The notes beneath the pieces are model-generated. The model was not told where the DNA came from. It did no database searches and worked only from the letters and a program-made list of their open reading frames with translations. From positions 7,240 to 71,239 of the forward strand of contig DATCOD010000194.1 in the NCBI GenBank assembly GCA_036564905.1: a DNA stretch of 64,000 bases. The letters run 5' to 3'. Position numbers and translations under genes: made by a program. Below are positions 1-64,000 of the stretch, one piece after another. Source of the stretch: Candidatus Limnocylindria bacterium (GTDB lineage Bacteria > Chloroflexota > Limnocylindria > P2-11E). Each line of letters begins with the position of its first letter. Positions within the stretch are counted from its first letter, which is position 1.

Positions 1-2
1 AC

Positions 3-1247
3 GTGGTACGCGCGGACGCCGCCGGCAACGCGGTCGTCACGTTCTTCGATGGCAGCACGCTCACCGTCGAGTCCGGATCGCAGGTGAAGGTCGCGAGCCT
101 CACCAAGACGAGCAGCGGTGGGATCCAGGTCAGCATCGAGCAGACGTTGGGACGGACCTGGGCCTCCGTGCAGAAGCTCGCCCCGGGCAGCACGTTCGAG
201 ATCAAGACCCCGACCTCCACGGCCGCCGTGCGCGGCACGGCGTTCGAGACCGTGGTCGAGACGGTGAACGGCGTGACCACGACCACGATCAAGACGACCG
301 AAGGCCAGGTGCTGGTCCAGGCTGCCTCCGGTGGCCAGACGACCGTCGGCCCGGGCCAGGAGGTCCAGGTGCCGCAGGGCGCACCGGCTCCGGCGAACCC
401 CACGCCCCAGACGCCGACCGCGCGGCTGCGGTTCACGCCATCGGCGAATGTCGGCTTCACGATCATCGATCCGCGCGGGCTCCAGTGCAGCACCGCGGTC
501 CGTCAGGTCCCCGGCTGCGACTTCGCCGGCACGGTCGTGTCGATCGACGGCCCGGTCGCCGGGACCTACTCGATCGCGTTGACGGCCGCCGCGCCGTCGC
601 CGGGCGCGACCCTGACGGTGGATGGCACACGTGGGACGGCGAACGATTTCTCGACGAAGTTCACCACGAACCTCGCCGTCGGTGACCTGGTGCGCACGAC
701 GCTCCAGATCACCGCCCCCGCGGTCGGCGCGCTCGCGACGAGCGCCTTCACCGCCGCGGAGCTCGTGACGAGCGTCTGCGGCGCCGAGGCGACCGGCCGG
801 GTGTTCTCGTCCGGAGACGTCGGGGCCCGCGGTGACGCGCTCGCGGCGTACGGTCGTCAGGCCGCGAAACAGCCCGCGGCCATCGTGGTGTCGGCGTCCG
901 AGCTGACCCTTGCCGCCGCGGACGGCGTGAGGAACGCGAATCTGCCGGTGCCGGTCAGCGGGGTCACAGTGACGATCGATGGCGCGGGCCTGCACCTCAA
1001 CGCGCAGGCAAGTGCGGGCCCGCTCACGGTCCCGGCGACCGCGAACGTGATCGCCGGCGCCCACGACGGGAAGCTGTTCATGAAAACGCGCGATCTCGAC
1101 CTCGGTCCGATCCCGGGCACCGTCAAGGATCAGCTGATCTCGGCGTTGGACAGGTCGCTGACCGACTTCTCCGGATCGTTCCCGCTGGTGGTGGATCGGG
1201 TCGCGTTCCGCAACGGCTGCCTTGCCGTGATCGGCACGACGCCCTAG
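3..1247 (+). CDS. FecR-domain protein, 5'-truncated at window edge; Thr/Ala/Val-rich, probably secreted or envelope-associated
   Basis: ORF-track translation contains the FecR-type motif 'AAVRGTAFE' and repeated beta-rich TVxT segments. No start codon inside the window. Confidence 0.5.
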   Translation: MVRADAAGNAVVTFFDGSTLTVESGSQVKVASLTKTSSGGIQVSIEQTLGRTWASVQKLAPGSTFEIKTPTSTAAVRGTAFETVVETVNGVTTTTIKTTEGQVLVQAASGGQTTVGPGQEVQVPQGAPAPANPTPQTPTARLRFTPSANVGFTIIDPRGLQCSTAVRQVPGCDFAGTVVSIDGPVAGTYSIALTAAAPSPGATLTVDGTRGTANDFSTKFTTNLAVGDLVRTTLQITAPAVGALATSAFTAAELVTSVCGAEATGRVFSSGDVGARGDALAAYGRQAAKQPAAIVVSASELTLAAADGVRNANLPVPVSGVTVTIDGAGLHLNAQASAGPLTVPATANVIAGAHDGKLFMKTRDLDLGPIPGTVKDQLISALDRSLTDFSGSFPLVVDRVAFRNGCLAVIGTTP

Positions 1248-1371
1248 CGCGCCGGCCGGCCCAGCGAGCCGTCGGTCGCGGTCCGGTCGCCCGAGTGGGC
1301 CTTTCGTCATGGCCCCCATGGCCTCGCCGGGTCATCTACTCCCCGGGGCGACGCGGGCGGACCATCGGGCG

Positions 1372-2343
1372 ATGGACAGGCGGCCCGCGGTCCTGATCGT
1401 CGACGATGACCCGGCGACCTGCCGCATGCTGATGGAGCGACTCGCCGAGGATGGGATCGCGAGCGAGTCCGCTCACGACGGCGTGACGGCCCTGCGGCGT
1501 GCGATCGCGCTCCGGCCCCAGCTCATCATCCTCGACCTCGCCCTCCCGGAGCTGTCCGGCGATCAGGTGTTCGAGCGGCTGCAGGCCGATCACCGCACGC
1601 GGTACACGCCGGTCGTGTTCCTCACCGGCTCGTCACGGCGCGATGACAAGGTCCGTCACCTACGCGCCGGCGCCGACGACTACGTCACGAAGCCATTCGA
1701 CCTCGAGGAGCTCGCCGCGCGCGTGCAGACGGCGCTGCGGCGATCGCGGACGCTCGGCGGACTGAACCCGCTCTCCGGCCTCCCGGGGAACACGGCGATC
1801 TACGAGGAGATCACCGCGCGCCTCCGGTCTGGCGAGCGATTCGCCTGCCTCTACGTCGACATCGACAACTTCAAGAGCTTCAACGATCGCTACGGCTTCA
1901 CGCGCGGGGACACGCTCATCACCGAGCTGGCCGAGGCGATCTTCGGGGCCGTGGCGGCGGCCGGCGAGGACGCGTTCCTCGGCCACATCGGCGGGGACGA
2001 CTTCGTGATCCTGTGCTCCGTCGACCAGTCGGAAGCCCTGGCCGACGAGATCGTGGCGCGCTTCGGTGTCCGCTCACGTCAGCTGCACGACGCGGGCGAC
2101 ATCGCGGCCGGCGGCTACGAAGCGCCGGACCGTCGCGGGCTCCGGAGCCGCTGGCCATTCGCGTCGGTCTCGGTCGGCATCGCGCGATCCGACGCGCGCG
2201 CGTTCCCGACGGCCGCCGCGCTCGCGCAGGCGGCCGCTGAGATGAAGACGGTCGCGAAGCGGCAGTCCGGCCAGCGGGTCGCCCTCGATCGCCGTGGCCC
2301 GCGGGCGGAGTCGCGTGCAGAGGCGCATTCCCACCGGTCCTAG
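1372..2343 (+). CDS. Response regulator with receiver (REC) domain fused to a GGDEF diguanylate-cyclase domain; signature reads GGDDF
   Basis: N-terminus 'MDRRPAVLIVDDD...ILDLALPELSG...YVTKPF' is a typical REC domain. C-terminus 'LYVDIDNFKSFNDRYGF...HIGGDDFVIL' is a GGDEF domain. ATG at 1372 gives a canonical REC N-terminus; the longer ORF begins at 1309. Confidence 0.8.
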   Translation: MDRRPAVLIVDDDPATCRMLMERLAEDGIASESAHDGVTALRRAIALRPQLIILDLALPELSGDQVFERLQADHRTRYTPVVFLTGSSRRDDKVRHLRAGADDYVTKPFDLEELAARVQTALRRSRTLGGLNPLSGLPGNTAIYEEITARLRSGERFACLYVDIDNFKSFNDRYGFTRGDTLITELAEAIFGAVAAAGEDAFLGHIGGDDFVILCSVDQSEALADEIVARFGVRSRQLHDAGDIAAGGYEAPDRRGLRSRWPFASVSVGIARSDARAFPTAAALAQAAAEMKTVAKRQSGQRVALDRRGPRAESRAEAHSHRS

Positions 2344-2459
2344 ACTCGCTCCTCGTGGACACCCTCGAGCGGCCCGCGACCGTCACACAGTCGCAGCGGA
2401 CCGAGATCGAGGCGCAGCGCCAGGCGACGAGCGAGACCCGCCGCGCGACCGTGCCGGCG

Positions 2460-4670
2460 ATGGAAGCGCTCCTCTATCAGCCCATCCCGGTCCTCGACCA
2501 CGGCTTCATCCGGGTGATCGACTACATGGGCGACGACGCGGCGGTCGTGCAGGCCGCGCGAGTGTCGTACGGCGCCGGGACGAAGAAGATCCGCGAGGAC
2601 GCGGGCCTCATCAACTACCTGATGCGTCACCGGCACACCTCGCCGTTCGAGATGTGCGAGATCAAACTGCATGTGAAGCTGCCCATCTTCGTGGCCCGCC
2701 AGTGGATCCGGCACCGGACCGCGTGCCTTGCCGGTGACACGAAGCTCTGGTTCGACCTCCCAAATGGGCTCAAGCGGGGCGGTCGCGCAATCAGCTCGAC
2801 GACCATCGAGCGGTTCCACCGAGAGTGGCACGAAGGCTCGAGGCATCCGATCCCTAAGAAGAAGCCGACCCACATGGAGGATGTCGATCCGGAGCGCTGG
2901 TATTCGGTACCCGAACTCGCCAAGCTCGTGCACCGGCGTGCGGAATCGCTGAGGAATCAGATCCGGGAGGGGTCTCTCGAAGCCACCCAGCGACCGACGA
3001 AGGACCCCCACGAGCCGCAGCTCTGGATCAAGGGCTCTGCGTGGCATGACTTCGCGAACCACACCTACATAGCGAAGGTCGATCTGCAGGACGTGCTCTC
3101 GCGCCGGCTCCTTCGTCACTGCGACGAAAGCAGCGGTGAGATCGACGACACGCGCGTCCTGGACGTATGGGAGACCGGCGTTCGGCCCGTGTTCAAGGTG
3201 ACGCTCGCCAATGGGTACTCGGTCAAGATGACCAAGGATCACTTGTGCCTGACTTCGGATGGCTGGAAGACCTTGGAGCAGGCCACCGGAGTTCACATGG
3301 GCATGGGCGGCGGCGCTACATGGCGTGAGGATTCTCCGCGGTTCGCCGTGAATGGCGTACCGGCGCACCACGACCGCGAATGGCTACAAGCCCGCCGGGC
3401 CGAGGGGCTGCAAGTCCAAGCGATAGCCGACCGCGCAGGTGTCTCGTATCACACGATCAGAAAGGCGTTGCAGCGCCACGGGCTGCAGTTCACTGCGAAA
3501 GAGAAGGCGAAGTTCTCCGGGCTAGCCCAGCGCGGCCAACGGCGAACCTTCGCTCGGCATCAGCACAGTCCCGAGGGCCTCGCTCGGATCCGCGTGGCTC
3601 GTTCTGGCCGAGCTTCTAACTTCTGGAAGGGCGGAGTCACTGTCGAACGACAGCTGATCGGCGCATGGACGACAAGTCACGCCCGGGCGGTCCACGAACG
3701 GAACGGATTCAGCTGCGTCATGTGTGGCGGCAAGGGTCGATTGAATGCCCACCACGTCGATCCGGTCTGGCATAACCCTGAGCGATCGCGCGAGATCGAC
3801 AACCTGACGACCCTGTGCGGGCGTTGCCACCGGGACATCCATCGGATGAATCTGGAACTGGCGCTGCTTGAGGAGGCGCAGAGCGGAGACGTCGCGTCGT
3901 TCTGGCAGCGACACGCAACGTCCCAGCCACGGCACCCAGCGAAGCGCAAGCCCCCCGTGCGGAAGCTGGTCCGCGGTTGGTCGGCCGTTGAGCGCATCGA
4001 GTACGCAGGCGAAGAAATGACCTACGACATCGAGGTGCTCGGTCCGGATCACAACTTCGTGGCGAACGGGTTCATCGTTCACAACAGCGTGAACGAGTAC
4101 TCGGCTCGCTATTCGATCCTCGACCGAGAGTTCTACGTGCCTGAACCGGAACAGCTCGCCGTCCAGGCGACATCGAATCGGCAGGGACGCGGAGAGGTGA
4201 TCACCGGGGAGCGCGCCCAGCAGATCCTTAGCGTCCTCAGGCAGGACGCGGACAGGATGTATCGCGACTACGAGAGCCTCTTGAACGAGACCGCTTCAGG
4301 CGAGGTGCTCGTGCCGGAGGAGCAGGGGCTGGCACGCGAGCTCGCGCGAATGAACCTGTCGGTGAACTTCTACACGCAGTGGTACTGGAAGACGAATCTT
4401 CACAATCTTTTGAACTTCCTCTCGCTGCGCGCGGACGCGCATGCGCAGTACGAGATCCGCGTCTACGCGGAGGTTCTGCTGAAGGTGTTGAAGGACTGGG
4501 TCCCGCACACGTACTCCGCCTTCATGGACTACCGGATGGGCGCGTACGAGCTGTCGGCAAAGGGTCTCGCGGCCGTGCGCCGCTTGCTCCGTGGCGAACC
4601 GGTCGAGCGCGAGTCGACCGGCATGTCGCCGGGCGAGTGGCGCGAGCTCATGGAGACGCTCGAGCGCTGA
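2460..4670 (+). CDS. thyX: Flavin-dependent thymidylate synthase ThyX, interrupted by an in-frame intein (extein about 282 aa)
   Basis: N-extein 'LDHGFIRVIDYMGDD...YLMRHRHTSPFEMCEIKLHVKLPIFVARQWIRHRTA' followed, after the intein, by 'SVNEYSARYSILDREFYVPE'. This reconstitutes the ThyX signature RHR-X7-S (RHRTASVNEYS). Alternative longer start at 2355. Confidence 0.9.
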   Translation: MEALLYQPIPVLDHGFIRVIDYMGDDAAVVQAARVSYGAGTKKIREDAGLINYLMRHRHTSPFEMCEIKLHVKLPIFVARQWIRHRTACLAGDTKLWFDLPNGLKRGGRAISSTTIERFHREWHEGSRHPIPKKKPTHMEDVDPERWYSVPELAKLVHRRAESLRNQIREGSLEATQRPTKDPHEPQLWIKGSAWHDFANHTYIAKVDLQDVLSRRLLRHCDESSGEIDDTRVLDVWETGVRPVFKVTLANGYSVKMTKDHLCLTSDGWKTLEQATGVHMGMGGGATWREDSPRFAVNGVPAHHDREWLQARRAEGLQVQAIADRAGVSYHTIRKALQRHGLQFTAKEKAKFSGLAQRGQRRTFARHQHSPEGLARIRVARSGRASNFWKGGVTVERQLIGAWTTSHARAVHERNGFSCVMCGGKGRLNAHHVDPVWHNPERSREIDNLTTLCGRCHRDIHRMNLELALLEEAQSGDVASFWQRHATSQPRHPAKRKPPVRKLVRGWSAVERIEYAGEEMTYDIEVLGPDHNFVANGFIVHNSVNEYSARYSILDREFYVPEPEQLAVQATSNRQGRGEVITGERAQQILSVLRQDADRMYRDYESLLNETASGEVLVPEEQGLARELARMNLSVNFYTQWYWKTNLHNLLNFLSLRADAHAQYEIRVYAEVLLKVLKDWVPHTYSAFMDYRMGAYELSAKGLAAVRRLLRGEPVERESTGMSPGEWRELMETLER
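2724..4085 (+). mobile_element. Intein (454 aa) inside thyX carrying an HNH homing-endonuclease and an HTH domain
   Basis: Block A 'CLAGDTKLWFDL' with Cys1 at 2724-2726; block B 'KMTKDHLCLTSDGW'; C-terminal blocks 'EEMTYDIEVLGPDHNFVANGFIVHN' then +1 Ser. Asn codon at 4083-4085, Ser at 4086. Internal HNH 'CVMCGGKGRLNAHHVDPVWHNP...NLTTLCGRCHRDIH' and HTH 'LQVQAIADRAGVSYHTIRKALQRHG'. Confidence 0.85.
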
Positions 4671-5740
4671 AGACCGACCGCGCGGGGTTCGTGTGGGACC
4701 CGCGGCTCGCGTCCCACGTCTACCGCGCCGACCATCCGTTGAAGCCGAGGCGGCTCATCGGCGTGCATGACCGGCTCGAGCAGCTCGGCGCGTTCGGGCG
4801 CCCGAACGCCGTCCTCCTCGAGCCACGCGAGGCGACGATCGCCGAGCTCGAGCGCATCCACTCGCCGGAGTACGTGCGTGCCGTCGTGCAGGCCTCGGGC
4901 GATCCGGACCGTGACTACTCGCGCTGGGGCCTGTCGGCCGGTGGCGACACACCGCCGTTCACGGGTATGCACGAGGCGTCGCTCCTCACGACCGGCGGGA
5001 CGCTCCGCGGCATGGACGCGGTCCTCGCGGGGGACCTCCGCGTCTCGTTCAACGGAGCAGGCGGGCTGCACCACGCGATGCGCGGCCGCGCCTCGGGCTT
5101 CTGCATCTACAACGACCCCGCGATCGCCTGCGGACTGCTCGCCGATCGCGGCCTCAAGGTCGCGTACGTGGACATCGACGCGCACCACGGCGACGGCGTG
5201 CAGGCCGCGTTCTACGACACCGATCGGGTCCTCACGATCTCGCTGCACGAGACCGGACGCTCGTTGTTCCCGGGCACCGGCTTCGCCGACGAGCGGGGGA
5301 CCGGCGCGGGCGCTGGCTACAGCATCAACGTCGCGCTGCCGCCGTACACCGACGACCGCGCCTACACGACGGCGTTCGACGCGGTCGTGCCGCCGCTCGT
5401 CGAGCGCTTCCGGCCGGACGTGCTGGTGACGCAGCAGGGGATCGACTCGCACTTCAGCGACCCGCTCACGCACCTCCAGGTCTCCACGCGCGCGCGCGAG
5501 CACGTCGTCCGCGCGTTCCGCGGCTTCGACCTGCCCTGGGTCGCGATGGGTGGGGGCGGCTACGACCTCGATGCGGTCGCGCGCGGCTGGTCCATCGAGT
5601 ACCTCGTCATGCTCGGCGCGCCGGTGCCCGACGAGCTCCACGATGCCGATCCGCCGGAGTGGACCGGCGACGAACGCGACTCGATCGACATCGCGACGGA
5701 CGTGGCGGTCCAAGACGCGCTCGCGGCGGCGTTCCGTTGA
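4637..5740 (+). CDS. Histone deacetylase superfamily protein (acetoin utilisation AcuC / acetylpolyamine amidohydrolase-like)
   Basis: 'FVWDPRLASHVY...HPLKPRR', 'GGLHHAMRGRASGFCIYND', 'YVDIDAHHGDGVQAAF' are HDAC zinc-site motifs. Start inferred as the GTG just upstream of the thyX stop. Confidence 0.75.
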   Translation: MARAHGDARALKTDRAGFVWDPRLASHVYRADHPLKPRRLIGVHDRLEQLGAFGRPNAVLLEPREATIAELERIHSPEYVRAVVQASGDPDRDYSRWGLSAGGDTPPFTGMHEASLLTTGGTLRGMDAVLAGDLRVSFNGAGGLHHAMRGRASGFCIYNDPAIACGLLADRGLKVAYVDIDAHHGDGVQAAFYDTDRVLTISLHETGRSLFPGTGFADERGTGAGAGYSINVALPPYTDDRAYTTAFDAVVPPLVERFRPDVLVTQQGIDSHFSDPLTHLQVSTRAREHVVRAFRGFDLPWVAMGGGGYDLDAVARGWSIEYLVMLGAPVPDELHDADPPEWTGDERDSIDIATDVAVQDALAAAFR

Positions 5741-6420
5741 CCGAGCTGCTCGCGCTCCTGCGGTCGCCGCGGCTCGGCGCGGCCGCGGTCCTCGCGAACG
5801 GACGCCTCTCCGTCGCCGTCGGCCTGGTCATCGCGTCGACCGCGGTCGCGGCGGTGAGCGCGGCCCGGTACGCGGCGGATGTGCCGGCGAGCAGCTTCCT
5901 CTACGGCGACACGCGCAGTCCGCTCGTGACCACCCTCATCGACCTTCTCGGTCGCGATCGCGCCGCGATCATCGGCTATCTCATCGAGCAGGTCTGGACC
6001 GCGGTCATCGTCGTCACGGCGTTGTCGCCGCTGCTCGTGTGGATCCTCGGGTCCACGGCCGTGCATGCGGCGGCTCGGCTCGACGGCGCGCGCCGGCCGT
6101 TCCGGCCGACACTCGTGCTCTTCGGCTACGCCACGGCGCTCACGCGGATCCCGGCGGACGGAGCATCCGCGCTCCTTGGGAGCGGCAAGACCGCGGGCGC
6201 GCAGGTCGCGCAGGTCATCGGGACCGCGTGCCTGATCTGGCTTGGCATCATCGTGTGGCGTGCCATCGAGGCGCACTTCGCGCTCACCTCGCGGCGCGCG
6301 GCGATCGTGCTCGGCATCGCGATCGTGCTGTTCTACCTGGCGCCGCTCGTCCTCATCCTGGCCGCGTTCGTCGCGATCCTCGTCGCGGCGATCGTCCTGG
6401 ATTACGTGCCCGGGCTGTAG
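5737..6420 (+). CDS. Polytopic integral membrane protein (Yip1-like, function unknown)
   Basis: Several hydrophobic helices (VGLVIASTAVAAV, VIVVTALSPLLVWILG, IGTACLIWLGIIVW, LVLILAAFVAILVAAIVL). TTG start overlaps the upstream stop. Family assignment is weak. Confidence 0.4.
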   Translation: MTELLALLRSPRLGAAAVLANGRLSVAVGLVIASTAVAAVSAARYAADVPASSFLYGDTRSPLVTTLIDLLGRDRAAIIGYLIEQVWTAVIVVTALSPLLVWILGSTAVHAAARLDGARRPFRPTLVLFGYATALTRIPADGASALLGSGKTAGAQVAQVIGTACLIWLGIIVWRAIEAHFALTSRRAAIVLGIAIVLFYLAPLVLILAAFVAILVAAIVLDYVPGL

Positions 6421-7437
6421 CTACTCGTCCGCGCTGACCGCGGCCACGAGCGCCAGGTCTCCGGCGCGCACGGACTTCGGATCGAACTTGCGGACGTTCG
6501 CGGCCATCTTTCCGAGGGCCTCGGCCATGCGCATCGGGGGCGGCGCGCCGCGCTTCTGTGGGAGCCAGCGCACCGGGTTGCACCGGGCGACGACGACCGC
6601 CCGAAGGTACGGGCTCTTGAAGCCCATCCCCTGGAGCGTCTTCACGTGCGCCGCGACCCGGTCGTCGATGTCGAGGAGCCGCCGGCCCCACTGATCGCGC
6701 TGCCGGAGCGCGGCCGGCAGCGTGCCGTCGAGGAACACGTCCACGCGCCGGAGCATCGACTGGTAGGACGATCCCGCGAAACGACCGCGCTCCTCATAGG
6801 CCGTGCCCAGTGTGAGAAAGTGAGCGGCCTCGAACGCGACGGCGTGATCCTTCTCCCTCGAGCGTGGCTGCTCCTTCGCGAGCGACCGCGCCATCCGGAT
6901 CACCTCCACGCTGCGGTCGCGGAGGTTATGGGCCTTCTCGGTGTTCAGCGGCAGGATCCGATACGCGATCCGTGGATCGGTGACGACGAGCGCGCTCACC
7001 GTGCGCAGCCCGAGCTTCTTCGCGGCCGCGAGGCGGTGCCGGCCGTTCGGCGAGGTGAAACCGCCGTCGTCGCTCGGCACCGCGATCACCGGATCGAGGA
7101 AGACGCCGACCGCCCCGATCGCGTCGGAGATGCGGTCGGCGTGGACCTTCGAGAGATCGCGCTGGAACGGCGTCGCCTCGATCGCCCGGAGCGGGAGGCT
7201 CGCGAACAGCAAGGGTGTGCCGGCGTACGGGTCCCGGTATGCGGCCAGCGTCGCGCCACCGGCCTTGGCGATCTGCCGTGCGAGCGGTGCGACGCTCGGG
7301 TCGGCGAGGTCGATCGCGCTCTCGAGCGGCTCCGGTCCGCGTGGCGCCGCGGGGCCACGCTTCTTCGTGGTCTTTCTCTTCGCAGTGGCTGCGCCCCTTC
7401 CACCCCGGAGCACCGCGGTCGTCTTCTTCGCTGGCAT
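6421..7437 (-). CDS. ParB/Srx-fold N-terminal domain protein (ParB-like nuclease/partition family)
   Basis: Motif 'PNGRHRLAAAKKLGLRTVSALVV' is a ParB N-terminal domain signature. Basic Lys/Arg-rich N-terminus. Start chosen at the internal M (MPAKKTT). Confidence 0.5.
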   Translation of the reverse strand: MPAKKTTAVLRGGRGAATAKRKTTKKRGPAAPRGPEPLESAIDLADPSVAPLARQIAKAGGATLAAYRDPYAGTPLLFASLPLRAIEATPFQRDLSKVHADRISDAIGAVGVFLDPVIAVPSDDGGFTSPNGRHRLAAAKKLGLRTVSALVVTDPRIAYRILPLNTEKAHNLRDRSVEVIRMARSLAKEQPRSREKDHAVAFEAAHFLTLGTAYEERGRFAGSSYQSMLRRVDVFLDGTLPAALRQRDQWGRRLLDIDDRVAAHVKTLQGMGFKSPYLRAVVVARCNPVRWLPQKRGAPPPMRMAEALGKMAANVRKFDPKSVRAGDLALVAAVSADE

Positions 7438-7478
7438 CGCCGGAACGATAGAGCCACACCCCGAGTGCGTCGCGCGAT

Positions 7479-8780
7479 ATGTTCGCGGCACACGGTCGCC
7501 TGTATGGTCCGAACGTGCGGAACTTCCGCCTCTTGGCGCGGCGGAACTTCGGACTGCTCTGGGCTGGCGGGCTCATCTCGTTCATCGGCGACTGGGTCCT
7601 CTTCACCGGCATGCCGATCTCGATCTACCAGATGACCGGCTCGGCGCTCGCGACGACGCTCCTGTTCGCCGCGGGCGTGGTGCCGAGCGTGCTCCTCGGC
7701 AGCATCGCGGGCGTCTACGTCGATCGCTGGGATCGCCGGCACACCGTGATCCTCGGCAACCTCCTCCTCGCCCTCGCGCTCGTGCCCCTCGTCCTCGTGC
7801 ACGACGCCGGCACGATCTGGATCGTCTACCTGGTCGTTTTCGCCGCCGCGACCATCGGGCAGTTCGTCAACCCGGCCGTCGGAGCGCTGCTCCCGCGCCT
7901 CGTCGACCAGGACGAGCTCGTCGCGGCGAACTCGCTCAACGCGTCGAGCGCGAACCTCGCGCGGATCGTCGGTCCACCGATCGGCGGCATCATTGCCGCC
8001 GCAGCGGGGATCGCCGGCGTCGCGCTCGTCGACGCGGTCACCTTCCTCGCCCCGGTCCTGCTCGTGAGCCTGATGCGCATCGGTCCGTCGGTGGCCGCGG
8101 CGGCGGCGACCGTCGAGGACGGCGTCCGCGCATGGCGCGCGCTCTGGCGCGATTGGATCGCGGGGCTGACGGTCGTCCGCGAGCGCCGGGCGGTCAGCGT
8201 CCTCTTCCTGCTCGTCGGCGTGGCGTCCATCGGTGAGGGCGTGTTCCGGGTGCTGATCATCCTGTATGTCGTTCAGCTGCTCCACGGCGGCGCGTCCGAG
8301 CTCGGCCTGCTCATGTCGATGCAGGGCGTCGGAAGCGTCATCGGAAGCCTGGCGCTCGTCGCGATCAGCGCGCGCATCGCGCCGGCGCCGCTCATCGCCT
8401 GGACCGCGTTGTCCTTCGGGGCGATCGACCTCGTCATCTTCAACGCGCCGGGGCTCGGCGCGACGTTCGCCGTGGTCGCCGCGCTCTTCCTGCTCGTCGG
8501 CCTGCCCGGCGCGATGACGTTCCCCACGATGTTCGGCGTGATCCAGGCGAGCGTGCCGGACGCGTACCGCGGGCGGGTGCTCGGGGCGATGGGGACGACC
8601 GCCGCGCTGCTCGGGCTCGTCGGTCTGGCGATCGGCGGTTCCCTCGCGACGCCCCTTGGGACCGTGACCGTCCTGAACGTCCAGGGCCTCGCCTACGCGG
8701 TCGCGGGCGCCGCGATGTTCGTCCTGCTCCCGCGCGCGATGGAGCGCGACCGACGCGAGCCGATCCCGATCGCTGGCTAG
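7479..8780 (+). CDS. MFS transporter (EntS/DHA-like family)
   Basis: Twelve hydrophobic segments. N-terminus 'FRLLARRNFGLLWAGGLISFIGDWV' is typical of the MFS_3 family. Confidence 0.8.
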   Translation: MFAAHGRLYGPNVRNFRLLARRNFGLLWAGGLISFIGDWVLFTGMPISIYQMTGSALATTLLFAAGVVPSVLLGSIAGVYVDRWDRRHTVILGNLLLALALVPLVLVHDAGTIWIVYLVVFAAATIGQFVNPAVGALLPRLVDQDELVAANSLNASSANLARIVGPPIGGIIAAAAGIAGVALVDAVTFLAPVLLVSLMRIGPSVAAAAATVEDGVRAWRALWRDWIAGLTVVRERRAVSVLFLLVGVASIGEGVFRVLIILYVVQLLHGGASELGLLMSMQGVGSVIGSLALVAISARIAPAPLIAWTALSFGAIDLVIFNAPGLGATFAVVAALFLLVGLPGAMTFPTMFGVIQASVPDAYRGRVLGAMGTTAALLGLVGLAIGGSLATPLGTVTVLNVQGLAYAVAGAAMFVLLPRAMERDRREPIPIAG

Positions 8781-8789
8781 AGTGGGCCC

Positions 8790-10721
8790 ATGCCTGCGGC
8801 ATGGTCACCGACGGAACGCCACCTGGACCGCAGCCGGCTCCGCCGATTCGCGAACGCGCACGGCCTGACCAGCTACGACGCGCTGCTGTCCTGGGCGACC
8901 GACGACCTCGAGCGCTTCTGGCGTGCGGTCGACCGCGATCTCGGGCTCGTCTGGACCGCGCCCTACTCGGCCGCGCTGGACACCTCGCGGGGCATCCCCT
9001 GGACGACGTGGTGGACCGGCGGCCGGATGAACTACGTCGGAACCGCGCTGCGCTCGGATCGCGACCAGGATCGCGTGGCCGTGATCGCCGAGCGTGAGGA
9101 CGGGCGGGTCGATCGCCGGACCTACGGCGAGCTCCGCGCGGACGTGGCCCACTTCGGCGCGGGTCTGCGGGCCATCGGCGTGCGGAAGGGCGATCGCGTC
9201 GCGGTGTTCCTTCCGATGGGCATCGAGTGCGTCGTCGCCGTCCTCGCGCTCGGCGCGCTCGGCGCGATCTACACGCCGATCTTCTCGGGTTACGGCGCGG
9301 AGGCGATCGCCGGGCGGTTGCGCGACTGCGACGCGTCGGTCGTGATCTGCGCCGACGGGTTCCACCGGCGCGGCGCGATCGTGGCGATGAAGGAGACCGC
9401 CGACCTGGCGGCCGACGGCGCGCCCACGGTGAAGACGGTCGTCGTCGCCGAGCGGCTCGGTCGCGCGTATCCGAAGCGCGATCGCGACGTCACGTGGGCC
9501 GAGGTCGTGCGCCGCGGCAGCGCTCCGCTCGTCGCTTGGGAGGATACGAGCGCCGAGGACCCGTTCATGATCATCTACACCTCGGGCACCTCCGGCCGGC
9601 CGAAGGGCGCGGTCCACGTGCACGGCGGCTTCCCGGTGAAGGCCGCGCAGGACATGGCCCACTGCTTCGACGTGCAGAACGGCGACGTCGTCTTTTGGTT
9701 CACCGACATCGGCTGGATGATGGGCCCCTGGCTCATCGCCGGGGGGCTCATGCTCGGCGCGACGATCGTGCTCTACGACGGAACACCCGACTTCCCCGAT
9801 GAGTCGCGGCTGTGGTCGATGGTGGAACGACACGCGGTGACGCACCTCGGCATCTCGCCGACGGCGATCCGCGGCCTCATGCGCGCGGGCGAAGCGCCGG
9901 TCCGCAGGCACGACCGTTCGAGCCTGTTCGTGCTCGGGAGCACCGGCGAGCCCTGGAACCCCGAGCCGTGGTGGTGGTACTTCCGCACGGTCGGCGAGGC
10001 GCGCTGCCCGATCATCAACTACTCCGGCGGCACGGAGATCTCCGGCGGCATCCTCGGATGCACGACCTGGACGGACATCGAGCCCGGCTCGTTCCGCGGT
10101 CCGGTCCCGGGGATGGCCGCCGACGTCGTCGACGAGCACGGGCATCCGGTGCGGGGCGCGGTCGGCGAGCTCGTCCTGCGCGCCCCGTGGCCGGGGATGA
10201 CTCGTGGGTTCTGGAAGGATCGGGGGCGCTACCTCGAGACGTACTGGTCGCGCTTGACCGACGTATGGGTGCACGGTGACTGGGCGCGCGTCGACGACGA
10301 TGGCTTCTGGTACATCGAAGGGCGCAGCGACGACACGCTGAAGATCGCAGGGAAGCGCGTCGGCCCGGCCGAAGTCGAGTCCGCCGCGGTCGCCAACCCC
10401 GCGGTCGGCGAGGCCGCGGCCATCGGGGTGCCCGACGAGCTGAAAGGCGAGGCCATCGTCGTGTTCGCCGTGGCGAAGCGCGGCGTGATCATCGACGCCA
10501 CGCTGGAGCGGTCGGTCTCGGACACGATCGCCGAGCAGCTCGGGAAGCCGCTCCGGCCGAAGGCCGTGCGGTTCGTGGCGCAGCTCCCGAAGACGCGCAA
10601 CGGGAAGGTCCTCCGCCGGCTCATCCGCGGCGCGTACCTCGGCGTCACGGATCTCGGCGACACGTCAGCGCTCGAGGACCCAGCGGCCCTCGACGCGGTG
10701 CGCGCCGCGGCGCGAAGCTAG
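8790..10721 (+). CDS. AMP-forming acyl-CoA synthetase of the acetyl-/acetoacetyl-/propionyl-CoA synthetase family
   Basis: ACAS_N-like N-terminus (FW...W...YVGTAL). AMP-binding motif 'IIYTSGTSGRPKG'; 'YSGGTEISG'; conserved C-terminal Lys 'KTRNGKVLRR'. Confidence 0.85.
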   Translation: MPAAWSPTERHLDRSRLRRFANAHGLTSYDALLSWATDDLERFWRAVDRDLGLVWTAPYSAALDTSRGIPWTTWWTGGRMNYVGTALRSDRDQDRVAVIAEREDGRVDRRTYGELRADVAHFGAGLRAIGVRKGDRVAVFLPMGIECVVAVLALGALGAIYTPIFSGYGAEAIAGRLRDCDASVVICADGFHRRGAIVAMKETADLAADGAPTVKTVVVAERLGRAYPKRDRDVTWAEVVRRGSAPLVAWEDTSAEDPFMIIYTSGTSGRPKGAVHVHGGFPVKAAQDMAHCFDVQNGDVVFWFTDIGWMMGPWLIAGGLMLGATIVLYDGTPDFPDESRLWSMVERHAVTHLGISPTAIRGLMRAGEAPVRRHDRSSLFVLGSTGEPWNPEPWWWYFRTVGEARCPIINYSGGTEISGGILGCTTWTDIEPGSFRGPVPGMAADVVDEHGHPVRGAVGELVLRAPWPGMTRGFWKDRGRYLETYWSRLTDVWVHGDWARVDDDGFWYIEGRSDDTLKIAGKRVGPAEVESAAVANPAVGEAAAIGVPDELKGEAIVVFAVAKRGVIIDATLERSVSDTIAEQLGKPLRPKAVRFVAQLPKTRNGKVLRRLIRGAYLGVTDLGDTSALEDPAALDAVRAAARS

Positions 10722-10726
10722 AGGAG

Positions 10727-11161
10727 CTAGACCGGGGTCCGGTTGTTCGCGATCGCCCGTACCAATCCGACAACGAGCGCAGCGATGAGCAGCAGGGCCA
10801 CGATGGCGAGGACCGCCGGCAGGTCGAACACCACGGGTGTGTCCGTTCGCGGCCAGATCCCCTGGAACGGCCTGACGAGCGGCTCCGTGATCGCGTACAG
10901 CGCGGCGACGAGGGCCTGCTGCGGATTCGCGCCAAAGAGCTTGAGCGCGAAGCGGATGAGCAGCACGACCTCGAGGACCGTGAACACGAGCGTGATGACG
11001 CGCGTGGCGGTCCACACCGGGGCATATGGGCTCGTGCCGACGTTCGCCTGGCCCGTCGGTGGGACGGACTCGGACTCGCGGGTGCGCTCGACATGGTGTG
11101 CGATCACAGGCCTGTCGATGACCTCGGTCTCGTTGGTGTCTGGTTCGTGTGTCGTACTCAT
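10727..11161 (-). CDS. YggT-family small membrane protein
   Basis: 'ALKLFGANPQQALVAALYAITEPLVRPFQ' resembles the YGGT repeat. Hydrophobic C-terminus. Confidence 0.5.
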   Translation of the reverse strand: MSTTHEPDTNETEVIDRPVIAHHVERTRESESVPPTGQANVGTSPYAPVWTATRVITLVFTVLEVVLLIRFALKLFGANPQQALVAALYAITEPLVRPFQGIWPRTDTPVVFDLPAVLAIVALLLIAALVVGLVRAIANNRTPV

Positions 11162-11207
11162 GCCGGGAGAACGAGCAGGGCGCATGCCAAGCGGCTAGCC
11201 TCGCGAG

Positions 11208-11639
11208 ATGGCCATGACGACGGGCGAATACCCGTTCGCGCACCGCCAGCGCGTGCGGTTCGGCGAGACGGACCTGCAGGCGGTCGTCTACTACGCGAAC
11301 TACCTGCTCTTCGCGGAGGTCGGGCGGATCGCGTACCTGCGCGACCTCGGCATCGACTACAAGCGCGATCTGCTCGAGCACGGCGTCGACTTCACGATCG
11401 GCGAGGCGAGCGTGCGCTACCAGGCACCCCTCCGATTCGACGATGAGTACGACATCCGCGTCCGGGTGGGGGAGATCCGAAACTCATCCTGGGTCTTCGA
11501 GTACGCGTTCGACCGCGCCGACGGGCTGCGCTGCGCGGTCGGATCCACGGTGCAGGTGATCCTCGACCACGCGAGCGGCAAGGCCGCGCGCATCCCGCAG
11601 CACCTGCGCGACGTCCTCGAGCGCGCGAAGACCGCCTGA
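11208..11639 (+). CDS. Acyl-CoA thioesterase, 4HBT/YbgC-like hotdog fold
   Basis: 'RVRFGETDLQAVVYYANYLLFAEVGRIAYLRDLG' is the YbgC/4HBT signature, with Asp in the ETD motif. Confidence 0.8.
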   Translation: MAMTTGEYPFAHRQRVRFGETDLQAVVYYANYLLFAEVGRIAYLRDLGIDYKRDLLEHGVDFTIGEASVRYQAPLRFDDEYDIRVRVGEIRNSSWVFEYAFDRADGLRCAVGSTVQVILDHASGKAARIPQHLRDVLERAKTA

Positions 11640-12784
11640 TGGACCCGACCCTTCCGGAGGAGCTGCGGCTGCTGCAGCAGAGCATCCGCGCGTTCGTCGA
11701 GGAGCGGCTCGTGCCGCGGGCCGACGAGATCGAGAAGAGCGATCGCATCCCGCGCGACGTCATCGACGCGATGGCCGCGATGGGCCTCTTCGGGATCGGG
11801 TTCCGCGAGTCGGTCGGTGGCCAGGGTTTCGGGAAGCTCGGGTACTGCATCGCGGTCGAGCAGCTCGCGCGGGCGAACGCGTCGCTGTGGAACGTGATCG
11901 GTGGGTCGGCCGGGCTGTGCGGGACGGCGATCGATGTCGGCGGTCCGGACGACCTGCGCGAGCGGTATCTGCCGGATCTGCTCTCCGCCAAGCGCATCGG
12001 GGCGTACGGACTGTCCGAGCCCGGCGCGGGCAGCGACGCCGGCAGCCTGCACACGAGCGCCCGCCGCGACCGCGACACCTACGTCATCGACGGGGCCAAG
12101 ACGTTCATCACCAACGCGCCGATCGCCGACGTGTTCACGATCTTCGCGACGGTCGACCATGCGGCCGGATCGAAGGGCATCACCGCGTTCGTCGTCGAGC
12201 GCGGCACGCCGGGCCTCGAGGTCGGGCCGAACGACGACAAGATGGGCCTGCACGGATCGACGACCGCCCAGCTCTTCTTCAGCGATCTCCGTGTGCCGGC
12301 GTCGCAACGCATCGGCGCGGAAGGCGAGGGCTTCAAGATCGCGCTCCGCACGCTCGACCTCGGGCGGCTCGGCCTCGCGGCGCACGCGGTCGGCGCGGCC
12401 CAGCGGCTCCTCGAGGCGTCGGTGGCGCACGCGAAGGCGCGCGTGCAGTTCGGGAAGCCGATCGCGGTCCACCAGGCGATCCAGTGGATGCTCGCCGACG
12501 CGGCGACCGAGATCCACGCCGCTCGGCTCATGGTCCACGACGCGGCGTCGCGCGCGGACCGGGGGGAACGCGTTACCGATCGGGCGGCGATGACGAAGCT
12601 GTTCGCGACCGAGCTCCTCGGCCGGGTGGCGGATGCCGCCGTCCAGATCCACGGCGGGATGGGCTACATGCGCGAGCTGTGGATCGAGCGGGCCTATCGG
12701 GATGCGCGCATCTACCGGATCTACGAGGGGACGAGCGAGATCCAGCGGGTCGTGATCGCGGCCGGCCTGCTTGCGGATGGCTGA
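11639..12784 (+). CDS. Acyl-CoA dehydrogenase
   Basis: 'YGLSEPGAGSDAGSL', 'KTFITNA', 'QIHGGMGYMRE', 'YRDARIYRIYEGTSEIQR' are ACAD motifs. ATGA overlap with the upstream thioesterase. Confidence 0.9.
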   Translation: MDPTLPEELRLLQQSIRAFVEERLVPRADEIEKSDRIPRDVIDAMAAMGLFGIGFRESVGGQGFGKLGYCIAVEQLARANASLWNVIGGSAGLCGTAIDVGGPDDLRERYLPDLLSAKRIGAYGLSEPGAGSDAGSLHTSARRDRDTYVIDGAKTFITNAPIADVFTIFATVDHAAGSKGITAFVVERGTPGLEVGPNDDKMGLHGSTTAQLFFSDLRVPASQRIGAEGEGFKIALRTLDLGRLGLAAHAVGAAQRLLEASVAHAKARVQFGKPIAVHQAIQWMLADAATEIHAARLMVHDAASRADRGERVTDRAAMTKLFATELLGRVADAAVQIHGGMGYMRELWIERAYRDARIYRIYEGTSEIQRVVIAAGLLADG

Positions 12785-12907
12785 GCGTTGGACGCGTTGC
12801 GAACAGGATCGCCGTTCGAACGTCGGGTGCCGCGGGCCGTCCGGTGTGGATAACCACCCGATTCCGGTGGATAAAGCCCCTCTAGGACCCCAAACGAGCC
12901 CTTTCCT

Positions 12908-13822
12908 GTGGAAAAGCCAGCCGTGCTGAAAGCGTCCACGCCGGGCGGACATCCCGTCATTCGGGCGGTCTGGCTGACCGGGTTCCTCCTCGTGCTGGCC
13001 GCCGTCGGGCTGCGACTCGTCGGCTCGTTCGCGTCCCCGATCATCGCGCTCGTCGCCGCCGGATGGTTCCTCGCGGGCCTCGCCGCGTACCTCGTCCGGC
13101 ACGCGCGCTTCCTCGCGACGCTGTCGAGTGGGGAGCGCGCGCTGCGCGCCGGGGACCTCGCGACCGCGCGCGCGATCGTCGCGCCGCTCGTCGACCGCTA
13201 CCCGGCCTTTGCGCCGGTCCAGCGGCTCGCCGGGCTGGTCCTCTACCCGAGCGGCGACCCGCTCTCGGCCGCGACGCTCCTCGAGGCCGCGGGGAAGCAC
13301 GCCCACGACCGCGATCTCGTCGTCACGCTCGTCGCCGCGTACGCCGCGCTCAACAAGGCCGGGGATGCGCGCCGCTCGGCGGCGCTCCGGCCGAACGACC
13401 CGGACGTCCGGCTGGCGCTCGCCTGGGCGGAGCTCGTCGCGCTCGGCGGCGACCGCACACGCGGCGCGGCGCTCGCCGCCGCGCTGCCCGTGGACTCACC
13501 GGCCCGTGCCGCCATGGCCGCGACCCTGCAGGCGATCGCCGCCGCGCACCGCCGCGATGCGGACGCGGTCCGCGCCCGGCTACGTGACGCGGAGGATCGC
13601 TACGTCCTGCTGGCCGAAGACGAGCGGGCGTTCCTCGGCTATCTCGGTGGAGTCGCGCTCCGCGAGCTCGGCGCCTCCGACGACGCGCGAACGACGTTCA
13701 CGCTCGCGATGGAAGCGGCACCGGAGTCGATCGGCGAGGCGCTCGCGCGCCGTGAGCGGGCTCACTTACCGTCGGGCTCGGGCTCTCCTTCGTCCTCATC
13801 GGTCCAACCTTCGGCGGACTGA
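12908..13822 (+). CDS. Hypothetical membrane-anchored Ala-rich (TPR-like) protein
   Basis: Two N-terminal hydrophobic helices followed by Ala/Arg/Leu-rich helical repeats. No recognisable catalytic motif. Confidence 0.35.
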   Translation: MEKPAVLKASTPGGHPVIRAVWLTGFLLVLAAVGLRLVGSFASPIIALVAAGWFLAGLAAYLVRHARFLATLSSGERALRAGDLATARAIVAPLVDRYPAFAPVQRLAGLVLYPSGDPLSAATLLEAAGKHAHDRDLVVTLVAAYAALNKAGDARRSAALRPNDPDVRLALAWAELVALGGDRTRGAALAAALPVDSPARAAMAATLQAIAAAHRRDADAVRARLRDAEDRYVLLAEDERAFLGYLGGVALRELGASDDARTTFTLAMEAAPESIGEALARRERAHLPSGSGSPSSSSVQPSAD

Positions 13823-14075
13823 AGGTCGTCGGCGAACAGCTCGACGTCGAATCCGAGCCCGTCGATGACCGCGACGAGACCGTTGCGCTGCTCAGGCGGC
13901 GTCGTGCGGATCCAGCCCCGGACCACATCGTCGACGACCACCTCGTCGCCCGCGCGGTCGGACGCCACGAGCTCGCTCTCGTCGCGCGCGGCGGCCGTCG
14001 CGAGCTCGCGCAGCGTCGCGGGGACCATGTCGGCGAGCGCCCGCAGCGTCCGCTCGGCGTTGCCATCCCAGCGCA
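13762..14075 (-). CDS. Small hypothetical protein (104 aa) with acidic C-terminal tail, translationally coupled downstream of the acyl-CoA dehydrogenase
   Basis: ATG at 14075 lies 3 nt past the ACAD stop (14079-14081). The rest of the long ORF is an off-frame artefact. Confidence 0.4.
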
Positions 14076-14078
14076 TGG

Positions 14079-15251
14079 TCACGAAATGGCGTCGATGCCG
14101 GTCGCGAAACGGCTGATGATGAGCTTCTGGATCTGGCTCGTGCCCTCGTAGAGGCGGTTGACCCGAGCATCGCGCCAGTACCGCTCGACCGGGAACTCGT
14201 CCGAGAAGCCGTAGCCGCCATGGATCTGGATCGCGCCGTCGGCGGCTCGCTGCGCCGCCTCGGTCGCGTAGAGCTTCGCGATGCTCGTCTCGCGCGTGTT
14301 CGGCCGGCCCTTGTCCTTGAGGTCGCCGGCGCGCCAGACCAGGAGGCGCGCCGCCTCGGTCTCCACGACCATGTCCGCGATCAGCTCGGCGACGAGCTGA
14401 TGACCCGCGATCGGCTTTCCGAATGTCTTCCGCTGCGTCGAATACGTGACCGAGGCGTCGATGCAGGCCTGCGCCACGCCGACGGCCCCGGCCGCGACGG
14501 AGTAGCGCCCGGAGTCGAGCGCGCTCATCGCGATCTTGAAGCCGTCGCCGATCTCGCCCAGGCGGTTCGCGTCGGGCACGCGGACGTCGTCGAAGATGAG
14601 CTCCGACGAATCGCTCGAGCGCAGCCCGAGCTTCCCGTGGATGCCCTGGCTCCCGTACCGCTGCTTCTCGCGATCGAGGAGGAACGCGACGATCCCCTTG
14701 TGCCCCAGCGCCGGGTCGGTCTGCGCGAACACGAGGGCCAGCCCGCTCACGCTGCCATTGCTGATCCACATCTTCCGGCCGCGCAGGATCCAGTCAGAGC
14801 CATCGCGCTTCGCGCTCGTGCGCAGCTTCGTGGCGTCGCTGCCGACCTCGGGTTCGGTGAGGCCGAAGCAGCCGATGATCGCCCCGCTGCACAACGCCGG
14901 CAGGTACTGCCTCTTCTGCGCCTCGGTGCCCCACTTGAGGATCGTGAGCTCGACGAGCGAGATCTGGACCGACAGCGTCGTCCGGACGGACGAGTCCGCG
15001 CGGCCGATCTCCTCGGTCACGAGCGCGTGCGAGATGTAGTCGAGACCGTGACCGCCGTACGCCTCGGGGACCGGGCCGCCGAGCAGCCCGAGGGGGCCCA
15101 TCTTCTTCAGGACGTCGGCCGGGAACGTCTCGGTCCTGTCGCGCTCGCGGGCGCCGGGCGCGATCTCCCGGTCGGCGAAATCGCGCGCAAGCGCGCGGAT
15201 CGCGTCCTGTTCCGGGGAGAGGTCGTAGTCCACTGCGCCGAGTCTAGGCAA
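14079..15251 (-). CDS. Acyl-CoA dehydrogenase (glutaryl-/short-chain-like)
   Basis: 'FGLTEPEVGSDA', 'KMWISNG', 'QIHGGYGFSDEFPVERYWRDARVNRLYEGTSQIQ'. Confidence 0.9.
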   Translation of the reverse strand: MPRLGAVDYDLSPEQDAIRALARDFADREIAPGARERDRTETFPADVLKKMGPLGLLGGPVPEAYGGHGLDYISHALVTEEIGRADSSVRTTLSVQISLVELTILKWGTEAQKRQYLPALCSGAIIGCFGLTEPEVGSDATKLRTSAKRDGSDWILRGRKMWISNGSVSGLALVFAQTDPALGHKGIVAFLLDREKQRYGSQGIHGKLGLRSSDSSELIFDDVRVPDANRLGEIGDGFKIAMSALDSGRYSVAAGAVGVAQACIDASVTYSTQRKTFGKPIAGHQLVAELIADMVVETEAARLLVWRAGDLKDKGRPNTRETSIAKLYATEAAQRAADGAIQIHGGYGFSDEFPVERYWRDARVNRLYEGTSQIQKLIISRFATGIDAIS

Positions 15252-15356
15252 CGCCTCGTGTCCGAGTCGTTACCGGGCTGGGCCGGATGGCCCACGGTGA
15301 TGGTGCGGAACGGCCCTAGTCCGGCCGGTCCCGAGCGCTGACACTGGTCGGAAACC

Positions 15357-16448
15357 ATGCGCCAGCTGGAAATGCCGCTCGTCCTTGTCCTCGAGCCGGA
15401 CCAGACGCTCGCCGACCCGATCGGCGTCGCATTGCGCGGCGCCGGCCTCCAGGTGGTGTCGTGCCGTCATGCGGTCGACGCGGTCGCCGCGGTCTCGTTC
15501 CACCGTCCGAGCGTCGTCGTCATCGACGTCGGCGCAGACGACGGACACGGCTGGGATGTGCTCGTCGCGGCCCGCGACCACGGTCAGCTGCCGACCGTCG
15601 CGCTCGACCGTGAGGACGATCCGGCGACCCGGCGCGCCGCGTACGCCGCGGGTGCCGACGATGTCCTTGCCGCACGAGTGGATCCCGTGGACCTCGCGGC
15701 GCGCGTGGTCGCGCTCGCGCGGCGCGCTCGCCCGGAGTCGCGGGGCGGCGTGATCCACCGGCACCACGATCTGGTCATGGATGTCGCGGCGCACGAGGTC
15801 ACGCTCGCGGGGAAGCCGATCGCGTTCACGGCGCAGCAGTTCGCGATCCTGCGCGCGCTCCTCGAGGCAGGCGGCGCGACGTTGGGCCGCGAACAGCTCG
15901 TCAGCCGGACCGGGGCGCTCGACGACGAGCCGCCATCGGACCGGGCCATCGACCTGCACGTCACCCGGTTGCGCCGCCGGCTCGGCGACGACCCACGCGC
16001 GCCGCGGTACATCGAAGCCGTATACGGCGTCGGGTATCGGCTGGCGCATGGCACCGGCGGGGTCCAGCAGCAGCTGGGCGCCGACGCATCCGTGCTACTC
16101 GACGCGCTCCCGGACGCGGTCCTCGTGCTCGACCGCGCCCTCACCATCCGCTTCGCGAACCGCACCGCCGAGCTCCTCCTCGGCCTGCCGCGCGCGTCGC
16201 TCGCCGGCCAGCGCTGCGGCGCGATCCTCGCCTGCACGTCCTGCGGCGGCCTGCCGCTCGACGGGCCTCGCTGTATCGGTCGGGCGGCGCTCGGTGGCCT
16301 CGCACAGGTGCACGACGCGCCGGCGATCATGCGCGGTCCCGACGGTCCCCTGCCGGTCAGCCTGTCGTACGGACAGCTCGGGCTCGGCAAGGGCGACGCG
16401 CTGCTCACCTTGACCATCCGCCCGCGTTCGGCCGCGCCCGCGCCCTGA
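15357..16448 (+). CDS. Atypical response regulator: REC-like domain + OmpR/PhoB winged-helix DNA-binding domain + C-terminal PAS domain
   Basis: REC-like 'LVLVLEPDQ...VVVIDVGADDGHG'; wHTH 'FTAQQFAILRALLEAGGATLGREQLV...IEAVYGVGYRL'; PAS-like 'LLDALPDAVLVLDRALTIRFANRTAELLLG'. Confidence 0.7.
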   Translation: MRQLEMPLVLVLEPDQTLADPIGVALRGAGLQVVSCRHAVDAVAAVSFHRPSVVVIDVGADDGHGWDVLVAARDHGQLPTVALDREDDPATRRAAYAAGADDVLAARVDPVDLAARVVALARRARPESRGGVIHRHHDLVMDVAAHEVTLAGKPIAFTAQQFAILRALLEAGGATLGREQLVSRTGALDDEPPSDRAIDLHVTRLRRRLGDDPRAPRYIEAVYGVGYRLAHGTGGVQQQLGADASVLLDALPDAVLVLDRALTIRFANRTAELLLGLPRASLAGQRCGAILACTSCGGLPLDGPRCIGRAALGGLAQVHDAPAIMRGPDGPLPVSLSYGQLGLGKGDALLTLTIRPRSAAPAP

Positions 16449-16449
16449 C

Positions 16450-16468
16450 TCGGACACAGGTCGGACAC
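16450..16468. promoter_or_regulatory. Tandem direct repeat TCGGACAC-N3-TCGGACAC (11-bp periodicity) between the regulator gene and the GNAT/Bcr-like operon; candidate OmpR-type operator
   Basis: Read directly: 'tcggacac agg tcggacac' at 16450-16468, 23 nt upstream of the GNAT ATG. Confidence 0.35.
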
Positions 16469-16490
16469 GATCGGGCAGTAGCTTCGGCCC

Positions 16491-16922
16491 ATGGTCATCA
16501 CCGCGGCCGGACCGGCCATTCGCGATCTCCGCCCAACGGACATCGCCGCACTCGTCTCGCTCGGGGACGCGCTCGGCGCGGGCGAGCCCGCCCAGGTCTG
16601 GCGCCGGCGCCTGGGCGACCGTGCGATCGTGGCGATCGGCGCCGAGCAGGATGGACGGATCGTCGGCTACGCCGCCGGCAGCGTGCGCACCGCCTTCGGT
16701 CTCGAGACCGGCGGTTGGGTCGAGACCTTCGCCGTCGCGAATGCGTGGCGCGGCCGCGGGCTCGGCCGGACTCTCGCGAGCGAGCTCCTCGCGCGCTTCC
16801 GCGCCACCGGCGCGCAGCACGTCTACACGATCGTCCCGGTCCACGACCTCGCGCTGCTGCCGTTCTTCCGCGATCTCGGCTTCCGCGACCTGCCCGTGAC
16901 GGCGCTCGGACGGACGCTGTGA
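16491..16922 (+). CDS. GNAT family N-acetyltransferase
   Basis: 'FAVANAWRGRGLGRTLASELL' is the GNAT motif A (R/Q-x-x-G-x-G/A). GTGA overlap with the downstream gene. Confidence 0.75.
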   Translation: MVITAAGPAIRDLRPTDIAALVSLGDALGAGEPAQVWRRRLGDRAIVAIGAEQDGRIVGYAAGSVRTAFGLETGGWVETFAVANAWRGRGLGRTLASELLARFRATGAQHVYTIVPVHDLALLPFFRDLGFRDLPVTALGRTL

Positions 16923-18082
16923 CCCTGACGCTGGACACCACGTTCCCGGCCGCTCGGTACCGCGACGTCGTCGAGGACCGGGACTTCCCGACCGTTCGCG
17001 ACTACGCGCGACGGACCGGTCGGTCCGCCGCCGGCTGCTACCCGGTGTACGGGCCGGTCGAGCTCGTGCGCGCCGCGGGACTCCTGCCGGTCGGTCTTTT
17101 CGGCGGCGGGAACCGCATCGAGATCGCGCATGCGGACTCCCGTTTCCAGTCGTTCATCTGCTCGATCGTGAAGAGCACGATGGAGCTCGGCTTCCAGGAG
17201 AAGCTCGGGCCGTTCAAGGCCCTGCTCTTCGAGTCGATCTGCGATCCCGCGCGGAACCTCGCCAGCATCATGTCGCGCAACTTCGCCGACCAGAAGTCGG
17301 TGTACGTCCACCTCCCGCAGAACATGACGTCGCCGGCGGCGGTCGACTACCTCGTGTCGGAGTACCGGCGCGTCCTCGCCGAGCTCTGCCTGGTGACGGG
17401 CACGACCGTCACCGACGACGATCTCCGCGAGAACCTCCGTTCGTACAACGCCATGCGGGCCGCGCTCCGCGAGCTCTACGCGTTCCGAGCGCGCCGCCCC
17501 GAATCGCTCCTCACGGGCGAGCTCTACACGCTCACCCGGCTTGCGACGTTGATGGATCCCGACGAGGTCACGCCGATCCTCCGCGAGTCGCTGGCGGCGG
17601 CGAACGAGCGCCAGGACCGGCCGAAGGACCGCATCCGGGTCGTGCTCATCGGCGCGTTCTGCGAGCAGCCACCACTCGAGCTCGTCGAGAGCATCGAGGA
17701 GTCCGGCTGCTACATCGTCGACGATGACTTCATGCTCGGATGGCGGTTGTTCCGCCGCGACGTGCCGCTGGACGGCGATCCGCTCGTCGCGCTCGCGCGG
17801 GCCTACCTCGATGACAGCGTGCACCTGAGCACGAAGCACGACCTCCGCGCGCCGCGCGCGAAGGCGATCGTGGACTCGGTGCGGTCCATGAAGGCCGACG
17901 CCGCGATCTGCCTCATCGCGAAGTTCTGCGAGCCAGGGCTCTTCGACTACGCGCTCTATCGCAAGGCGTTCGACGAGAACGCGATCCCGCATCTCTACCT
18001 CGAGTTCGAAGAGAAGATGTGGCTCTACGAAAAGATCAGAACGGAGGTCGAGACCTTCGTGGAATCGATGCTCTTCCGATGA
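16919..18082 (+). CDS. Bcr/Hgd-like enzyme, HGD-D-type subunit 1 (homologous to benzoyl-CoA reductase BcrB/BadE and 2-hydroxyacyl-CoA dehydratase HgdB)
   Basis: 387-aa product with HGD-D family features (conserved Cys; '...FICSIVKSTMELG...ICDPARN...CLIAKFCEPG'). GTG start overlaps the GNAT stop. Confidence 0.75.
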   Translation: MTLTLDTTFPAARYRDVVEDRDFPTVRDYARRTGRSAAGCYPVYGPVELVRAAGLLPVGLFGGGNRIEIAHADSRFQSFICSIVKSTMELGFQEKLGPFKALLFESICDPARNLASIMSRNFADQKSVYVHLPQNMTSPAAVDYLVSEYRRVLAELCLVTGTTVTDDDLRENLRSYNAMRAALRELYAFRARRPESLLTGELYTLTRLATLMDPDEVTPILRESLAAANERQDRPKDRIRVVLIGAFCEQPPLELVESIEESGCYIVDDDFMLGWRLFRRDVPLDGDPLVALARAYLDDSVHLSTKHDLRAPRAKAIVDSVRSMKADAAICLIAKFCEPGLFDYALYRKAFDENAIPHLYLEFEEKMWLYEKIRTEVETFVESMLFR

Positions 18083-19368
18083 CCGCTGCGGTCGAGATCA
18101 AGTACCAGGGCGAGCTGCATCTCCTGCAGAAGGAGATCATGGCGAAGTACTACGCCGAGGCGACCGCGATCGCCGAGGGGAACGGCAAGAAGGCCGCGCA
18201 CCTCCTGATCGCGGGGAACCCGGTCGAGCTCCTGCGGGCGTTCGACGTGCTCCCGATCTACCCGGAGGTGAACGTCCTCCAGATCGCGGTCCGGAAGGGC
18301 TCCCTCCCGCTCATCCAGAAGGCCGAAGAGCTCGGTTACGCGACGGACAACTGCGCCTACGTGAAAGCCGACATCGGTCTCTACCACGCCGGCGGCGTCA
18401 CGCCGTTCGCCAAGATCCCGAAGCCGGACGTGCTCGTGTGCAACTACGTCGGCTGCAACGTCTACCTCAACTGGTTCGAGCATCTCGCCGAGCTGACCGG
18501 CGCGCCGGCGATGAACATCGACATCCCGTTCATCCGCACGCCCGACGGCGAGCCGACCGCGGACGACGTCCGGTACGTGGTGAAGCAGCTCGAGGAGCTC
18601 ATCGTCCTTCTGGAGAACGTGACCGGGAAGAGCCTCGACTGGAAGGAATTCACGAAGATCGTCGAGCGCTCGTCCGAGACCGGACGCCTCTGGGCCGAGA
18701 TCAAGGACATGACCAAGGCGCGCCCGGCACCGTACGACGCCTACTTCGACTCGGTCACGATGATGGCCCCGCTCTACACGCTCCGCGGCACCGAGGAGGG
18801 CCTCCGGTTCTTCGAGGTCGCGCATCGCGAGATGAGCCAGCGGGTGCGCGAAGGCCGCGGCCCGCTCCCGGAGGAGCGGTTCCGCATCGTCATCGAGGGG
18901 CCGCCACCGTGGCCGAAGCTCCGGGTCTTCCGCGACATGTTCAGTCGCTGGGGCGCCGTCGCCGTCGCGTCCACCTATTCGACCGTCGGCGGGCTCTGGG
19001 AGTTCGGCTTCCGGCACGACCCGCAGCACCCGCTGGAGTCCATCGCCGCTCACATGCTGTCGTACAACGTCTGCAACCGGACCTTCCTCCAGCGCTATGA
19101 GCAGATCGAGCGGTACGTGGACGAGTGGCACGCCGACGCCGTGGTCATCCACTCGGTGAAGTCCTGCCGGCTCTTCTCCGCGGGGCAAGGCGACATGCGC
19201 GAGCACTTCGTCCGAGACCGCGACGTCCCGACGCTCCTCATCGAGTCCGATCTCGAGGACCCGCGCTACTTCTCGGAGGCGCAGCTCCGCAACCGCATCG
19301 ACGCCTTCTTCGAGGCGCTCGAGCAGCGGCGGATCACCGCGGGCAAGGCGGCCGGAGGGGTGTCATGA
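18079..19368 (+). CDS. Bcr/Hgd-like enzyme, HGD-D-type subunit 2 (BcrC/BadD/HgdA-like)
   Basis: 'NCAYVKADIG...LVCNYVGCNVYLNWFEHLA...VIHSVKSCRLFSAGQ' is the HGD-D-family Cys pattern. ATGA overlap with subunit 1. Confidence 0.75.
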   Translation: MTAAVEIKYQGELHLLQKEIMAKYYAEATAIAEGNGKKAAHLLIAGNPVELLRAFDVLPIYPEVNVLQIAVRKGSLPLIQKAEELGYATDNCAYVKADIGLYHAGGVTPFAKIPKPDVLVCNYVGCNVYLNWFEHLAELTGAPAMNIDIPFIRTPDGEPTADDVRYVVKQLEELIVLLENVTGKSLDWKEFTKIVERSSETGRLWAEIKDMTKARPAPYDAYFDSVTMMAPLYTLRGTEEGLRFFEVAHREMSQRVREGRGPLPEERFRIVIEGPPPWPKLRVFRDMFSRWGAVAVASTYSTVGGLWEFGFRHDPQHPLESIAAHMLSYNVCNRTFLQRYEQIERYVDEWHADAVVIHSVKSCRLFSAGQGDMREHFVRDRDVPTLLIESDLEDPRYFSEAQLRNRIDAFFEALEQRRITAGKAAGGVS

Positions 19369-20165
19369 GATACGCGGCGGGCGTCGATGTCGGATCCACG
19401 CAGACGAAGGCGATCATCGTCGACGAGCAGCAGCACATCATCGCCCGGTCCCTCACCGACACCGGCGCGTACCTCGTGCGTGCGGCCGACCGGGCCTTCC
19501 AGGCAGCGCTCGACGAGTCCGGGCTCGCCCGGGGCGACGTCGAGCAGGTCATCGGCACCGGCTATGGCCGATTCAAGGTCGAGTTCGGTGACGCGCAGGT
19601 GACCGAGATCTCGTGCCACGCGAAGGGCGCCTGGGCGCTCATTCCGGCCACCCGCACGGTCATCGACATCGGCGGCCAGGACACGAAGGCGATCAAGGTG
19701 AGCGACCACGGCGAGGTCCTCGACTTCGCGATGAACGACAAGTGCGCCGCGGGGAGCGGCCGGTTCCTCACCAACTCCGCCGAGGCGGTCGGGCTGCAGG
19801 TCTCAGAGATGGGCGAGCGGTCGATGGGCGCAAAGCAGCCCGTGCGTCTCTCGACCGTGTGCACGATCTTCGTCGAGTCCGACATCCTCCAGTACCTCGC
19901 TCAGGGGAAGAAGATCGAGGACATCCTGGCCGGGGTCCACGGCTCGATCGCCGCGCGCACCGTCGCCCTCGTCCGGCGCGTCGGCGCCGAGTCCGAGGTG
20001 ACGTTCACCGGCGGGGTCTCGCGCAACGTCGGCATCGTGAAGGCCGTGGAAGAGAAGCTCGCCACGCACGTGAACGTGAGCCCTGACTCGCACTACACCG
20101 GCGCGCTCGGCGCGGCGATCTTCGCGATGGAGCGGGTCGTCGCCGGCCGGGAGGTGCTCGCATGA
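19365..20165 (+). CDS. BadF/BadG/BcrA/BcrD-type ATPase subunit 1 (HgdC-like activator, ASKHA fold)
   Basis: 'AGVDVGSTQTKAIIVD', 'IDIGGQDTKAI', 'NDKCAAGSGRFL', 'TGGVSRN' are the acetate/sugar kinase-like ATPase motifs of HgdC/BcrAD. ATGA overlap upstream. Confidence 0.85.
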   Translation: MRYAAGVDVGSTQTKAIIVDEQQHIIARSLTDTGAYLVRAADRAFQAALDESGLARGDVEQVIGTGYGRFKVEFGDAQVTEISCHAKGAWALIPATRTVIDIGGQDTKAIKVSDHGEVLDFAMNDKCAAGSGRFLTNSAEAVGLQVSEMGERSMGAKQPVRLSTVCTIFVESDILQYLAQGKKIEDILAGVHGSIAARTVALVRRVGAESEVTFTGGVSRNVGIVKAVEEKLATHVNVSPDSHYTGALGAAIFAMERVVAGREVLA

Positions 20166-20965
20166 CGCTGATCGCCGGCATCGACATGGGCTCCCGAAGC
20201 GCGAAATGCGTGCTCATCGATGGGGACGCGGTCGTCGGGAGCGGGCTCGCGCGGATGCGCCCCGACTTCGCGGGTCTTGCGAACGAGGTCCTCGAGCTCG
20301 CGCTCGCGAAGGCCGGACGGCAGCGGACCGATGTCGCCTACATCGCGACGACCGGACTCGGCCGCTACAACGTGCCGCACCGCGACATCCAGATCACCGA
20401 CATCACCTGCGTCGCGCGGGGTGCCGCGCACCTCTTCCCGAACACCAGATCGGTGATCGACATCGGCGCGCAGACGACGCGCGCGATGCGCGTCAAGGAG
20501 GGCGGCCATGTCGTGGAGTTCCGGTCGAACGACAAGTGCGCCGCCGGCGCCGGCGGGTTCGCGGAGCGCGCGGCGCGTTACCTCGAGGTGAAGCTCGAGG
20601 ATCTCGGCGACCTGTCGCTCCGTGCCGACGGGGCCGAGGCCTTTACCTCGGTCTGCGCCGTGTTCGCGGAGTCCGAGATCATCAACCTCGTCACCGCCGG
20701 CACGAGCATCGAGAACATCGTCCGCGGGATCCACGACTCGCTCTCCGAGAAGGCTCTCCAGCTCCTGAAACGGGTCGGCCTCGAGCCCGAGCTCACCTTC
20801 GTGGGCGGCATGGCCCGGCAGGCCGGCCAGGTGAAGTCCCTCGAGACGGCGCTCGGGGTGTCGGTGAACGTCTCGCCGGATCCCGATCTCGTCGCGGCGC
20901 TCGGCGCCGCCCTCCTCGGGCGGCAGCGGTACGAGGGTCGTGCTTCGCAGGAGGTGGCGGCATGA
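20162..20965 (+). CDS. BadF/BadG/BcrA/BcrD-type ATPase subunit 2 (HgdC-like)
   Basis: 'AGIDMGSRSAKCVLID', 'IDIGAQTTRAM', 'NDKCAAGAGGF', 'VGGMARQ'. Paralogous to the preceding ATPase. Confidence 0.85.
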   Translation: MTLIAGIDMGSRSAKCVLIDGDAVVGSGLARMRPDFAGLANEVLELALAKAGRQRTDVAYIATTGLGRYNVPHRDIQITDITCVARGAAHLFPNTRSVIDIGAQTTRAMRVKEGGHVVEFRSNDKCAAGAGGFAERAARYLEVKLEDLGDLSLRADGAEAFTSVCAVFAESEIINLVTAGTSIENIVRGIHDSLSEKALQLLKRVGLEPELTFVGGMARQAGQVKSLETALGVSVNVSPDPDLVAALGAALLGRQRYEGRASQEVAA

Positions 20966-21918
20966 ACGAGCTCCACGACATCGGGTACACGATCAAGGAC
21001 TGGGTGGCCACGGTCACCATCCGCCGGCCGAGCTCGTACAACGCCTACACGACCCGCACCCTGGGCGAGCTCGCGCGGGCGTTCCGCGCAGCGTCGGAGG
21101 ACGACTCGGTCGCCGTCATCGTCCTCACCGGCGAGGGGGAGCAGGCCTTCTGCACCGGTGGCGACGTCAAGGAATACGCCGACGTGTACACGAAGCGCCC
21201 GCACGAGTACTGGAAGTACATGCGCGCGTTCTCCGACGCGATCGAAGGGCTCACGCAGTCGGGCAAGCCGACGATCGCGCGGATCAATGGAATGGCCGTC
21301 GGCGGCGGGAACGAGCTCAACCTCGCCTGCGACCTGTCGGTCGCGGCGGACCATGCCCGCTTCCGCCAGGTCGGCGTGCAGGTCGGCTCCGTCGCCGCGG
21401 GCGGGGCGACCCAGTGGCTCGCGCTCACGATCGGCGAGAAGCGCGCGCGGCAGATGCTCATGACCTGCGAGTGGGTGGACGCGAAGACGGCGCTCGAGTG
21501 GGGCCTCGTGAACGAGGTCGTACCCCTGGCCGAGCTCGACGCGGCGGTCGCGCGGCTCGCCGGGAAGCTCGTCGACACGTTCCCCGAGTGCATGCGCTAC
21601 ACGAAGGCGCAGGCCAACTTCCTGAAGGACTTCGTCTGGTCGTCCACCGTGAGCCACGCCAAGGACTGGCTCTCCGTGCACTTCGGCTCGCTCGAGCCGT
21701 ACGAGGGGATGAGCGCGTTCGCGCAGAAGCGGCGCGCCGACCGCGTCGGTCTCCGTGAGAAGGCCCGCGACGGTGGCTCGAGCGAATACCTCTGGGGTCC
21801 GAACACCCAAGCCTGTCCCGGCTGCGGGGCCCTGGGCCTGCCGGCCGCCTTCAGCCACTGCGGCAGGTGTGGCCACGCCCTCATGCCCGTGGCCGAGCCC
21901 GTCCATGCTGGTCGCTAG
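20962..21918 (+). CDS. Enoyl-CoA hydratase/isomerase (crotonase) family protein, possibly MenB/BadI-like, with an unusual ~45-aa C-terminal Cys4 zinc-ribbon tail
   Basis: Crotonase core 'AFCTGGDVKEY...INGMAVGGGNELNLACDL...EGMSAFAQKRRAD', then 'CPGCGALGLPAAFSHCGRCGH'. RBS 'aggaggtggcgg' upstream; ATGA overlap with ATPase 2. Confidence 0.8.
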   Translation: MNELHDIGYTIKDWVATVTIRRPSSYNAYTTRTLGELARAFRAASEDDSVAVIVLTGEGEQAFCTGGDVKEYADVYTKRPHEYWKYMRAFSDAIEGLTQSGKPTIARINGMAVGGGNELNLACDLSVAADHARFRQVGVQVGSVAAGGATQWLALTIGEKRARQMLMTCEWVDAKTALEWGLVNEVVPLAELDAAVARLAGKLVDTFPECMRYTKAQANFLKDFVWSSTVSHAKDWLSVHFGSLEPYEGMSAFAQKRRADRVGLREKARDGGSSEYLWGPNTQACPGCGALGLPAAFSHCGRCGHALMPVAEPVHAGR

Positions 21919-22684
21919 CCGAAGCGCGACCCGTGACGCCGCGCCGCTCCTGGGGCGTGTCGCCCTCGTGACCGGCGGCTCGCGGGGCATCGGGCGCGCG
22001 ATCGCGCTCGACCTCGCCGCGCACGGAGCGGCGGTCGCGTTCACCTACGCGCACGATGCCGCCGCGGCCGGCGCGGTCACCGACCGCATCGCCGAGGCCG
22101 GGCGCGACGCGCTGGCCGTCCGGGCGGACGGCCGCACGGTTGCGGACGTCGAGCTCGCCATCGCCGCGACCGCTGAACGGTTCGGCGGCCTCGACATCCT
22201 CGTGAACAACGCCGGGATCACCCGCGACCGGATGGTCTGGAAGATGACCGATGACGAGTGGTCCGATGTGCTCGACGCCGACCTCAGCGCGTGCTTCCGG
22301 TACATCCGCGCCGCCGTGCCCCTGCTCCGCGAGCGAGGCGGTGGGCGGATCGTGAGCATCTCCTCGATCAACGCCCAGCGGGGGAAGCTCGGGCAGTCGA
22401 ACTACACCGCGTCGAAGGCGGGCATCATCGGGCTCTCCAAGAGCGTCGCGCGCGAGGTCGGGCAGTACGGCATCACGGTGAACGTCATCACCCCGGGCCT
22501 CATCGCGACCGATCTCGTCGCCGCCGCGCCCGACGAGGTCCGCACGCGCGCGCTCGGCGAGATCGTCCTCGGCAGGCTCGGTGCGCCCGAGGACGTGGCG
22601 GCGCTCGTCACGTTCCTCGCGACCGATCGCGCGAAGCACATCACCGGCGCGGTCATCCCGGTCGACGGTGGCCAATACCTCTAG
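21905..22684 (+). CDS. SDR-family oxidoreductase, FabG/BadH-like 3-oxoacyl or 2-hydroxyacyl-CoA dehydrogenase
   Basis: 'ALVTGGSRGIGRAIA', 'NNAGI', 'SSINAQRGKLGQSNYTASKAG' contain the TGxxxGxG and YxxxK motifs. Start may instead be a downstream GTG. Confidence 0.85.
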   Translation: MLVASRSATRDAAPLLGRVALVTGGSRGIGRAIALDLAAHGAAVAFTYAHDAAAAGAVTDRIAEAGRDALAVRADGRTVADVELAIAATAERFGGLDILVNNAGITRDRMVWKMTDDEWSDVLDADLSACFRYIRAAVPLLRERGGGRIVSISSINAQRGKLGQSNYTASKAGIIGLSKSVAREVGQYGITVNVITPGLIATDLVAAAPDEVRTRALGEIVLGRLGAPEDVAALVTFLATDRAKHITGAVIPVDGGQYL

Positions 22685-22693
22685 GGGGACGGC

Positions 22694-23128
22694 ATGCGGA
22701 TCATCGATCGCTTCTCACGCGAGCACGAGGCCTTCGTCGGAGCGCTCGACGCGCTCCGGATCGCCGTGGCGTCAGGCGGCGACGTTGGTCTCGCGATCGC
22801 CGCGATCCGGACGCTCGCCGAGCCGCTGCTGCGGCACGCCGCGAACGAGGAGGTCCTGCTCTTCCCGGACCTCGTGGAGAAGCTCGGAGGCGAGGACGGC
22901 GGCCCGGTGGGGGTCCTCCGGCAGGAGCACACGATCATCCACGGTCAGGTCGACACGCTGCGCGGGACCCCGACGCGGGCCGACTTCGATCGGGTGTTCA
23001 AGGCGTTCGACGCGCTGCTCCGAGAGCACATCGAGAAGGAAGAGGAGGTGCTCTTCCCGCTGTCGGCGCGGCTGCTCGGGGACGCCCGCCTCGCCGAGAT
23101 GGACGAGGAGATCGCCGCGGGGGTCTAG
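22694..23128 (+). CDS. Hemerythrin-like (HHE cation-binding) domain protein
   Basis: 'REHEAF...LLRHAANEEVLLFPDL...LRQEHTIIH...LLREHIEKEEEVLFP' has the repeated H/E-x-x-x-E spacing typical of hemerythrin HHE domains. Confidence 0.55.
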   Translation: MRIIDRFSREHEAFVGALDALRIAVASGGDVGLAIAAIRTLAEPLLRHAANEEVLLFPDLVEKLGGEDGGPVGVLRQEHTIIHGQVDTLRGTPTRADFDRVFKAFDALLREHIEKEEEVLFPLSARLLGDARLAEMDEEIAAGV

Positions 23129-23895
23129 TGGTGCACCCACCTGGGGGGGCGCTTTTCGAGGAACGCGCGGAGACCCTCCTGCGCGTCGGCCGATCCCGGT
23201 AGCGCATCGACCGAGAGCGCGTTCGCTCGCTCGATCGCGGCGAGCAGATCCGGCCACGAGACACGGAGGGAGCGGCGCGCGAGGCGCAGCGCGGATGCGC
23301 TCTTCGCTTCGAAGCCCGCGGCGACCCGCGCGGCCTCGGCGCGCAGCTCCGTCGCGGGCACGCTTCGCCAGACAAGTCCCCACGCGGCCGCCTCGGCCCC
23401 GGAGATCGGCTCGCCGGTGAGCACGAGGGCCGCGGCGCGCTGGCGGCCGATCACGCTCGGGAAGAGCGCCGCGCCGACCGGAGGGACCACCGCAAGGGTG
23501 ATCTCGGGCACGCCGATCCGGGCGTCGTCCGCGACGATCGCGAGGTCACAGAGCGCCACGAGCTCGCACGCACCACCCAGCGCCGAGCCGTGCACGACGG
23601 CCATGACCGGGACGTCGCCCTCGATGAGCCGGACGGCCACGCGGGTGAACGCGTCGAGCATCGGGCCGATCTGGTCGCCCAGGTGCTCGCCGATGTCGAC
23701 GCCCGCGGAGAACGTCTTACCGGCGCCTTCCAGGACGATGAGCTTCAGCGATCGGTCGGCCGCGAGATCGTGGAGCGTCTCGTCGAGCTCGTCCATGAGC
23801 GCCATGTTCAGGACGTTCAGCGGCGGCCGATCGAGGGTCGTCCACGCCACGCCGCCTTCGCGGCGCACGTGGACCTGGGTTCCGATGGCGGGCAT
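23125..23895 (-). CDS. Enoyl-CoA hydratase/isomerase family protein
   Basis: 'LEGAGKTFSAGVDI...AVVHGSALGGACELVALCDLAIV...GLRAFLEKRPPRW'. ATG at 23895 confirmed by the 'cat' on the plus strand. Confidence 0.85.
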   Translation of the reverse strand: MPAIGTQVHVRREGGVAWTTLDRPPLNVLNMALMDELDETLHDLAADRSLKLIVLEGAGKTFSAGVDIGEHLGDQIGPMLDAFTRVAVRLIEGDVPVMAVVHGSALGGACELVALCDLAIVADDARIGVPEITLAVVPPVGAALFPSVIGRQRAAALVLTGEPISGAEAAAWGLVWRSVPATELRAEAARVAAGFEAKSASALRLARRSLRVSWPDLLAAIERANALSVDALPGSADAQEGLRAFLEKRPPRWVHH

Positions 23896-24079
23896 GGTAG
23901 GGATGGTCGGCGCCGGCCGTGTCCGTCCGGCGTCAGCCACGGCCGGTGCGGCACGCCCCGCTGACATCGGCCGGACATCCTTCGCCGCTACGGTCCGAAG
24001 GAGACGCTCGCCGGGAGGCCTGCCCACGTCGATCGACACCGCACCAGCCGCCGACCCGACCGACGCCTTGCCGGCGACG

Positions 24080-25102
24080 ATGCGTGGCGCGGTGTTCACC
24101 GGCGGCGGCAAGCCGCTCGAGCTGCGCGTCGTTCCCCGGCCGAACGCCGGACCGGGAGAGGTCCTCGTCCGGGTGGTCGCCTGCGGGCTCTGCCACAGCG
24201 ACCTCCATTACCTCGACCACGGCACGCCGACGTTCAAGGCGCCGCCGCTCATCCTGGGCCACGAGATCTCAGGCACGGTGGTGGGCGTCGGCTCGGGAGT
24301 GAGCCCGGAGCGCACCGGTGAGGGCGTCGTCCTGTCCTCGATCTCGACCTGCGGCACGTGTCCCGCCTGCCGGTCCGGACGGGAGAACCAGTGCGCGGAG
24401 CAGCGGATGATCGGCAACTCGGTCGACGGCGGCCTCTCCGAGTACGTCGCCTGGCCGGCCCGCGACACGTTCCAGATCCCTCCTGAGGTGCCCCTCGAGG
24501 ACGCCTGCATCGTCGCCGACGCGCTCACGACCGCGTTCCACGCGGTCGTCCGCCGCGGCCGCGTCTCGTCCGGCGAGACGGTCGCGGTCTTCGGCTGTGG
24601 CGGCGTCGGACTCTCGGCCGTCCAGGTGGCCGTCCAGGCGGGCGCCCGCGTCCTCGCGATCGACATCGACCCGAAGAAGCTCGCGCTCGCGCGGGCGTTC
24701 GGCGCCGAGCTCACGTTCGACGCGAAGGATCCGGACCTCGTCAAGGCGTTGAAGCGCGCGACGTCCGGTGGACCCGACGTCGCCATCGAAGCCATCGGCA
24801 AGCCGGACGTGCAGGAGCAGGCCCTCTCGGCGCTGCGCACCGGCGGCCGGCTCGTGCTCCTGGGCTTCGCCGCGAAACCGATGTCCGTGCAGGGCGGCCG
24901 GGTGACGTTCCGGGAGCTCGAGATCATCGGCACGCTCGGCTGCCGCAACGTGGACTTCCCCCTCGTCATCGACCTCGTCCGGCGCGGCAAGCTCTTGATC
25001 ACGCCGCTCGTCTCACATCGCCATCGCCTGGAGGAGGTGAATGCGGGCTTCGACCTGTTGCGCTCGGGCGCCGGTATCCGTCACATCGTCGTGATGGAGT
25101 AG
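24080..25102 (+). CDS. Zinc-dependent alcohol dehydrogenase (MDR family)
   Basis: 'ACGLCHSDLH' and 'GHEISGTVVGVG' are the catalytic Zn site; 'CGTCPACRSGRENQC' is the structural Zn site; 'VFGCGGVGLSAV' is the NAD fold. Confidence 0.85.
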   Translation: MRGAVFTGGGKPLELRVVPRPNAGPGEVLVRVVACGLCHSDLHYLDHGTPTFKAPPLILGHEISGTVVGVGSGVSPERTGEGVVLSSISTCGTCPACRSGRENQCAEQRMIGNSVDGGLSEYVAWPARDTFQIPPEVPLEDACIVADALTTAFHAVVRRGRVSSGETVAVFGCGGVGLSAVQVAVQAGARVLAIDIDPKKLALARAFGAELTFDAKDPDLVKALKRATSGGPDVAIEAIGKPDVQEQALSALRTGGRLVLLGFAAKPMSVQGGRVTFRELEIIGTLGCRNVDFPLVIDLVRRGKLLITPLVSHRHRLEEVNAGFDLLRSGAGIRHIVVME

Positions 25103-25243
25103 CCGTCCCACGAGCGCGCACCGCGCCCGTTCCATCTGCATGGAGACCCTCATCGTCCTCGCGGTGCTCGCGACCGTGGTCTTCATCGGCCTCGCCTCGA
25201 GACCGGTCCCCGGTGCCATCGACGCCGAGTGGCTTCGGAGGCG

Positions 25244-25687
25244 CTAGCCCTCGCGATACGGCCGCGCGATCCGCATGAAGCGGCCAGCCTCGACGCGTTG
25301 CCACCCGAACTTCTCGTAGAGCCCGTGCGCATCGCGCGTCGCGAGGACGAACCCGCGCTGCACCTGTAGGTCAGGGTGCGCGACGGCCGTCGCGATGAGC
25401 CACCTCGCGAGGCCTCGGCCGCGATACGCCGGCAGCACGAAGACGTCGCAGAGCCAGGCGAACGTCGCGCCATCTGTGACAACGCGGCTGAAGCCGATCT
25501 GGGTGCCGCCGGTGCCGGCTTCGCCTTCGAACAATCCGAAGTTGAGCGACCGTTCGATGGAGTGGTCGAAGACGTCGCGCGGGATCCCGTTCGCCCAGTA
25601 CGACTCGTCATGCAGGTACCGCCAGATGACATCGCGATCGAGGTGCGCGGGATCCGTGGAGATCGTGAATCCGTCGCGTCGCCACAT
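25244..25687 (-). CDS. GNAT family N-acetyltransferase
   Basis: 'VLPAYRGRGLARWLIATAV' is the GNAT motif A. Confidence 0.7.
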   Translation of the reverse strand: MWRRDGFTISTDPAHLDRDVIWRYLHDESYWANGIPRDVFDHSIERSLNFGLFEGEAGTGGTQIGFSRVVTDGATFAWLCDVFVLPAYRGRGLARWLIATAVAHPDLQVQRGFVLATRDAHGLYEKFGWQRVEAGRFMRIARPYREG

Positions 25688-25737
25688 GCGTCGCAGTTTA
25701 CGGTCGCATCCGCGCCGCGGCCGATAGCATCGACGCG

Positions 25738-26679
25738 GTGCCGGCGGAACGCAGCGCGTCCCCAGTCGCGATCTGGACGGCGCTCGGCGTCGTCTACGTG
25801 GTCTGGGGCTCGACGTACCTCGCGATCGCGATCGCGGTGCAGACGCTCCCGCCGCTCCTCTCCGCCGGGCTACGGTTCTGCGTCGCCGGACTCGTGCTCC
25901 TTGGTCTCATCGGTGTCCGCCGCGGTCTGCGGGTCGGACGCGAGCAGCTGATCTCCGCGGCGGCGGTCGGGCTGCTGCTGCTCGTCGGCGGGAACGGGTT
26001 CGTCGTCCTCGCGGAGCGGACCGTCCCATCCGGCTTCACCGCGCTGATCGTCGCCTCGGTGCCGCTGTGGATCGTGATCCTGCGGCGGGTCGCGGGCGAC
26101 CGGATCCACCGTTCGACGTTCGTTGGCGTTGCCGTCGGGTTCGTTGGCGTGGCGGTCCTCGTCGTTCCGCGCGGCTCGAGCGGCGGCGCGGACCTGGGTG
26201 GGATCGCGCTGCTCCTGGTCGCGACGGTGTCGTGGGCCCTCGGGACATTCCTCGCGCCGCGGCTCCGCCTGCCCGCCGACGCGCTGCTCTCGACGGGCCT
26301 CCAGCAGCTCGCCGGGGGCATCGTCCTGGTCGCGCTCGGTGCCGCGATGGGGGAGCTCGCGCACCTCGAACCCGCGACGTGGTCGACGAGATCGCTCCTG
26401 GCGATGGTCTACCTCGTCGTGTTCGGCTCGCTCGTCGCGTTCACCGCGTACAGCTGGCTGCTCCAGCGCGCGCCCGTGTCGCTCGTCTCCACGTACGCGT
26501 ACGTGAATCCGGTCGTCGCGGTGCTCCTTGGCGCGCTCGTACTCGCCGAGCCGGTCACGCCGTCGATCGTCGTGGGCGCGGCGATCATCGTCGCGGCCGT
26601 CGCGTTCATCGTGAGCCGCGAGAGCGCTCGGCAGCGCGCCGCGCGCGCCTCGCCGACCCTCGCGAGCGAGGCCGACTAG
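25738..26679 (+). CDS. DMT superfamily (EamA-like) transporter
   Basis: Ten hydrophobic helices in a duplicated EamA arrangement ('VWGSTYLAI', 'SWALGTFLA'). Confidence 0.75.
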   Translation: MPAERSASPVAIWTALGVVYVVWGSTYLAIAIAVQTLPPLLSAGLRFCVAGLVLLGLIGVRRGLRVGREQLISAAAVGLLLLVGGNGFVVLAERTVPSGFTALIVASVPLWIVILRRVAGDRIHRSTFVGVAVGFVGVAVLVVPRGSSGGADLGGIALLLVATVSWALGTFLAPRLRLPADALLSTGLQQLAGGIVLVALGAAMGELAHLEPATWSTRSLLAMVYLVVFGSLVAFTAYSWLLQRAPVSLVSTYAYVNPVVAVLLGALVLAEPVTPSIVVGAAIIVAAVAFIVSRESARQRAARASPTLASEAD

Positions 26680-26685
26680 TACGGG

Positions 26686-27860
<1,175 letters not shown>

Positions 27861-27864
<4 letters not shown>

Positions 27865-28724
27865 GCCTTCATTGTCCCACTCGCCACGCGGACCGCCCGG
27901 ACGATGGCCTGTTCGACAGCATCGGCGGCCGCGGCCTGGAGCTCCACCGTGCTCGCCTCCTGCGTACCGTAGGCGAGCGAAAAGATGCAGTCGCCGTCGA
28001 AGTCCGTGTGCGCCGGCCGGATCGCGCGCGCCAGGCCGTCATGCGCCGTCAGCGCGACCCGGCGGACAGCTTCGCGGCCGAGCTTCGCGTCGGTGAGAAC
28101 GGCGCCGATCGTCGTGTTCCCCGTCTGGGGCGGCAGCGCGGCCGGTCCGGAGCGCGCGACCCACGCGTTCCGCGCACCGTCCCAGATGTCCCCGAGCGCG
28201 TTGACGACCATGACCGCGGTCACCGTCGCCGCGCCGGCCCGTGCCGACGCGATCCCCAGGCCGCCCGGGGCCGAGCCGCCCTTCAGCTTCGCGACCGTCG
28301 CGCCGGTGCCGGCGCCGACCTGTCCCTCCGCCGGGTCGACCGTCGCCATCCCGCACGCGGCATAGCCGGCGTCCGGATCGGGGCGGACCCGGCCGTCGCC
28401 CGTCGCCAGGTCGAAGATGACGGCGCCCGAGACGTGCGGGACCCGCCACTCGCGGACCGCGACGCCCACGCCGCGTTCCTCGAGGAACCGCATCACGCCG
28501 GCGTACGCGGCGAGCCCGAACGCGCTGCCGCCGGTGAGGAGCACGGCGTGGAGGATCCCCGTCGCCGAGGCCGGCCCGATGATGTCGGTCTGGATCGTGG
28601 CCGGTGCGCCGCCGCCCATGTGCACGCCGGCCGTCGCCGCGCCCTCGCAGAGGATGACCGTGCAACCGGTCTTCGCGACCGGGTCGGTCCAGTGGCCGAT
28701 CGTGAAGCCGGCGGGCAACGTCAT
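27861..28724 (-). CDS. Peptidase S58 / DmpA-family L-aminopeptidase (Ntn-hydrolase, ArgJ-like fold)
   Basis: 'TIGHWTDPVAKTGCTVIL...GGGAPATIQTD' and 'GNTTIGAV' (the Ser/Thr nucleophile region of DmpA). Its TGA overlaps the thiolase ATG (ATGA). The N-terminal 2/3 of the 809-aa ORF is an antisense artefact. Confidence 0.7.
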
Positions 28725-28754
28725 CTGCGCGGCGAGTCTGCCACCATCTGCCTC

Positions 28755-30422
28755 ATGGCGACGCGCAGCGTTCCCGACATCCGCAAGAGCGAGGCGGTCT
28801 CGACCGGCGGCATGATCACCGCGGAGCATCCGCTCGCGGCCGAGGCCGGGGCGCGGATCCTGCGCGAGGGCGGAAATGCGGTCGATGCCGCGGTCGCGGC
28901 GGCGTTCGCCATGGGCGTGGTCGAGCCGACGACGAGCGGTCTGGGCGGGGTCGCCTGGTGCGTCATCCGGCAGCCGGACGGCACGGTCACGACGATCGAC
29001 GGCTCGGGCGCGGCGCCACTTCGCGCGACCCCCGACCTGTACGAGCTGCAGTCGACCGGCGCGGCGGGGATGTACGGCTGGCCGATGACGAAGGGCAACG
29101 CCCAGAACTACGGCTACCAGGCGATCGGGCAGATGGGGGCGGTCGGCTGCCTGTGCCACGCGCTCGAGCGGTACGGATCGCTGGATCGCGAGACCGTCAT
29201 GAAGGACGCGATCTCGCTCGCCGCCGATGGGTGGGAGACCGACTGGAACCTCACGCTGGCGCTCGGCCTGTACTACGACCGGCTCGCCCCGATCGACGCG
29301 TCGCGCGCGGTCTTCTTCCGGGAGGGTCGCTACCCGCTCCGCGCGCCGACCGGGCTCGAGGCCGGCGATCGCTGCGTTCAGCGCGACCTCGCCCAGAGCC
29401 TCCGCGCCATCGCCGCCGGCGGCGCGCAGGTCTTCTATCACGGCGAGCTCGGCCGGCGCATCGTCGAGGACGTGCAGGCGCGCGGCGGGATCCTGTCGAT
29501 CGAGGACTTCACCTCGTTCGAGGTCCGCGAGCGTCCGCCGCTCGCGATCGACTACCGCGGGCTGCAGCTGCGCACGCTCCCCGGTGCGTCCGGGGCCATC
29601 ACGACCGTCGAGATGTTGCGGATCGTCGAAGGGTTCGAGCTCGGGCGGATGGACCCGCAGTCGCCGATGGCCTTGCACCTGTTGGCCGAAGCCCAGCGGC
29701 GCGCATTCGCGGACCGCTTCACATACCTCGCGGACGAGGCCATCGCCGGCTCCGCGATCTACGAGCGGCTTGCATCCGTCGAGCACGCCGCCGCCGCGCG
29801 ATCGACGATCGACCCCGGCCGGGCGACCCCGGAGGTCGCCGCGACGCCGGTCCCGCCGTCCTCGGACTGCACGACGCACGTGAACGTGATCGACCGCGAC
29901 GGACGCATGGTCGCGCTCACGACGACGCTCGGCGGCGCGTTCGGATCGGGCGTGATCGCCGCGGGCACCGGGATCATGCTCGCGAACGTCATGACCTGGT
30001 TCGATCCGCGGCCCGGACGGCCGAACTCGATCGCCGGCGGCAAGCGGATCCTGTCGGCGATCGCGCCGATGTTGGTGCTCCGCGGCGGCGCGCCGTTCGC
30101 CGCGATCGGGGCGCCGGGCGGCCGCCGGATCATGAGCGCGATGCTCCACGTCGTGACGAACCTCGTGGATTGGGTGCAGCCGCCGCAGCAGGCGGTGAAC
30201 GCGCCCCGCTCCCACTGCGAAGGAGAGCCGCTGCTCATCGACACGCGGATCGCGCAGGCCACCCGCGACGCGCTCGCGGCCATGGGGCACGCGGTGAGCC
30301 CCAAGGTCGAGACGTTCGCGTCATCGCATTTCGCGCGGCCGAGCGCGATCGTCGTGCAGGGCGCGGAAAAGCGCGCCGGCGTCGGCGCGCTCAAGAGCTC
30401 GACGGCGATCGGGGTCGACTAG
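28755..30422 (+). CDS. ggt: Gamma-glutamyltranspeptidase
   Basis: 'TAEHPLAAEAGARILREGGNAVDAAVAA', 'TTHVNVIDRDGRMVALTTTLGGAFGSG' (autocleavage Thr region), 'PGGRRIMSAM' are GGT signatures. Confidence 0.85.
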   Translation: MATRSVPDIRKSEAVSTGGMITAEHPLAAEAGARILREGGNAVDAAVAAAFAMGVVEPTTSGLGGVAWCVIRQPDGTVTTIDGSGAAPLRATPDLYELQSTGAAGMYGWPMTKGNAQNYGYQAIGQMGAVGCLCHALERYGSLDRETVMKDAISLAADGWETDWNLTLALGLYYDRLAPIDASRAVFFREGRYPLRAPTGLEAGDRCVQRDLAQSLRAIAAGGAQVFYHGELGRRIVEDVQARGGILSIEDFTSFEVRERPPLAIDYRGLQLRTLPGASGAITTVEMLRIVEGFELGRMDPQSPMALHLLAEAQRRAFADRFTYLADEAIAGSAIYERLASVEHAAAARSTIDPGRATPEVAATPVPPSSDCTTHVNVIDRDGRMVALTTTLGGAFGSGVIAAGTGIMLANVMTWFDPRPGRPNSIAGGKRILSAIAPMLVLRGGAPFAAIGAPGGRRIMSAMLHVVTNLVDWVQPPQQAVNAPRSHCEGEPLLIDTRIAQATRDALAAMGHAVSPKVETFASSHFARPSAIVVQGAEKRAGVGALKSSTAIGVD

Positions 30423-31702
30423 GAGCCGAGCAGCGCGAGCGCCGCCAGGGCCATGACCTTCGTCGCGTTCGCGAGATCCTCGAGGTCGACGTACTCATCG
30501 GGACGGTGCGCGGTCTCGAGCCGCCCTGGCCCATAGGCCACGCAATCGGCGACGCCGCCGCGGCGCACGACGTGCTTCTGGTCGTACGTCCCGGGACTCG
30601 CGATGATCTTCGCCTCACGCCCGAGCACGTCGTGGATCGCGGTCCGCACCGCGCGGGCCACCGGCGCGTCGATCGGCGTCGCGGTCGGCTCGACGAGCAT
30701 GAGCTCGCGCACGGACCAGCGGATGTCGGGGTCGCTCGCCGCCTGAAGGGCGACGACCGCCTCGAATTCGCGACGCACATCGCCGCTGGACTCTTCGGCG
30801 ATGAACCGCCGGTCGAAGATCGCGACGGAGACGTCGGGCACCATCGGTGTTTGCTCCACGCCGATCGGCTGGCCGGCGTGGAGCGCGTTCAGGCTGATGG
30901 ATGCGTGCCGAGCGCCGGGCGGCTCCACGGGCATCGCGGTCACTCGGCCCGCGAGCTTCGGCTTGAGGTCGCGCTCGATACGCGTGACGAGCCCGGCCAT
31001 CGCGTCCGCCGCGTTCCGGCCGAGGTCGGGCATGCTGCCGTGCGCGGTCACGCCCCGCGCGGTCACCTCGGCCCAGTACACCCCGCGATGCCCGATGCAC
31101 ACGCGGTCGACATCGAGGGGCTCGGTGATGATGACGTGGTCGGTCCGGGCCGCGCTGATCAGCCCCTGATCGCAGAGCTCCGCGACGCCGGCGAAGCCAC
31201 CGCTCTCCTCGTCGACCGTCCCACTCTGCTCGACGCTGCCGCGCAGGGTGAGCCCCGCGCGGCGGATCGCCTCGATCGCGTAGATGGATGCCGCGATGCC
31301 GGCCTTCTGATCGCCGGTCCCTCGGCCCCAGAGCCGGCCATCCGCGATCTCGCCGCCGAACGGCGCGCGCGCCCAGGCCGCCGGATCGCCCGCCGGGACG
31401 ACGTCGAAGTGCCCGTTGAAGTGCAGCGTCGGCCGAGCGGCGCGGCCCTCGAGACGGCCGAACACGTTCACCCGCGGCGGGCCGTCGTGCGGCGTCCGCG
31501 GCCGGACGTACTGCACCGCGTAGCCCTGGCTGGTCAGTCGATCGCCGATGAGCCGCGCGCAGTCCGCATAGCGCTCGCCCGGCGGGTTCACCGTGGGGAT
31601 CCGGACCAGCTCCTGCAGGAACGCCGCGCACTCGTCGCGCAGCGCGTCCACGGCCGCGCGGACGCGGTCGGCATCGCTCACCACGGGAACGGCGTGCGCC
31701 AT
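30419..31702 (-). CDS. M20 family metallopeptidase (ArgE/DapE/carboxypeptidase G2-like)
   Basis: 'LHFNGHFDVVPAG' and 'GRGTGDQKAG' are M20 metal-binding motifs. Confidence 0.8.
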   Translation of the reverse strand: MAHAVPVVSDADRVRAAVDALRDECAAFLQELVRIPTVNPPGERYADCARLIGDRLTSQGYAVQYVRPRTPHDGPPRVNVFGRLEGRAARPTLHFNGHFDVVPAGDPAAWARAPFGGEIADGRLWGRGTGDQKAGIAASIYAIEAIRRAGLTLRGSVEQSGTVDEESGGFAGVAELCDQGLISAARTDHVIITEPLDVDRVCIGHRGVYWAEVTARGVTAHGSMPDLGRNAADAMAGLVTRIERDLKPKLAGRVTAMPVEPPGARHASISLNALHAGQPIGVEQTPMVPDVSVAIFDRRFIAEESSGDVRREFEAVVALQAASDPDIRWSVRELMLVEPTATPIDAPVARAVRTAIHDVLGREAKIIASPGTYDQKHVVRRGGVADCVAYGPGRLETAHRPDEYVDLEDLANATKVMALAALALLGS

Positions 31703-32544
31703 AGGGCGACCGTGAACGCGAGCGCGACCGCGAGGGCGATCCAGTCGAGCCGTCCGAGCGGCCCGAGGTCCACCTTGCTCCGGCCGGCGCCGCCGACGTA
31801 GCAGCGCGACTCCATCGCGAGGATGAGATCCTCGGCCCGGCGGAACGCGGACACGAACAGCGGTACGGTCACCGGCACGAGCTGCCGGGTGCGCTGCACG
31901 AACCGCAGCCGGCCCGGGCGTCCGAAATCCGCCCCGCGGGACGCCTGGGCCTTCATCAGCCGCTCGAGCTCTTCGGCCACCGTCGGCAGGAACCGGTACG
32001 CGATCGCCAGCATCATCGCGATCTCATGGCCAGGCACCTTGAACCGCCGGAACGGCGCGAGCAGGCTCTCGATGCCCTTCGAGAGCGCGGTGATCGGCGT
32101 GGTGAGGGTGAGCAGACTGGACAGCAGGATGAGGTCGAAGACCCGGAACACGCCCTGCACGGTCTGACGCATCGAGTTATCGGTGACCGTGAACGCGAAC
32201 TGCCAGGGCCCGAGCGAGACGGGTGTGCGGAACAGCACGGCCGATCCGGTCGGGTCGTAGTTCCCGAGGAACAGGAAGTTGAAGATCGTGTAGACGACGA
32301 TGATCGGCAGGATCGGCCGAATGCCGCTGAAGAGGTAGGTCAACGGCACATCGCCGAGCGCGATGAGCAAGAGCACGGCAACAAACGCAGCCGCGTTCCC
32401 CACGTACGACGATGCCGTGATCACGCCCGCGATGATCACGAGGAAGCCGATGATCTTGGCTCGGGGATCCAGCCGATGGATCACCGATGTGCCCGGGATG
32501 TACTGACCGATCGTTACGCTGCGGGAGAACTCGAACTCGTCCAC
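31678..32544 (-). CDS. ecfT: ECF transporter transmembrane component EcfT
   Basis: 'RLDPRAKIIGFLVII...' and the conserved 'ARG' motif region 'MKAQASRGADF'. GTG start. Follows the two ATPase genes. Confidence 0.75.
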   Translation of the reverse strand: MDEFEFSRSVTIGQYIPGTSVIHRLDPRAKIIGFLVIIAGVITASSYVGNAAAFVAVLLLIALGDVPLTYLFSGIRPILPIIVVYTIFNFLFLGNYDPTGSAVLFRTPVSLGPWQFAFTVTDNSMRQTVQGVFRVFDLILLSSLLTLTTPITALSKGIESLLAPFRRFKVPGHEIAMMLAIAYRFLPTVAEELERLMKAQASRGADFGRPGRLRFVQRTRQLVPVTVPLFVSAFRRAEDLILAMESRCYVGGAGRSKVDLGPLGRLDWIALAVALAFTVALWRTPFPW

Positions 32545-33383
32545 ATCGCCTCCACCGCGTCGTCGATGGTGAGCACGTCGCCCCGCAGCGCCACGCCGCG
32601 TTCGCGCAGGGCGCCGGCGAGCTCGGCCGCGGCCGGCACCCCGAGCCCGAGCTCGCGCAGCCGGCGCTCCTCGCGGAACACCTCCCGCACGCCGCCGGAC
32701 AACACGACCTTCCCGTCCGCCAGCACGTCGACCCGGGTGACCAGCTCCGCGACCTCGTCCATGTTGTGCGACACGAAGACGAGCGCGGTGCCACGCGTGT
32801 CGTGCAGGTCGCGTAGGCCGGCAAGGAGGTCGCGGCGGGCTCGCGGGTCGAGACCGGCCGTCGGCTCGTCGAGGACGAGGACCTCCGGCTCGAGTGCCAG
32901 GACGCCCGCGAGTGCCACCTTGCGCATCTCGCCGCCGGACAGGCCGAACGTGTAACGGTCCTTGAACGTCTCGAACGGCAGGCCGACCGCGGCCATCGCC
33001 CCCTGCACGCGGCGGCGCACCTCCGCGTGATCGCAGCCGAGCTTCCGCGGACCGAACGCGATGTCTTCGGCGACGGTCGGATCGAAGAGCTGCTGCTCGG
33101 GGAACTGGAAGACGAGACCGACCCTGCGCCGCAGCGGGCGCGGATCGACGTGCGGGTCGCCCAGGTCGCTGCCGAAGACCCGCACCGATCCGCGGTGCGG
33201 ACGGAGCAGACCGTTGAAGTGCTGCACGAGCGTGGACTTGCCGGATCCGGTGTGGCCCATGATCCCGACCACCTCGCCCGCGGCGAGCGTGAAGGACGCG
33301 CCCTGCAGGGCGAGGGACTCGAGGGGCGTCTTGCGCAGATACCAGTGCCACAGATCACGGACCTCGATGATCGGCTCGATCAT
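32514..33383 (-). CDS. ecfA2: ECF transporter ATPase EcfA2
   Basis: Walker A 'GHTGSGKST', signature 'LSGGEMRKVALAG', Walker B 'LVLDEPTAGLD', and the C-terminal EcfA helix. ATGA coupling with ecfA1. Confidence 0.85.
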   Translation of the reverse strand: MIEPIIEVRDLWHWYLRKTPLESLALQGASFTLAAGEVVGIMGHTGSGKSTLVQHFNGLLRPHRGSVRVFGSDLGDPHVDPRPLRRRVGLVFQFPEQQLFDPTVAEDIAFGPRKLGCDHAEVRRRVQGAMAAVGLPFETFKDRYTFGLSGGEMRKVALAGVLALEPEVLVLDEPTAGLDPRARRDLLAGLRDLHDTRGTALVFVSHNMDEVAELVTRVDVLADGKVVLSGGVREVFREERRLRELGLGVPAAAELAGALRERGVALRGDVLTIDDAVEAMWTSSSSPAA

Positions 33384-34228
33384 CGTGCCAGGCCGACGTA
33401 CGCGTCCGCGAGCTCGGACACCGTGAGGGGCACGATGCCGACGTCCAGGCCGCGGGCGCGCAGGCGGGCGGCGATCTCCGTGACCTGCGGCACGTCGAGC
33501 TCGAGCTCCCGAAGGCGCTCCGGCTGCGCGAAGAGCTGCCGTGGCGCGGCCTCGAGCGCGACGCGCCCTTCGGCGAGCACGATCACGCGGTCGGCCAGGG
33601 TGACCTCGCTCATGAAGTGCGTGATGGCCACGATCGTGACCCCGTCGCGGTGCAGCGCCTGGGCCGCCTGCAGGACCTCGGCGCGGCCGGACGGGTCCAG
33701 CATCGCGGTCGATTCGTCGAGCACGAGTACCGCGGGTCGCATCGCCAGCACGCCGGCGATGGCCACCCGCTGCTTCTGCCCGCCGGAGAGCTGATGCGGC
33801 GCGCGCTGACGAAGGTCCTCGATCTCGAGCCGGCGCATCGCGTCCGCGACCCGCTCCGCGATCTCCGCGCGCGGCAGGCCGAGATTCTCCGGGCCAAAGG
33901 CCACATCCTCCTCGACCACTGTCGCGACGAGTTGGTTGTCCGGGTCCTGGAAGACCATGCCGACGATCTGCCGGATCCGTGCGCGCTGCTCCTCGTCGCG
34001 AGTCGAGAGACCGCCGACCGTCACCTCCCCGCGGCCGGGGACGACGAGTCCGTTGAACAGCTTGGCGAGCGTGCTCTTGCCCGAGCCGTTGTGGCCGATG
34101 ACCGTCAGCCACTCGCCGCGCCGGACCTCGAGCGACACGTCGTCGAGCGCCCGCACTCGCCCTCCGGGCACCCGATACGCGACGGAAACGGAGTCGACGC
34201 GAATGAGCGGCTCGCCCGCTCCGGTCAC
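33380..34228 (-). CDS. ecfA1: ECF transporter ATPase EcfA1
   Basis: Walker A 'GHNGSGKST', 'LSGGQKQRVAIAG', 'LVLDESTAMLD'. GTG start overlaps the upstream SDR stop (GTGA). Confidence 0.85.
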   Translation of the reverse strand: MTGAGEPLIRVDSVSVAYRVPGGRVRALDDVSLEVRRGEWLTVIGHNGSGKSTLAKLFNGLVVPGRGEVTVGGLSTRDEEQRARIRQIVGMVFQDPDNQLVATVVEEDVAFGPENLGLPRAEIAERVADAMRRLEIEDLRQRAPHQLSGGQKQRVAIAGVLAMRPAVLVLDESTAMLDPSGRAEVLQAAQALHRDGVTIVAITHFMSEVTLADRVIVLAEGRVALEAAPRQLFAQPERLRELELDVPQVTEIAARLRARGLDVGIVPLTVSELADAYVGLAR

Positions 34229-35010
34229 AGCGGCGGCTGGAACCGACCGTCGGCGGCGGTCCACCCTCCGTCGACGAACATGCACGCCCCAGTGACGTAC
34301 GAGCTCGCGTCCGAGGCGAGGTACACGACCATCCCGGCGAGCTCCTCGGGCTTGGCCCAACGGCCGAGCACGTTCTTCCGGGCGTATGCGTCGTACCAGG
34401 CGGCGTTCTGCTTGATCGGTGCGGTCAGCGGCGTCTCGACGACGCCCGGGGCGATCGCGTTCGCCCGCACGCCCCGCGGGCCGAGCTCGGCCGCGAGCGC
34501 GCGGAGCATTTGGACGATCCCGGCCTTCGTCGCCGCGTAGACGCCCTGACCGGGCTCGACGGTCAGCGACCGGATGCTCGAGAAGGCGATGATGCTGCCC
34601 TTGCCGCGCTCGGCCATCGACTCGCCCGCGGCGCGGATCAGGCGGAACGTCCCTTTGAGGTTCACGTCGATCACGCGGTCAAATTCCTCGTCGCTGATCC
34701 GCAGCAGCGGCTTCCGGACATTGATGCCCGGAGTGGAGACGAGCACGTCGATCGCGCGGTCGCGGGCGAACGCGGCCGTCACGGTCTTCGTGTCGCGGAC
34801 ATCGATGTGGATCGCGTCCGCCCGTCGGCCGGCGGCGGCGATGGACAGGGCCGTCCGCTCCGCGGCCCCGAGGTCAAGGTCGGCACAGGTGACGTGGGCG
34901 CCGAACGCCGCGAGTGCCTCCGCGCTCGTCTTGCCGATCCCACTACCCGCACCCACGACGAGCGCGCGGCGATCGTCGAGCCGGAAGAGCGATGCGTAAT
35001 CGAACACCAT
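34225..35010 (-). CDS. SDR-family oxidoreductase, first gene of the ecfA1A2T operon
   Basis: 'ALVVGAGSGIGKTSA', 'SSIRSLTVEPGQGVYAATKAG' (YxxxK). Confidence 0.8.
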   Translation of the reverse strand: MVFDYASLFRLDDRRALVVGAGSGIGKTSAEALAAFGAHVTCADLDLGAAERTALSIAAAGRRADAIHIDVRDTKTVTAAFARDRAIDVLVSTPGINVRKPLLRISDEEFDRVIDVNLKGTFRLIRAAGESMAERGKGSIIAFSSIRSLTVEPGQGVYAATKAGIVQMLRALAAELGPRGVRANAIAPGVVETPLTAPIKQNAAWYDAYARKNVLGRWAKPEELAGMVVYLASDASSYVTGACMFVDGGWTAADGRFQPPL

Positions 35011-35089
35011 GGCGAGCCCCTTCTTGACCGGCGGCGCGGACACCCGGTGGAGACCGCGTGGCCTCCGCCGGGTGTCGACCACATTTTGA

Positions 35090-35695
35090 CTAGACGGTGG
35101 ACTTCCGCATGCGGCCCGCGCCGCGAACGGCCGATCCGACCGCGACGGTGATGATGATCGCCAGGATGGCCTCCCACCATGACTGCGTCGTGACCGCGCC
35201 CCAGGCCTGCTGAGGCGTGAGGTACGGCACGCCATTCGGGCCGTTCAGCGTGACCGCCAAGCCGAGCACCAGGGCGGTGTTGGTGACGGTCCCGAACAGT
35301 CCCGCGAGGCCGAGCGCCAGCGGTTCATTGATCGGTTTCGCGGCCCGGTAGACGAAGTACGCGACCACGCCGATCAGCAGCCGCGGACCGATCGCGACGA
35401 GCGGGTTCTGGAAGAGCGGGGTCGTCGCTTGTAGAAAGCTGAATACCCCGAAGATCCCTCCGACCGCCAGGCCCGCGATCGGGCCTTCCATCACACCCGC
35501 GATGATCGCCGGAACGTGCAGGATCGTCGCATTGATCCCCGTCGGCATCGGGATGAAGCCGATCCGGGTCACTGCGAGCGCTATCGCCACTGCCGCGAGA
35601 ACGCCTGACACCACAACCGTGCGGACGGTCCGGTTGCGTGGCATGAAGCCGATCTCGTCGTCGATGGCTGTCGAGCGAGTCGTGGTGGTCGCCAT
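35090..35695 (-). CDS. ECF transporter substrate-specific (S) component; candidate pantothenate-type because it is divergent from panE
   Basis: About 200 aa, six hydrophobic helices, located upstream of SDR-ecfA1A2T. Confidence 0.5.
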   Translation of the reverse strand: MATTTTRSTAIDDEIGFMPRNRTVRTVVVSGVLAAVAIALAVTRIGFIPMPTGINATILHVPAIIAGVMEGPIAGLAVGGIFGVFSFLQATTPLFQNPLVAIGPRLLIGVVAYFVYRAAKPINEPLALGLAGLFGTVTNTALVLGLAVTLNGPNGVPYLTPQQAWGAVTTQSWWEAILAIIITVAVGSAVRGAGRMRKSTV

Positions 35696-35782
35696 GTTCC
35701 CCTCCAAGCCCTCGGTCGCTTCGCTGTTGCGGGACTCTACTCCAGCCCCCGCCTGCGTCCGGGGCCCTATCGTCGCTCCCGA

Positions 35783-36595
35783 ATGTGGGTCGCCGTGCTG
35801 GGCCAGGGTGCGATCGGGACCCTCGTGAGCCGGACGCTGGACGGGCGCGTCGGGCTCGTACGGATCGATCGCACGAAGGCGCCACTCGAAGGCGCCGGGG
35901 ACCCGGTCGATATCGCGATCGTGGCGACGAAGTCGCAGGGGACCGCGTGGGCGGCTGAGACCGCACGCCGGGTCCTCGCGACCGACGGCACGGTGCTCAC
36001 GATCCAGAATGGGCTCGGGCACCGCGAGCGCCTGGCCGCGACGGTCGGGGACGACCGCGTCGCGGTCGGCGTCATCTACGTGGGCGCCGTGCTCGACGGT
36101 GAGGAGCTCCACACGACGGGTCCGGGACGCGTCGTCCTCGGGCGCGCGCGGCACGTCGACGAGCTTGCCGCGGCGCTCCAGGCAGGCGGCATGACCGCGT
36201 CCGTCGTCGACGACCCCTGGCCCGCGGTGTGGCGCAAGCTCGTCGGCAACGCCGCGGTGAATCCGGTGAGCGCGCTCGTCGGCATCACGAACGGCGAGCT
36301 GCTCGGGCACCTCGCGGCACGCATCGTCGACCGAGCCGCGAAGGAGGCCGCACGTGTTGCCTGCGCCGAGGGGGTCGCGATCACTGACGATGAGGCGATC
36401 CGGCTGTGGCGCGCGATGGCCGAGCTCACCGCGGCGAACCGCTCGTCGATGTTGCAGGACGTGCGCAGCGGCCGGCCCACGGAGATCGATTGGATCAACG
36501 GCGAGGTCGTGCGACGAGGTCGCCGGCATGCCATCCCGACGCCGGTGAACGACGCGCTGCTACAGCTCGTCGAGGTGGTGGAGGACTACCCCTAG
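35783..36595 (+). CDS. panE: 2-dehydropantoate 2-reductase (PanE/ApbA)
   Basis: 'VAVLGQGAIGTLV' Rossmann fold; 'NGLGH'; 'SSMLQDVRSGRPTEIDWINGEVVRRG' is the ApbA C-terminal signature. Confidence 0.8.
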   Translation: MWVAVLGQGAIGTLVSRTLDGRVGLVRIDRTKAPLEGAGDPVDIAIVATKSQGTAWAAETARRVLATDGTVLTIQNGLGHRERLAATVGDDRVAVGVIYVGAVLDGEELHTTGPGRVVLGRARHVDELAAALQAGGMTASVVDDPWPAVWRKLVGNAAVNPVSALVGITNGELLGHLAARIVDRAAKEAARVACAEGVAITDDEAIRLWRAMAELTAANRSSMLQDVRSGRPTEIDWINGEVVRRGRRHAIPTPVNDALLQLVEVVEDYP

Positions 36596-37659
36596 GGGTT
36601 CGTCACCAGGTCGGCGATCACCTTCGCGTCCTCGAACGTTCGACCGGCTCGCGCGTCCACCCCGTCGATCCGGCCGGTGCGGAACGCGGCGAACAGCGCC
36701 CGCTCGATCGCGTCATGCGCCGGGGTGATCCCGACGTGGTCCAGGAGCAGGGCGAGCGCGCCAACGGCACCGACCGGGCTCGCCGCTTTCTGGCCGGTGT
36801 ACTTCGGCGCCGAGCCGTGGATCGGCTCGAACATCGAGACCCGACCGGGGTGGATGTTCCCGGATGCGGCGATGCCGAGGCCGCCGCAGATCGCCGCCCC
36901 GAGGTCGGTGATGATGTCGCCGAACAGATTCGTCGTCACGATCACGCTGAACTGCTCGGGCTTCTGCACCAGCCACATGCACGCCGCGTCGACGTACATC
37001 GCGTCGTGCTCGACGTCGGGATACTCCGCGGCGACCTCCTCGAGCACATCTCGCCACAGCTGCTGGATCGGGACGGCGTTCGACTTGTCGACCAACGTGA
37101 CCTTCTTGCGGTCCACCGTGCGGGCCCGCTCGAAGGCGTATCGAGTGATGCGTTCGACCCCGCGGCGGGTGAAGACCATGTCCACCGACACACGCTCGTC
37201 GGGGGTGCCCTGATCGGTGCGCGTGCCCTGACGGCCATACACGTCCTCGGTGTTCTCGCGCATGACGAGGATGCGGATGTCATCCTCGGTCTTGTCCTTC
37301 AACGGAGAGAGCCGCGCGTCGTAGAGGGTCAGCGGTCGCAGATTGACGTACAGGTCGAGGCCGCGCCGAAAGCCGAAGATGATGTCGGCCTCGAGCATCC
37401 CGCGCGGCACCCCGGGATGGCCGACCGCGCCAAGCAGCACCGCGTCCAGCTTCTTGATCGGCTCGAGCGCCGCCGCGTCGAAGCGCCGGCCGTCGCGGAG
37501 GTACTGCTCGCCGGACCAGTCGAAGACGGTCCGCTCCGTGCGGAAGCCGAAGCGGGCTTCGCACGCGTCGAGCACGACGAGCGCCGCGTCCACGACCTCC
37601 GGGCCGATACCGTCGCCGCCGAGGATGCCGACCTTCACCGTGCGCGTGGGGCTGCTCAT
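36592..37659 (-). CDS. leuB: 3-isopropylmalate dehydrogenase family (LeuB-like; tartrate or isocitrate dehydrogenase relatives cannot be excluded)
   Basis: 'KVGILGGDGIGPEV', 'NLRPL', 'ENTEDVYG', 'NLFGDIITDLGAAICGGLGIAASGNI' are beta-decarboxylating dehydrogenase signatures. Last gene of the his transcription unit. Confidence 0.75.
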   Translation of the reverse strand: MSSPTRTVKVGILGGDGIGPEVVDAALVVLDACEARFGFRTERTVFDWSGEQYLRDGRRFDAAALEPIKKLDAVLLGAVGHPGVPRGMLEADIIFGFRRGLDLYVNLRPLTLYDARLSPLKDKTEDDIRILVMRENTEDVYGRQGTRTDQGTPDERVSVDMVFTRRGVERITRYAFERARTVDRKKVTLVDKSNAVPIQQLWRDVLEEVAAEYPDVEHDAMYVDAACMWLVQKPEQFSVIVTTNLFGDIITDLGAAICGGLGIAASGNIHPGRVSMFEPIHGSAPKYTGQKAASPVGAVGALALLLDHVGITPAHDAIERALFAAFRTGRIDGVDARAGRTFEDAKVIADLVTNP

Positions 37660-38273
37660 CGTTGGGCTGCCTCCTTCTTCTTGTCCGCGAGCGACCGCAC
37701 GACATCGTCGGCGGTGATGCCGAGCTCGGTCGCGAGCACGAGGAGCGCGTACACGACGTCGGTGAACTCCGACAGCGCGCGCTCGGGCGACTCCGCGACC
37801 GCAGCGAGGGCGAGCTCGAGCGCCTCCTCGCCGACCTTCTGCGCGATCGCGCCGCGGCCCTTCTTGAACAGCTCCGCGCTGTACGAGCGCTCCGGGAGAT
37901 CGCGCTTGCGCTCGCGCAGGAGCGCGGCGAGCTCCGAGAGCGTCCGCGCGAGCGGAGACGCGGGATCGTCCCCCCAGCAGGTCGCGCTCCCGGTATGGCA
38001 GGCCGGCCCGTTCGGGTGCGCGCGCACGAGGATCGCGTCCCCGTCGCAATCCGCCCGCAGCTCGACCGCGTGGAGCGTGTTGCCGCTCGTCTCGCCCTTC
38101 TTCCAGAGCGCGTCGCGCGAGCGGCTGTGGAAGTGGACCAGCCCGGTCCGCTCGGTCGCCTCGATCGCCGCGCGATCCATCCAGGCGAGCATGAGCACCG
38201 TGCCCGTGCCGGCGTCCTGCACGATCGCCGGCACCAGGCCGCGCTCGTCGAACCGCACGTCGGTGCCGTTCAT
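37656..38273 (-). CDS. hisI: Bifunctional phosphoribosyl-AMP cyclohydrolase / phosphoribosyl-ATP pyrophosphatase
   Basis: HisI part 'GLVPAIVQD...MLAWMDR...ALWKKGETSGN...CDGDAILV'; HisE part 'TLSELAALLRERK...SYSAELF...KVGEEALEL'. Confidence 0.9.
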   Translation of the reverse strand: MNGTDVRFDERGLVPAIVQDAGTGTVLMLAWMDRAAIEATERTGLVHFHSRSRDALWKKGETSGNTLHAVELRADCDGDAILVRAHPNGPACHTGSATCWGDDPASPLARTLSELAALLRERKRDLPERSYSAELFKKGRGAIAQKVGEEALELALAAVAESPERALSEFTDVVYALLVLATELGITADDVVRSLADKKKEAAQR

Positions 38274-39049
38274 GCGAATGCCCGCTCGGGCGGGCGCACC
38301 GGGATGCCCGCGGCGGCGAGGGCATCCTTCACGGCCCCGACCGTCAGCAGGCCGTAGTGGAAGATCGACGCCGCGAGGCCCGCTTCCGCGCCCGTCGTCC
38401 GGAAGAGCTCGACGAAATCCGCGGCGGACGACGCGCCGCCGGACGCGATGACCGGAACGTCGACGGTGCTCGCGACCGCGGCCGTGAGCGCCAGATCGAA
38501 CCCCCGCTTCGTGCCGTCGTGGTCGATGCTGTTGAGGAGCACCTCACCGGCCCCACGCGACACGCCCTCGCGCACCCACGTGAGCGCATCCATCCCCGTG
38601 GGGACGCGTCCGCCGTCGAGCACGACCTCCCAGCGCCCGTCGCCGGCCGGCCGCGCATCGACGGACAGGACCGTGGCTTGGGACCCGTACCGGCTCGCGA
38701 TCTCCGTGATCAGCCGCGGGTCGCGCACGGCCGCGCTGTTCACCGCGACCTTGTCGGCGCCGACCCGCAGGATCTCGCCCGCGAGGTCCGCCGAGCCGAT
38801 CCCGCCGCCGACCGTGAACGGGATGAACAGCTGGTCGGCGACGGCCGAGGCGAACTCGACCATCGTGCGGCGCTTCTCGTGCGACGCGTTGATGTCAAGG
38901 AAGACGAGCTCATCGGCGCCCTCGCGGTCGTAGCGCTTCGCCAGCTCGATCGCATCCCCGACGTCCTGCGTGTCGACGAAGCGCACGCTCTTCACGACCT
39001 TGCCGTCGCGGACGTCGAGGCACGGGATGACCCGCTTCGCGAGCGTCAC
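38270..39049 (-). CDS. hisF: Imidazole glycerol phosphate synthase cyclase subunit
   Basis: 'KRVIPCLDVRDGKVVKSVRF', 'GADELVFLDI', 'FTVGGGI', 'DGTKRGFD'. GTG start overlaps the hisH stop. Confidence 0.9.
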   Translation of the reverse strand: MTLAKRVIPCLDVRDGKVVKSVRFVDTQDVGDAIELAKRYDREGADELVFLDINASHEKRRTMVEFASAVADQLFIPFTVGGGIGSADLAGEILRVGADKVAVNSAAVRDPRLITEIASRYGSQATVLSVDARPAGDGRWEVVLDGGRVPTGMDALTWVREGVSRGAGEVLLNSIDHDGTKRGFDLALTAAVASTVDVPVIASGGASSAADFVELFRTTGAEAGLAASIFHYGLLTVGAVKDALAAAGIPVRPPERAFA

Positions 39050-39675
39050 AGCGCCCCGACGCGAGCGGTCGCGTCGACGAACGCATTCAGGAGCCGAAGG
39101 CCGTTCGCGCCCGACTTCTCGGGGTGGAACTGGACGCCGAGCACGCTGCCGGCGCCCGCGATGGCGCACCGCGTCCCGCCATAGTCGACCGTGCCGAGCA
39201 CATCGCTCGCTCGCGCGGGCTCGGGCACGAAGCTGTGCACGAAATAGAACTGGTCGCCGTCCCGCGTGTCACGCAGCCACGGGTGCGCGCCGGCGAGGCC
39301 CAGCGCGTTCCAGCCGATCTGGGGCAGGCGCGGCACGTCCTTCATCTGGACGACCGTTCCCGGGAGGAAGCCAAGGCCCCGCTCGCCGCGGTCCTCGTCG
39401 CTCCCTTCGAACAGGAGCTGCATACCGACGCAGATCCCGAGGATCGGCACGCCCCGCTCGCGCGCGTCGCGCAGGGCTGGCGCGAAGCCGAACCGGTCGA
39501 ACTCCCGCGCGCAGTGGCCGAAGTTCCCGACTCCGGGGAGCACGATCGCGGTCGCGTCGCGCAGACCAGCCGGCTCGCGAACCAGCTCGGCCCGGGCGCC
39601 GACGGTCGTGAGCGCCTTCCGCACGCTCGCGAGGTTGCCCACGCCGTAATCGACGATCGCGATCGGGCTACGCAC
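39046..39675 (-). CDS. hisH: Imidazole glycerol phosphate synthase glutaminase subunit
   Basis: 'IAIVDYGVGNLASV', 'PGVGNFG', 'GICVGMQLL' (catalytic Cys), 'VQFHPEKS'. Confidence 0.9.
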   Translation of the reverse strand: MRSPIAIVDYGVGNLASVRKALTTVGARAELVREPAGLRDATAIVLPGVGNFGHCAREFDRFGFAPALRDARERGVPILGICVGMQLLFEGSDEDRGERGLGFLPGTVVQMKDVPRLPQIGWNALGLAGAHPWLRDTRDGDQFYFVHSFVPEPARASDVLGTVDYGGTRCAIAGAGSVLGVQFHPEKSGANGLRLLNAFVDATARVGAL

Positions 39676-40270
39676 CCACGCGTCCCTTGCTGGATGGCGC
39701 CTTGCCCGCGCGCCGCGGATCCGTGCGTGCCGCGGTATCGATGACCCGGCCGAGCCCCTTCATGGTCGCCTCGAGCAGGTGATGCGGGTTGCCGCCGCGG
39801 ATCTGCGTGACGTGCAGCGTGAGCCGGCCGGTCTGCGCGAGCGACTCGAGGAAGTGCGGCATGAGCGTCGTGTCGAAGGTGCCGACGATCCGCTCCGATG
39901 GCGCGAGGTCGTAGGCGAACGCCGGACGGCCGCCGAGGTCGATGGCCACATTCACGAGGCACTCGTCCATCGGGACGGTGAGCGACGCGAACCGCACGAT
40001 CCCGAGGCGATCGCCGAGTGCCTGGTCGAGCGCGCGACCGAGCACGAGCCCGAGATCCTCGACCGTGTGGTGCTGGTCCACCTGCAGATCCCCCGTGGCC
40101 TTGACGCGCAGATCCATGAGCCCATGGACCGCCATCAGCTCGAGCATGTGGTCCATAAAGGGAATTCCTGTCGCAACGCGCGCCTGACCCTTCGCGTCGA
40201 GCTTCAGCGTGATCGCGACATCGGTCTCCTTGGTCTTCCGCGCTCGGGACCCCGTCCGGGTGGGCGTCAC
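39668..40270 (-). CDS. hisB: Imidazoleglycerol-phosphate dehydratase, monofunctional (no HAD/HolPase domain)
   Basis: 'RKTKETDVAITLKLD', 'TGIPFMDHMLE', 'DQHHTVED', 'GNPHHLLEA'. 200 aa. Confidence 0.9.
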   Translation of the reverse strand: MTPTRTGSRARKTKETDVAITLKLDAKGQARVATGIPFMDHMLELMAVHGLMDLRVKATGDLQVDQHHTVEDLGLVLGRALDQALGDRLGIVRFASLTVPMDECLVNVAIDLGGRPAFAYDLAPSERIVGTFDTTLMPHFLESLAQTGRLTLHVTQIRGGNPHHLLEATMKGLGRVIDTAARTDPRRAGKAPSSKGRVGA

Positions 40271-41370
40271 GCCGCGGCCGCCTTGAAGATCGAATCGATC
40301 GCGGCGACGACGCGGCCGTTCTCGGCCGGAGTTCCGATCGATACTCGCAAGCACCGGTCGCAACCGGGCCACGACGACACGTCGCGGAGCAGGATGCTGT
40401 GCTCGAGGAATTTCGCGTGCACCTCGGCGGGGGTCCGATCGGCGAGCCGGAAGAGGATGAAGTTGGTGACCGACGGGAACGCCTCGACCCCCGGCGCGCG
40501 CTGGAGCGCCGCGTAGACGCGGTCGCGCTCCCTCGCGCACTGCGCGATCCGCCGCGCGACGTCATCGTCGCGTTGCGCGATCCGGCCGCCGACGACCGTG
40601 GTGAGCGGGCTCACGTTATATGGCAGCTGCACGGCACGGAAGATCTCCGCCACGCGCGGGTGCACGATCAGCAACCCGAGACGGAGCCCCGCGGCGGCGC
40701 GCACTTTCGAGAAGGTCTTGGTCACGATGATGTTCGGATGCGCCGGCATGGCCGGAACGATCGTGTTGCCCGCGAAGTCGCTGTAGGCCTCGTCGACGAG
40801 GATCACCGTCTCGGGGTATCGCTCCGCCGCCGCCAGGATGATCGCGTCGTCGATGAGATTCCCCGTCGGATTGTTCGGCGTCGTGAAGCACACGATGTGC
40901 GGCTTCGCCCGGTCCAGCGCGGCGAGCACGCGCTCCTTGGTCACGAGATACGGAAGGCCGATGTGCTCCTCCGCGACGGTGCCGCCGGCGATCTGCGTGA
41001 GCCGGCCGTGCATCGTGTACGTCGGCTGGAAGAGCAGCGTGCTGCGGCCATGCCCGCCGAAGACGAGGAACACGTTGAGGAGCACCTCGTTGCTCCCGTT
41101 GCCGAAGATGAGCTGATCGGCCGCGACGCCGAAGCGTTTCGCGAGGCTCAGGCGCAGGTCCGCGCTCGCCTGCGCGGTCGGATAGCGGTTGAGGAGGATC
41201 GCCTCGAGCTCGGCGGGCGACAAATAGGCGCTGACCGGGTTGGGCTCGGCCCACTCGTTCGCGTTCACCCTGACGTCGGCCGCCATCTGCTGCGTGCGGT
41301 ACGCCTGGAACGCCCCGAGGTCGTCGCGCGGGCGGGGCAGCTGGTCGCTCACCTTCATAGCCTGCCACAC
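40267..41370 (-). CDS. hisC: Histidinol-phosphate aminotransferase
   Basis: 'ANEWAEP', 'FTTPNNPTG', PLP-Lys region 'TKTFSKVRAAAGLRLG'. Start may be the internal M at 41358. Confidence 0.85.
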   Translation of the reverse strand: MWQAMKVSDQLPRPRDDLGAFQAYRTQQMAADVRVNANEWAEPNPVSAYLSPAELEAILLNRYPTAQASADLRLSLAKRFGVAADQLIFGNGSNEVLLNVFLVFGGHGRSTLLFQPTYTMHGRLTQIAGGTVAEEHIGLPYLVTKERVLAALDRAKPHIVCFTTPNNPTGNLIDDAIILAAAERYPETVILVDEAYSDFAGNTIVPAMPAHPNIIVTKTFSKVRAAAGLRLGLLIVHPRVAEIFRAVQLPYNVSPLTTVVGGRIAQRDDDVARRIAQCARERDRVYAALQRAPGVEAFPSVTNFILFRLADRTPAEVHAKFLEHSILLRDVSSWPGCDRCLRVSIGTPAENGRVVAAIDSIFKAAAA

Positions 41371-41388
41371 GCGCCGCCGGAACGAACG

Positions 41389-42630
41389 CTAGCCGCGCAG
41401 CTCCATCGAGGCGGCGTGGAACTCCATGCCTTCGTGCTTCGCGATGGCCGAGCCGGCCCGCGCCGCCGCCGCGATGTTCCGGCCCGCGGTCACCTCGGTG
41501 GTCCAGTGGACGAAATCCTCGACCCGCAGCGGCGATGCCCACCGCGCCGTGCCGCCGGTCGGCAGGCAGTGATTGGACCCGGCGACGTAGTCGCCGAACG
41601 CGACGGCCGTCCGGGTGCCGACGAACACCGCGCCCGCGTTCCGCGCTCGCCCGACGAGCCGCGCGGCCCGTGCCCCGGCGAGATGGAGGTGCTCCGGCGC
41701 GGCGAACGCGGCCGCCTCCACCGCCGCTTCGAGCGACGGCGCCCGATACAGGCCGATGGCGCGGCCACCCCCCAGGCGGGAGATGACCGCGCGCACCACC
41801 GCGAGGATCCCGTCGTCGTCGCTGAGCAGCGCGGCGAACGGCCGGCCGCCGTGCTCGGCCTGGGCCTCGAGATCCAGGACGATCGCCGCGGGATCGGCAT
41901 CCTTCGATGCGATGACCACGAGCTCGCTCGGTCCCTGGAGCGCGTCGATGCCGACATCCGCGGAGACGAGCCACTTCGCCGCGGTGGTGTACGCGTTGCC
42001 CGGCCCGACGATCTTGTCGACGGCGTCGAGCGTCTTCGTGCCGTACGCGAGCGCCGCGACGGCCGCCGCTCCGCCGGCGCGGTAGAGACCGCGCGCGCGC
42101 ACCTTCGTCGCAGCGTACGCGAGGGCCGGGTCGATGGCCCCATCGGACGGCATCGGCGACACGAGGACGAGGTCGCCGACCTCCGCGACACGCGCCGGCA
42201 CGCCGATCATCAGCGCGGTCGATGGGTATCCGACGGTCCCGCGCGGGACGCATCCGCCGACGCGCGCGAGCGCTCGGGGCACGAGCACCTCGCTGAACGC
42301 GGCGCCGCGATGCGCGATCCGCTTCGGCTTCTGCGGTCGATGGAAGCCGAGGATCGCGTCATGGGAGCGATCGAGCGCGGAACGCAGCTCGGACGGGCAG
42401 GCCCGCGCCGCCGCGCGGAGCGATCGCGCGTCGATCCAGAGATCCTTCGGCCGCGCGCCCGGGTGGTCGAATCGGCGCACGTTCGCGAGGACCGCGGCGT
42501 CGCCCCGCCGGCGGACATCGGCGACGATCCGTTGCGTCGCCCGGACGACCGCCGCGTCGAAGACCGCGGTGGCACGGCGCCGCGTGACGTCGCGGCGGAA
42601 GCCCGCGAGATCGCCGACGCGCGCGTTCAT
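41389..42630 (-). CDS. hisD: Histidinol dehydrogenase
   Basis: 'KIVGPGNAYTTAAK', 'QGPSELVVIA', 'DLEAQAEHGG', 'VAGSNHCLPTGGTARWASPL'. Alternative start at 42642. Confidence 0.9.
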   Translation of the reverse strand: MNARVGDLAGFRRDVTRRRATAVFDAAVVRATQRIVADVRRRGDAAVLANVRRFDHPGARPKDLWIDARSLRAAARACPSELRSALDRSHDAILGFHRPQKPKRIAHRGAAFSEVLVPRALARVGGCVPRGTVGYPSTALMIGVPARVAEVGDLVLVSPMPSDGAIDPALAYAATKVRARGLYRAGGAAAVAALAYGTKTLDAVDKIVGPGNAYTTAAKWLVSADVGIDALQGPSELVVIASKDADPAAIVLDLEAQAEHGGRPFAALLSDDDGILAVVRAVISRLGGGRAIGLYRAPSLEAAVEAAAFAAPEHLHLAGARAARLVGRARNAGAVFVGTRTAVAFGDYVAGSNHCLPTGGTARWASPLRVEDFVHWTTEVTAGRNIAAAARAGSAIAKHEGMEFHAASMELRG

Positions 42631-43268
42631 CGCGCCGCCCATGCTTCGAGCCGGGACGCGAGCGCCGCGATGCGCTCGCGATCGCGCGCGTAGCTCACGC
42701 GATTCGCGATGAGCCGCGCCGTGCAGACCGCGATCTCCTCGATGATCGCGAGCCGGTTCTCCTTGAGCGTCCGGCCGGTGCTGACGAGGTCCACGATCCA
42801 ATCCGCCAGCCCGACCTGCGGCGCGAGCTCGACCGAGCCGCCGAGCTTGATGATCTCCACCTGGATGCCGCGTCCCTGGAAGTGTCGCTCGGCGACCCGC
42901 GGGTATTTCGTCGCGACCTCGAGCGACCCGAGGTGCCGGTACTCGTCGAGGGAACGATCGACCGTGCCCGCCGGTGCCGCCACGACGAAGCGGCATCGCC
43001 CGTAGCGGAGATCGACGAGCTCGAGGACATCCGCGTCGCTCTCGAGGAGCACGTCCTTGCCGACGATGCCGATGTCGGCCGCGCCGTGGGCCACGTGCGT
43101 GGGCACATCGCCGGGCCGCGCGAGGATGTATTCGACGTCCGTGCCCGGGATGACGAGCCGGCGGCCGCCATCGTCGAGCTCGTCCGTCGCGAGGCCCGCG
43201 GCCGCGAGCGCGACCTTCGTGTCGGCGAGCAGGGTGCCCTGGGCGAGCGCGATGCGAAGCGCCCTCAC
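42627..43268 (-). CDS. hisG: ATP phosphoribosyltransferase, short (HisZ-dependent) form
   Basis: 213 aa; 'LRIALAQGTLLADT', 'RPGDVPTHVAHGAADIGIVGKDVL', 'DLVSTGRTLKEN'. No C-terminal regulatory domain. GTG start overlaps the hisZ stop. Confidence 0.85.
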   Translation of the reverse strand: MRALRIALAQGTLLADTKVALAAAGLATDELDDGGRRLVIPGTDVEYILARPGDVPTHVAHGAADIGIVGKDVLLESDADVLELVDLRYGRCRFVVAAPAGTVDRSLDEYRHLGSLEVATKYPRVAERHFQGRGIQVEIIKLGGSVELAPQVGLADWIVDLVSTGRTLKENRLAIIEEIAVCTARLIANRVSYARDRERIAALASRLEAWAAR

Positions 43269-44455
43269 CGCGGCCCGCCGGTCAGCGCCGCGATGACCGC
43301 TTCGAGCTCGCGCGCGACCCCTTCGTACTCCACGTGCCCGTCGTCGATCACGCGGGCGCGGCGGACATCCTGGCCCGCGCCCTCCGCGATATCGCCGATC
43401 GCGACCGCGATGCCGGCGCCACGCAGCGCGACCGCGACCCGGAGCGTCGTCGCGTCGTCGACGTGCGGCGCGAGGAGCAGGAGCGGCGACTCGGCCTGCG
43501 CCTGCCACCCCGCGGCGACGAGGGCCTGGTGCAGATGGGGGACCGCGATCCCGAAGCCCGTCGCCGGTCGATCGGCGCCGAACCGGGCGAGGAGGCCGTC
43601 GTACCGTCCACCGGCCGCGATCGGGAATCCGAGATCCGCGACGGTGACCTGGAACACCACGCCGGTGTAATACGGGAGCGCCGGAACGAGCCCGAGGTCG
43701 AACCGGACGGCGCCACCGGCGCCGGCCGCCTCGAGGAGCGGCCGAAGGGCATCGAGCGTGTCGAGCGCGCTCTGCGACGCCGCGGGCGCGCCGGCGCGGG
43801 CGCCGGCGAGATCCGCCGACCGGTGGCGAAGGCCGCGCTCGAGCGCCGCGCCACGAGCGGCGCTCAGGCCCGCCGCGCGCGCGAGCGACAGCGTGCCGAC
43901 CAGATCCCCGCTGCGCGCCGCGGCGCTCACCCCCGCGCGCGCATCGGCCGGGAGCTCCGCGATGAAGCCGTCGAGGAAGCCGACATGACCGATGTCGATA
44001 TCCGGTGCGAGCAGCCCGCAGCGCGCGAGCGCGTCGGCGAGCAGCGCGATGACCTCGGCGTCCGCGCGCAGGGTCGCGTCGCCGATCAGCTCGACGCCCG
44101 CCTGGTCGTATTCGCGCTCCGATCCACGCATGGAGGCCTCTTCGCGGAAGATCGGCGCGAAGTACGCGAGCCGCAGCGTCGCGTCGGCTTGCCGGTAGCG
44201 CTGCGCGACCACGCGCGCCACCGCGGTCGTGACATCGGGACGGAGCGCGAGCAGCTGACCATCCCGATCGAGGAACCGCAGCGTGCGCCGCTCGTCCACC
44301 GTGATCGCGCCCTGCGCGAACTCCACCGTCGGCGGCTCGAGCGGCACGTAGCCGTAGCCGGCGAACGCGTTCATCAGCGTGCGCTCGATCACGTGAAGCT
44401 CGCGCGCCTCCGTGGGCAGGATGTCGCGGAAGCCGCGGGGGAGCGCGTTCTTCAC
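43265..44455 (-). CDS. hisZ: ATP phosphoribosyltransferase regulatory subunit (HisRS paralog)
   Basis: 'LPRGFRDILP' and 'YFAPIFREE...REYDQAGVELIG' are class II aaRS-like core motifs. No anticodon-binding domain. Lies directly upstream of the short hisG. Confidence 0.8.
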   Translation of the reverse strand: MKNALPRGFRDILPTEARELHVIERTLMNAFAGYGYVPLEPPTVEFAQGAITVDERRTLRFLDRDGQLLALRPDVTTAVARVVAQRYRQADATLRLAYFAPIFREEASMRGSEREYDQAGVELIGDATLRADAEVIALLADALARCGLLAPDIDIGHVGFLDGFIAELPADARAGVSAAARSGDLVGTLSLARAAGLSAARGAALERGLRHRSADLAGARAGAPAASQSALDTLDALRPLLEAAGAGGAVRFDLGLVPALPYYTGVVFQVTVADLGFPIAAGGRYDGLLARFGADRPATGFGIAVPHLHQALVAAGWQAQAESPLLLLAPHVDDATTLRVAVALRGAGIAVAIGDIAEGAGQDVRRARVIDDGHVEYEGVARELEAVIAALTGGPR

Positions 44456-45267
44456 GCGGGCTGCGGGAAGGCGTCGACGCGTTCGAGGCCTCCCACCGCT
44501 GCGCGAAGCTCGTGGAGCGCGCGGATCCGCGCATCCGGGACGATCGTCCCGGCGGCGCCACCGTTCGTCCGGTCGAGCCAGATGCTGCGCAGCCCGGCAC
44601 GCCGCGCGCCCACGACGTCACGCTCAAGGCTATCTCCGACCATCACCGCCTCGGTGCGCTCGACGTCGAGCGCGTCCAGCGCCGCGCGGAAGATCAGCGG
44701 ATCGGGCTTGCCCGCGCCGACCTCGCCTGAGATCACGATCGCGGCGAATCGCGATGCGAGCGTGGTGGCCGCGAGCTTCTCGCGCTGCACGTCCGGCGCT
44801 CCGTTGGTGACGAGGGCGAGCCGGTGATCGCGGCCGACATCGTCGAGCGTCGCCTCGGCCTCGGGGTCGATCGGACACAGGGCCCGGCGCGCCGTGCGAT
44901 ACACCGCCACGAGCTCGTCGGCCAGCGCGCCATCCGTGATGCCCGCGGCCTCGAGTCCGCCGCTCCAGACCGCGCGGCGGAAGCCCGGCACGTACCGGCG
45001 CAGCGCCGCGAGGCCCGGCTGGTCGCCGGCGAACTCACCCCAGAGCGCCTCGCCCCACCAGATCCCCAGCGCATCCGCGTACGCGAACACTTCCGAGGAG
45101 CGGAAAAGTGCCTCCGCCGTCTCACCGGCCGCGACCTGAATGACACCGCCGTCGACCCCGGCCCGGCGGGCGGCGTGCGCGCTCGTCTGCTCCAGCGCAC
45201 GGAGGGTGGCCTCATCTTCGAGCAGCAGGGTGTTGTCGAGGTCGAAGAGGATCGCGCGGATCGGCAT
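44452..45267 (-). CDS. HAD-superfamily (subfamily IA-like) hydrolase, first gene of the his operon
   Basis: 'ILFDLDNTLL' (DxDxT motif I), 'LVTNG' (motif II), 'GKPDP...MVGDSLERDVVGARRAG' (motifs III/IV). Confidence 0.75.
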   Translation of the reverse strand: MPIRAILFDLDNTLLLEDEATLRALEQTSAHAARRAGVDGGVIQVAAGETAEALFRSSEVFAYADALGIWWGEALWGEFAGDQPGLAALRRYVPGFRRAVWSGGLEAAGITDGALADELVAVYRTARRALCPIDPEAEATLDDVGRDHRLALVTNGAPDVQREKLAATTLASRFAAIVISGEVGAGKPDPLIFRAALDALDVERTEAVMVGDSLERDVVGARRAGLRSIWLDRTNGGAAGTIVPDARIRALHELRAAVGGLERVDAFPQPA

Positions 45268-45344
45268 TGGTCGAGTTTAGGGAGCGGAGCGCGTGTCCGG
45301 CCGAGGGCTTGGCCGCGGTGCGCCGCAGTGGTACCGTAACGGCG

Positions 45345-45431
45345 ATGCGCTCCGTCGTCCTCGGCATCATCGTTATTGAGTCCCTTATCGGGGGCTTGAA
45401 CGACGCTGGGAGGCGCACCACCACCGCGTAG
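45345..45431 (+). promoter_or_regulatory. Leader peptide ORF 1 (MRSVVLGIIVIESLIGGLNDAGRRTTTA), a Val/Leu/Ile-rich attenuator leader
   Basis: Read directly from sequence. Eight of eleven codons after Met-Arg-Ser encode Val/Leu/Ile. The peptide overlaps the antiterminator segment 'ctgggaggc'. Confidence 0.7.
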
Positions 45432-45457
45432 CGAGAACAGAGACCGGAACCACCAGA

Positions 45458-45486
45458 GACCTCCCAGGACATGGGAGGTCTTTTTG
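45458..45486 (+). terminator. Rho-independent terminator of attenuator 1
   Basis: 'gacctccca ggacat tgggaggtc ttttt' is a perfect 9-bp GC-rich stem followed by a T-run. The 5' half can alternatively pair with 'tgggagg' inside the leader ORF, forming an antiterminator. Confidence 0.7.
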
Positions 45487-45584
45487 ATTCCGGGAAGTTC
45501 AGGCGAGGGAGGGCGTTGCCCGACCGAGCCGCAAGGGACCCACGAACGGAGCAAGCCGCAGCTGGCGAAGAGAGAGGGACACAA

Positions 45585-45779
45585 ATGGATGCCCGACGCG
45601 AGCTGGCCAAGCGACTGGCAAGGCTGGGTATGCACTTCGAGGGCGAGCGCCTCGACCATGCCGAGCGGATCGTCCACGCGCATGTTCCGCATCACACCTC
45701 GCTCACCGACCTGGTCCTCATGACGATCTGCGTCGAGGCCTACCGCAAGAGCGACCTCGACCTGCCGGCCTGGGTCTGA
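45585..45779 (+). CDS. Conserved small protein (64 aa), paralog of the ilvC-leuA intergenic small protein; function unknown
   Basis: 'MDARRELAKRLARLGMHFEGERLDHAERIVHAHVPHHTSLTDLVLMTICVEAYRKSDLDLPAWV'. RBS 'gagaggga' 7 nt upstream. About 50% identical to the 49659-49844 ORF. Confidence 0.65.
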   Translation: MDARRELAKRLARLGMHFEGERLDHAERIVHAHVPHHTSLTDLVLMTICVEAYRKSDLDLPAWV

Positions 45780-45789
45780 ACCGGTAGCC

Positions 45790-46380
45790 ATGGACGATCA
45801 GGCCGGGCGCACGTACGCGATCGCGTTCCTCGGCGAGGCGCGCACGCCGATCAGGACATCGGTGGTGCGGCTCGGCGCGGACGACGATCCGCGGGTCGTC
45901 GCGGAGTCGCTGCGCCACGCGGAGTCCGACCGGCTGAGCGATCCGATCCTGTCGGCGGGCCTAGGCGGGCCTCGGGATCCGGAGCGCTCCCTTCATCTGA
46001 CGGCGCTCCACGCGGAGCAGGCCGTCCGGCTCGGCCGCGCGTTGAACGGTCCCGGGCGCGTCACCGCGTTCGCGGACCTCGGCCCGTACTGCTTCGTGCT
46101 CGGCCGGCCGACGGAGGAGATCCGGATCTTCTGCCGGACGATCCTCGGGCCGCTGGCCGAGAGCGCGCAGCGCGACGAGCTGCGCACGCTCGAGGAATTC
46201 CTCCGGGCCCACGGGAGCGTGAACGCGGTCGCCCGCGCGCTCTTCCTGCACCGGAACACCGTGCGTCAGCGTCTCAAGCGGATCGGCGAGCTCACCGGCG
46301 CCGACCTCGAGGACGCCGACCAGCGCATGCAGCTCTACCTCGCGGTCCTCGGCCAGAACGCCCTGCGGGCGCTGGCGTGA
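45790..46380 (+). CDS. PucR/CdaR-family transcriptional regulator (C-terminal HTH_30)
   Basis: C-terminus 'LRTLEEFLRAHGSVNAVARALFLHRNTVRQRLKRIGELTG' is the PucR-type HTH. Starts 8 nt after the small-protein stop. Confidence 0.7.
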   Translation: MDDQAGRTYAIAFLGEARTPIRTSVVRLGADDDPRVVAESLRHAESDRLSDPILSAGLGGPRDPERSLHLTALHAEQAVRLGRALNGPGRVTAFADLGPYCFVLGRPTEEIRIFCRTILGPLAESAQRDELRTLEEFLRAHGSVNAVARALFLHRNTVRQRLKRIGELTGADLEDADQRMQLYLAVLGQNALRALA

Positions 46381-46460
46381 TCGGGACTGTGCAGAGTGCA
46401 CCGACTTCCAGGTGGAGCGTTGACGCGACCGCGGTCCGTCCGGCACTGTCCACCTTCCTG

Positions 46461-46535
46461 ATGCGGAACCTCGTGGTCGTCGTCCTTATCGGCATCGTCC
46501 TCATTGAGGACGAGGGGAGACGGCTGGGAGGCTAG
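46461..46535 (+). promoter_or_regulatory. Leader peptide ORF 2 (MRNLVVVVLIGIVLIEDEGRRLGG), the ilvB attenuator leader
   Basis: Twelve of fourteen codons after Met-Arg-Asn are Val/Leu/Ile. The stop lies inside the 'ctgggaggctag' antiterminator arm. Confidence 0.75.
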
Positions 46536-46562
46536 CGGCACACACCACGGACCATGCGAGCA

Positions 46563-46593
46563 AGGCCTCCCGGCAACGGGAGGCCTCTTTGTT
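46563..46593 (+). terminator. Rho-independent terminator of the ilvB attenuator
   Basis: 'aggcctccc ggcaac gggaggcct ctttgttg'. The alternative pairing of 'gcctccc' with 'gggaggc' in the leader gives an antiterminator. Confidence 0.7.
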
Positions 46594-46627
46594 GTCCAGG
46601 ACAGAGATGGATGAAGGAGGCACCGCG

Positions 46628-48337
46628 ATGGCGACACTTGCGACGACCGAGCTGCCCGAGGCGAGCACCGTCGTTCACCGCGGCGCCGACCTGGTCTGGC
46701 GGGCCCTCGAGCACGCCGGCGCGGACGTGGCGTTCGGCTACCCCGGTGGCGCGTGCCTGCCGCTGTACGACGCGCTCCCCGATCACCCGCGCGTGCATCA
46801 CGTCCTCGTGCGCCACGAGCAGGGCGCCGCGCACATGGCCGACGGCTACGCGCGCGCGACCGGACGGGTCGGCGTGTGCGTCGCCACCTCCGGCCCCGGC
46901 GCGACCAATCTCGTGACCGGGCTCGCCTGCGCATACATGGACAGCGTGGCGCTGGTCGCGATCACCGGCCAGGTCTCCACGCCGATGATGGGCCGGGACG
47001 CCTTCCAGGAGACCGACGTGCTCGGCATGGTCGGGCCGATCACCAAGCATTCGTTCCTCGTCGAGCGGGTCGAGGACATCGAGCCCACGATCGCGCGCGC
47101 GTTCGAGGTGGCGCGCGCGGGCCGCCCCGGACCGGTGGTGGTCGACATCCCGAAGGACATCCAGCTCCGGACCGCCACGGCGCGCTCCCGCCCGACAGAC
47201 CCGACGACCGCTCCGCAGGGCGCCGACGCGAGCGAGCTCGATCGGGCGGCGGCGCTGCTCGCGTCCGCGCGGCGGCCGGTGATCATCGCCGGCCACGGCG
47301 TGCGCCTCGGGCGCGCCCACCGCGAGCTGCGCGCGCTCGCCGAGCGCATCGACGCGCCGGTCGTGACCACACTGCTCGGCATCGGCGCGATCGCCGAGGA
47401 CCATGCGCTCGCGGCCGGGATGCTCGGGATGCACGGCAGCGCCAACGCGAACCGCATGGTGAACGACGCGGACGTGATCCTGGGCGTGGGGCTGCGCTTC
47501 GACGATCGCGTGACCGGGAAGATCAGCGCCTTCGCGCCGAACGCCAAGATCATCCATGCCGACCTCGACGCGACCCAGATCGGCAAGAACGTGCCCACCG
47601 CGATCGGCATCGTTGCCGACGCGGGAGCGGTGCTGTTCGCGCTCGCCGCCCGCCTCCAGCGCGTGTCGCGGCCGGACTGGTCCGGACGTCTCGCGACCGC
47701 TCGTTCCCGCCCGCGGCTCGCGGCATACGAGGACCGGGTCGAGCTCCCGCCGCGCCTGGTCATCCGCGCGATCCGTGAGACCGCGAGCGACGACGCGTAC
47801 TTCGTCGCCGACGTGGGTCAGCATCAGATGTGGGCCGCGCAGCATCTGCGCCTCACGAACCCGGACCGGTTCCTCACCTCGGGCGGCCTCGGCGCGATGG
47901 GCTATGCCCTGCCGGCCGCGATCGGCGCGCAGATGGGCCGGCCGACGTCAGAGGTGTGGGCCATCGCCGGCGATGGGGGCGCGCAGATGACGTTCCAGGA
48001 GCTCGGGACCGCGGTGCAGGAGCGCACGCCGGTGAAGCTCGCGATCATGAACAACGGCTACCTCGGGATGGTCCGCCAGTGGCAGCAGCTGTTCCACGAC
48101 GGTCGGATCTCACAGACCCCGATCAGCAGCCCGGACTACGTGAAGCTCGCCGACGCGTACGGCGTGCTCGGCATCATGGTCGACCGTCGCGCCGACCTCG
48201 GCCCCTCGCTCGCGCGCGCTCGCGCGCACCAGGGGCCCGTCGTGCTCGACATCCGCATCGAGCGCGAGGCCAACGTGTGGCCGATCGTGCCGCCTGGCGG
48301 CGCGAACGCGGACCTCATCGAAGAGCCGGTCTCGTGA
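46628..48337 (+). CDS. ilvB: Acetolactate synthase (AHAS) large subunit
   Basis: 'GYPGGACLPLYDAL', 'RHEQGAAHMADGYARATGRVGVCVATSGPGATNLVTG', TPP motif 'GDGGAQMTFQELGTA...NNGYLGMVRQWQ'. RBS 'gaaggagg' 8 nt upstream of the ATG. Confidence 0.9.
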   Translation: MATLATTELPEASTVVHRGADLVWRALEHAGADVAFGYPGGACLPLYDALPDHPRVHHVLVRHEQGAAHMADGYARATGRVGVCVATSGPGATNLVTGLACAYMDSVALVAITGQVSTPMMGRDAFQETDVLGMVGPITKHSFLVERVEDIEPTIARAFEVARAGRPGPVVVDIPKDIQLRTATARSRPTDPTTAPQGADASELDRAAALLASARRPVIIAGHGVRLGRAHRELRALAERIDAPVVTTLLGIGAIAEDHALAAGMLGMHGSANANRMVNDADVILGVGLRFDDRVTGKISAFAPNAKIIHADLDATQIGKNVPTAIGIVADAGAVLFALAARLQRVSRPDWSGRLATARSRPRLAAYEDRVELPPRLVIRAIRETASDDAYFVADVGQHQMWAAQHLRLTNPDRFLTSGGLGAMGYALPAAIGAQMGRPTSEVWAIAGDGGAQMTFQELGTAVQERTPVKLAIMNNGYLGMVRQWQQLFHDGRISQTPISSPDYVKLADAYGVLGIMVDRRADLGPSLARARAHQGPVVLDIRIEREANVWPIVPPGGANADLIEEPVS

Positions 48338-48591
48338 CCGACCCGCAGCACACCTTCGAGCTCACGGTCGACGCCGTGCCCGGCGCGATCGAGCGCGTGC
48401 TGTCGGTCGTGCGCCGCAGGCGGCTCGGCCTGCGCTCGTTCCGGGCGGACGCCGGCAGTCAGGGGCAGTGGAACGTCCGCATCGAGGCCGGCGCCGTCCC
48501 AACGGAAGCGGCCCTTGCGCTCAGACAATTCGCATCGCTCATCGACGTTCGCAACGCGCGCCTGTCCGATGGCGATCGCACCGCGAGCTAA
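48334..48591 (+). CDS. ilvN: Acetolactate synthase small subunit, short ACT-only form (85 aa)
   Basis: 'HTFELTVDAVPGAIERVLSVVRRRRLGLRSF' is the ACT domain of IlvN/IlvM. GTGA overlap with ilvB. Confidence 0.65.
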   Translation: MTDPQHTFELTVDAVPGAIERVLSVVRRRRLGLRSFRADAGSQGQWNVRIEAGAVPTEAALALRQFASLIDVRNARLSDGDRTAS

Positions 48592-48609
48592 AGAAAGCAG
48601 GAGGAAGAG

Positions 48610-49659
48610 ATGGCCACCATCTATTACGACAAGGACGCGGATCCGCGGGCGCTGGCCGGCAAGACGATCGCCGTGATCGGCTACGGGAGCCAGGGCCACG
48701 CCCACGCCCAGAACCTGCGCGACAGCGGGCACTCCGTCGTCATCGGCCTGGCCGCCGGCAGCAAGAGCTGGGCGACCGCCGAGCGGGACGGCTTCGACGT
48801 CCGCGAGGTTGCGGACGCCGCGCGCAACGCCGACGTGATCGTCATCCTCGTGCCTGACCCGAAACATCGGTCGGTCTATGAACGGATCGCGCCGTCGCTC
48901 GGGCGCGGGCGGACCATCGTCGTGGCGCACGCGTTCTCCGTCCATTTCAAGGAGATCGTCGCGTCGCCCGACATCGACGTCGTGCTCATCGCGCCGAAGG
49001 CCCCGGGGCACCGGATGCGCGAGCTCTTCGTCGAGGGCAAGGGCGTGCCCGCGCTCGTCGCGGTGCACCAGGACGCCAGCGGCCACGCCAAGCAGACGGC
49101 GCTCGCGTACGCGCAGGCCGTCGGCTCGACGCGCGCGGGCGTCATCCAGACCACGTTCGCGGAGGAGGTCGAGACCGATCTCTTCGGCGAGCAGACGGTC
49201 CTGTGCGGCGGTATCTCCGAGCTGGTGAAGGCCGGTTTCGAGACCCTGGTCGAAGCCGGCTACCAGCCGGAGATCGCGTACTTCGAGTGCCTGAACGAGA
49301 TGAAGCTCATCGTCGACCTCATGTACGAGGGCGGGCTCTCGTACATGCGGTACTCGGTGAGCGACACGGCCGAGTACGGCGACTACGTGTCCGGCAAGCG
49401 GGTCATCGACGCGCGCGTTCGGCAGACCATGCGTGACGTGCTCGCCGAGATCAAGGACGGCAGCTTCGCCAAGCGGTGGATCGCCGAGGCCCGGGCGGGT
49501 GCGCCCGAGCTGCTCGCGACGCGTGCCCGCGAGCAGGACTCCCAGATCGAGCGGGTCGGACGATCGCTCCGCTCGATGATGCCCTGGCTCCCGAAGCGCG
49601 AGTTCGGCCAGCCCGCGGCGCCGGACGCGCCGAAGCGCGAGACCGCGGGGGTCGCGTAA
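48610..49659 (+). CDS. ilvC: Ketol-acid reductoisomerase
   Basis: '[21 protein letters not shown]', 'LVPD', 'GHRMRELF', '[17 protein letters not shown]'. Strong RBS 'gcaggaggaagag'. Confidence 0.95.
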
Positions 49660-49844
49660 TGGAGGCGTTCCGCGACCGGCTCGCGCGGCTCGGCATGCGC
49701 TTCGGCGACGAGCAGCTCGGCCACGCCCACTCGCTGGTCACGCGCTACGGATTCGTCCCGGAGGAGCTCACCGACATCCAGCTCATGACCATCTGCGTCG
49801 AGGCCTACCGCCATCCGGATTCCGACCTGCCGTTGTGGATCTGA
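49659..49844 (+). CDS. Conserved small protein (61 aa), paralog of the 45585-45779 ORF; translationally coupled between ilvC and leuA
   Basis: '[61 protein letters not shown]'. Its ATG overlaps the ilvC TAA (TAATG). Confidence 0.65.
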   Translation: MEAFRDRLARLGMRFGDEQLGHAHSLVTRYGFVPEELTDIQLMTICVEAYRHPDSDLPLWI

Positions 49845-53268
<3,424 letters not shown>

Positions 53269-53272
<4 letters not shown>

Positions 53273-54513
53273 CCAGCACCGTCGCGGTCGCGACGCGATC
53301 CATGACCGTCGCGGACGCGGCCGTGGCCATCGCCGGGCAGGTCGAGCGCACGCCGCTCCTCGCGTCGCCGGATCTGTCCGCGCTCGCGGGCTGCGAGATC
53401 CATCTCAAGCTCGAGAACCTGCAGCGCACCGGTGCGTTCAAGCTGCGCGGCGCGCTCGCCCGGCTCCTCGCGCTCTCCAGCGAGGAGCGCGCGCGCGGCG
53501 TCGTCACCGCGTCCGCGGGCAACCACGGGCAGGGCGTCGCCGTCGGCGCCGCTGCGCTCGGGATCCCCGCCTGCGTCGTGCTCCCGCGCGGCGTGCCGCT
53601 GGCGAAGCTCACCGCGATCCAGCGCGCCGGCGCGGAGGTCGTGATCACCGGGTCGGACTACGACGAGGCGTTCGCCGCGGCGCGCGAGCTCGCCGCGGAG
53701 CGCCGCGCCGTCTACATCCACGCGTTCGACGATCCGGCCGTCATCGCGGGACAGGGGACCGTCGCTCGCGAGATGCTCGAGGACCGCCCCGACCTCGACG
53801 CCATCGTCGTGCCGGTCGGCGGTGGCGGGCTCCTCGCCGGGTCGGCCCTCGCGATCGCCGAGGCCGGCGCGTCCGTCGCGCTCGTCGGTGTCCAGGCCGC
53901 CGGCGCGACCGCGTTCGCCGACGCCGTCCGGAGCGGATCGATCGCCGCGGGCGGCAGCGCCACCATCGCCGACGGCATCGCGGTCCGCCGGCCGGCGGAG
54001 CGTACGGTGGCGATCGCGCGAGCGCACCGGGCGACGATGCGGATCGTCACGGATGAGGCGATCGCGCGCGCGATGGTGCTGCTGCTCGAGCGCCACAAGC
54101 TCCTCGCGGAGGCCGCGGGCGCCGCGGGCGTCGCCGCGCTGCTCGACGGAGCGGCCGAGCTCGCGGGCAAGCGGGTCGGCATCATCGTGAGCGGTGGCAA
54201 CATCGACCCGAACCTGCTCGGGAAGGTCGTGCAGCAGGGCCTCGCGAGCGCGGGCCGCTACCTCGCGTTCCGCACCTGGCTCGACGACCGTCCGGGACAG
54301 CTGCACGAGCTCACCGGCATCCTGGGCGGCGAGCACATCAACATCCTGCACGTCGGCATCCATCGCGTCGGGCCGTACACCGCGCTCGGGCGCGTGGGCC
54401 TCGATGTGATCGTCGATACCCGCGATGCCGCGCACGCCCAGGAGGTCCTGGCACTCGTGCGGCGCTCCGGCTTCCCGGCCGAGCAGCTCATCGACGTCCA
54501 GCCGGAGCGGTGA
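53269..54513 (+). CDS. ilvA: Threonine ammonia-lyase (biosynthetic, single regulatory domain)
   Basis: PLP-Lys '[18 protein letters not shown]', '[10 protein letters not shown]', 'GGGGLLAG', and a C-terminal ACT-like domain. ATGA overlap with ilvD. Confidence 0.9.
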
Positions 54514-54532
54514 GCTGACCGGCCGCACGCTC

Positions 54533-55918
54533 GTGGCGAAGGTGTGGGACGAGCACGTCGTCCGGCGCGCCCCGGGCGAGCCAGATCTCCTCTACGTCGA
54601 TCTGCATCTCGTGCACGAGGTGACCTCGCCGCAGGCGTTCGACGGCCTGCGCCTCGCCGGCCGCCGCGTGCGCCGTCCCGATCTCACGCTCGCGACCGCG
54701 GACCACAACATCCCGACCGTCCTGGACCGGCCGGTCGCCGACCCGGTCTCGGCGCGCCAGATCGACGCGCTGACCCGGAACTGCGCGGAGTTCGGCGTCC
54801 GCCTGTACCCGATGGGCGATGCCCGTCAGGGCATCGTGCACGTCATCGGGCCGCAGCTCGGTCTCAGCCAGCCGGGGATGGTCATCGTGTGTGGCGACAG
54901 CCACACCGCGACGCACGGCGCGCTCGGGGCGATCGCCTTCGGGATCGGGACCAGCGACGTCGAGCACGTGCTCGCGACGCAAACGATCCCGCGGACGCCT
55001 CCGCGCACGATGGCGGTCACGATCGACGGCCGGACGCCCGCGGACGTGAGCGCGAAGGACATCATCCTCGGCGTCATCGCGCGCATCGGGATCGGCGGCG
55101 GCACCGGCCACATCATCGAGTACCGCGGCGACGCGATCCGGGCCCTATCGATGGAGGGGCGGATGACCGTCTGCAACATGTCCATCGAGGCCGGCGCGCG
55201 CGCGGGGCTGATCGCGCCCGATGACACCACGTTCGCCTACCTGCGTGGCCGGATGCACGCGCCGGCCGGATCGGATTGGGACCGCGCGGTCGAGCACTGG
55301 CGCGGCCTCGCGACCGACGCCGACGCCTCGTTCGACCGCGAGGTGCGCATCGCCGCGGCCGACCTCCGGCCGTACGTGACCTGGGGCACGAATCCCGCGC
55401 AGGCCGTCGGCATCGACGGCCGGGTGCCCGACCCCGAAGCGCTCGCGGGCGATGCGGCACGGGAGAGCGCGCGGCGCGCGCTCGCGTACATGGATCTCCG
55501 CCCCGGCACGGCGATGCGCGACATCGCGGTCGATTCGGTGTTCCTGGGCTCGTGCACGAACGGGCGGATCGAGGACCTCCGGGCCGCGGCCGACGTGCTC
55601 CGCGGCCGCCGGGTCCGCGCCGGACTACGCGCGCTCGCGGTACCCGGGTCGATGGCCGTGAAGGCCCAGGCCGAGAGCGAGGGCCTCGATCGGATCTTCG
55701 TCGCGGCGGGGTTCGAGTGGCGCAGCGCCGGCTGCTCGATGTGCCTCGGGATGAACGACGACGTCGCCGCGCCGGGCGAGCGGGTCGCCTCGACGTCGAA
55801 CCGCAACTTCGAGGGCCGCCAGGGGCCGGGCGCGCGCACGCACCTCGTGTCCCCGGCCGTCGCCGCCGCCACCGCCGTGGCCGGACACCTCGCGACTCCG
55901 GCGGATCTCGCGCGATGA
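54533..55918 (+). CDS. leuC: 3-isopropylmalate dehydratase large subunit
   Basis: N-terminus '[10 protein letters not shown]' matches the LeuC N-terminus. '[24 protein letters not shown]', '[11 protein letters not shown]', '[11 protein letters not shown]', '[12 protein letters not shown]' are aconitase-family Fe-S ligand motifs. Confidence 0.9.
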
Positions 55919-56520
55919 GAGCCACCTCGCGCGTGACCGGCCGCGCGCTGCCGCTCGACCGCCGCGACGTCGACACCGATCAGATCATCCCGAGCGACTG
56001 GCTGAAGCGCGTCGAGCGCACCGGCTACGGCGCGGGGCTGTTCGCCGCGTGGCGAACGGATCCGGCATTCGCGCTCAACGACCCGCGGTTCGCGGGCGCG
56101 ACCGTCCTGGTGACCGGAGCGAACTTCGGCTGCGGGAGCTCGCGCGAGCACGCGGCCTGGGCGCTCGAGGACTGGGGCTTCCGCGCGATCGTCGCGCCGA
56201 GCTTCGCCGACATCTTCCGCTCGAACTGCCTCGCCGTCGGCCTCGTGCTCGCGGAGCTTCCGGAGGCCGACATCGCGCGCGTGCTCGCGGCGGTCGCGCG
56301 CGACCCATCGATCGAGGTCAGCGTCGACGTCGACCGGCGGATCGTCGAGGTGCCGGCGCTCGGCTACGCCGCGGCGTTCCCGCTGGACGACGCGTCGCGC
56401 GCGCGCCTGCTCGCGGGACAGGACGAGATCGACCTGAGCCTCGCCCACGCGGGCGAGATCGCGAGCTACGAGGCGCGGCGGCACGGGTGGCTGCCGCGCC
56501 TGCGGACCCCGTCGGGCTAG
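55915..56520 (+). CDS. leuD: 3-isopropylmalate dehydratase small subunit
   Basis: '[14 protein letters not shown]' and '[17 protein letters not shown]'. ATGA overlap with leuC. Confidence 0.9.
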
Positions 56521-57410
56521 CGCAGCTCCTTCGCGATCGCGCGCAGCTGCGCGAGCGTGTCGCCGCCGAGCATCTGGAGACAGACGTGGTCCGCGCCGGC
56601 GGCGTGCTGGGCCGCGACCCGGCCGGCGATGCTCCGGGCGTCGCCCGACGCGACGATCGCGTCCATCAGTTCTTCGCTCCCGCCGTCGGCCAGGTCCGCC
56701 TCGCTCCAGCCCAGGCGCCGCAGGTTGTTCGCGTAGTTCTCGAGCGCCAAGTAGTACTTGGTATGCCGTTTGGCCGCGGCGAGGATCTTCTCGCGGTCCA
56801 GGCCGACGACCGCGGCCTGCTCCACCGCGAGCAGCGGCTCGGCACCGAGCGCCTCGCGGGCGACGGCGGTGTGCTCCACCGGCACGAAGTACGGGTGCGC
56901 GCCCAGCGAACGCTCCGCCGCGAGGCGCAGCATCTGCGGGCCCAGCGCCGCCAGCACCCGGGGAGCGGGCGGCTCGTCGCGATTCGGGCCGACGAACGGC
57001 GCCGCGTCCATCGCGTCGAGGTACGCGCGCATGTGCTCCAGCGGCTTCCGGTAGGTGCCGCCCCGGATCGCGACGCTCGGCTTGTGGCTCACGCCGAGGC
57101 CCAGCAGGAACCGGTCGGGATAGGCCTCGCTGAGCGTCTTGGCGCCGTTCGCCATCGCGACCGGATCGCGGGCCCAGATGTTCGCGATGCCGGACGCGAC
57201 GATCAGGGTCTTCGTGGCCGCAAGGAGGATGCCCGCGTGGGCGAAGACCTCTTTGCTGCCCAGCGACTCCTGGATCCACAGGGTCTTGAAGCCCAGCGAT
57301 TCGACCTCGTTCGCGAACCTCCGCGCGTCCGCCGCGGTCATGCGCTCGGGGTCCGCGGACCACACGCCGACGGTGCCCAGCTGCGTTGCGGTCTCGCGTG
57401 CGGTCTTCAT
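56517..57410 (-). CDS. Luciferase-like monooxygenase (LLM) family, probable F420-dependent oxidoreductase
   Basis: Bacterial-luciferase TIM-barrel signatures 'VWSADP...FANEVESLGFKTLWIQES' and 'LGLGVSH'. Confidence 0.7.
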   Translation of the reverse strand: MKTARETATQLGTVGVWSADPERMTAADARRFANEVESLGFKTLWIQESLGSKEVFAHAGILLAATKTLIVASGIANIWARDPVAMANGAKTLSEAYPDRFLLGLGVSHKPSVAIRGGTYRKPLEHMRAYLDAMDAAPFVGPNRDEPPAPRVLAALGPQMLRLAAERSLGAHPYFVPVEHTAVAREALGAEPLLAVEQAAVVGLDREKILAAAKRHTKYYLALENYANNLRRLGWSEADLADGGSEELMDAIVASGDARSIAGRVAAQHAAGADHVCLQMLGGDTLAQLRAIAKELR

Positions 57411-57433
57411 CCGATGCGCGCATTCTCCCATCC

Positions 57434-58357
57434 GTGCGGCCATTCCGCTTCGCGATCACGACCTCCCGCGCCGGGTCCGGCCCGGAGTGGCGTGCGAAGG
57501 CCCGCCGGATCGAGGAGCTCGGCTACGACACCCTCCTGCTGACCGACCACATCACCTCGCAGCTCGCCCCGGTCCCCGCCCTGGCCGCGGCGCTCGAGGC
57601 GACGACCCGGCTGCGTGTCGGCAGCTACGTCTTCGCGAACGATTACCGCAATCCGTTCATGCTCGCGAAGGAGGTCGCCACGCTCGACGTGCTGTCCGGC
57701 GGGCGCGTCGAGTTCGGGATCGGCGCGGGGTGGCACGCGCGCGACTACGAGATGCTCGGCATCCCGTACGACGCGCCGGCGACCCGGGTCTCGCGGATGA
57801 TCGAAGCGGTCCGGCTCATCGACCGGCTCTTCGTCGAGGACACGGTCGACGCGAGTGGCCGCTACTACACGGTCCGCGGCGCGAAGCTGCTCCCCAAGCC
57901 GGTCCAGCGGCCACGGCCGCCGCTGATGATCGGCGGCGGCGGCCCGCGGATGCTCCGTTTCGCGGCGGAGCACGCGGACATCGTCGCGCTCAACCCGCAG
58001 TTCAGCGCGGACGGCCAGCCGGTCGTCTCCGACCTCACGACCGGCGCGACCGAGCGGAAGCTCGAGCGGCTACGCGCGGAGGTCGGCGCGCGGCTCGCCG
58101 AGGTGGAGCTGAACGTGTTCATCGTCGACGCGGGCGTGACCGATGAGCCGCGTTCGCGGTGGGACGCGCTGGCCACCCGCCTGAAGGGCGCGGCCGCACA
58201 GCTGGTGGACTCGCCGTACTTCCTCTACGGGTCGACCGCGGAGCTGAAGCGGCAGCTCCTCGCGCGCCGCGAGCGCCTCGGGATCACGTACATCGGGTTG
58301 CCGGAGCAGGCGATGGAGCCATTCGCGCCGCTCGTCCGGGAGATGCGCGGGGTCTAG
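57434..58357 (+). CDS. Luciferase-like monooxygenase (LLM) family, probable F420-dependent oxidoreductase
   Basis: 'FRFAITTS...ELGYDTLLLTDH', 'EFGIGAGW', 'RPPLMIGGGGPRMLRFAAEHADIV'. Divergent from the preceding LLM gene. Confidence 0.7.
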   Translation: MRPFRFAITTSRAGSGPEWRAKARRIEELGYDTLLLTDHITSQLAPVPALAAALEATTRLRVGSYVFANDYRNPFMLAKEVATLDVLSGGRVEFGIGAGWHARDYEMLGIPYDAPATRVSRMIEAVRLIDRLFVEDTVDASGRYYTVRGAKLLPKPVQRPRPPLMIGGGGPRMLRFAAEHADIVALNPQFSADGQPVVSDLTTGATERKLERLRAEVGARLAEVELNVFIVDAGVTDEPRSRWDALATRLKGAAAQLVDSPYFLYGSTAELKRQLLARRERLGITYIGLPEQAMEPFAPLVREMRGV

Positions 58358-58490
58358 GCGGATCCGTGGCGCCGCAGGTACGTCACCACCCGGTACGCGG
58401 AGAGCGCGAAGATCCACGCGGCGATCACGGCGACGCCCCACTGAACGTGCCGACGATGAGCCAGAGCAGGAGCCCGCCCACCTCGCGGTC

Positions 58491-60539
58491 CTAGATCCCG
58501 TAGCGCTCGGGCGTCCAACGCAGGCGCAGCTCGCTCGGCGGCGCCATGTATCCGAGCAACGCCGACGAGGCGACCACGGCCGGGCTCGCGAGATAGCCCT
58601 CGCCCCCGACGCCCATGCGGTTCTGCCAGTTCCGGTTGAACGACGTGATCGCGCGCTGGCCCTGCGCCAGCGCGTCGTCGCCCTGTCCGAAGCACGGGCC
58701 GCACCAGCTCATCCGGATCTCGGCACCGACCGAGCGCAGGACATCGGCGACCGACTCGCCGCCGAGGCGCGCGTCCGGCCGCTCGATCGCGTCCTTCACC
58801 GAGCCCGAGCCGGGGAAGACGACGAAATCCGTCGCCGCCTTCGTGTGGCCGGCGTCGCGCGCGCCCCGGACCACGAGGGCGGCCTGGAGCAGATCGTCGT
58901 AGCTCCCGTTCGTGCACGAGCCGATGTACGCCTTGTCGAACGCGAGGTGCTCGCTCGCAACGGCCTCCGCGGCGAACGCGTTGCCCGGCGAGAAGGGCTT
59001 CGCGATCATCGGCACGATCCCGGAAAGGTCCAGCGTCTCGTCGATCTCGTAGCGCGCGTCCCGACCGGGCCGCACGAGCGGGTAGGGGAGCGCGATGCCC
59101 ATCTTCCGGTACCAGGCGGCGGTGATCTCGTCCGCGGCGAAGATGCCGTTCTGCGCCTCGCCCTCGGCCATCATGTTCGCGATCGTGTTGCGATACGCGA
59201 TCGGCAGCTGGACGCGCTCGTCCACGAATTCGACGGACATGCCCTGCGACTGCGCGGTGCCCCAGCGCTCGAGGAGCGCCAGCACGATGTCCTTCCCGCT
59301 CACCCATGGCTGCAGGGCCCCGGTAAGCACGACGCGGCGCGCCTTCGACAGCGTCGTGAACACGTAACCGGTGGCCCAGCCGAAGCCGAGCGTCGTCGAG
59401 CCGACGCCGATGCCGACCGCGCCGTAGGCGCCGTACGCGCGCGAGTGCGAGTCCGCGCCGGCGACGAACGATCCGGGATGCACGAGCCCCTGCTCGGGGA
59501 AGTAGAAGTGGAAGATCCCGTCTCCCGGGGTCGCGTAGTACGGCGTTCGGATGCCGAACTTCTCCGCGAAGGCCTTCCCGATCGCCGTCTGCTTGTCGTC
59601 GGCCTCCTTGCGGGTGAACACGAAGTGATCGTTCGCCACCGCGATCTGCCTCGGGGCGATGGTGTCGCCGCCGGTGATCTGATTGAACGTGTGGATCGAG
59701 AACGGCGCGGTCCCGTCCGACGCCGGCAGCAGATCGGCGTACACGCGGAGCGTCGTGCCGGGCGTGACGTCGGCGTCCTTGTCGACGCGGTGCGCCCAGA
59801 TGATCCGTTCGGTCGTCGTCATCCGCCGAGCGGTCTCGTCGTCCGGCCATTCGATCTTCGGCTGCCGCCGCACCGAGTCGGCGAACTCGCGCCGGCCGAT
59901 CGTGAAGATCCCGCCCGAGCGGCGGATCTCGTCCTCCTTCGGCGTGAGCGGCTTCGGGTCGTAGGTCGTGCCCTGCGTCTCGTTCGTGAGCCTGCGGCTC
60001 GCGGGCTCGAAGCTGAACGCGTCGCCGTCCTGGGCATCGTCGACCGCGGCGGGCGATTGCACGACCTCGAGGCCGAGATTGAACGCGTTCCGGCGGAAGA
60101 TGTCGCCCATGTTGTCGCCGCACACGATCACCAGCTCGAGGCCCGCCTCCTCGGCGACGGCCTTCAGGCCGGCGGGGCTCATCTCGCGCGAGCTCCCGAT
60201 GGCGAACCGGTCGCCGGCGATCACGAACGTCTCGCCGCCGTGCACGCGCTTTCTGAAATCGGGCATCAGGAATCGGAACGAGCCGGCCTTCCAGCGCTCA
60301 TCGAGCGTATCGAGGCTCTCGGACACGCAGTCCTTGGCCGGAGTGATCTGGTCCGTGTCGATGGCGTCGAGCTTCTTCCCGGGGCGGCGCCCCGACCGAT
60401 CCCAGAAGATCAGCGACGTCCCGCGGATGCGGTGCTCTGAACGCGCGGCTTCGGGTGCGGCCGCGCGCCGCTCGATGTCCGCGGCGGTGACGCCCGGGAG
60501 GAGCTTCGCGGGCGCGATGCGATGGCGCACGTCGGTCAC
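58491..60539 (-). CDS. Aconitase-family hydro-lyase with fused LeuD-like swivel domain (N-terminal) and LeuC-like catalytic domain (C-terminal), 682 aa
   Basis: Swivel 'LDAIDTDQITPA...HGGETFVIAGDRFAIGSSREMSPAGL'; catalytic 'FVAGADSHSRAYGAYGAVGIGVGSTTLGF', 'YIGSCTNGSYDDL', 'MSWCGPCFGQGDD', 'FNRNWQNRMG'. GTG start 5 nt after the upstream stop. Confidence 0.8.
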   Translation of the reverse strand: MTDVRHRIAPAKLLPGVTAADIERRAAAPEAARSEHRIRGTSLIFWDRSGRRPGKKLDAIDTDQITPAKDCVSESLDTLDERWKAGSFRFLMPDFRKRVHGGETFVIAGDRFAIGSSREMSPAGLKAVAEEAGLELVIVCGDNMGDIFRRNAFNLGLEVVQSPAAVDDAQDGDAFSFEPASRRLTNETQGTTYDPKPLTPKEDEIRRSGGIFTIGRREFADSVRRQPKIEWPDDETARRMTTTERIIWAHRVDKDADVTPGTTLRVYADLLPASDGTAPFSIHTFNQITGGDTIAPRQIAVANDHFVFTRKEADDKQTAIGKAFAEKFGIRTPYYATPGDGIFHFYFPEQGLVHPGSFVAGADSHSRAYGAYGAVGIGVGSTTLGFGWATGYVFTTLSKARRVVLTGALQPWVSGKDIVLALLERWGTAQSQGMSVEFVDERVQLPIAYRNTIANMMAEGEAQNGIFAADEITAAWYRKMGIALPYPLVRPGRDARYEIDETLDLSGIVPMIAKPFSPGNAFAAEAVASEHLAFDKAYIGSCTNGSYDDLLQAALVVRGARDAGHTKAATDFVVFPGSGSVKDAIERPDARLGGESVADVLRSVGAEIRMSWCGPCFGQGDDALAQGQRAITSFNRNWQNRMGVGGEGYLASPAVVASSALLGYMAPPSELRLRWTPERYGI

Positions 60540-60544
60540 CGCGC

Positions 60545-61759
60545 TCAGTCTAGGTGGGCGAGCGCGCCGACCTCCTCCTCCGTGAGCAGCCGGTCCGACG
60601 CTTTCGCCGCCGCCATCACGCGATCGATCCGCGCGCGGGTCGGCTCGATGCCGCGCAGCTCGAGCCAGAACACGACGTTCGACTCGCCGCTCATCGGGCC
60701 GACCTCGATGCGCTGCTCGCGTCCCACGACGGACGCGGGGACGCCGCTGTACACGCGATCCGCGAGCGCCCGGTCCCCCATGCGGAGCGCCTTCACGACC
60801 GCGGCCGCATGCACGCCCGTCCCGGTGCGGAACGCGTCGGCACCGAGCACGGGGTAGTTCGGAGGCAATGCCGCGCCGCAGTGCTCGACCACGAGCGCGG
60901 CGTACTCGACGAGCGGCTCGAGGTCGGTCGTGATGAGCCCCCAGAGCCGGAGATTCACGAGCAGCTGGTCCATCGACGTATTGCCGACGCGCTCGCCGAT
61001 GCCGAGGGCGGTGCCGTGGACTCGATCGGCGATCGCTGTCGCGGCCAGCGCGTTGATCGTGCCGAGGCCGCGGTCGTTGTGGCCGTGGAAGTCGAGTTTC
61101 ACGTCGCGCCCCTTGATGATGTCGGCGCGGATGAAGGTCAGCAGGTTGCGCACGCCCTCGGGCGTGGCGTGGCCCACGGTGTCCGACGCGCAGATCCGTT
61201 TCGCCCCGGCGCCGATGGCGGTCTCGTACAGCGTGACGAGCGTCGACGGATCCGCGCGGGTGGTGTCCTCGGTCACGAACATGACCGGCAACCCGTTCCG
61301 GGTCGCCAGGCTGACCGACTCCTCCACCTGCTTCCGCATGGTGTCGATCGACCAGCTCTCGGCGACCCGGCGGATCGGGCTCGAGCCGATGAACGCGCAG
61401 GTCTCGATGGCCACACCTGATGCGACCGCCGCTTGGATCGCGCCGTTGATGTCGGCGGGATGCGTGCGACATGCCACGTTCGGCGTGATGCGGAGCTTCG
61501 CCGTCTCCGTCGCGAGCGCGACGATCTCCTCGCGCGCCCGCGCCGAGGCGCCGGGGAGGCCGATGTCCGCGCTCTGGATCCCGAGCTGATCCATCAGGTG
61601 GAGGAGCCGGATCTTCACGTCGAGCGGCGGATTGCGGACCGATGGGCCCTGGAGGCCGTCGCGCAGCGTCTCGTCATCGAGCTCGACGGCACGGTAATCG
61701 GCGCGCGCGGCGCGACCGTCACGGTTCCAGTCGTACACGAGGGCGTCGAGCTCGCTCAC
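60545..61759 (-). CDS. DRE-TIM metallolyase family protein (LeuA/homocitrate synthase/HMG-CoA lyase-like 2-oxoacid:acyl-CoA C-acyltransferase), 404 aa, no LeuA regulatory domain
   Basis: 'DDETLRDGLQ', 'KLDFHGHNDRGLGTINALAA', 'VHGTALGIGERVGNTSMDQL'. Confidence 0.7.
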   Translation of the reverse strand: MSELDALVYDWNRDGRAARADYRAVELDDETLRDGLQGPSVRNPPLDVKIRLLHLMDQLGIQSADIGLPGASARAREEIVALATETAKLRITPNVACRTHPADINGAIQAAVASGVAIETCAFIGSSPIRRVAESWSIDTMRKQVEESVSLATRNGLPVMFVTEDTTRADPSTLVTLYETAIGAGAKRICASDTVGHATPEGVRNLLTFIRADIIKGRDVKLDFHGHNDRGLGTINALAATAIADRVHGTALGIGERVGNTSMDQLLVNLRLWGLITTDLEPLVEYAALVVEHCGAALPPNYPVLGADAFRTGTGVHAAAVVKALRMGDRALADRVYSGVPASVVGREQRIEVGPMSGESNVVFWLELRGIEPTRARIDRVMAAAKASDRLLTEEEVGALAHLD

Positions 61760-62856
61760 CGGACCGGCCCGGCGATCGGGCGTGCCATGACCACGTGGCC
61801 GTTGTCCCAGGCGAGCAGCGCGATCTCGCGCGGATCGACGCCTACGTGGCGCGTGGCGGTGAACGTGTACGTCGTGGCGATGCCGGCGAATGTACCGCCC
61901 TCGATGCGCGCCCGCGACCGCTCGGCATCGCCGGCCGCGTCGGCGCTCGCCGCGAGCAGCGCGAGCGCATCGGTCGCGGTGGCGGCATGCGTTCCGACGG
62001 CCAGCTCCGTCGGGCGGCGCAGGCCCGGCCAGCGCACGCCCGCGGCGCTGCTGCCAAGGCGGCTCGCTTCGTTCGGGTCGGTCAGATAGGAAAGGAACAC
62101 CAGCACCGTGGTCGCCGGGTCGGCCGCCGGCACCACGCGCACCGGATCGAGGTAGGCCGCCGTCGGGCCGGTGAAGAACATGCCCGAGCTCGTGCCGAGG
62201 AATGGTCTGGACCGCTGGGCGAAGAGCTCCCGCTGATCCGGCGCCGCGCTCATCGTGAGCGGCGCGGCGCGGCCCTCCGCGCGGAACGCCCCGTCCAAGG
62301 CGACCTTCTCGCGGCCCGATGCGAGCGTGCCGCTTGTCACGACGATCCCCGGTGTGGCGGGCGTCGGGAGGGCATCGACGAGCGCCCGCGCGAGCGCGTC
62401 GGGGGTCGGCGCCAGCCCGAAGATCCAGCGCGCCGCGTCGCCGGTCGGCTCGGGGATCGGAAGCGTGAACAGCACCGGACGCCGCACGAGCGCGATCGCG
62501 CCCATGAGCGCATCGTCGAGCGTCGCGGGCACGCCGATCACGAACGCGTCGGTATCACCGGCGTCCGCGGCACGCTTCAGCTCGAGGAGCAGCTTCGCGT
62601 CGCTCCCGGCGACATCGACGATCCGCAGCTTCACCCGCGGCGACGTGCGTTGCGCGCCGCTCGATGCCCACTGCTGCATCGCGCTGCGCTGCGCGTCGCC
62701 GCGTGGCCCGCGGCTGCCCGACAGGTCGAGGAGCGCCGTGACCGCGTACGTGCCGGGCTCGCGGGTCGGCGATGGCGTCGGTGCGGCGGTCGACGGCGGT
62801 GGCGCGGCGCACGTGGCGACGAGCAGGGCGAGCCCGATGAGGCCCGCGCGCTTCAA
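61756..62856 (-). CDS. Lipoprotein, periplasmic substrate-binding protein (type I PBP / LivJ-like fold, tentative)
   Basis: Signal/lipobox 'MKRAGLIGLALLVATC' from a TTG start, then a Pro/Thr linker and an alternating beta-alpha pattern 'KLRIVDVAGSDA...AFVIGVPATLDDAL'. Family call is weak. Confidence 0.45.
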   Translation of the reverse strand: MKRAGLIGLALLVATCAAPPPSTAAPTPSPTREPGTYAVTALLDLSGSRGPRGDAQRSAMQQWASSGAQRTSPRVKLRIVDVAGSDAKLLLELKRAADAGDTDAFVIGVPATLDDALMGAIALVRRPVLFTLPIPEPTGDAARWIFGLAPTPDALARALVDALPTPATPGIVVTSGTLASGREKVALDGAFRAEGRAAPLTMSAAPDQRELFAQRSRPFLGTSSGMFFTGPTAAYLDPVRVVPAADPATTVLVFLSYLTDPNEASRLGSSAAGVRWPGLRRPTELAVGTHAATATDALALLAASADAAGDAERSRARIEGGTFAGIATTYTFTATRHVGVDPREIALLAWDNGHVVMARPIAGPVR

Positions 62857-62860
62857 CGCT

Positions 62861-63907
62861 CTACGCGCGGGTGCCGCCCGGGATGCCGTCCTTCGCGTAC
62901 ACGTGCAGAAGGAGGTCCAGGGCGCTGGGGTCGGGCGCGGCCTCGGCTTCGTCGATCGAGCGCTCGATCTCGGCCGCGATCTCCGCACGGAGCGCATCGA
63001 GCGCGGACCGCGGCACCCCCTGCGACAGGAGGTAGTCGCGACCTTTGTCGACGGGGTCCTTCGCCTGCCATTCCTTCAACGCGTCCTTTGAGCGGTAGCG
63101 CGAGTCGTCGTCGTCGGAGCTGTGCGGCTGGTAGCGGTAGCACTTGACCTCGACGATGCTCGGCCCCTCGCCGCGGCGCGCGCGGTCCGCGGCCTCCTTC
63201 GTCTTGGCGTAGACGTCGAGGACGTCCGTGCCGTCGGCGATGAGGCCGGGGATCCCGTACCCCGCGGCGCGGTCCGCGACGTTCGGCACGCTCATCTGCT
63301 TCGCGGTCGGCGTGGAGATCGCGAACAGGTTGTTCTCGATGACGAACACGACCGGGAGCTTGTGGATCGCGGCGAAGTTGACGGCCTCGTGGAAGTCGCC
63401 CGGGCTGGTGGAGCCGTCGCCGCCGTACGTGAAGACGACGCGGTCCTCCTTACGCACCTTGATCGCGAGCGCGATCCCCGCGGCCTGCGGGAACTGCGTC
63501 GCGATGCAGACCGACCCGGTGACGATGTTCGCCTCGGGCGAGCTGAACTGGTTCACGATCTGGCGCCCGCCGGAGTTCGGATCGGTCGCCTTCGCGAAGA
63601 CGCCGAGGAACTGGTCCTTCGCGGTCTGGCCGAGCACGAGCGCGACGCCGACGTCCCGGTAGTATGGATGGACCCAGTCGTGACCGCGCCGGATGAGCCA
63701 GGCGGAGCCGACCTCGGCGGCCTCGTGCCCGTCGGCCACGCCGACGAAGGCCGCGCGGCCCATCCGGTTCATCTGCATCATCCGCTCGCCGAGCATCCGG
63801 GTGAGGAGCATCGCGCGATACATCCCCTTCGCGTCGTCGAGCGTGAGGCCCAGAGCTTCATGACGCGATCGCGGCTGGGCCTTCTGTTGACCGGTCTTGA
63901 TCGCCAT
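62861..63907 (-). CDS. Thiamine-diphosphate-dependent 2-oxoacid dehydrogenase E1 component, alpha subunit
   Basis: TPP motif 'YGGDGSTSPGDFHEAVNFAAIHKLPVVFVIENN'; 'YRYQPHSSDDD'. Confidence 0.8.
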   Translation of the reverse strand: MAIKTGQQKAQPRSRHEALGLTLDDAKGMYRAMLLTRMLGERMMQMNRMGRAAFVGVADGHEAAEVGSAWLIRRGHDWVHPYYRDVGVALVLGQTAKDQFLGVFAKATDPNSGGRQIVNQFSSPEANIVTGSVCIATQFPQAAGIALAIKVRKEDRVVFTYGGDGSTSPGDFHEAVNFAAIHKLPVVFVIENNLFAISTPTAKQMSVPNVADRAAGYGIPGLIADGTDVLDVYAKTKEAADRARRGEGPSIVEVKCYRYQPHSSDDDDSRYRSKDALKEWQAKDPVDKGRDYLLSQGVPRSALDALRAEIAAEIERSIDEAEAAPDPSALDLLLHVYAKDGIPGGTRA

Positions 63908-64000
63908 CAGCGTGATGCTACCGACCGGCGGGTCACAACGGCGACGAGCAGGAGACCGTCGGCGGCCTCGACGCTCCCGCGCCGCTCGGTGAGCTCGTTG

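Follow-up and report, generated by a model that had tools for sequence, protein, structure and literature searches.

The closest described systems are class I aryl-CoA reductases and one 2-hydroxyacyl-CoA dehydratase. The BCR type is encoded by BcrCBAD in Thauera aromatica and BadDEFG in Rhodopseudomonas palustris; the MBR type, 3-methylbenzoyl-CoA reductase MbdONQP (Thauera chlorobenzoica/Aromatoleum sp. CIB; PDB 9g87, 9gai), likewise has four subunits, two of them ATPases of ∼270 aa. BzdNOPQ (BZD-type, Aromatoleum sp. CIB; PDB 8s02; PMC11971306) belongs to the same reaction class, also with small ATPases, and works on an active-site principle (three-Cys [4Fe-4S]-OH2 cluster, Glu, and two thioester-binding Tyr) that recurs in the genes described here. 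(R)-2-hydroxyisocaproyl-CoA dehydratase HadBC of Clostridioides difficile and its activator HadI (PDB 3o3m, 4eht) share the BCR/HAD radical superfamily and folds, the three-Cys active-site cluster, and an ATPase of the same size with the same cluster ligands; but HadI is one homodimeric activator working catalytically, and the HadBC reaction is a non-redox dehydration.

In the window (the whole 64-kb stretch of Chloroflexota DNA analyzed), four translationally coupled genes at 16919-20965 on the forward strand encode two HGD-D subunits and two BcrAD/BadFG ATPases, in an order (gamma-beta-alpha-delta) identical to that of bcrCBAD:

16919-18082, + strand: gamma subunit, BcrC/MbdN-like, 387 aa; predicted electron-transfer Fe-S subunit (Pfam HGD-D, E 1.7e-73)
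18079-19368, + strand: beta subunit, BcrB/MbdO-like, 429 aa; predicted substrate-binding active-site subunit (HGD-D, E 5.6e-68)
19365-20165, + strand: alpha ATPase, MbdQ-like, 266 aa (BcrAD_BadFG, E 1e-64)
20162-20965, + strand: delta ATPase, BcrD/MbdP-like, 267 aa (BcrAD_BadFG, E 4e-53)

The Pfam matches and open reading frames agree with an earlier note on this DNA, which had described two HGD-D genes followed by two BadF/BadG/BcrA/BcrD-family ATPase genes, all joined by ATGA/GTGA overlaps; a 4-bp overlap (GTGA or ATGA) is indeed present at every junction. The length of 267 aa given there for both ATPases is right for delta but not for alpha (266 aa), and the four-gene operon it proposed is coupled as described but belongs to a longer string, running from a GNAT acetyltransferase (whose 3′ end, 16922, overlaps the gamma start, 16919) through gamma, beta, alpha, and delta to an Oah/BadI-like hydrolase (a crotonase whose start, 20962, overlaps the delta stop by ATGA), an SDR, and a hemerythrin. 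Codon usage of the four genes is native (GC3 0.91-0.94), and the same gene boundaries were called on four independent metagenome contigs with identical protein.

Among NCBIfam models, BcrC, BcrB, and BcrD were the best full-length equivalog matches for gamma, beta, and delta, and BcrA was the best BCR-subunit match for alpha; for these subunits the BCR models outscored the HAD, BZD, and double-cubane models. All four subunits fall below the equivalog cut-offs, at 35-70% of them: gamma scored 296.7 bits on TIGR02263 BcrC (cut-off 421), beta 311.5 bits on TIGR02260 BcrB (cut-off 486.6), and delta 168 bits on TIGR02261 BcrD (cut-off 313). The best PDB matches were the corresponding chains of 3-methylbenzoyl-CoA reductase for gamma (MbdN 260 bits; HadC 182, BzdN 97), beta (MbdO 243 bits; HadB 178, BzdO 124), and alpha (MbdQ 339 bits at 59% identity; HadI 239, HgdC 204), and its two ATPases were the top two for delta (MbdQ 215 bits, ahead of MbdP 180).

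The earlier note had proposed a check of Cys-ligand conservation. Beta C92, C126, C363, E63, Y94, and Y300 align with BzdO C95, C128, C380, E65, Y97, and Y298, taken as the reference active site (PMC11971306); the five of these residues compared across the clade (the three Cys, E63, and Y94) do not vary among 21 members. At the positions of BzdO His131 and Gln274, beta has Tyr129 and Pro275, and MbdO likewise has an aromatic residue (Phe) and Pro. In gamma, Cys81, 108, 248, 264, and 337 are invariant among 75 clade members, the same five-Cys pattern as in MbdN; C248 and C264 are extra Cys that HadC lacks. Only three of the six BzdN [8Fe-9S] ligands are retained, with Met272 and Leu303 in place of C263 and C293, and these two positions are non-Cys in all 75 members save for one Cys at the second.

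Both ATPases carry both cluster Cys ligands (the NDKC and VC motifs in alpha). Delta is 36-41% identical to MbdQ, MbdP, HadI, and HgdC, and, as a difference from MBR, is no nearer to MbdP (39%) than to MbdQ (41%). Judged by sequence, alpha and delta are old, distinct paralogues: a recent tandem duplication of one activator is ruled out, since they share 38% identity whereas alpha is 59% identical to betaproteobacterial MbdQ. Unlike BcrA, alpha lacks a ∼200-residue N-terminal part (its match spans profile positions 215-432), and it has 266 aa where the BcrA of a canonical control cluster (L088) has 446. The earlier note had read the two small, HgdC-sized ATPases as an uncharacterised variant; this pairing is no mark of novelty, because MbdQ (269 aa) and MbdP (273 aa) of the solved 3-methylbenzoyl-CoA reductase are already of that size.

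A neighbour-joining tree of the beta subunit alone (deep nodes 37-50% bootstrap) placed beta inside the BCR/MBR (Thauera-type) superclade with 100% bootstrap, together with MbdO and two BcrB equivalogs (630 and 815 bits on TIGR02260); HadB and HAD-like representatives fall outside it. Within the superclade, beta belongs to a clade of its own (100% bootstrap) that includes neither MbdO nor the BcrB equivalogs; it falls outside the MBR subclade (99% support) and groups weakly on the BcrB side. Beta shares only 37-39% identity with genuine BcrB and 36% with MbdO, so substrate specificity is not transferable from either; identity is 29% to HadB and 27% to BzdO (HMM scores 100-120 bits vs. cut-offs of ∼450). 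The gene order, NCBIfam matches, and beta tree thus bear out the claim that the subunit composition is that of class I benzoyl-CoA reductases (BcrCBAD/BadDEFG), unlike dehydratases, and beta does not lie within the HadB-type group. The clade is present in 388 species-level genomes; the best 80 of these are all MAGs from uncultured soil and sediment lineages, with no cultured carrier among them, and the closest relatives (90-97% identity) are Chloroflexota/Ca. Limnocylindria MAGs. The host therefore belongs to an uncultured soil lineage of Limnocylindria-type Chloroflexota and is no actinobacterium.

On these comparisons, the product of the four genes is probably a class I aryl-CoA reductase of the BCR/MBR (Thauera) type, a heterotetramer dependent on ATP, whose likeliest substrate is benzoyl-CoA; it represents a clade not characterised before. 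By analogy, the enzyme most likely uses ATP to dearomatise benzoyl-CoA-type compounds, with no need for oxygen. The enzyme class and paired small ATPases (MbdQ, MbdP) are already known; new is a clade that lies below all equivalog cut-offs, is widespread in uncultured lineages, has no linked ferredoxin, and is often hemerythrin-linked. It also differs from MBR in its gamma-beta-alpha-delta order, its Chloroflexota host, and the linked hemerythrin gene.

The neighbouring genes are as follows:

11208-11639, + strand: 4HBT_2 thioesterase (Pfam); possible accessory gene
11639-12784, + strand: acyl-CoA dehydrogenase (Pfam); possible accessory gene
14079-15251, - strand: acyl-CoA dehydrogenase, glutaryl-CoA dehydrogenase (Acd)-like (NF045552)
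15357-16448, + strand: OmpR-type response regulator with C-terminal PAS (Response_reg, Trans_reg_C, PAS); candidate operon regulator
16491-16922, + strand: GNAT acetyltransferase (Pfam Acetyltransf_1); candidate BadL-type regulator-effector enzyme
20962-21918, + strand: crotonase, Oah/BadI/MenB subfamily, 318 aa; predicted ring-cleaving hydrolase
21905-22684, + strand: SDR, 259 aa (adh_short_C2, E 6e-59)
22694-23128, + strand: single-domain hemerythrin (HHE; PF01814, E 6.6e-21), last gene of the + strand string
23125-23895, - strand: enoyl-CoA hydratase, 256 aa (ECH_1, E 1.8e-48); predicted dienoyl-CoA hydratase (Dch-like)
24020-25102, + strand: Zn-dependent alcohol dehydrogenase, 360 aa; predicted 6-hydroxycyclohex-1-ene-1-carbonyl-CoA dehydrogenase (Had-like)
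26686-27864, - strand: thiolase, 392 aa (Thiolase_N/C; BktB subfamily, 507 bits)

By homology, the Oah-, Dch-, Had-, thiolase-, and glutaryl-CoA-dehydrogenase-like neighbours form a complete benzoyl-CoA-pathway-like set. The crotonase matched TIGR03200 (6-oxocyclohex-1-ene-1-carbonyl-CoA hydrolase) best, at 197 bits, below the cut-off of 464 (MenB 183, BadI 169), and is 33% identical to the ECH at the Oah position of the control cluster; the Dch-like hydratase scored 132 bits on TIGR03189 Dch (cut-off 292) and aligns full-length with the ECH at the Dch position (38% identity). The best NCBIfam match of the Had-like dehydrogenase is TIGR03201 dearomat_had (223.8 bits, cut-off 338.7), and the Acd-like protein reached 345.5 bits on NF045552 GlutCoADH_Des, below the cut-off of 470, which its homologue in a Binatia cluster (L072) exceeds with 496 bits. 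The SDR is FabG/acetoacetyl-CoA-reductase-like (248-267 bits) and a predicted 3-hydroxyacyl-CoA (3-hydroxypimelyl-CoA) dehydrogenase; the thiolase is predicted to act on 3-oxopimelyl-CoA. The acyl-CoA dehydrogenase at 11639-12784 resembles cyclohexane-1-carbonyl-CoA-DH and acryloyl-CoA reductase, and a 4HBT_2 thioesterase lies downstream of bcr-like genes in 13 Acidobacteriota loci; the pathway membership of these two genes (11208-12784) is uncertain. We found no recognisable benzoate-CoA ligase (the nearby ligase is acetyl-CoA-synthetase-like), and no gene for ferredoxin or a ferredoxin-reducing enzyme within the 64-kb window. A ferredoxin motif occurs in just 5 of 87 related loci; by contrast, the BCR type has linked ferredoxin and 2-oxoglutarate:ferredoxin oxidoreductase genes, and the control cluster encodes Fdx and KGOR.

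Parts of this context are conserved. The response regulator is kept directly upstream of GNAT-bcr in most Limnocylindria/Chloroflexota loci, and a GNAT accompanies the clade in each of the three context types; the one here aligns over its full length (30% identity, E 4e-13) with that of the control cluster, which is arranged as BcrCBAD-Fdx-GNAT-Rrf2. BadL/BadM provide the precedent for a GNAT and Rrf2 pair (PMC6191541), and the Acidobacteriota pair, 44% and 50% identical to that of the canonical cluster, is the BadL/BadM arrangement. Chloroflexota and Eremiobacterota loci retain Oah-, Had-, and Dch-like genes, the Had-like gene co-occurring with the clade in both, and in Binatia-type loci a BadH-like SDR is found together with a glutaryl-CoA dehydrogenase that passes its cut-off. 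Acidobacteriota bcrABCD transcripts have been reported from peat (bioRxiv 10.64898/2026.05.27.727921).

The best-surviving alternative keeps the architecture and ATP-driven mechanism and assumes a physiological substrate other than benzoyl-CoA: a benzoyl-CoA bearing a hydroxy, methyl, amino, or methoxy group and derived from lignin or humics, or an alicyclic/bicyclic CoA ester that is already partly reduced (cf. tetrahydronaphthoyl-CoA reductase). We consider this unlikely, if plausible. The sub-cut-off scores of all subunits and the separation of the clade from BcrB equivalogs and MbdO fit it, as do class I relatives with other substrates (e.g., MBR), but the GNAT, and GNAT plus Rrf2 in Acidobacteriota, have homologues in a canonical benzoyl-CoA reductase cluster. 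The downstream enzymes are distant homologues of Dch, Had, and Oah, and the sets vary by phylum (Had/Oah-type vs. BadH-type); yet the full set here, with glutaryl-CoA dehydrogenase, suits the route for unsubstituted benzoyl-CoA, and occurrence in 388 species genomes is easier to square with a central intermediate than with a niche substrate.

We think it very improbable that the genes encode a HAD-type 2-hydroxyacyl-CoA dehydratase with a heterodimeric activator, performing redox-neutral radical dehydration in the breakdown of amino acids or hydroxy acids. The genes do fall into the Pfam families of such dehydratases, NCBI labels relatives "2-hydroxyacyl-CoA dehydratase," and the PDB matches to HadB, HadC, and HadI are significant, but on the two catalytic subunits the HAD models score far below the BCR models (196 vs. 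311 and 208 vs. 297 bits). Beta and HadB have the three-Cys-plus-Glu active-site pattern in common; against this stand the position of HadB outside the BCR/MBR clade, two diverged ATPases instead of one homodimeric activator, the extra gamma Cys, and a different gene context, in which ring-pathway homologues are present and no CoA-transferase or 2-hydroxyacid dehydrogenase was found nearby. Least credible of all is a reductase of the double-cubane-cluster type (DCCP/BZD-like) with a small molecule or other non-CoA compound as its substrate: matches to NF040772 (136 and 78 bits) and to DCCP chains 7yyl and 6eno are weak though significant, but gamma lacks half of the BzdN cluster ligands, the subunits would form a heterodimer with a HadB/BzdO-type three-Cys active site where DCCP is a homodimer, the thioester-binding Tyr residues are conserved, and every neighbouring gene encodes an acyl-CoA-metabolising enzyme.

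For the class I reductase, we infer a mechanism by homology with BCR, MBR, and BzdNO, starting from the observed gene content, homology, ligand conservation, phylogenetic placement, and context conservation; substrate, electron donor, GNAT and hemerythrin roles, and all catalysis are predicted. Reduced ferredoxin or flavodoxin, encoded elsewhere, would pass an electron to the [4Fe-4S] cluster bridging the alpha and delta ATPases, and from there it would travel via the gamma Fe-S cluster to the beta three-Cys [4Fe-4S]-OH2 cluster, where the aromatic ring of the CoA thioester would be reduced to a cyclic 1,5-dienoyl-CoA. The Dch-like hydratase, Had-like Zn-dehydrogenase, and Oah/BadI-like ring hydrolase may then act in turn, and the SDR, thiolase, and glutaryl-CoA-dehydrogenase-like enzymes would lead to acetyl-CoA. 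The GNAT may be a BadL-like regulatory acetyltransferase, and the hemerythrin, co-transcribed with the reductase genes, probably acts as a sensor or scavenger of O2 or NO, or helps to preserve the Fe-S enzyme.

The earlier note had found it notable that an O2-labile enzyme should lie beside a hemerythrin in an apparently aerobic genome. The aerobe paradox is weaker than stated, since class I BCRs are characteristically found in facultative anaerobes (PMC11971306), and Limnocylindria from sediment possess both nitrate reductase and cytochrome bd oxidase (PMC13212565). The hemerythrin link itself recurs: the gene at 22694-23128 is the sole hemerythrin ORF in the window, the canonical control cluster has none, and among the 39 loci flanked by 4 kb or more on each side, 27 have a hemerythrin ORF within 8 kb of the bcr-like genes. 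Because hemerythrin recurs next to the clade in several phyla, its presence here is no accident.

The bcr-like genes of the window comprise two HGD-D and two BcrAD_BadFG genes encoded together, an assignment on which Pfam and NCBIfam agree, and every junction between them is a GTGA or ATGA overlap of 4 bp, both as the earlier note had described; of the 267 aa that it gave for both ATPases, the figure stands for delta, and alpha has 266 aa. The coupled unit is larger than was described there, since GNAT, gamma-beta-alpha-delta, crotonase, SDR, and hemerythrin genes form one tightly packed string, which we delimited from the genes called on syntenic contigs and from scans against Pfam and NCBIfam.

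Genes of the string and its downstream flank (Pfam E-values for the four subunits)
16491-16922, + strand: GNAT acetyltransferase, overlapping the start of the gamma gene
16919-18082, + strand: gamma subunit, 387 aa, HGD-D (E 1.7e-73)
18079-19368, + strand: beta subunit, 429 aa, HGD-D (E 5.6e-68)
19365-20165, + strand: alpha ATPase, 266 aa, BcrAD_BadFG (E 1e-64)
20162-20965, + strand: delta ATPase, 267 aa, BcrAD_BadFG (E 4e-53)
20962-21918, + strand: crotonase, 318 aa, ATGA overlap with the delta stop
21905-22684, + strand: SDR, after the crotonase
22694-23128, + strand: hemerythrin, after the SDR
23125-23895, convergent to the string: enoyl-CoA hydratase, 256 aa
24020-25102: Zn-alcohol dehydrogenase, flanking the string
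26686-27864: thiolase, flanking the string

Upstream of the string lie genes for an OmpR/PAS response regulator, two acyl-CoA dehydrogenases (ACADs), a 4HBT thioesterase, an acetyl-CoA-synthetase-like ligase, and an MFS transporter; the remainder of the window carries housekeeping genes (ilv/leu, HisRS, aconitase-family, E1 dehydrogenase), which indicates that the locus belongs to the core chromosome. The beta protein occurs as an identical copy on 13 metagenome contigs, with likewise identical gene calls; these calls place the crotonase at 20962-21918, and so we discarded an ORF at 20940-21758 (no Pfam match) as the gene following delta. The window has a G+C content of about 70%, and the GC3 of the four genes (0.91-0.94) equals that of the flanking genes, so the four genes are native; a recent horizontal acquisition, considered because of a dip in GC to 0.667 at 18-20 kb, is ruled out by the same GC3 values. 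An actinobacterial origin, considered because of the high GC, is ruled out as well, since the nearest homologues and the syntenic contigs are Chloroflexota or Candidatus Limnocylindria MAGs. A promoter and terminator scan returned no promoter and one antisense terminator-like site, fewer than expected from shuffling.

Some other genes of the window deserve mention. An ORF at 12908-13822 (+ strand, 299-304 aa) of no Pfam family lies between two ACAD genes and is kept in the closest Limnocylindria loci, its counterparts scoring 610 bits in locus L001 and 497 bits in locus L009; in L001, a 104-aa ORF is called on the - strand (5601-5915), overlapping this counterpart. At 2241-4670 (+ strand), a ThyX ORF is split by an intein with an HNH endonuclease (two Pfam Thy1 stretches, Intein_splicing, and HNH). 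Two long ORFs overlap on opposite strands, 27774-30422 (+, a gamma-glutamyltranspeptidase match) and 27861-30290 (-, a Peptidase_S58 match); the gene calls of syntenic contigs give a short S58 gene followed by the gamma-glutamyltranspeptidase gene.

The best NCBIfam models run colinear with bcrCBAD across the four subunits: gamma matches BcrC (TIGR02263; 296.7 bits vs. a cut-off of 421), beta BcrB (TIGR02260; 311.5 vs. 486.6), alpha the C-terminal half only of BcrA (TIGR02259; 199 vs. 578), and delta BcrD (TIGR02261; 168 vs. 313). None of the four reaches its equivalog cut-off. Lower scores for gamma and beta, respectively, were obtained with the models of the 2-hydroxyacyl-CoA dehydratase (HAD) system (208 and 196 bits), the BZD type (100 and 120), and the double-cubane type (136 and 78). 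Among solved structures, the best match is the corresponding chain of 3-methylbenzoyl-CoA reductase (MBR) for three of the four subunits (MbdN, 260 bits; MbdO, 243; MbdQ, 339), delta scoring higher with MbdQ (215 bits) than with MbdP (180); HadBC/HadI, BzdNO, and DCCP score below the MBR chains. The fold of the subunits is already settled, since in sequence comparison the matches to solved homologues reach E-values of 1e-71 to 1e-100. The beta subunit is 37-39% identical to BcrB, 36% to MbdO, 29% to HadB, and 27% to BzdO.

The earlier note had taken the two small ATPases as the mark of an uncharacterised variant. The solved MBR (MbdONQP) already has two such ATPases, MbdQ of 269 aa and MbdP of 273 aa, which like those of the window lack the N-terminal extension of BcrA; the arrangement is thus known and solved, and no new variant follows from it. 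Alpha and delta are distinct paralogues, only 38% identical to each other, whereas alpha is 59% identical to MbdQ; the ATPase duplication therefore predates the divergence of this clade from MBR, and the two genes are not a recent tandem duplication of one activator.

We compared the metal-ligand and active-site positions named in the BzdNO structure paper (PMC11971306) by HMMER alignment. Beta C92, C126, and C363 align with BzdO C95, C128, and C380, which hold the catalytic [4Fe-4S]-OH2 cluster; beta E63 aligns with the catalytic glutamate E65, and beta Y94 and Y300 with the thioester-binding tyrosines Y97 and Y298. His131 and Gln274 of BzdO are replaced by Tyr129 and Pro275 in beta, and by Phe and Pro in MbdO. 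Beta C92, C126, C363, E63, Y94, and Y129, the positions checked across the clade, are invariant in 21 clade members. The double-cubane [8Fe-9S] cluster of BzdN has six Cys ligands (PMC11971306), of which gamma retains only three (C81, C108, and C337, equivalent to BzdN C73, C100, and C327); BzdN C263, C293, and C36 correspond to M272, L303, and P42, and the pattern is alike across the clade. Two additional cysteines of gamma, C248 and C264, are common to MbdN, and C81, C108, C248, C264, and C337 are invariant in 75 clade members. This ligand pattern of gamma and beta identifies the enzyme as of the BCR/MBR (Thauera) type and not the BZD type. NDKC and VC motifs are found in both window ATPases as well as in MbdQ, MbdP, HadI, and HgdC; we take their cysteines to be the ligands of the subunit-bridging [4Fe-4S] cluster, as in the HgdC structure.

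An exhaustive nearest-neighbour search of beta against 1.84 billion 50%-identity representatives found P0121 at 53% identity, one Kariarchaeaceae representative at 43%, and many at 36-42%; two representatives are true BcrB equivalogs, labelled as such by NCBIfam score (630 and 815 bits on TIGR02260). The second-nearest representative at 43% (P0122, with P0271-P0275) comes from MAGs of Candidatus Kariarchaeaceae (Asgard archaea) and is named benzoyl-CoA reductase subunit B at JGI. We built a neighbour-joining tree of the beta subunit alone (55 beta-type sequences, numpy-computed distances, 100 bootstraps), with MbdO, HadB, and BzdO references taken from PDB alignments. A BCR/MBR superclade with 100% bootstrap support unites the window clade with the MBR subclade and the BcrB equivalogs. 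The window clade (100%) has P0121 as its sister (92%) and lies outside the MBR subclade (99%), in which MbdO groups with the representative P0138 (100%); deep branches within the superclade are weak (37-50%). The clade is well separated and highly conserved, with 66-97% identity among its members and at most 53% to the representatives of all other 50%-identity clusters.

Scanning each GTDB species by a single genome, we found relatives in 388 genomes. The best 80 of the 388 are all MAGs, with no cultured organism among them; they belong to Chloroflexota (mostly Candidatus Limnocylindria), Acidobacteriota, Binatia, Methylomirabilia, Dormiibacterota, Eremiobacterota (Vulcanimicrobiota), Verrucomicrobiia, and “Deltaproteobacteria” with Syntrophobacter-like bins. 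The window beta protein is 97% identical to that of “Chloroflexi bacterium UBA4730.” A 2.8-kb contig binned as “Myxococcales” (JAYTLP010000460.1) encodes a beta protein 86% identical to that of the window, nearer to it than most Chloroflexota loci, so a binning error is likely here rather than transfer. Transcripts of bcrABCD from Acidobacteriota have been reported in peat (preprint 10.64898/2026.05.27.727921). We found no characterisation of the clade, although it is annotated. The feature is real, and it represents an uncharacterised clade of a known kind of enzyme, with the known mechanism and architecture unchanged.

We also surveyed the gene context of 87 related loci with phmmer, and find three types. 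In type A (Chloroflexota and Eremiobacterota), the bcr-like genes occur with Oah-like, Had-like, and Dch-like genes. In the window, for example, the 318-aa crotonase has ring-cleaving Oah as its best model (197 bits), followed by MenB and BadI; the Zn-alcohol dehydrogenase best matches Had (224 bits), the 256-aa hydratase matches Dch (132 bits), and one ACAD resembles the non-decarboxylating glutaryl-CoA dehydrogenase (345 bits), each under its cut-off. In type B (Binatia, “delta,” and Verrucomicrobia), the bcr-like genes are followed by SDR, ECH, SDR, ECH, GNAT, and two ACAD genes; in the Binatia-type locus L072, the first SDR best matches BadH (287 bits), and the last ACAD, at 496 bits, exceeds the cut-off of 470 for the glutaryl-CoA dehydrogenase Acd. 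In type C (Acidobacteriota), ACADs, a thiolase, a RIC-type hemerythrin, GNAT, and Rrf2 precede the bcr-like genes, and a thioesterase follows. The control locus L088, which surrounds a true BcrB equivalog, has the order Oah(389)-Dch(254)-BcrC-BcrB-BcrA(446)-BcrD(281)-Fdx(81)-GNAT(168)-Rrf2(142)-KGOR. Its GNAT and Rrf2 are 44 and 50% identical to those of Acidobacteriota, and its GNAT is 30% identical to that of the window (E 4e-13); the genes in its Dch and Oah positions are 38 and 33% identical to the window 256-aa hydratase and 318-aa crotonase, respectively. In the benzoate cluster of R. palustris, GNAT and Rrf2 make up the regulatory pair BadL/BadM (PMC6191541); our own GNAT comparisons are with the L088 GNAT. 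Overall, the gene context appears to connect this clade with the benzoyl-CoA pathway along several independent lines.

Class I benzoyl-CoA reductases convert benzoyl-CoA to cyclohexa-1,5-diene-1-carbonyl-CoA at the expense of 2 ATP per 2 electrons. The window enzyme is probably a class I aryl-CoA reductase acting on benzoyl-CoA or a close analogue. By analogy with BCR, MBR, and BzdNO (PMC11971306), from which the steps up to ring reduction are transferred, reduced ferredoxin or flavodoxin would reduce the cluster bridging the paired ATPases alpha and delta, which would hydrolyse one ATP per electron; the electron would pass to the gamma cluster and on to the beta [4Fe-4S]-OH2 cluster, and hydrogen-atom and electron transfer to the ring would yield the 1,5-dienoyl-CoA. 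The product may then undergo hydration (Dch-like), oxidation (Had-like), and ring hydrolysis (Oah-like), homologues of the dienoyl-CoA hydratase, the 6-hydroxy dehydrogenase, and the ring hydrolase all adjoining the bcr-like genes and all scoring under their cut-offs; beta-oxidation would be completed by the SDR, thiolase, and glutaryl-CoA dehydrogenase. The main rival keeps the enzyme class and takes a substituted aryl-CoA or an alicyclic CoA ester as substrate, which we regard as possible but unlikely. The clade proteins are named “benzoyl-CoA reductase subunit B” at JGI and “2-hydroxyacyl-CoA dehydratase” at NCBI, and the three-Cys/Glu/Tyr site alone does not separate the two classes, because HadB has the same feature. 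A HAD-type dehydratase is nevertheless very improbable: that system has a single homodimeric activator gene, whereas the window has two diverged ATPases, the HAD models score below the BCR models, and HadB and the HAD-like representatives fall outside the superclade, HadB and HadC being the named dehydratases compared. A double-cubane-type reductase, whose models score lower still for both gamma and beta, is hardly credible.

Linkage of ferredoxin genes to class I BCR genes is usual, not obligatory. The canonical control L088 has Fdx and KGOR beside bcrD, whereas the window clade is mostly without a linked ferredoxin: the 2[4Fe-4S] ferredoxin motif CxxCxxCxxxCP is in no ORF of the whole 64-kb window, and in only 5 of the 87 related loci. 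In contrast to Thauera-type clusters, the cluster of this clade does not encode its electron donor.

A hemerythrin-domain ORF is found no more than 8 kb from the bcr-like genes, mostly within 2.5 kb, in 41 of the 87 loci; among the 39 loci with 4 kb or more of flanking sequence on each side, 27 have one (loci counted irrespective of kinship in both cases). Canonical BcrCBAD control loci have none. The gene at 22694-23128 is the sole hemerythrin ORF of the window. In Limnocylindria, the hemerythrin is single-domain and downstream, inside the operon; in Eremiobacterota, Methylomirabilia, and some Acidobacteriota it comes straight after delta; most Acidobacteriota have a ScdA_N-hemerythrin (RIC/YtfE-type) gene upstream, some Binatia an upstream divergent one, and most type B loci lack it. 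Examples beside bcr-like genes are found in L005 (12873-13382), L006 (6046-6801), and L007 (7759-8388). In L005, a Vulcanimicrobiaceae MAG, the hemerythrin is followed at 13484-15628 by three DUF2249 genes, a 397-aa unannotated gene, and a FeS_assembly_P gene, possibly a small module for Fe-S maintenance. The hemerythrin could act as a sensor or scavenger of O2 or NO, or in the repair of Fe-S clusters; we found no paper that pairs benzoyl-CoA reductase with hemerythrin.

To our knowledge, work on class I benzoyl-CoA reductases has been confined almost entirely to a few Proteobacteria. The enzyme class is extremely O2-sensitive, and the host lineages are commonly seen as aerobic heterotrophs. 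The literature weakens any paradox of an O2-labile enzyme in such a host: facultative anaerobes are the usual carriers of class I BCRs (PMC11971306), and Limnocylindria, an uncultivated class across soil, sediment, and freshwater, includes sediment lineages with nitrate reductase and cytochrome bd oxidase (PMC13212565), so that a BCR-type enzyme in this host is not paradoxical; the window itself is silent on oxygen relations. If active, the enzyme would assign oxygen-independent degradation of aromatic rings to supposedly aerobic lineages, with a bearing on lignin and humic carbon turnover, the carriers (best 80 of 388) being MAGs of abundant uncultured soil, peat, and sediment phyla. The interest of the clade comes from its breadth across uncultured soil phyla, the lack of a linked ferredoxin, and the recurrent hemerythrin/RIC partner, the last two being leads on the electron donor and on Fe-S upkeep under fluctuating redox. 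We offer tentatively, as a doubtful proposition, that in uncultured and mostly aerobic soil lineages (Limnocylindria, Acidobacteriota, Eremiobacterota, and Methylomirabilota) the clade may represent an aryl-CoA reductase system of class I that has become adapted to oxic-anoxic interfaces. It would have a dedicated hemerythrin/RIC di-iron partner, which would sense or scavenge O2/NO or repair Fe-S clusters, and a donor other than clustered ferredoxin/KGOR, allowing ATP-driven dearomatisation where canonical BCRs would be inactivated. Were this so, much of the “anaerobic” turnover of aromatic and lignin-derived carbon in bulk soils would run via this unstudied enzyme. The “F420-dependent LLMs” once cited as neighbours are two divergent Bac_luciferase ORFs (56517-57455, - strand; 57290-58357, + strand) whose stop-to-stop frames overlap; they are luciferase-like monooxygenases by family, with F420 dependence at most putative.

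Follow-up and report, generated by a model that had tools for sequence, protein, structure and literature searches.

The 64,000-nt stretch of Candidatus Limnocylindria DNA analysed here (the window) contains a gene for an enzyme of the crotonase superfamily that, judged by its sequence, belongs to the MenB/BadI/Oah branch and has a body nearest to Oah/BamA. The protein carries a tail of the Cys4 zinc-ribbon type, and comparison of homologues shows this ribbon to typify a large, hitherto undescribed group of Oah-like, predicted ring-opening hydrolases, in which it is conserved. We favour the explanation that the product is an Oah-like ring-opening crotonase with a structural ribbon mounted on an Oah-type C-terminal arm, and assign it a probability of roughly 0.55. 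No prior account of a crotonase or Oah with such a tail was found in the searchable literature, host lineages included.

Gene structure and reading frame of the tail

The gene, the parts of its product and the overlapping downstream gene are located as follows:

20962–21918, + strand: zinc-ribbon-tailed Oah-like crotonase gene, 318 aa plus stop codon
20995–21738, + strand: crotonase core (Pfam ECH_1), aa 12–259
21742–21801, + strand: Oah-type C-terminal arm, aa 261–280, composed of a basic helix (261–269) and a conserved GGSSEYLWGP stretch
21808–21882, + strand: Cys4 zinc-ribbon mini-domain, aa 283–307, with C285, C288, C300 and C303
21883–21915, + strand: variable, probably disordered C-terminal end, aa 308–318 (pLDDT 56), differing in length and sequence among homologues
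21905–22684, + strand: FabG-like SDR, 259 aa (Pfam adh_short_C2, 200.7 bits)

AGGAGG lies 8 nt 5′ of the crotonase start, which overlaps the stop of the preceding BcrD-like gene by 4 nt. The usual crotonase fold ends at '...EGMSAFAQKRRAD', as the initial annotation had stated: the ECH_1 match stops at aa 259, alignments to PDB crotonases at about aa 260, and 58 residues follow. The span originally marked, 21760–21918, corresponds to aa 267–318 plus the stop codon. Crotonases had further been said normally to lack metal-binding tails, which agrees with the solved crotonases, none of which has such a tail; in a Foldseek search with the full model at most 276 columns were aligned, so that the tail is not covered by any solved crotonase.

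The tail could be an artefact, either because a sequencing or assembly frameshift or the loss of a stop codon causes read-through or because it belongs to the overlapping SDR frame. Long spurious ORFs arise from high GC, and an SDR-frame ORF starting at a GTG covers 21755–22684. However, hundreds of independent assemblies keep the tail; they span many phyla, and the genes that follow the crotonase differ among them. When the tails of the window and locus L007 were compared in the crotonase frame, pN was 0.109 and pS 0.718, and GC at third codon positions is highest in this frame (0.81 versus 0.70 in the SDR frame). Furthermore, the conserved SDR core begins 5–118 nt past the crotonase stop in 29 loci. 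Conservation, pN/pS and codon-position GC rule out an artefactual or overlap origin of the tail, to which we give next to no chance. The SDR start had been placed inside the tail: an overlap does exist, but ATG 21905 is most likely the start codon, since homology to L007 begins at that residue, and the SDR gene then shares just the final 14 nt of the crotonase gene. Neither a frameshift or stop after the crotonase domain nor a separate small ribbon ORF, both raised initially for orthologous operons, was seen in the homologues and loci compared, in which the ribbon is fused to the crotonase throughout. For the one tail-less relative that was looked up (P0130), no ribbon ORF was called beside the gene.

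Relation of the crotonase body to Oah and MenB

The core matches ECH_1 with 182.2 bits (cut-off 27) over profile positions 3–246 of 251, and the AF2 model superposes on the crotonases 3pea and 4lk5 at 2.0–2.5 Å. Among 58 homologues the segments F63-C-T-G66-G67 and G114-G115-G116, which we take to be the glycine segments of the oxyanion hole, are invariant or nearly so. The closest solved structures are of the MenB/BadI type (2uzf, E 1.8e-45; Foldseek E 8e-24). MenB (1,4-dihydroxy-2-naphthoyl-CoA synthase) and BadI (2-ketocyclohexanecarboxyl-CoA hydrolase) belong to the same crotonase branch with its C–C bond chemistry on cyclic beta-oxoacyl-CoA, and the SDR often found downstream, together with a second crotonase, recalls BadH and BadK. 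However, the window protein stays below the cut-offs of the models for these enzymes, with 174.4 versus 342.7 bits (TIGR01929) and 182.8 versus 380 bits (NF005637) for MenB and 168.7 bits versus a cut-off of 467.6 for BadI (TIGR03210). The catalytic Asp of the MenB 'GSFD' motif (GSFDAG) is replaced in GSVAAGG, Glu118 stands where MenB has Val, and MenB structures stop about 10 residues past 'KR.PD', without a ribbon.

The top NCBIfam match, and thus the best-scoring curated family, is TIGR03200 (Oah/BamA), the hydrolase that opens the ring when benzoate is degraded anaerobically. The score of 197.1 bits, in two stretches, fails the cut-off of 464.45, whereas the bona fide Oah P0152, used as a control, passes it with 630.3 bits. 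Identity between P0152 and the window protein amounts to 40% over aa 16–204. Its core motifs FCTGGDVKEYA, GGGNE (with E118) and GSVAAGGATQW are common to the bona fide Oah proteins P0152 and P0202, unlike MenB, and the Oah signatures shared with these two read FCTGGxxKEYA, GGGxE, GS..GGAT and D..LR..A.G...WGP. Two Oah elements are missing from the window protein, namely the N-terminal extension and an insertion of about 50 aa after aa 188 (the 'VVP' strand). In turn, the Cys4 ribbon is absent from all three Oah-type representatives examined (P0152, P0172 and P0202). The idea that the ribbon replaces the Oah-specific insertion is weakened by P0121 and P0122, which have the ribbon as well as some 30 inserted residues, fewer than in Oah, at the Oah-specific site. 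Because the Oah cut-off failed (197 versus 464 bits), the substrate could differ from that of Oah.

The C-terminal arm and the Cys4 ribbon

The residues past the usual fold had been described as a zinc-ribbon extension. The ribbon itself is new, but the first ∼20 residues (helix 261–269 and GGSSEYLWGP) are homologous to the Oah C-terminus and align with the ends of bona fide Oah proteins ('LRQKLAAGQS-WVGP'); on this alignment the new element is limited to the ribbon past the arm. In the 58 homologues R265 and G279 of the arm are invariant, and W278 and P280 are at least 90% conserved. The helix before the ribbon is basic (R257, R261, R265, K267 and R269), and on general crotonase grounds we presume the CoA phosphates to be its more likely contact.

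The ribbon of about 25 residues (CPxCG-N-FCGxCG) begins 3–4 residues past the Oah-type 'WGP' arm. Its motif is exactly the CxxC-N11-CxxC that had been described: C285-P-G-C288, 11 residues, C300-G-R-C303 (CPGC-N11-CGRC), with a family consensus of CPxCGAxG(L/I)PxxFxFCGxCGxxL. All four cysteines are invariant in the 58 homologues (59–92% identity). Of the 120 closest database homologues, 119 have the ribbon, as do 84 of the 86 loci that were fetched, and in 83 loci the spacer is 11 residues long. No low-complexity linker precedes it in the homologues and loci, the variable segment coming after the ribbon.

A Cys4 module of the zinc-ribbon type is supported by family-wide Pfam matches (E ≤ 0.01) to DZR (PF12773; 62/67 tails), DUF7577 (PF24463; 41/67) and Zn_Ribbon_1 (PF13240; 40/67); 8/67 tails weakly match zf-ChsH2. 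The first three families show the same CPxCG...FCxxCGxxL pattern, and to our knowledge their function is undefined. The tail of the window protein itself is sub-threshold (DZR 15.7 versus 27.3 bits, DZR_2 15.8 versus 27), whereas for P0055 the gathering score of DUF7577 is attained (28.7 versus 28 bits). In a profile search of the tail against the PDB the only solved candidates were the ribosomal protein L32 (E 0.01) and rubrerythrin (E 0.11). The tail-only model, searched with Foldseek, had no match under E = 1; the closest, non-significant look-alikes are small Cys4 interface ribbons, including the DUF35 protein 3irb and ArnA. By these family-wide sequence matches, the ribbon fold appears to be of the generic zinc-ribbon type.

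In the AF2 models the ribbon consists of two beta hairpins with a pLDDT of 88–95 in the full-length protein and of 86–88 when the tail is modelled alone. The term 'fused mini-protein' used earlier is therefore fair for aa 283–307, and the models describe an autonomously folding, putative metal-binding knuckle domain, zinc being assumed. The arm behaves differently: its pLDDT is 87–91 in the full-length model versus 59–75 in the tail modelled without the core. Together with the linker-free junction, this drop indicates a ribbon that is rigidly mounted in the model. Mutual information with APC correction (208 sequences, Neff about 69) gave top pairs that look phylogenetic and is too noisy at this Neff to place the tail; the sole hint was Y247 with L277 and G292.

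Distribution, gene neighbourhood and candidate roles of the ribbon

The genomes of at least 503 species, bacterial and archaeal, contain members of the ribbon clade; they belong to lineages of soil, groundwater and sediment, among them Chloroflexota, Acidobacteriota, Gemmatimonadota, Dormibacterota, Bacillota, Thermoplasmata and Asgard archaea. Most of its database entries are annotated as ECH_1/ECH_2 alone. In the window the gene is surrounded by:

16491–16922, + strand: GNAT acetyltransferase (Pfam), with which the translationally coupled operon begins
16919–18082, + strand: BcrC-like HGD-D subunit, ∼387 aa from GTG 16919 (Pfam HGD-D, 247.9 bits); start set from homologue lengths of 382–388 aa
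18079–19368, + strand: BcrB-like HGD-D subunit, ∼429 aa from ATG 18079 (Pfam HGD-D)
19365–20165, + strand: BcrA-like ATPase (BcrAD_BadFG; Pfam/NCBIfam profiles)
20162–20965, + strand: BcrD-like ATPase (BcrAD_BadFG; Pfam/NCBIfam profiles)
22694–23128, + strand: hemerythrin-domain protein (Pfam), recurring in loci L001 and L005
23125–23895, − strand: second, ordinary crotonase, ∼256 aa (ECH_1), candidate dienoyl-CoA hydratase (Dch-like)
24080–25102, + strand: protein of the Zn-dependent alcohol dehydrogenase family, 340 aa (Pfam ADH_N, ADH_zinc_N), candidate Had-like dehydrogenase

The two HGD-D and two BcrAD genes bear out the initial statement that genes of the Fe-S type lie upstream. We name these genes 'BCR-like' only, because the equivalog cut-offs are missed by BcrB (TIGR02260 benz_CoA_red_B, 311 versus ∼487 bits), BcrA (199 versus 578) and BcrD (168 versus 313), although the two ATPases pass the general activase domain TIGR00241 (218 and 251 versus 125 bits). 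The second crotonase scores 131 bits against TIGR03189 (cut-off 292). The window cluster also encodes a response regulator of its own, and the GNAT gene is likewise found in clusters of Chloroflexota, Ktedonobacterales and Thermoplasmata. Across the loci, BcrCBAD-like genes are usually accompanied by a further crotonase together with either an SDR or a Zn-ADH: a second crotonase occurs in 52/86 loci, a Zn-ADH in 46/86, and an SDR directly downstream of the ribbon-crotonase is frequent, not universal (45/86). Locus L003, for example, has the order ribbon-crotonase, Zn-ADH, crotonase, two HGD-D, two BcrAD. Such neighbours, a BCR-like reductase, a Had-like Zn-ADH and a Dch-like crotonase, extend the likeness to Oah/BamA, and the predicted enzyme would hydrate and hydrolytically open an alicyclic beta-oxoacyl-CoA produced by its neighbours.

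The ribbon should be dispensable for such ring-opening chemistry, because bona fide Oah enzymes function without it. We picture it as a structural element, a metal-stabilised cap that the conserved arm keeps near the enzyme body. The cap would fix the arm or a lid and contribute to an interface between subunits of the crotonase oligomer; we expect no catalytic role for it and no loose tethering. Stabilisation of the homo-oligomer or the lid is the specific role that we put forward, at somewhat less than even odds, and some other function altogether seems unlikely.

In the main rival explanation, raised initially for the Fe-S enzyme encoded upstream, the ribbon may be a docking handle that binds a partner from the same operon (the BcrCBAD-like reductase, the dehydrogenase or the second crotonase), so that the assembled complex would hand labile alicyclic CoA esters from enzyme to enzyme. 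This tentative, less likely proposal is in line with the presence of BCR-like genes within 10 kb in 28 of the 31 loci that are flanked by 8 kb or more on both sides (90%), and with the translational coupling of the window operon genes by 4-nt overlaps. The Cys4 ribbons that come nearest to the tail in structure, non-significantly, serve protein or RNA interfaces (3irb, ArnA), and the weak zf-ChsH2 matches are to a DUF35-type ribbon. DUF35 proteins are scaffolds of thiolase/HMG-CoA synthase complexes, and DUF35/zf-ChsH2 ribbons resemble the window ribbon as small Cys4 modules tied to CoA-thioester metabolism. However, these matches are non-significant, the window protein has no OB-fold, and its ribbon is fused to an enzyme instead of forming part of a separate scaffold. 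BCR-like genes are missing from 3 of the 31 well-flanked loci and from the contigs of the distant ribbon-bearing crotonases P0135 and P0127, although these contigs are short. Canonical BCR/Oah systems manage without a ribbon, and the ribbon is not flexibly tethered. The adjacency of BCR-like genes as such suits docking and a structural cap equally well. In a far-reaching version, which we consider improbable, the ribbon would plug the hydrolase into the BcrCBAD-like reductase (or into dehydrogenase/hydratase partners) to form a channelling complex, and the clade would represent a second anaerobic type of ring cleavage. If true, a dearomatising multi-enzyme complex would channel unstable dienoyl and oxo-enoyl CoA esters, and the ribbon clade would be a cross-domain, horizontally spread ring-cleavage type unrecognised by current Oah/bamA models and marker surveys.

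A role in redox or metal sensing appears quite improbable. The four thiolates might bind Zn or Fe as a redox or oxygen switch or as a rubredoxin-like Fe(Cys)4 site, in which oxidation would free the metal, unlatch the C-terminal arm and tune an oxygen-sensitive pathway. Both knuckles are of the rubredoxin-like CxxCG type, there is a weak likeness between the tail profile and rubrerythrin's Fe(Cys)4 domain (CxxC-N12-CxxC), hemerythrin is a recurrent gene of the cluster, and many hosts come from soil lineages for which exposure to oxygen is likely. However, the rubrerythrin match is non-significant, the best PDB match being the Zn ribbon of L32; a hydrolase has no need of electrons, and hemerythrin was detectable by tblastn in just 5/86 loci. 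The idea is purely speculative.

The only combination of a crotonase fold with a zinc ribbon that we found in the literature is AccD, the beta subunit of the acetyl-CoA carboxylase carboxyltransferase, whose Cys4 ribbon has been reported to bind nucleic acid, mRNA or DNA (PMC2831308). By analogy with the autoregulation proposed for AccD, the window ribbon might bind nucleic acid to the same end, and the basic helix ahead of it would fit. We regard this as very improbable: AccD belongs to another branch of the superfamily and carries its ribbon at the N-terminus, no sequence kinship to the window tail was detected, ribbon-less Oah has the same basic helix, and the cluster already encodes a response regulator.

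The bamA/oah gene serves as a functional marker of anaerobic aromatic degradation (PMC3794298). The ribbon clade has Oah-like motifs and context, yet it reaches less than half of the curated Oah threshold. Because a clade of at least 503 species scores this low, surveys with canonical models may overlook a large share of ring-cleavage potential. The clade also raises the question of why a Cys4 site is retained elsewhere in a hydrolase that is metal-independent in Thauera and Geobacter. With the invariant ribbon, members of the clade can be recognised by the motif WGP-x4-CxxCG-x10-CGxCG, and one host, Acididesulfobacillus acetoxydans INE (locus L027), is cultured, which makes experiments on a ribbon-crotonase feasible.

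The ribbon-crotonase and its Cys4 tail

The ribbon-crotonase belongs to an operon that is translationally coupled from GNAT to the FabG-like SDR gene. Its start is preceded at 8 nt by an AGGAGG Shine-Dalgarno sequence and shares 4 nt with the stop of the gene before it.

Operon genes (start positions) and parts of the crotonase tail
16491: GNAT acetyltransferase, gene 1
16919: BcrC-like, gene 2
18079: BcrB-like, gene 3
19365: BcrA-like, gene 4
20162: BcrD-like, gene 5
20962 (ORF 20962-21918, + strand): ribbon-crotonase, 318 aa, gene 6
21905: SDR, gene 7
aa 261-280: arm, a basic helix and then GGSSEYLWGP
aa 283-307: ribbon, the part of the tail absent from Oah

The Pfam ECH_1 match covers aa 12-259 (182 bits) and all alignments to PDB crotonases end near aa 260, so the protein does extend beyond the usual crotonase end, as the initial annotation had claimed. 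The last 58 residues read RVGLREKARDGGSSEYLWGPNTQA-CPGC-GALGLPAAFSH-CGRC-GHALMPVAEPVHAGR, and the translated ORF thus bears the proposed CxxC-N11-CxxC pattern. Against Pfam ribbon models the window tail itself stays below the cut-offs (DZR_2, E 0.012; DZR, E 0.017); across the family, tails match DZR (62/67), DUF7577 (41/67), Zn_Ribbon_1 (40/67) and Zn_ribbon_NUD (28/67) at E≤0.01, and one homologue, P0055, attains the DUF7577 gathering score.

A search of 5.8 billion proteins yielded homologues of 310–352 aa with 60–92% identity. The ribbon is present at the C-terminal end in 119 of the best 120, and in an alignment of 58 of these C285, C288, C300 and C303 are invariant, as are R265, G279, P294 and G301. 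With one genome per GTDB species, relatives are encoded in at least 503 genomes; 84 of 86 loci carry the ribbon, with a spacer of 11 residues in 83 of them, while one ribbon-less locus (L083) ends at a contig edge and the gene of the other (L042) is broken. In the crotonase frame, the tail has a pN of 0.109, far below the pS of 0.718 (window versus the homologous locus L007), and its GC3 is highest in this frame (0.81 versus 0.70 in the SDR frame). Conservation, pN/pS and GC3 rule out an artefact or chance origin of the tail. The only copies that appear broken are L042, an Anaerolineae MAG with an in-frame stop near residue 120, and the protein P0091, the lone ribbon-less one of the best 120, whose C-terminus is scrambled past ‘RERAAS’ in a frameshift-like manner; both are probably assembly errors or pseudogenes.

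The SDR start had also been placed inside the tail, and a mechanical ORF list gives GTG 21755. However, homology between the L007 and window SDRs starts at ATG 21905, the conserved Rossmann core begins 5–118 nt past the crotonase stop in 29 loci with a downstream SDR, and elsewhere the downstream gene encodes a DUF2269 protein, hemerythrin or Zn-ADH. These observations speak against GTG 21755, so that only a 14-nt overlap from ATG 21905 remains and the reading of the tail is unaffected.

An AlphaFold2 model from 58 sequences (mean pLDDT 92.8, pTM 0.88) places a helix at 261-269 and strands at 281-284 and 291-294, with tail pLDDT of 87–95 through aa 310 and 56 in the final eight residues. When the tail was modelled alone, the ribbon kept a pLDDT of 86–88 and the arm fell to 59–75, from which we infer that the ribbon folds autonomously and that the arm carrying it would be placed by the crotonase body. 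Sequence-profile and fold searches found no solved structure covering the tail; the closest look-alikes, none significant, were generic Cys4 ribbons of ribosomal proteins, ArnA, RadD, NZF domains and a DUF35 protein.

Relationship to Oah

The best curated families for the window protein are Oah (TIGR03200, 197 bits, cut-off 464), MenB (183 and 174 bits, cut-offs 380 and 343) and BadI (169 bits, cut-off 468), and it falls below every cut-off. MenB is the nearest solved structure. The motifs point to Oah: FCTGGDVKEYA resembles FCTGGNTKEYA of Oah, GGGNE (Glu118) resembles GGGQE where MenB has GGGNV, and GSVAAGGAT resembles GSAPIGGAT where the MenB sequence is GSFDAGYGS and includes the catalytic Asp. 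The arm is shared with bona fide Oah enzymes and therefore derives from an Oah-like ancestor: its counterparts are DFVLLRQKLAAGQS-WVGP in P0152, which passes TIGR03200 with 630 bits, and DFLALHQAIARGEV-YGP in P0202, which is near threshold, and both proteins end ∼10 residues further on.

The window protein lacks the Oah insertion (∼50 aa after aa 188), whereas the ribbon-bearing P0121 and P0122 have a ∼30-aa insertion exactly at this site, so the two groups intergrade. The ribbon-crotonases with this insertion seem to stand between canonical Oah and the window type. Products of 338–353 aa (e.g. at loci L048, L049, L059, L072 and L084) belong to this subset. Among the best 150 cluster representatives (50% identity) 17 bear the ribbon; these reach down to 38% identity and vary in arm length. 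It follows that the ribbon predates the core clade and extends beyond it.

Gene neighbourhood and distribution

Oah-like ribbon-crotonases are embedded in BCR-like clusters, so named because the window reductase subunits score under the BCR equivalog cut-offs. By tblastn, BcrA-like and BcrB-like neighbours each occur in 59/86 loci, a second crotonase in 52/86, Zn-ADH in 46/86 and SDR in 45/86; where at least 8 kb flank each side, 28 of 31 loci have BCR-like genes. The window-type module was found again across phyla. In L003 the order is ribbon-crotonase, Zn-ADH, crotonase, two HGD-D and two BcrAD genes, an order that resembles the Thauera oah-had-dch-bcrCBAD layout. Among distant ribbon-crotonases, P0127 adjoins Zn-ADH and crotonase, and P0135 adjoins crotonase, a BKACE enzyme, a CoA-transferase and ferredoxin; BCR genes were not found on these contigs, which are short. 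The P0127 context (L089/L090: CoA ligase/ribbon-crotonase, Zn-ADH, crotonase, metallo-beta-lactamase-fold protein, SDR) has an accessory set differing from the window's.

Past the SDR, the window encodes hemerythrin, a second crotonase (− strand) and Zn-ADH. Near the operon are a PAS response regulator and, at 8790-10721, 11639-12784, 14079-15251 (−) and 26686-27864 (−), an acetyl-CoA-synthetase-like AMP-binding enzyme, two acyl-CoA dehydrogenases and a thiolase; these acyl-CoA genes fit beta-oxidation of a ring-opened dicarboxyl-CoA. GNAT (16491-16922), the hemerythrin-domain protein (22694-23128) and the PAS regulator accompany the cluster in Chloroflexota, Ktedonobacterales and Thermoplasmata (L001, L003, L005), in a supposedly oxygen-sensitive pathway. 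In Gemmatimonadaceae and relatives (L052, L053, L056, L058, L064, L066, L068, L076, L078) two extra tandem HGD-D-like/BcrAD-like pairs, in the order B A B A, sit downstream of ribbon-crotonase, SDR and crotonase and may encode additional dehydratase-like or reductase-like enzymes.

Among the matches listed, hosts include Chloroflexota (Limnocylindria, Ktedonobacterales, Anaerolineae), Acidobacteriota, Gemmatimonadota, Dormibacterota, Rokubacteria, Actinomycetes and Bacillota (with the cultured Acididesulfobacillus acetoxydans INE), as well as the archaeal Thermoplasmata and several Asgard lineages. Comparable clusters in Asgard archaea carry annotations as genes of the benzoyl-CoA pathway (PMC8163825). 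The window protein shares 56–66% identity with archaeal (L005/L019/L045, Thermoplasmata; L065, L069, L082, L086, Promethearchaeota; L080, Atabeyarchaeia) and bacterial members, an unusually close match between domains, suggesting that the entire cluster has been transferred horizontally. Two ribbon-crotonase copies are found per locus in L033 (Peptococcaceae CEB3) and L081 (Elusimicrobia).

Possible role of the ribbon

The enzyme would open the alicyclic ring produced by neighbouring enzymes, and the ribbon would bind one metal ion and serve a structural or interface role outside the chemistry, since canonical Oah works without it. A redox or Fe(Cys)4 role is improbable. The conserved, selected and autonomously foldable ribbon is joined directly to the Oah-type arm. 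Because no flexible linker separates the two, the variable segment lies C-terminal and not N-terminal to the ribbon, and the core governs where the arm is predicted to lie, we favour stabilization of the arm, lid or crotonase oligomer (probability roughly 0.4). The ribbon may instead dock to the reductase or to some other partner, which agrees with gene adjacency and with the way such ribbons generally serve as interfaces; this is a less likely alternative to stabilization.

In the literature searched we found no description of a C-terminal zinc ribbon on a crotonase, Oah or enoyl-CoA hydratase; the sole precedent for a crotonase fold with a ribbon was AccD, whose ribbon is N-terminal, and AccD-like nucleic acid binding is very unlikely here. 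Database names of clade members are only ‘enoyl-CoA hydratase’ or ‘naphthoate synthase’. Enzyme type and ribbon fold are each familiar alone; new are their fixed combination, its spread over Bacteria and Archaea and its failure against the Oah model. The finding is useful and involves no new principle.

Elsewhere in the window, a 771-aa ORF (2355-4670, +) contains ThyX (Pfam Thy1, matched in two segments) together with an intein splicing domain and an HNH endonuclease, and looks like a flavin-dependent thymidylate synthase interrupted by an intein.

What the first reader, a model, noticed from the sequence alone, without database searches (positions are those of the whole stretch)
44452..45267. 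HAD-IA hydrolase translationally coupled to hisZ at the head of the his operon: candidate histidinol-phosphate phosphatase
hisB in this operon is the monofunctional 200-aa dehydratase. No PHP-type (HisJ/K) or IMPase-type (HisN) phosphatase is present in the operon. The first gene is a HAD hydrolase (DxDxT 'FDLDNTLL'), and its stop overlaps the hisZ GTG. Its position makes it the best candidate for the missing HolPase step. It would be a distinct HAD type from the DDDD domain fused to enterobacterial HisB.
Basis: inference. Interest (0 to 1): 0.5.

Follow-up and report, generated by a model that had tools for sequence, protein, structure and literature searches.

The report
Candidate histidinol-phosphate phosphatase in his operon
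A small phosphatase gene fused to the front of the histidine-synthesis operon of a soil Chloroflexota bacterium is probably the enzyme for the one pathway step that is otherwise unaccounted for. It belongs to the same protein family as the Bacillus serine-pathway phosphatase YsaA. The function is inferred from gene neighbourhood, not measured.

Summary
Window 44452-45267 (-) encodes an intact 271-aa HAD-IA phosphatase. Its TGA overlaps the hisZ GTG (GTGA). It heads hisZ-G-D-C-B-H-F-IE, hisB is dehydratase-only, and no PHP, IMPase or DDDD phosphatase lies in the operon or the window.

New evidence:
- The protein belongs to a clade found only in Ca. Limnocylindria (Chloroflexota), marked by the cap motif GIWWGE[AG]LWG.
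- In 31 of 32 evaluable species-level loci it abuts his genes, in three arrangements: head of operon, convergent with hisIE, or directly after hisC. The other flank varies (at least 12 homology groups).
- Wider-family homologues (31-48% identity, many phyla) had no his neighbour in 41 loci of at least 5 kb.
- That wider family includes Paenibacillus proteins named YsaA or phosphoserine phosphatase. B. subtilis YsaA is reported to hydrolyse phosphoserine and histidinol phosphate.

Best reading (about 0.6): a YsaA-like amino-alcohol-phosphate phosphatase recruited as the histidinol-phosphate phosphatase of this class.

Caveats:
- hisA is absent from the operon and a leuB-like gene is appended.
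- The convergent arrangement looks ancestral.
- Another HolPase elsewhere in the genome could not be excluded.
- No activity data exist.

This is a new variant of a known kind, of moderate interest.

The parts
44452..45267 (-). HAD-IA phosphatase gene (271 aa), YsaA-like, Limnocylindria-specific clade; candidate histidinol-phosphate phosphatase
   Evidence: ORF and translation; Pfam and NCBIfam; 100% identical protein P0001 named HAD family hydrolase [Candidatus Limnocylindria bacterium]; AF2 model pLDDT 94.6
45229..45243 (-). HAD motif I, D9-L-D11-N-T13 (nucleophile Asp and general acid/base Asp)
   Evidence: Invariant in 77 clade members and in the wider family
44863..45225 (-). Large all-helical C1 cap domain (about residues 15-135), the substrate-specificity module
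   Evidence: Predicted helices 17-36, 40-56, 61-67, 71-74, 84-107 and 113-129. In the best stretches reported for this protein, NCBIfam models cover only about residues 97-257, so most of the cap is left out
45031..45066 (-). Clade signature in the cap: G68-I-W-W-G-E-A-L-W-G-E-F79. W70, W71 and G72 are clade-specific; E73, L75 and W76 are shared with the wider family
   Evidence: Alignments; group comparison; the pattern WWGE[AG]LWG retrieved almost only Limnocylindria/Chloroflexota contigs (one is labelled Ca. Acidiferrales)
44800..44814 (-). HAD motif II region L-V-T154-N-G
   Evidence: Invariant T154, N155, G156
44707..44709 (-). HAD motif III lysine K187
   Evidence: Invariant; codon AAG read
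44617..44637 (-). HAD motif IV G211-D212-S-L-E-R-D217 (Mg2+ ligands)
   Evidence: G211, D212 and D217 invariant in the clade
44452..44455 (-). GTGA overlap: HAD stop TGA and hisZ start GTG
   Evidence: Sequence. In the other co-directional loci the tblastn start of hisZ lies from 4 nt before to about 3 nt after the end of the HAD ORF, which fits the same overlap; the start codons were not read there
43265..44455 (-). hisZ (ATP-PRT regulatory subunit)
   Evidence: PF13393, 223 bits; TIGR00443, 253 bits
42627..43268 (-). hisG, short form
   Evidence: TIGR00070, 192.5 bits
41389..42630 (-). hisD
   Evidence: TIGR00069, 347.6 bits
40267..41370 (-). hisC (makes histidinol phosphate, the proposed substrate)
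   Evidence: TIGR01141, 251.8 bits, best hit, just under its cut-off of 276.55
39668..40270 (-). hisB, monofunctional imidazoleglycerol-phosphate dehydratase
   Evidence: PF00475; NF002116, 244 bits; matches only the C-terminal half of the bifunctional model NF003937
39046..39675 (-). hisH
   Evidence: TIGR01855, 195 bits
38270..39049 (-). hisF (not hisA)
   Evidence: TIGR00735, 323 bits against a cut-off of 294.55
37656..38273 (-). hisIE
   Evidence: NF002747, 231 bits against a cut-off of 187
45268..45344 (.). 77-nt divergent control region between the HAD start and the start of a conserved Val/Ile/Leu-rich small ORF that leads the ilv-leu cluster on the + strand
   Evidence: Sequence; conserved small ORF; no Rfam family, no T-box

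Best explanation
The gene encodes a Mg2+-dependent HAD-IA phosphatase of the YsaA-like family. These enzymes act on small 2-amino-alkyl phosphates of the form R-CH(NH3+)-CH2-OPO3. In the class Limnocylindria one branch of this family acquired a distinctive cap: WWG replaces SS(W/F) at residues 70-72, and there are new conserved acidic residues at D18 and D134. That branch became physically tied to the histidine genes.

Proposed mechanism: HisC makes L-histidinol phosphate. The phosphatase binds its phosphate at the DxDxT / T / K / GDxxxD core. D9 attacks to form an aspartyl-phosphate, and D11 protonates the leaving histidinol. The closed helical cap selects the imidazole-amine side chain. HisD then oxidises the released histidinol. 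In this genome the enzyme is made from the same mRNA as HisZ-HisIE, by termination-reinitiation at the GTGA overlap, so it is co-regulated with the pathway.

Shown: the gene, motifs, fold class, family relationships and conserved linkage to his genes. Inferred: the substrate, the roles of the cap residues, and co-transcription with translational coupling.
For: 1. Intact HAD-IA enzyme with all four catalytic motifs. The AF2 model has pLDDT 94.6, with a Rossmann core and a six-helix C1 cap.
2. Context: of 35 species-representative loci carrying the clade signature, 32 have enough flank to judge, and 31 have his genes next to the HAD gene.
3. There are three arrangements. HAD>hisZGDCBHF(IE) occurs in 9 loci including the window, with hisZ starting at or within a few nt of the HAD stop. 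HAD> <hisIE...hisZ is convergent and abutting. hisC>HAD occurs in 5 loci with gaps of about 15-30 nt, which places the producer of the substrate directly upstream.
4. The opposite flank of the HAD gene falls into at least 12 unrelated homology groups among 27 loci. The linkage to his genes therefore survives heavy local rearrangement.
5. Control: wider-family homologues at 31-48% identity from Planctomycetota, Poribacteria, Paenibacillus, Thermodesulfobacteriota and metagenomes. None of 86 loci, 41 of them at least 5 kb, has a his neighbour.
6. Clade-specific conserved cap changes against the wider family are N12, D18, W70, W71, G72, D134 and D232. These are acidic and aromatic residues of the kinds that form the HolPase fingerprints of paHisN and nmHisN (PMC10804674).
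7. Family chemistry: the window protein is 38% identical over its full length to Paenibacillus P0379, and the profile-profile probability is 100%. P0379 relatives are named YsaA or phosphoserine phosphatase. [quoted passage not shown]
8. HisB lacks a phosphatase domain, and no PHP, IMPase or DDDD candidate lies in the window or in 462 kb of related his-locus flanks by motif scan.
9. Precedent: lineage-specific HAD HolPases with private caps have been found repeatedly, namely HisB-N, paHisN, toHisN/nmHisN and Bifidobacterium Bbr_0982. hisN is still missing in 20% of prototrophs.
Against: - There are no enzymatic or genetic data for any clade member.
- The nearest named relatives are phosphoserine phosphatases. 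B. subtilis keeps YsaA alongside a separate PHP HolPase, so family membership alone does not imply a HolPase role.
- The arrangement that looks ancestral on a simple NJ tree is convergent, not co-transcribed. The co-directional arrangement differs from it by a single inversion of the his block, so the two are not fully independent associations.
- Operon membership is an imperfect guide here. hisA is missing and a leuB-like gene is appended.
- One clade member (L032) sits away from his genes.
- HisN (IMPase type) is common in another Chloroflexota class, Chloroflexia (PMC5516325). Whole Limnocylindria genomes could not be searched for it.
- R127, family-wide and possibly a carboxylate binder, is retained. 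That would also suit phosphoserine.
Confidence: 0.6

Rival explanations
1. It is the phosphoserine phosphatase of these bacteria, the YsaA/SerB equivalent for the last step of serine synthesis. Its place next to the his genes is inherited synteny or shared amino-acid regulation, and histidinol phosphate is dephosphorylated by another enzyme elsewhere.
For: It is 38% identical over its full length to Paenibacillus proteins named YsaA or phosphoserine phosphatase. JGI names two clade members phosphoserine phosphatase. E73 and R127, conserved family-wide, are retained. The window is an amino-acid-biosynthesis supercluster in which a leuB-like gene also rides on the his operon. serB is itself a frequent gap.
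Against: No serA or serC gene is linked in any locus examined. The linkage is specifically to his genes, including hisC>HAD pairs, and persists while the other flank changes. The wider family, which carries the YsaA names, shows no his linkage. The clade has its own conserved cap substitutions, which argues for a changed specificity.
Confidence: 0.15
2. It is a general house-keeping or promiscuous HAD phosphatase (nucleotidase, sugar-phosphate or metabolite-repair enzyme of the TIGR02253 / YjjG / NANP-like group) with no dedicated role in histidine synthesis. Its adjacency to the his genes is an accident of ancestry in one bacterial class.
Against: Linkage in 31 of 32 loci against a highly variable opposite flank. 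Two separate rearrangements both produced apparent co-transcription with his genes: the overlap with hisZ, and hisC inserted upstream. All family matches to nucleotidase and NANP models are sub-threshold and, for this protein, leave out most of the cap.
Confidence: 0.15
3. It is a bifunctional phosphatase that supplies both the histidinol-phosphate and the phosphoserine phosphatase steps. This is a variant of the main explanation.
For: B. subtilis YsaA is reported to act on both substrates. Both substrates share the R-CH(NH3+)-CH2-OPO3 skeleton (PMC5764234). hisN and serB are the commonest joint gaps in prototrophs.
Against: There are no data on the serine pathway genes of these genomes. The clade-specific cap changes suggest specialisation rather than breadth.
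Confidence: 0.2

Closest known systems
Bacillus subtilis YsaA (SerB-equivalent HAD phosphatase) and its Paenibacillus orthologues
   Same: Same family. It is 38% identical over the full length, cap included, to Paenibacillus P0379, and the profile-profile probability is 100%. It has about 260 aa, the same motif spacing and the shared cap residues G68, E73, L75, W76, W101 and R127. YsaA is reported to hydrolyse histidinol phosphate among amino-alcohol phosphates.
   Different: YsaA's physiological role is serine synthesis, and B. subtilis has a separate PHP-type HolPase. The Paenibacillus gene is not near his genes. The Limnocylindria clade has WWG instead of SS(W/F) at 70-72, D18, D134 instead of F/Y, and N12 instead of D. 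The B. subtilis sequence itself could not be obtained, so the link rests on annotation names.
Archaeal HAD HolPases nmHisN (Nmar_1556) and toHisN (TON_0887)
   Same: Monofunctional HAD phosphatases with one large all-helical cap inserted after motif I. They were found through their position among his genes, between hisC and hisB in Nitrosopumilus (PMC10804674).
   Different: Their fingerprint Y24-D25-K56-E64 has no obvious counterpart at the same offsets. Taxa differ (Thaumarchaeota and Thermococcales against Chloroflexota).
paHisN (PA0335) family, SerB-like HAD HolPases of beta/gamma-proteobacteria
   Same: A HolPase that evolved from, and is still widely mis-annotated as, a phosphoserine phosphatase (PMC5764234, PMC10804674). 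This is the same evolutionary logic proposed here.
   Different: It is a different HAD subfamily, with two small inserts and a D16-D18-Y47 fingerprint. No SerB-type NCBIfam model appears among the 25 best hits of this protein.
HisB-N, the DDDD / HAD-IIIA phosphatase domain of enterobacterial bifunctional HisB
   Same: Same superfamily, the same catalytic aspartates and the same pathway step.
   Different: HisB-N is capless or minimal-cap IIIA and is fused to IGPD. Here HisB is IGPD-only and the candidate is a separate capped IA enzyme. TIGR01662 scores 35.7 against a cut-off of 44.6.
Bifidobacterium HisN (Bbr_0982)
   Same: A lineage-restricted HAD HolPase whose specificity domain is not conserved outside its clade, so sequence-based annotation missed it.
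   Different: It was identified by mutant fitness and complementation. It was not compared at sequence level here.
TIGR02253 (CTE7) / NANP (HDHD4) / PH1655 group of HAD-IA hydrolases
   Different: The score of 122.6 is below the family cut-off of 169.75. For the window protein the reported best stretch covers only residues 126-254. Sequence identity to the solved structures is 24-27%. None of them is a HolPase.

Membership tests
HAD superfamily phosphatase | Motif I DxDxT/V, motif II S/T, motif III K/R, motif IV (G)DxxxD or DD | tested here: met
   D9-L-D11-N-T13, T154, K187 and G211-D212...D217 are invariant in 77 relatives. PF00702 scores 78 bits against a cut-off of 26.4.
HAD subfamily IA (C1 cap) | Helical cap inserted between motifs I and II; match to the subfamily model | tested here: met
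   The AF2 model has helices 17-129 between strand 1 and the rest of the Rossmann core. TIGR01549 scores 54.7 against 23.3, and TIGR01509 scores 44.2 against 29.4.
YsaA-like phosphoserine/amino-alcohol-phosphate phosphatases | Full-length homology, cap included, to YsaA orthologues | tested here: inconclusive
   It is 38% identical over 257 aa to Paenibacillus P0379. A 72%-identical relative of P0379 is named YsaA, and many are named phosphoserine phosphatase. B. subtilis YsaA itself could not be aligned, because its sequence is not held.
YsaA-like phosphoserine/amino-alcohol-phosphate phosphatases | Phosphatase activity on phosphoserine and/or histidinol phosphate | not testable with these tools
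   Known only from the literature for B. subtilis YsaA (PMC8002221 citing Koo 2017).
TIGR02253 (CTE7) HAD hydrolases | Score at or above the curated cut-off of 169.75 bits | tested here: not met
   122.6 bits, with the best stretch covering residues 126-254 only. Wider-family members reach 126-151 bits, also below the cut-off.
YjjG/YfnB pyrimidine nucleotidases (TIGR02254) | Score at or above 159.9 bits | tested here: not met
   101.3 bits.
HisB-N type HolPase (DDDD / HAD-IIIA) | Capless IIIA architecture; match to IIIA models; usually fused to IGPD | tested here: not met
   TIGR01662 scores 35.7 against 44.6. There is a large cap. HisB here matches only the IGPD half of NF003937.
nmHisN/toHisN archaeal HolPases | Single large helical cap; fingerprint Y24, D25 (or R), K/R56, E/D64 | not testable with these tools
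   The architecture is similar (against the description).
paHisN (SerB-like) HolPases | HAD-IB-like fold with two small inserts; fingerprint D16-D18-Y47 | not tested
   No SerB-type model appears among the 25 best NCBIfam hits shown. There was no direct alignment.
PHP-type (HisJ/K) or IMPase-type (HisN) HolPases | PHP or IMPase fold and motifs | tested here: not met
   The candidate is a HAD protein. No PHP or IMPase motif occurs in the window or in 462 kb of related loci. The whole genome could not be searched.
Histidine-biosynthesis gene (functional membership) | Conserved linkage and co-transcription with his genes across species | tested here: met
   31 of 32 evaluable loci, in three arrangements, against none of 41 control loci of at least 5 kb in the wider family.

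The most novel reading that the evidence does not exclude
The Limnocylindria clade is one visible tip of something broader. On this reading the widespread YsaA-like HAD-IA family supplies the 'missing' histidinol-phosphate and/or phosphoserine phosphatase in many phyla, which would explain a sizeable share of the hisN and serB gaps that GapMind still reports in prototrophs. The family has 241 clusters at 50% identity with E of 1e-30 or better. It occurs in Planctomycetota, Poribacteria, Sumerlaeia, Spirochaetes, Thermodesulfobacteriota, Dehalococcoidia and Bacillota. The WWGE clade would then be a further independent specialisation of a HAD enzyme on histidinol phosphate.
Probability: 0.2. Interest if true: 0.7.

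Novelty: new variant of a known kind. Interest (0 to 1): 0.5.

Why it matters
Histidinol-phosphate phosphatase is the one step of histidine synthesis that has been invented many times. It is still unassigned in about a fifth of bacteria and archaea known to make their own histidine (GapMind 2026 preprint). That gap leads genome-based metabolic models to call such organisms auxotrophs wrongly.

A specific, testable candidate for a whole uncultivated class of soil and freshwater Chloroflexota would close the gap there. It would also add a further case of a HAD phosphatase retuned by its cap. It points as well to the YsaA-like family as a place to look for missing hisN and serB genes elsewhere.

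The claim is limited. It rests on conserved gene neighbourhood and family chemistry, not on an assay, and it concerns one bacterial class.

Tried and rejected
- A T-box or other leader RNA upstream of the HAD gene, which would have tied it to histidine regulation: no Rfam family reaches gathering score anywhere in the window. In 45150-45850 there are only two insignificant matches. The intergenic space is mostly taken by an ilv-leu leader on the other strand.
- Sigma-70 promoter and terminator scan of 37000-46500: nothing useful.
- Koo et al. 2017 (the primary source for YsaA) is not held. Their result is cited second-hand from PMC8002221 and PMC7062661.
- Search for an alternative HolPase (HisN, PHP, HisB-N) or SerB elsewhere in Limnocylindria genomes: not possible. 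Only motif scans of the window and of 462 kb of related loci were done, and both were negative.
It was repeated with 8 sequences.
- Rejected: 'independent re-association' as an argument for the head-of-operon arrangement. It differs from the convergent one by a single inversion of the his block.
- Rejected: pseudogene or spurious ORF. All 34 full ORFs examined are intact with their catalytic residues.
Full report
**What is in the window.** The window has 71% G+C. A protein 100% identical to the candidate is named HAD family hydrolase of 'Candidatus Limnocylindria bacterium', Chloroflexota. On the minus strand lies a tightly packed gene row:
- a 271-aa HAD gene (44452-45267)
- hisZ (43265-44455)
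- short-form hisG (42627-43268)
- hisD (41389-42630)
- hisC (40267-41370)
- IGPD-only hisB (39668-40270)
- hisH (39046-39675)
- hisF (38270-39049)
- hisIE (37656-38273)

The HAD stop and the hisZ start share GTGA. Similar 4-nt overlaps join hisZ/hisG, hisG/hisD and hisC/hisB. No PHP, IMPase or DDDD-type phosphatase is in the operon. None was found in the rest of the window by six-frame motif scans and Pfam scans of the unnamed ORFs.

Two facts qualify it. hisA is not in the operon: the single PF00977-type gene is hisF (TIGR00735, 323 bits). A 3-isopropylmalate-dehydrogenase-like gene (36592-37638) follows hisIE after 17 nt. The row is therefore neither complete nor pure, and position alone is weaker evidence than it first looks.

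**The family has two layers.**
- Close relatives (51-77% identity) share a striking cap motif, GIWWGE[AG]LWG. A scan of one genome per species (185,579 species) with that motif and with DLDNTL[LI][LM]E returned 35 loci. All are from Limnocylindria or unclassified Chloroflexota MAGs, except one contig labelled Acidiferrales.
- An exhaustive HMMER search of 1.84 billion cluster representatives shows a much larger family. It finds 241 clusters with E of 1e-30 or better, full-length, at 34-47% identity. Members come from Planctomycetota, Phycisphaerales, Poribacteria, Sumerlaeia, Spirochaetaceae, Thermodesulfobacteriota, Dehalococcoidia and Paenibacillus.
- The window protein is 38% identical over 257 residues to Paenibacillus segetis P0379. 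The clade and wider-family profiles align with 100% probability.
- Relatives of P0379 are named 'putative uncharacterized hydrolase YsaA' and, in UniRef, 'Phosphoserine phosphatase'.
- According to PMC7062661 and PMC8002221, B. subtilis YsaA is the SerB equivalent. [quoted passage not shown] 2017, which I could not read directly).

The family's known chemistry is therefore hydrolysis of small 2-amino-alkyl phosphates, and histidinol phosphate is one of them.

**Gene neighbourhood, the main new evidence.** I mapped the window's nine proteins onto all fetched loci with tblastn and rebuilt the HAD ORFs. Of the 35 species loci, 32 have enough flank to judge, and 31 of those have his genes directly beside the HAD gene. 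Three arrangements occur:
- A: HAD>hisZ-G-D-C-B-H-F-IE, co-directional. This is found in the window, L006, L007, L008, L013, L029, L034, L036 and L038. In the other A-type loci hisZ begins at or within a few nucleotides of the end of the HAD ORF, which fits the overlap read in the window.
- B: HAD> <hisIE-F-H-B-(C)-D-G-Z, convergent. The two 3' ends abut or overlap. This is the most common arrangement.
- C: hisC>HAD> <hisIE... (L019, L025, L026, L031, L039). Here hisC has left its usual place between hisD and hisB and sits 15-30 nt upstream of the HAD gene on the same strand.

The one clear exception is L032, where the gene lies between a polyketide-cyclase-like gene and a thiolase gene. In L012 a beta-lactamase-family gene is inserted between HAD and hisIE.

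The other flank of the HAD gene is not conserved. Among 27 loci the nearest 1.5 kb falls into at least 12 unrelated groups.

As a control I examined 86 loci of wider-family homologues at 30-48% identity, from five look-ups and one metagenome scan. None has a his gene nearby, including the 41 loci with at least 5 kb. The linkage to his genes is therefore specific to the WWGE clade. It is maintained against frequent local rearrangement.

**How much weight this carries.** A simple NJ tree puts arrangement B at the base, with A forming one or two derived groups and C one or two. A can be produced from B by a single inversion of the his block, so A and B are not independent associations. After that inversion, however, the spacer was lost, and the whole his operon in this lineage now appears to depend on the promoter in front of the HAD gene. 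In arrangement C a separate event placed the gene that makes histidinol phosphate immediately in front of the HAD gene. Both derived states create apparent co-transcription of the phosphatase with his genes. This is what one expects if the enzyme serves the pathway, and histidinol-phosphate hydrolysis is the pathway's only phosphatase step.

**Sequence changes that accompany the linkage.** I compared 77 clade members with 32 wider-family members.
- The catalytic core and several cap residues are shared: G68, E73, L75, W76, W101 and R127.
- The clade has fixed N12 (D elsewhere), D18, W70-W71-G72 (S-S-W/F elsewhere), D134 (F/Y elsewhere) and D232 (N elsewhere).
- Acidic and aromatic residues are what contact the imidazole and amine in the experimentally defined HolPase fingerprints of paHisN (D16, D18, Y47) and nmHisN (Y24, D25, K56, E64) (PMC10804674).

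I have no coordinates or docking, so the placement of these residues at the substrate pocket is an inference.

**Comparison with what is known.** HolPases have arisen repeatedly inside the HAD superfamily:
- HisB-N, which is capless IIIA
- paHisN, which is SerB-like and long mis-annotated as phosphoserine phosphatase
- toHisN and nmHisN, which have a single large helical cap and were found between hisC and hisB
- Bifidobacterium Bbr_0982, which has a private cap

These are described. There are also the PHP and IMPase families. The present case works like these but is not a member of HisB-N, TIGR02253 or YjjG, whose defining scores it fails. Membership of the nmHisN/toHisN group could not be tested. 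Its nearest characterised relative is YsaA. I found no paper linking a YsaA-like protein to a his operon or to Chloroflexota histidine synthesis. I therefore file it as a new variant of a known kind.

**Verdict.** The most likely reading (about 0.6) is that this is the histidinol-phosphate phosphatase of Limnocylindria, derived from a YsaA-like amino-alcohol-phosphate phosphatase. In this genome it is co-expressed with the operon through the GTGA junction. It may retain phosphoserine activity.

The rivals are a dedicated phosphoserine phosphatase (about 0.15) and a generic HAD phosphatase linked by history (about 0.15). The decisive missing pieces are an activity assay or complementation, and a whole-genome census for other HolPases and SerB in this class.

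Interest is moderate (0.5). The missing-hisN problem is real and long-standing. But the solution proposed here is clade-limited, is of a familiar type, and rests on inference.

Noticed in passing
window 45345-45490 (+): A small ORF, MRSVVLGIIVIESLIGGLNDAGRRTTTA*, is rich in Val/Ile/Leu and uses the rare GTT and ATT codons. It is followed by a GC-rich hairpin (GACCTCCCAGGACATGGGAGGTC) and TTTTT, upstream of the ilv-leu cluster (ilvB, ilvN, ilvC, leuA, ilvD, ilvA, leuC, leuD at 46628-56520). It looks like a branched-chain amino-acid leader-peptide attenuator. The peptide is conserved in 8 related loci, and the hairpin plus T-run in at least L034 and L036. Rfam gives only a weak Phe_leader match (17.9 bits, E 3.1). 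The peptide is unusually well conserved for a leader, so a small membrane peptide is an alternative.
   Followed up: partly
window 45588-45779 (+) and 49659-49844 (+): Two paralogous small ORFs of 63 and 61 aa are 58% identical (E 8e-20). One lies just upstream of a PucR/CdaR-type regulator (45790-46380), the other between ilvC and leuA. Neither matches any NCBIfam model. Their function is unknown, and they may be small regulators or partners in the ilv-leu cluster.
   Followed up: partly
window 36592-37638 (-): A 3-isopropylmalate-dehydrogenase-like gene (NF002898, 365.6 bits against a cut-off of 393) is appended 17 nt after hisIE. The neighbouring ilv-leu cluster has no leuB. So leuB appears to ride on the his operon.
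   Followed up: partly
window 37656-45267 (-), and loci L001-L040: hisA is absent from the his operon here and in all related loci mapped. hisH is followed directly by hisF. In several relatives hisC is also absent from the operon. In-operon hisC copies of the convergent type are only 47-51% identical to the window's hisC, against 59-65% for the hisC copies placed upstream of the HAD gene. This suggests two hisC lineages.
   Followed up: no
window 2355-4670 (+): The flavin-dependent thymidylate synthase ThyX is interrupted by an intein with an HNH endonuclease. Pfam matches are Thy1 (167.8 bits, in two stretches), Intein_splicing (42.5 bits) and HNH (30.9 bits).
   Followed up: partly
window 16919-20965 (+): A cluster of two HGD-D family subunits (2-hydroxyacyl-CoA dehydratase / benzoyl-CoA-reductase-like) with at least one BcrAD/BadFG-type ATPase activator (19365-20165; the gene at 20162-20965 looks similar by eye but was not scanned), next to enoyl-CoA hydratase, SDR and thiolase genes. 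The substrate is unknown.
   Followed up: no
window 58491-61759 (-): A fused aconitase-family protein (682 aa) lies next to an HMGL-like (homocitrate / isopropylmalate-synthase-type) gene. This is a second 2-oxoacid chain-elongation module beside the ilv-leu cluster.
   Followed up: no
loci L001, L003, L004, L009, L011 and others (convergent type): In the convergent arrangement the HAD ORF runs 10-90 nt into the 3' end of hisIE on the opposite strand. This gives variable C-terminal tails (ASPRGS...) that are antisense translations of hisIE. It is unclear whether these tails are real or whether the two transcripts interfere.
   Followed up: no
whole window: No Rfam family reached its gathering score anywhere in the 64 kb, on either strand, so no RNA gene or riboswitch was detected there.
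   Followed up: no
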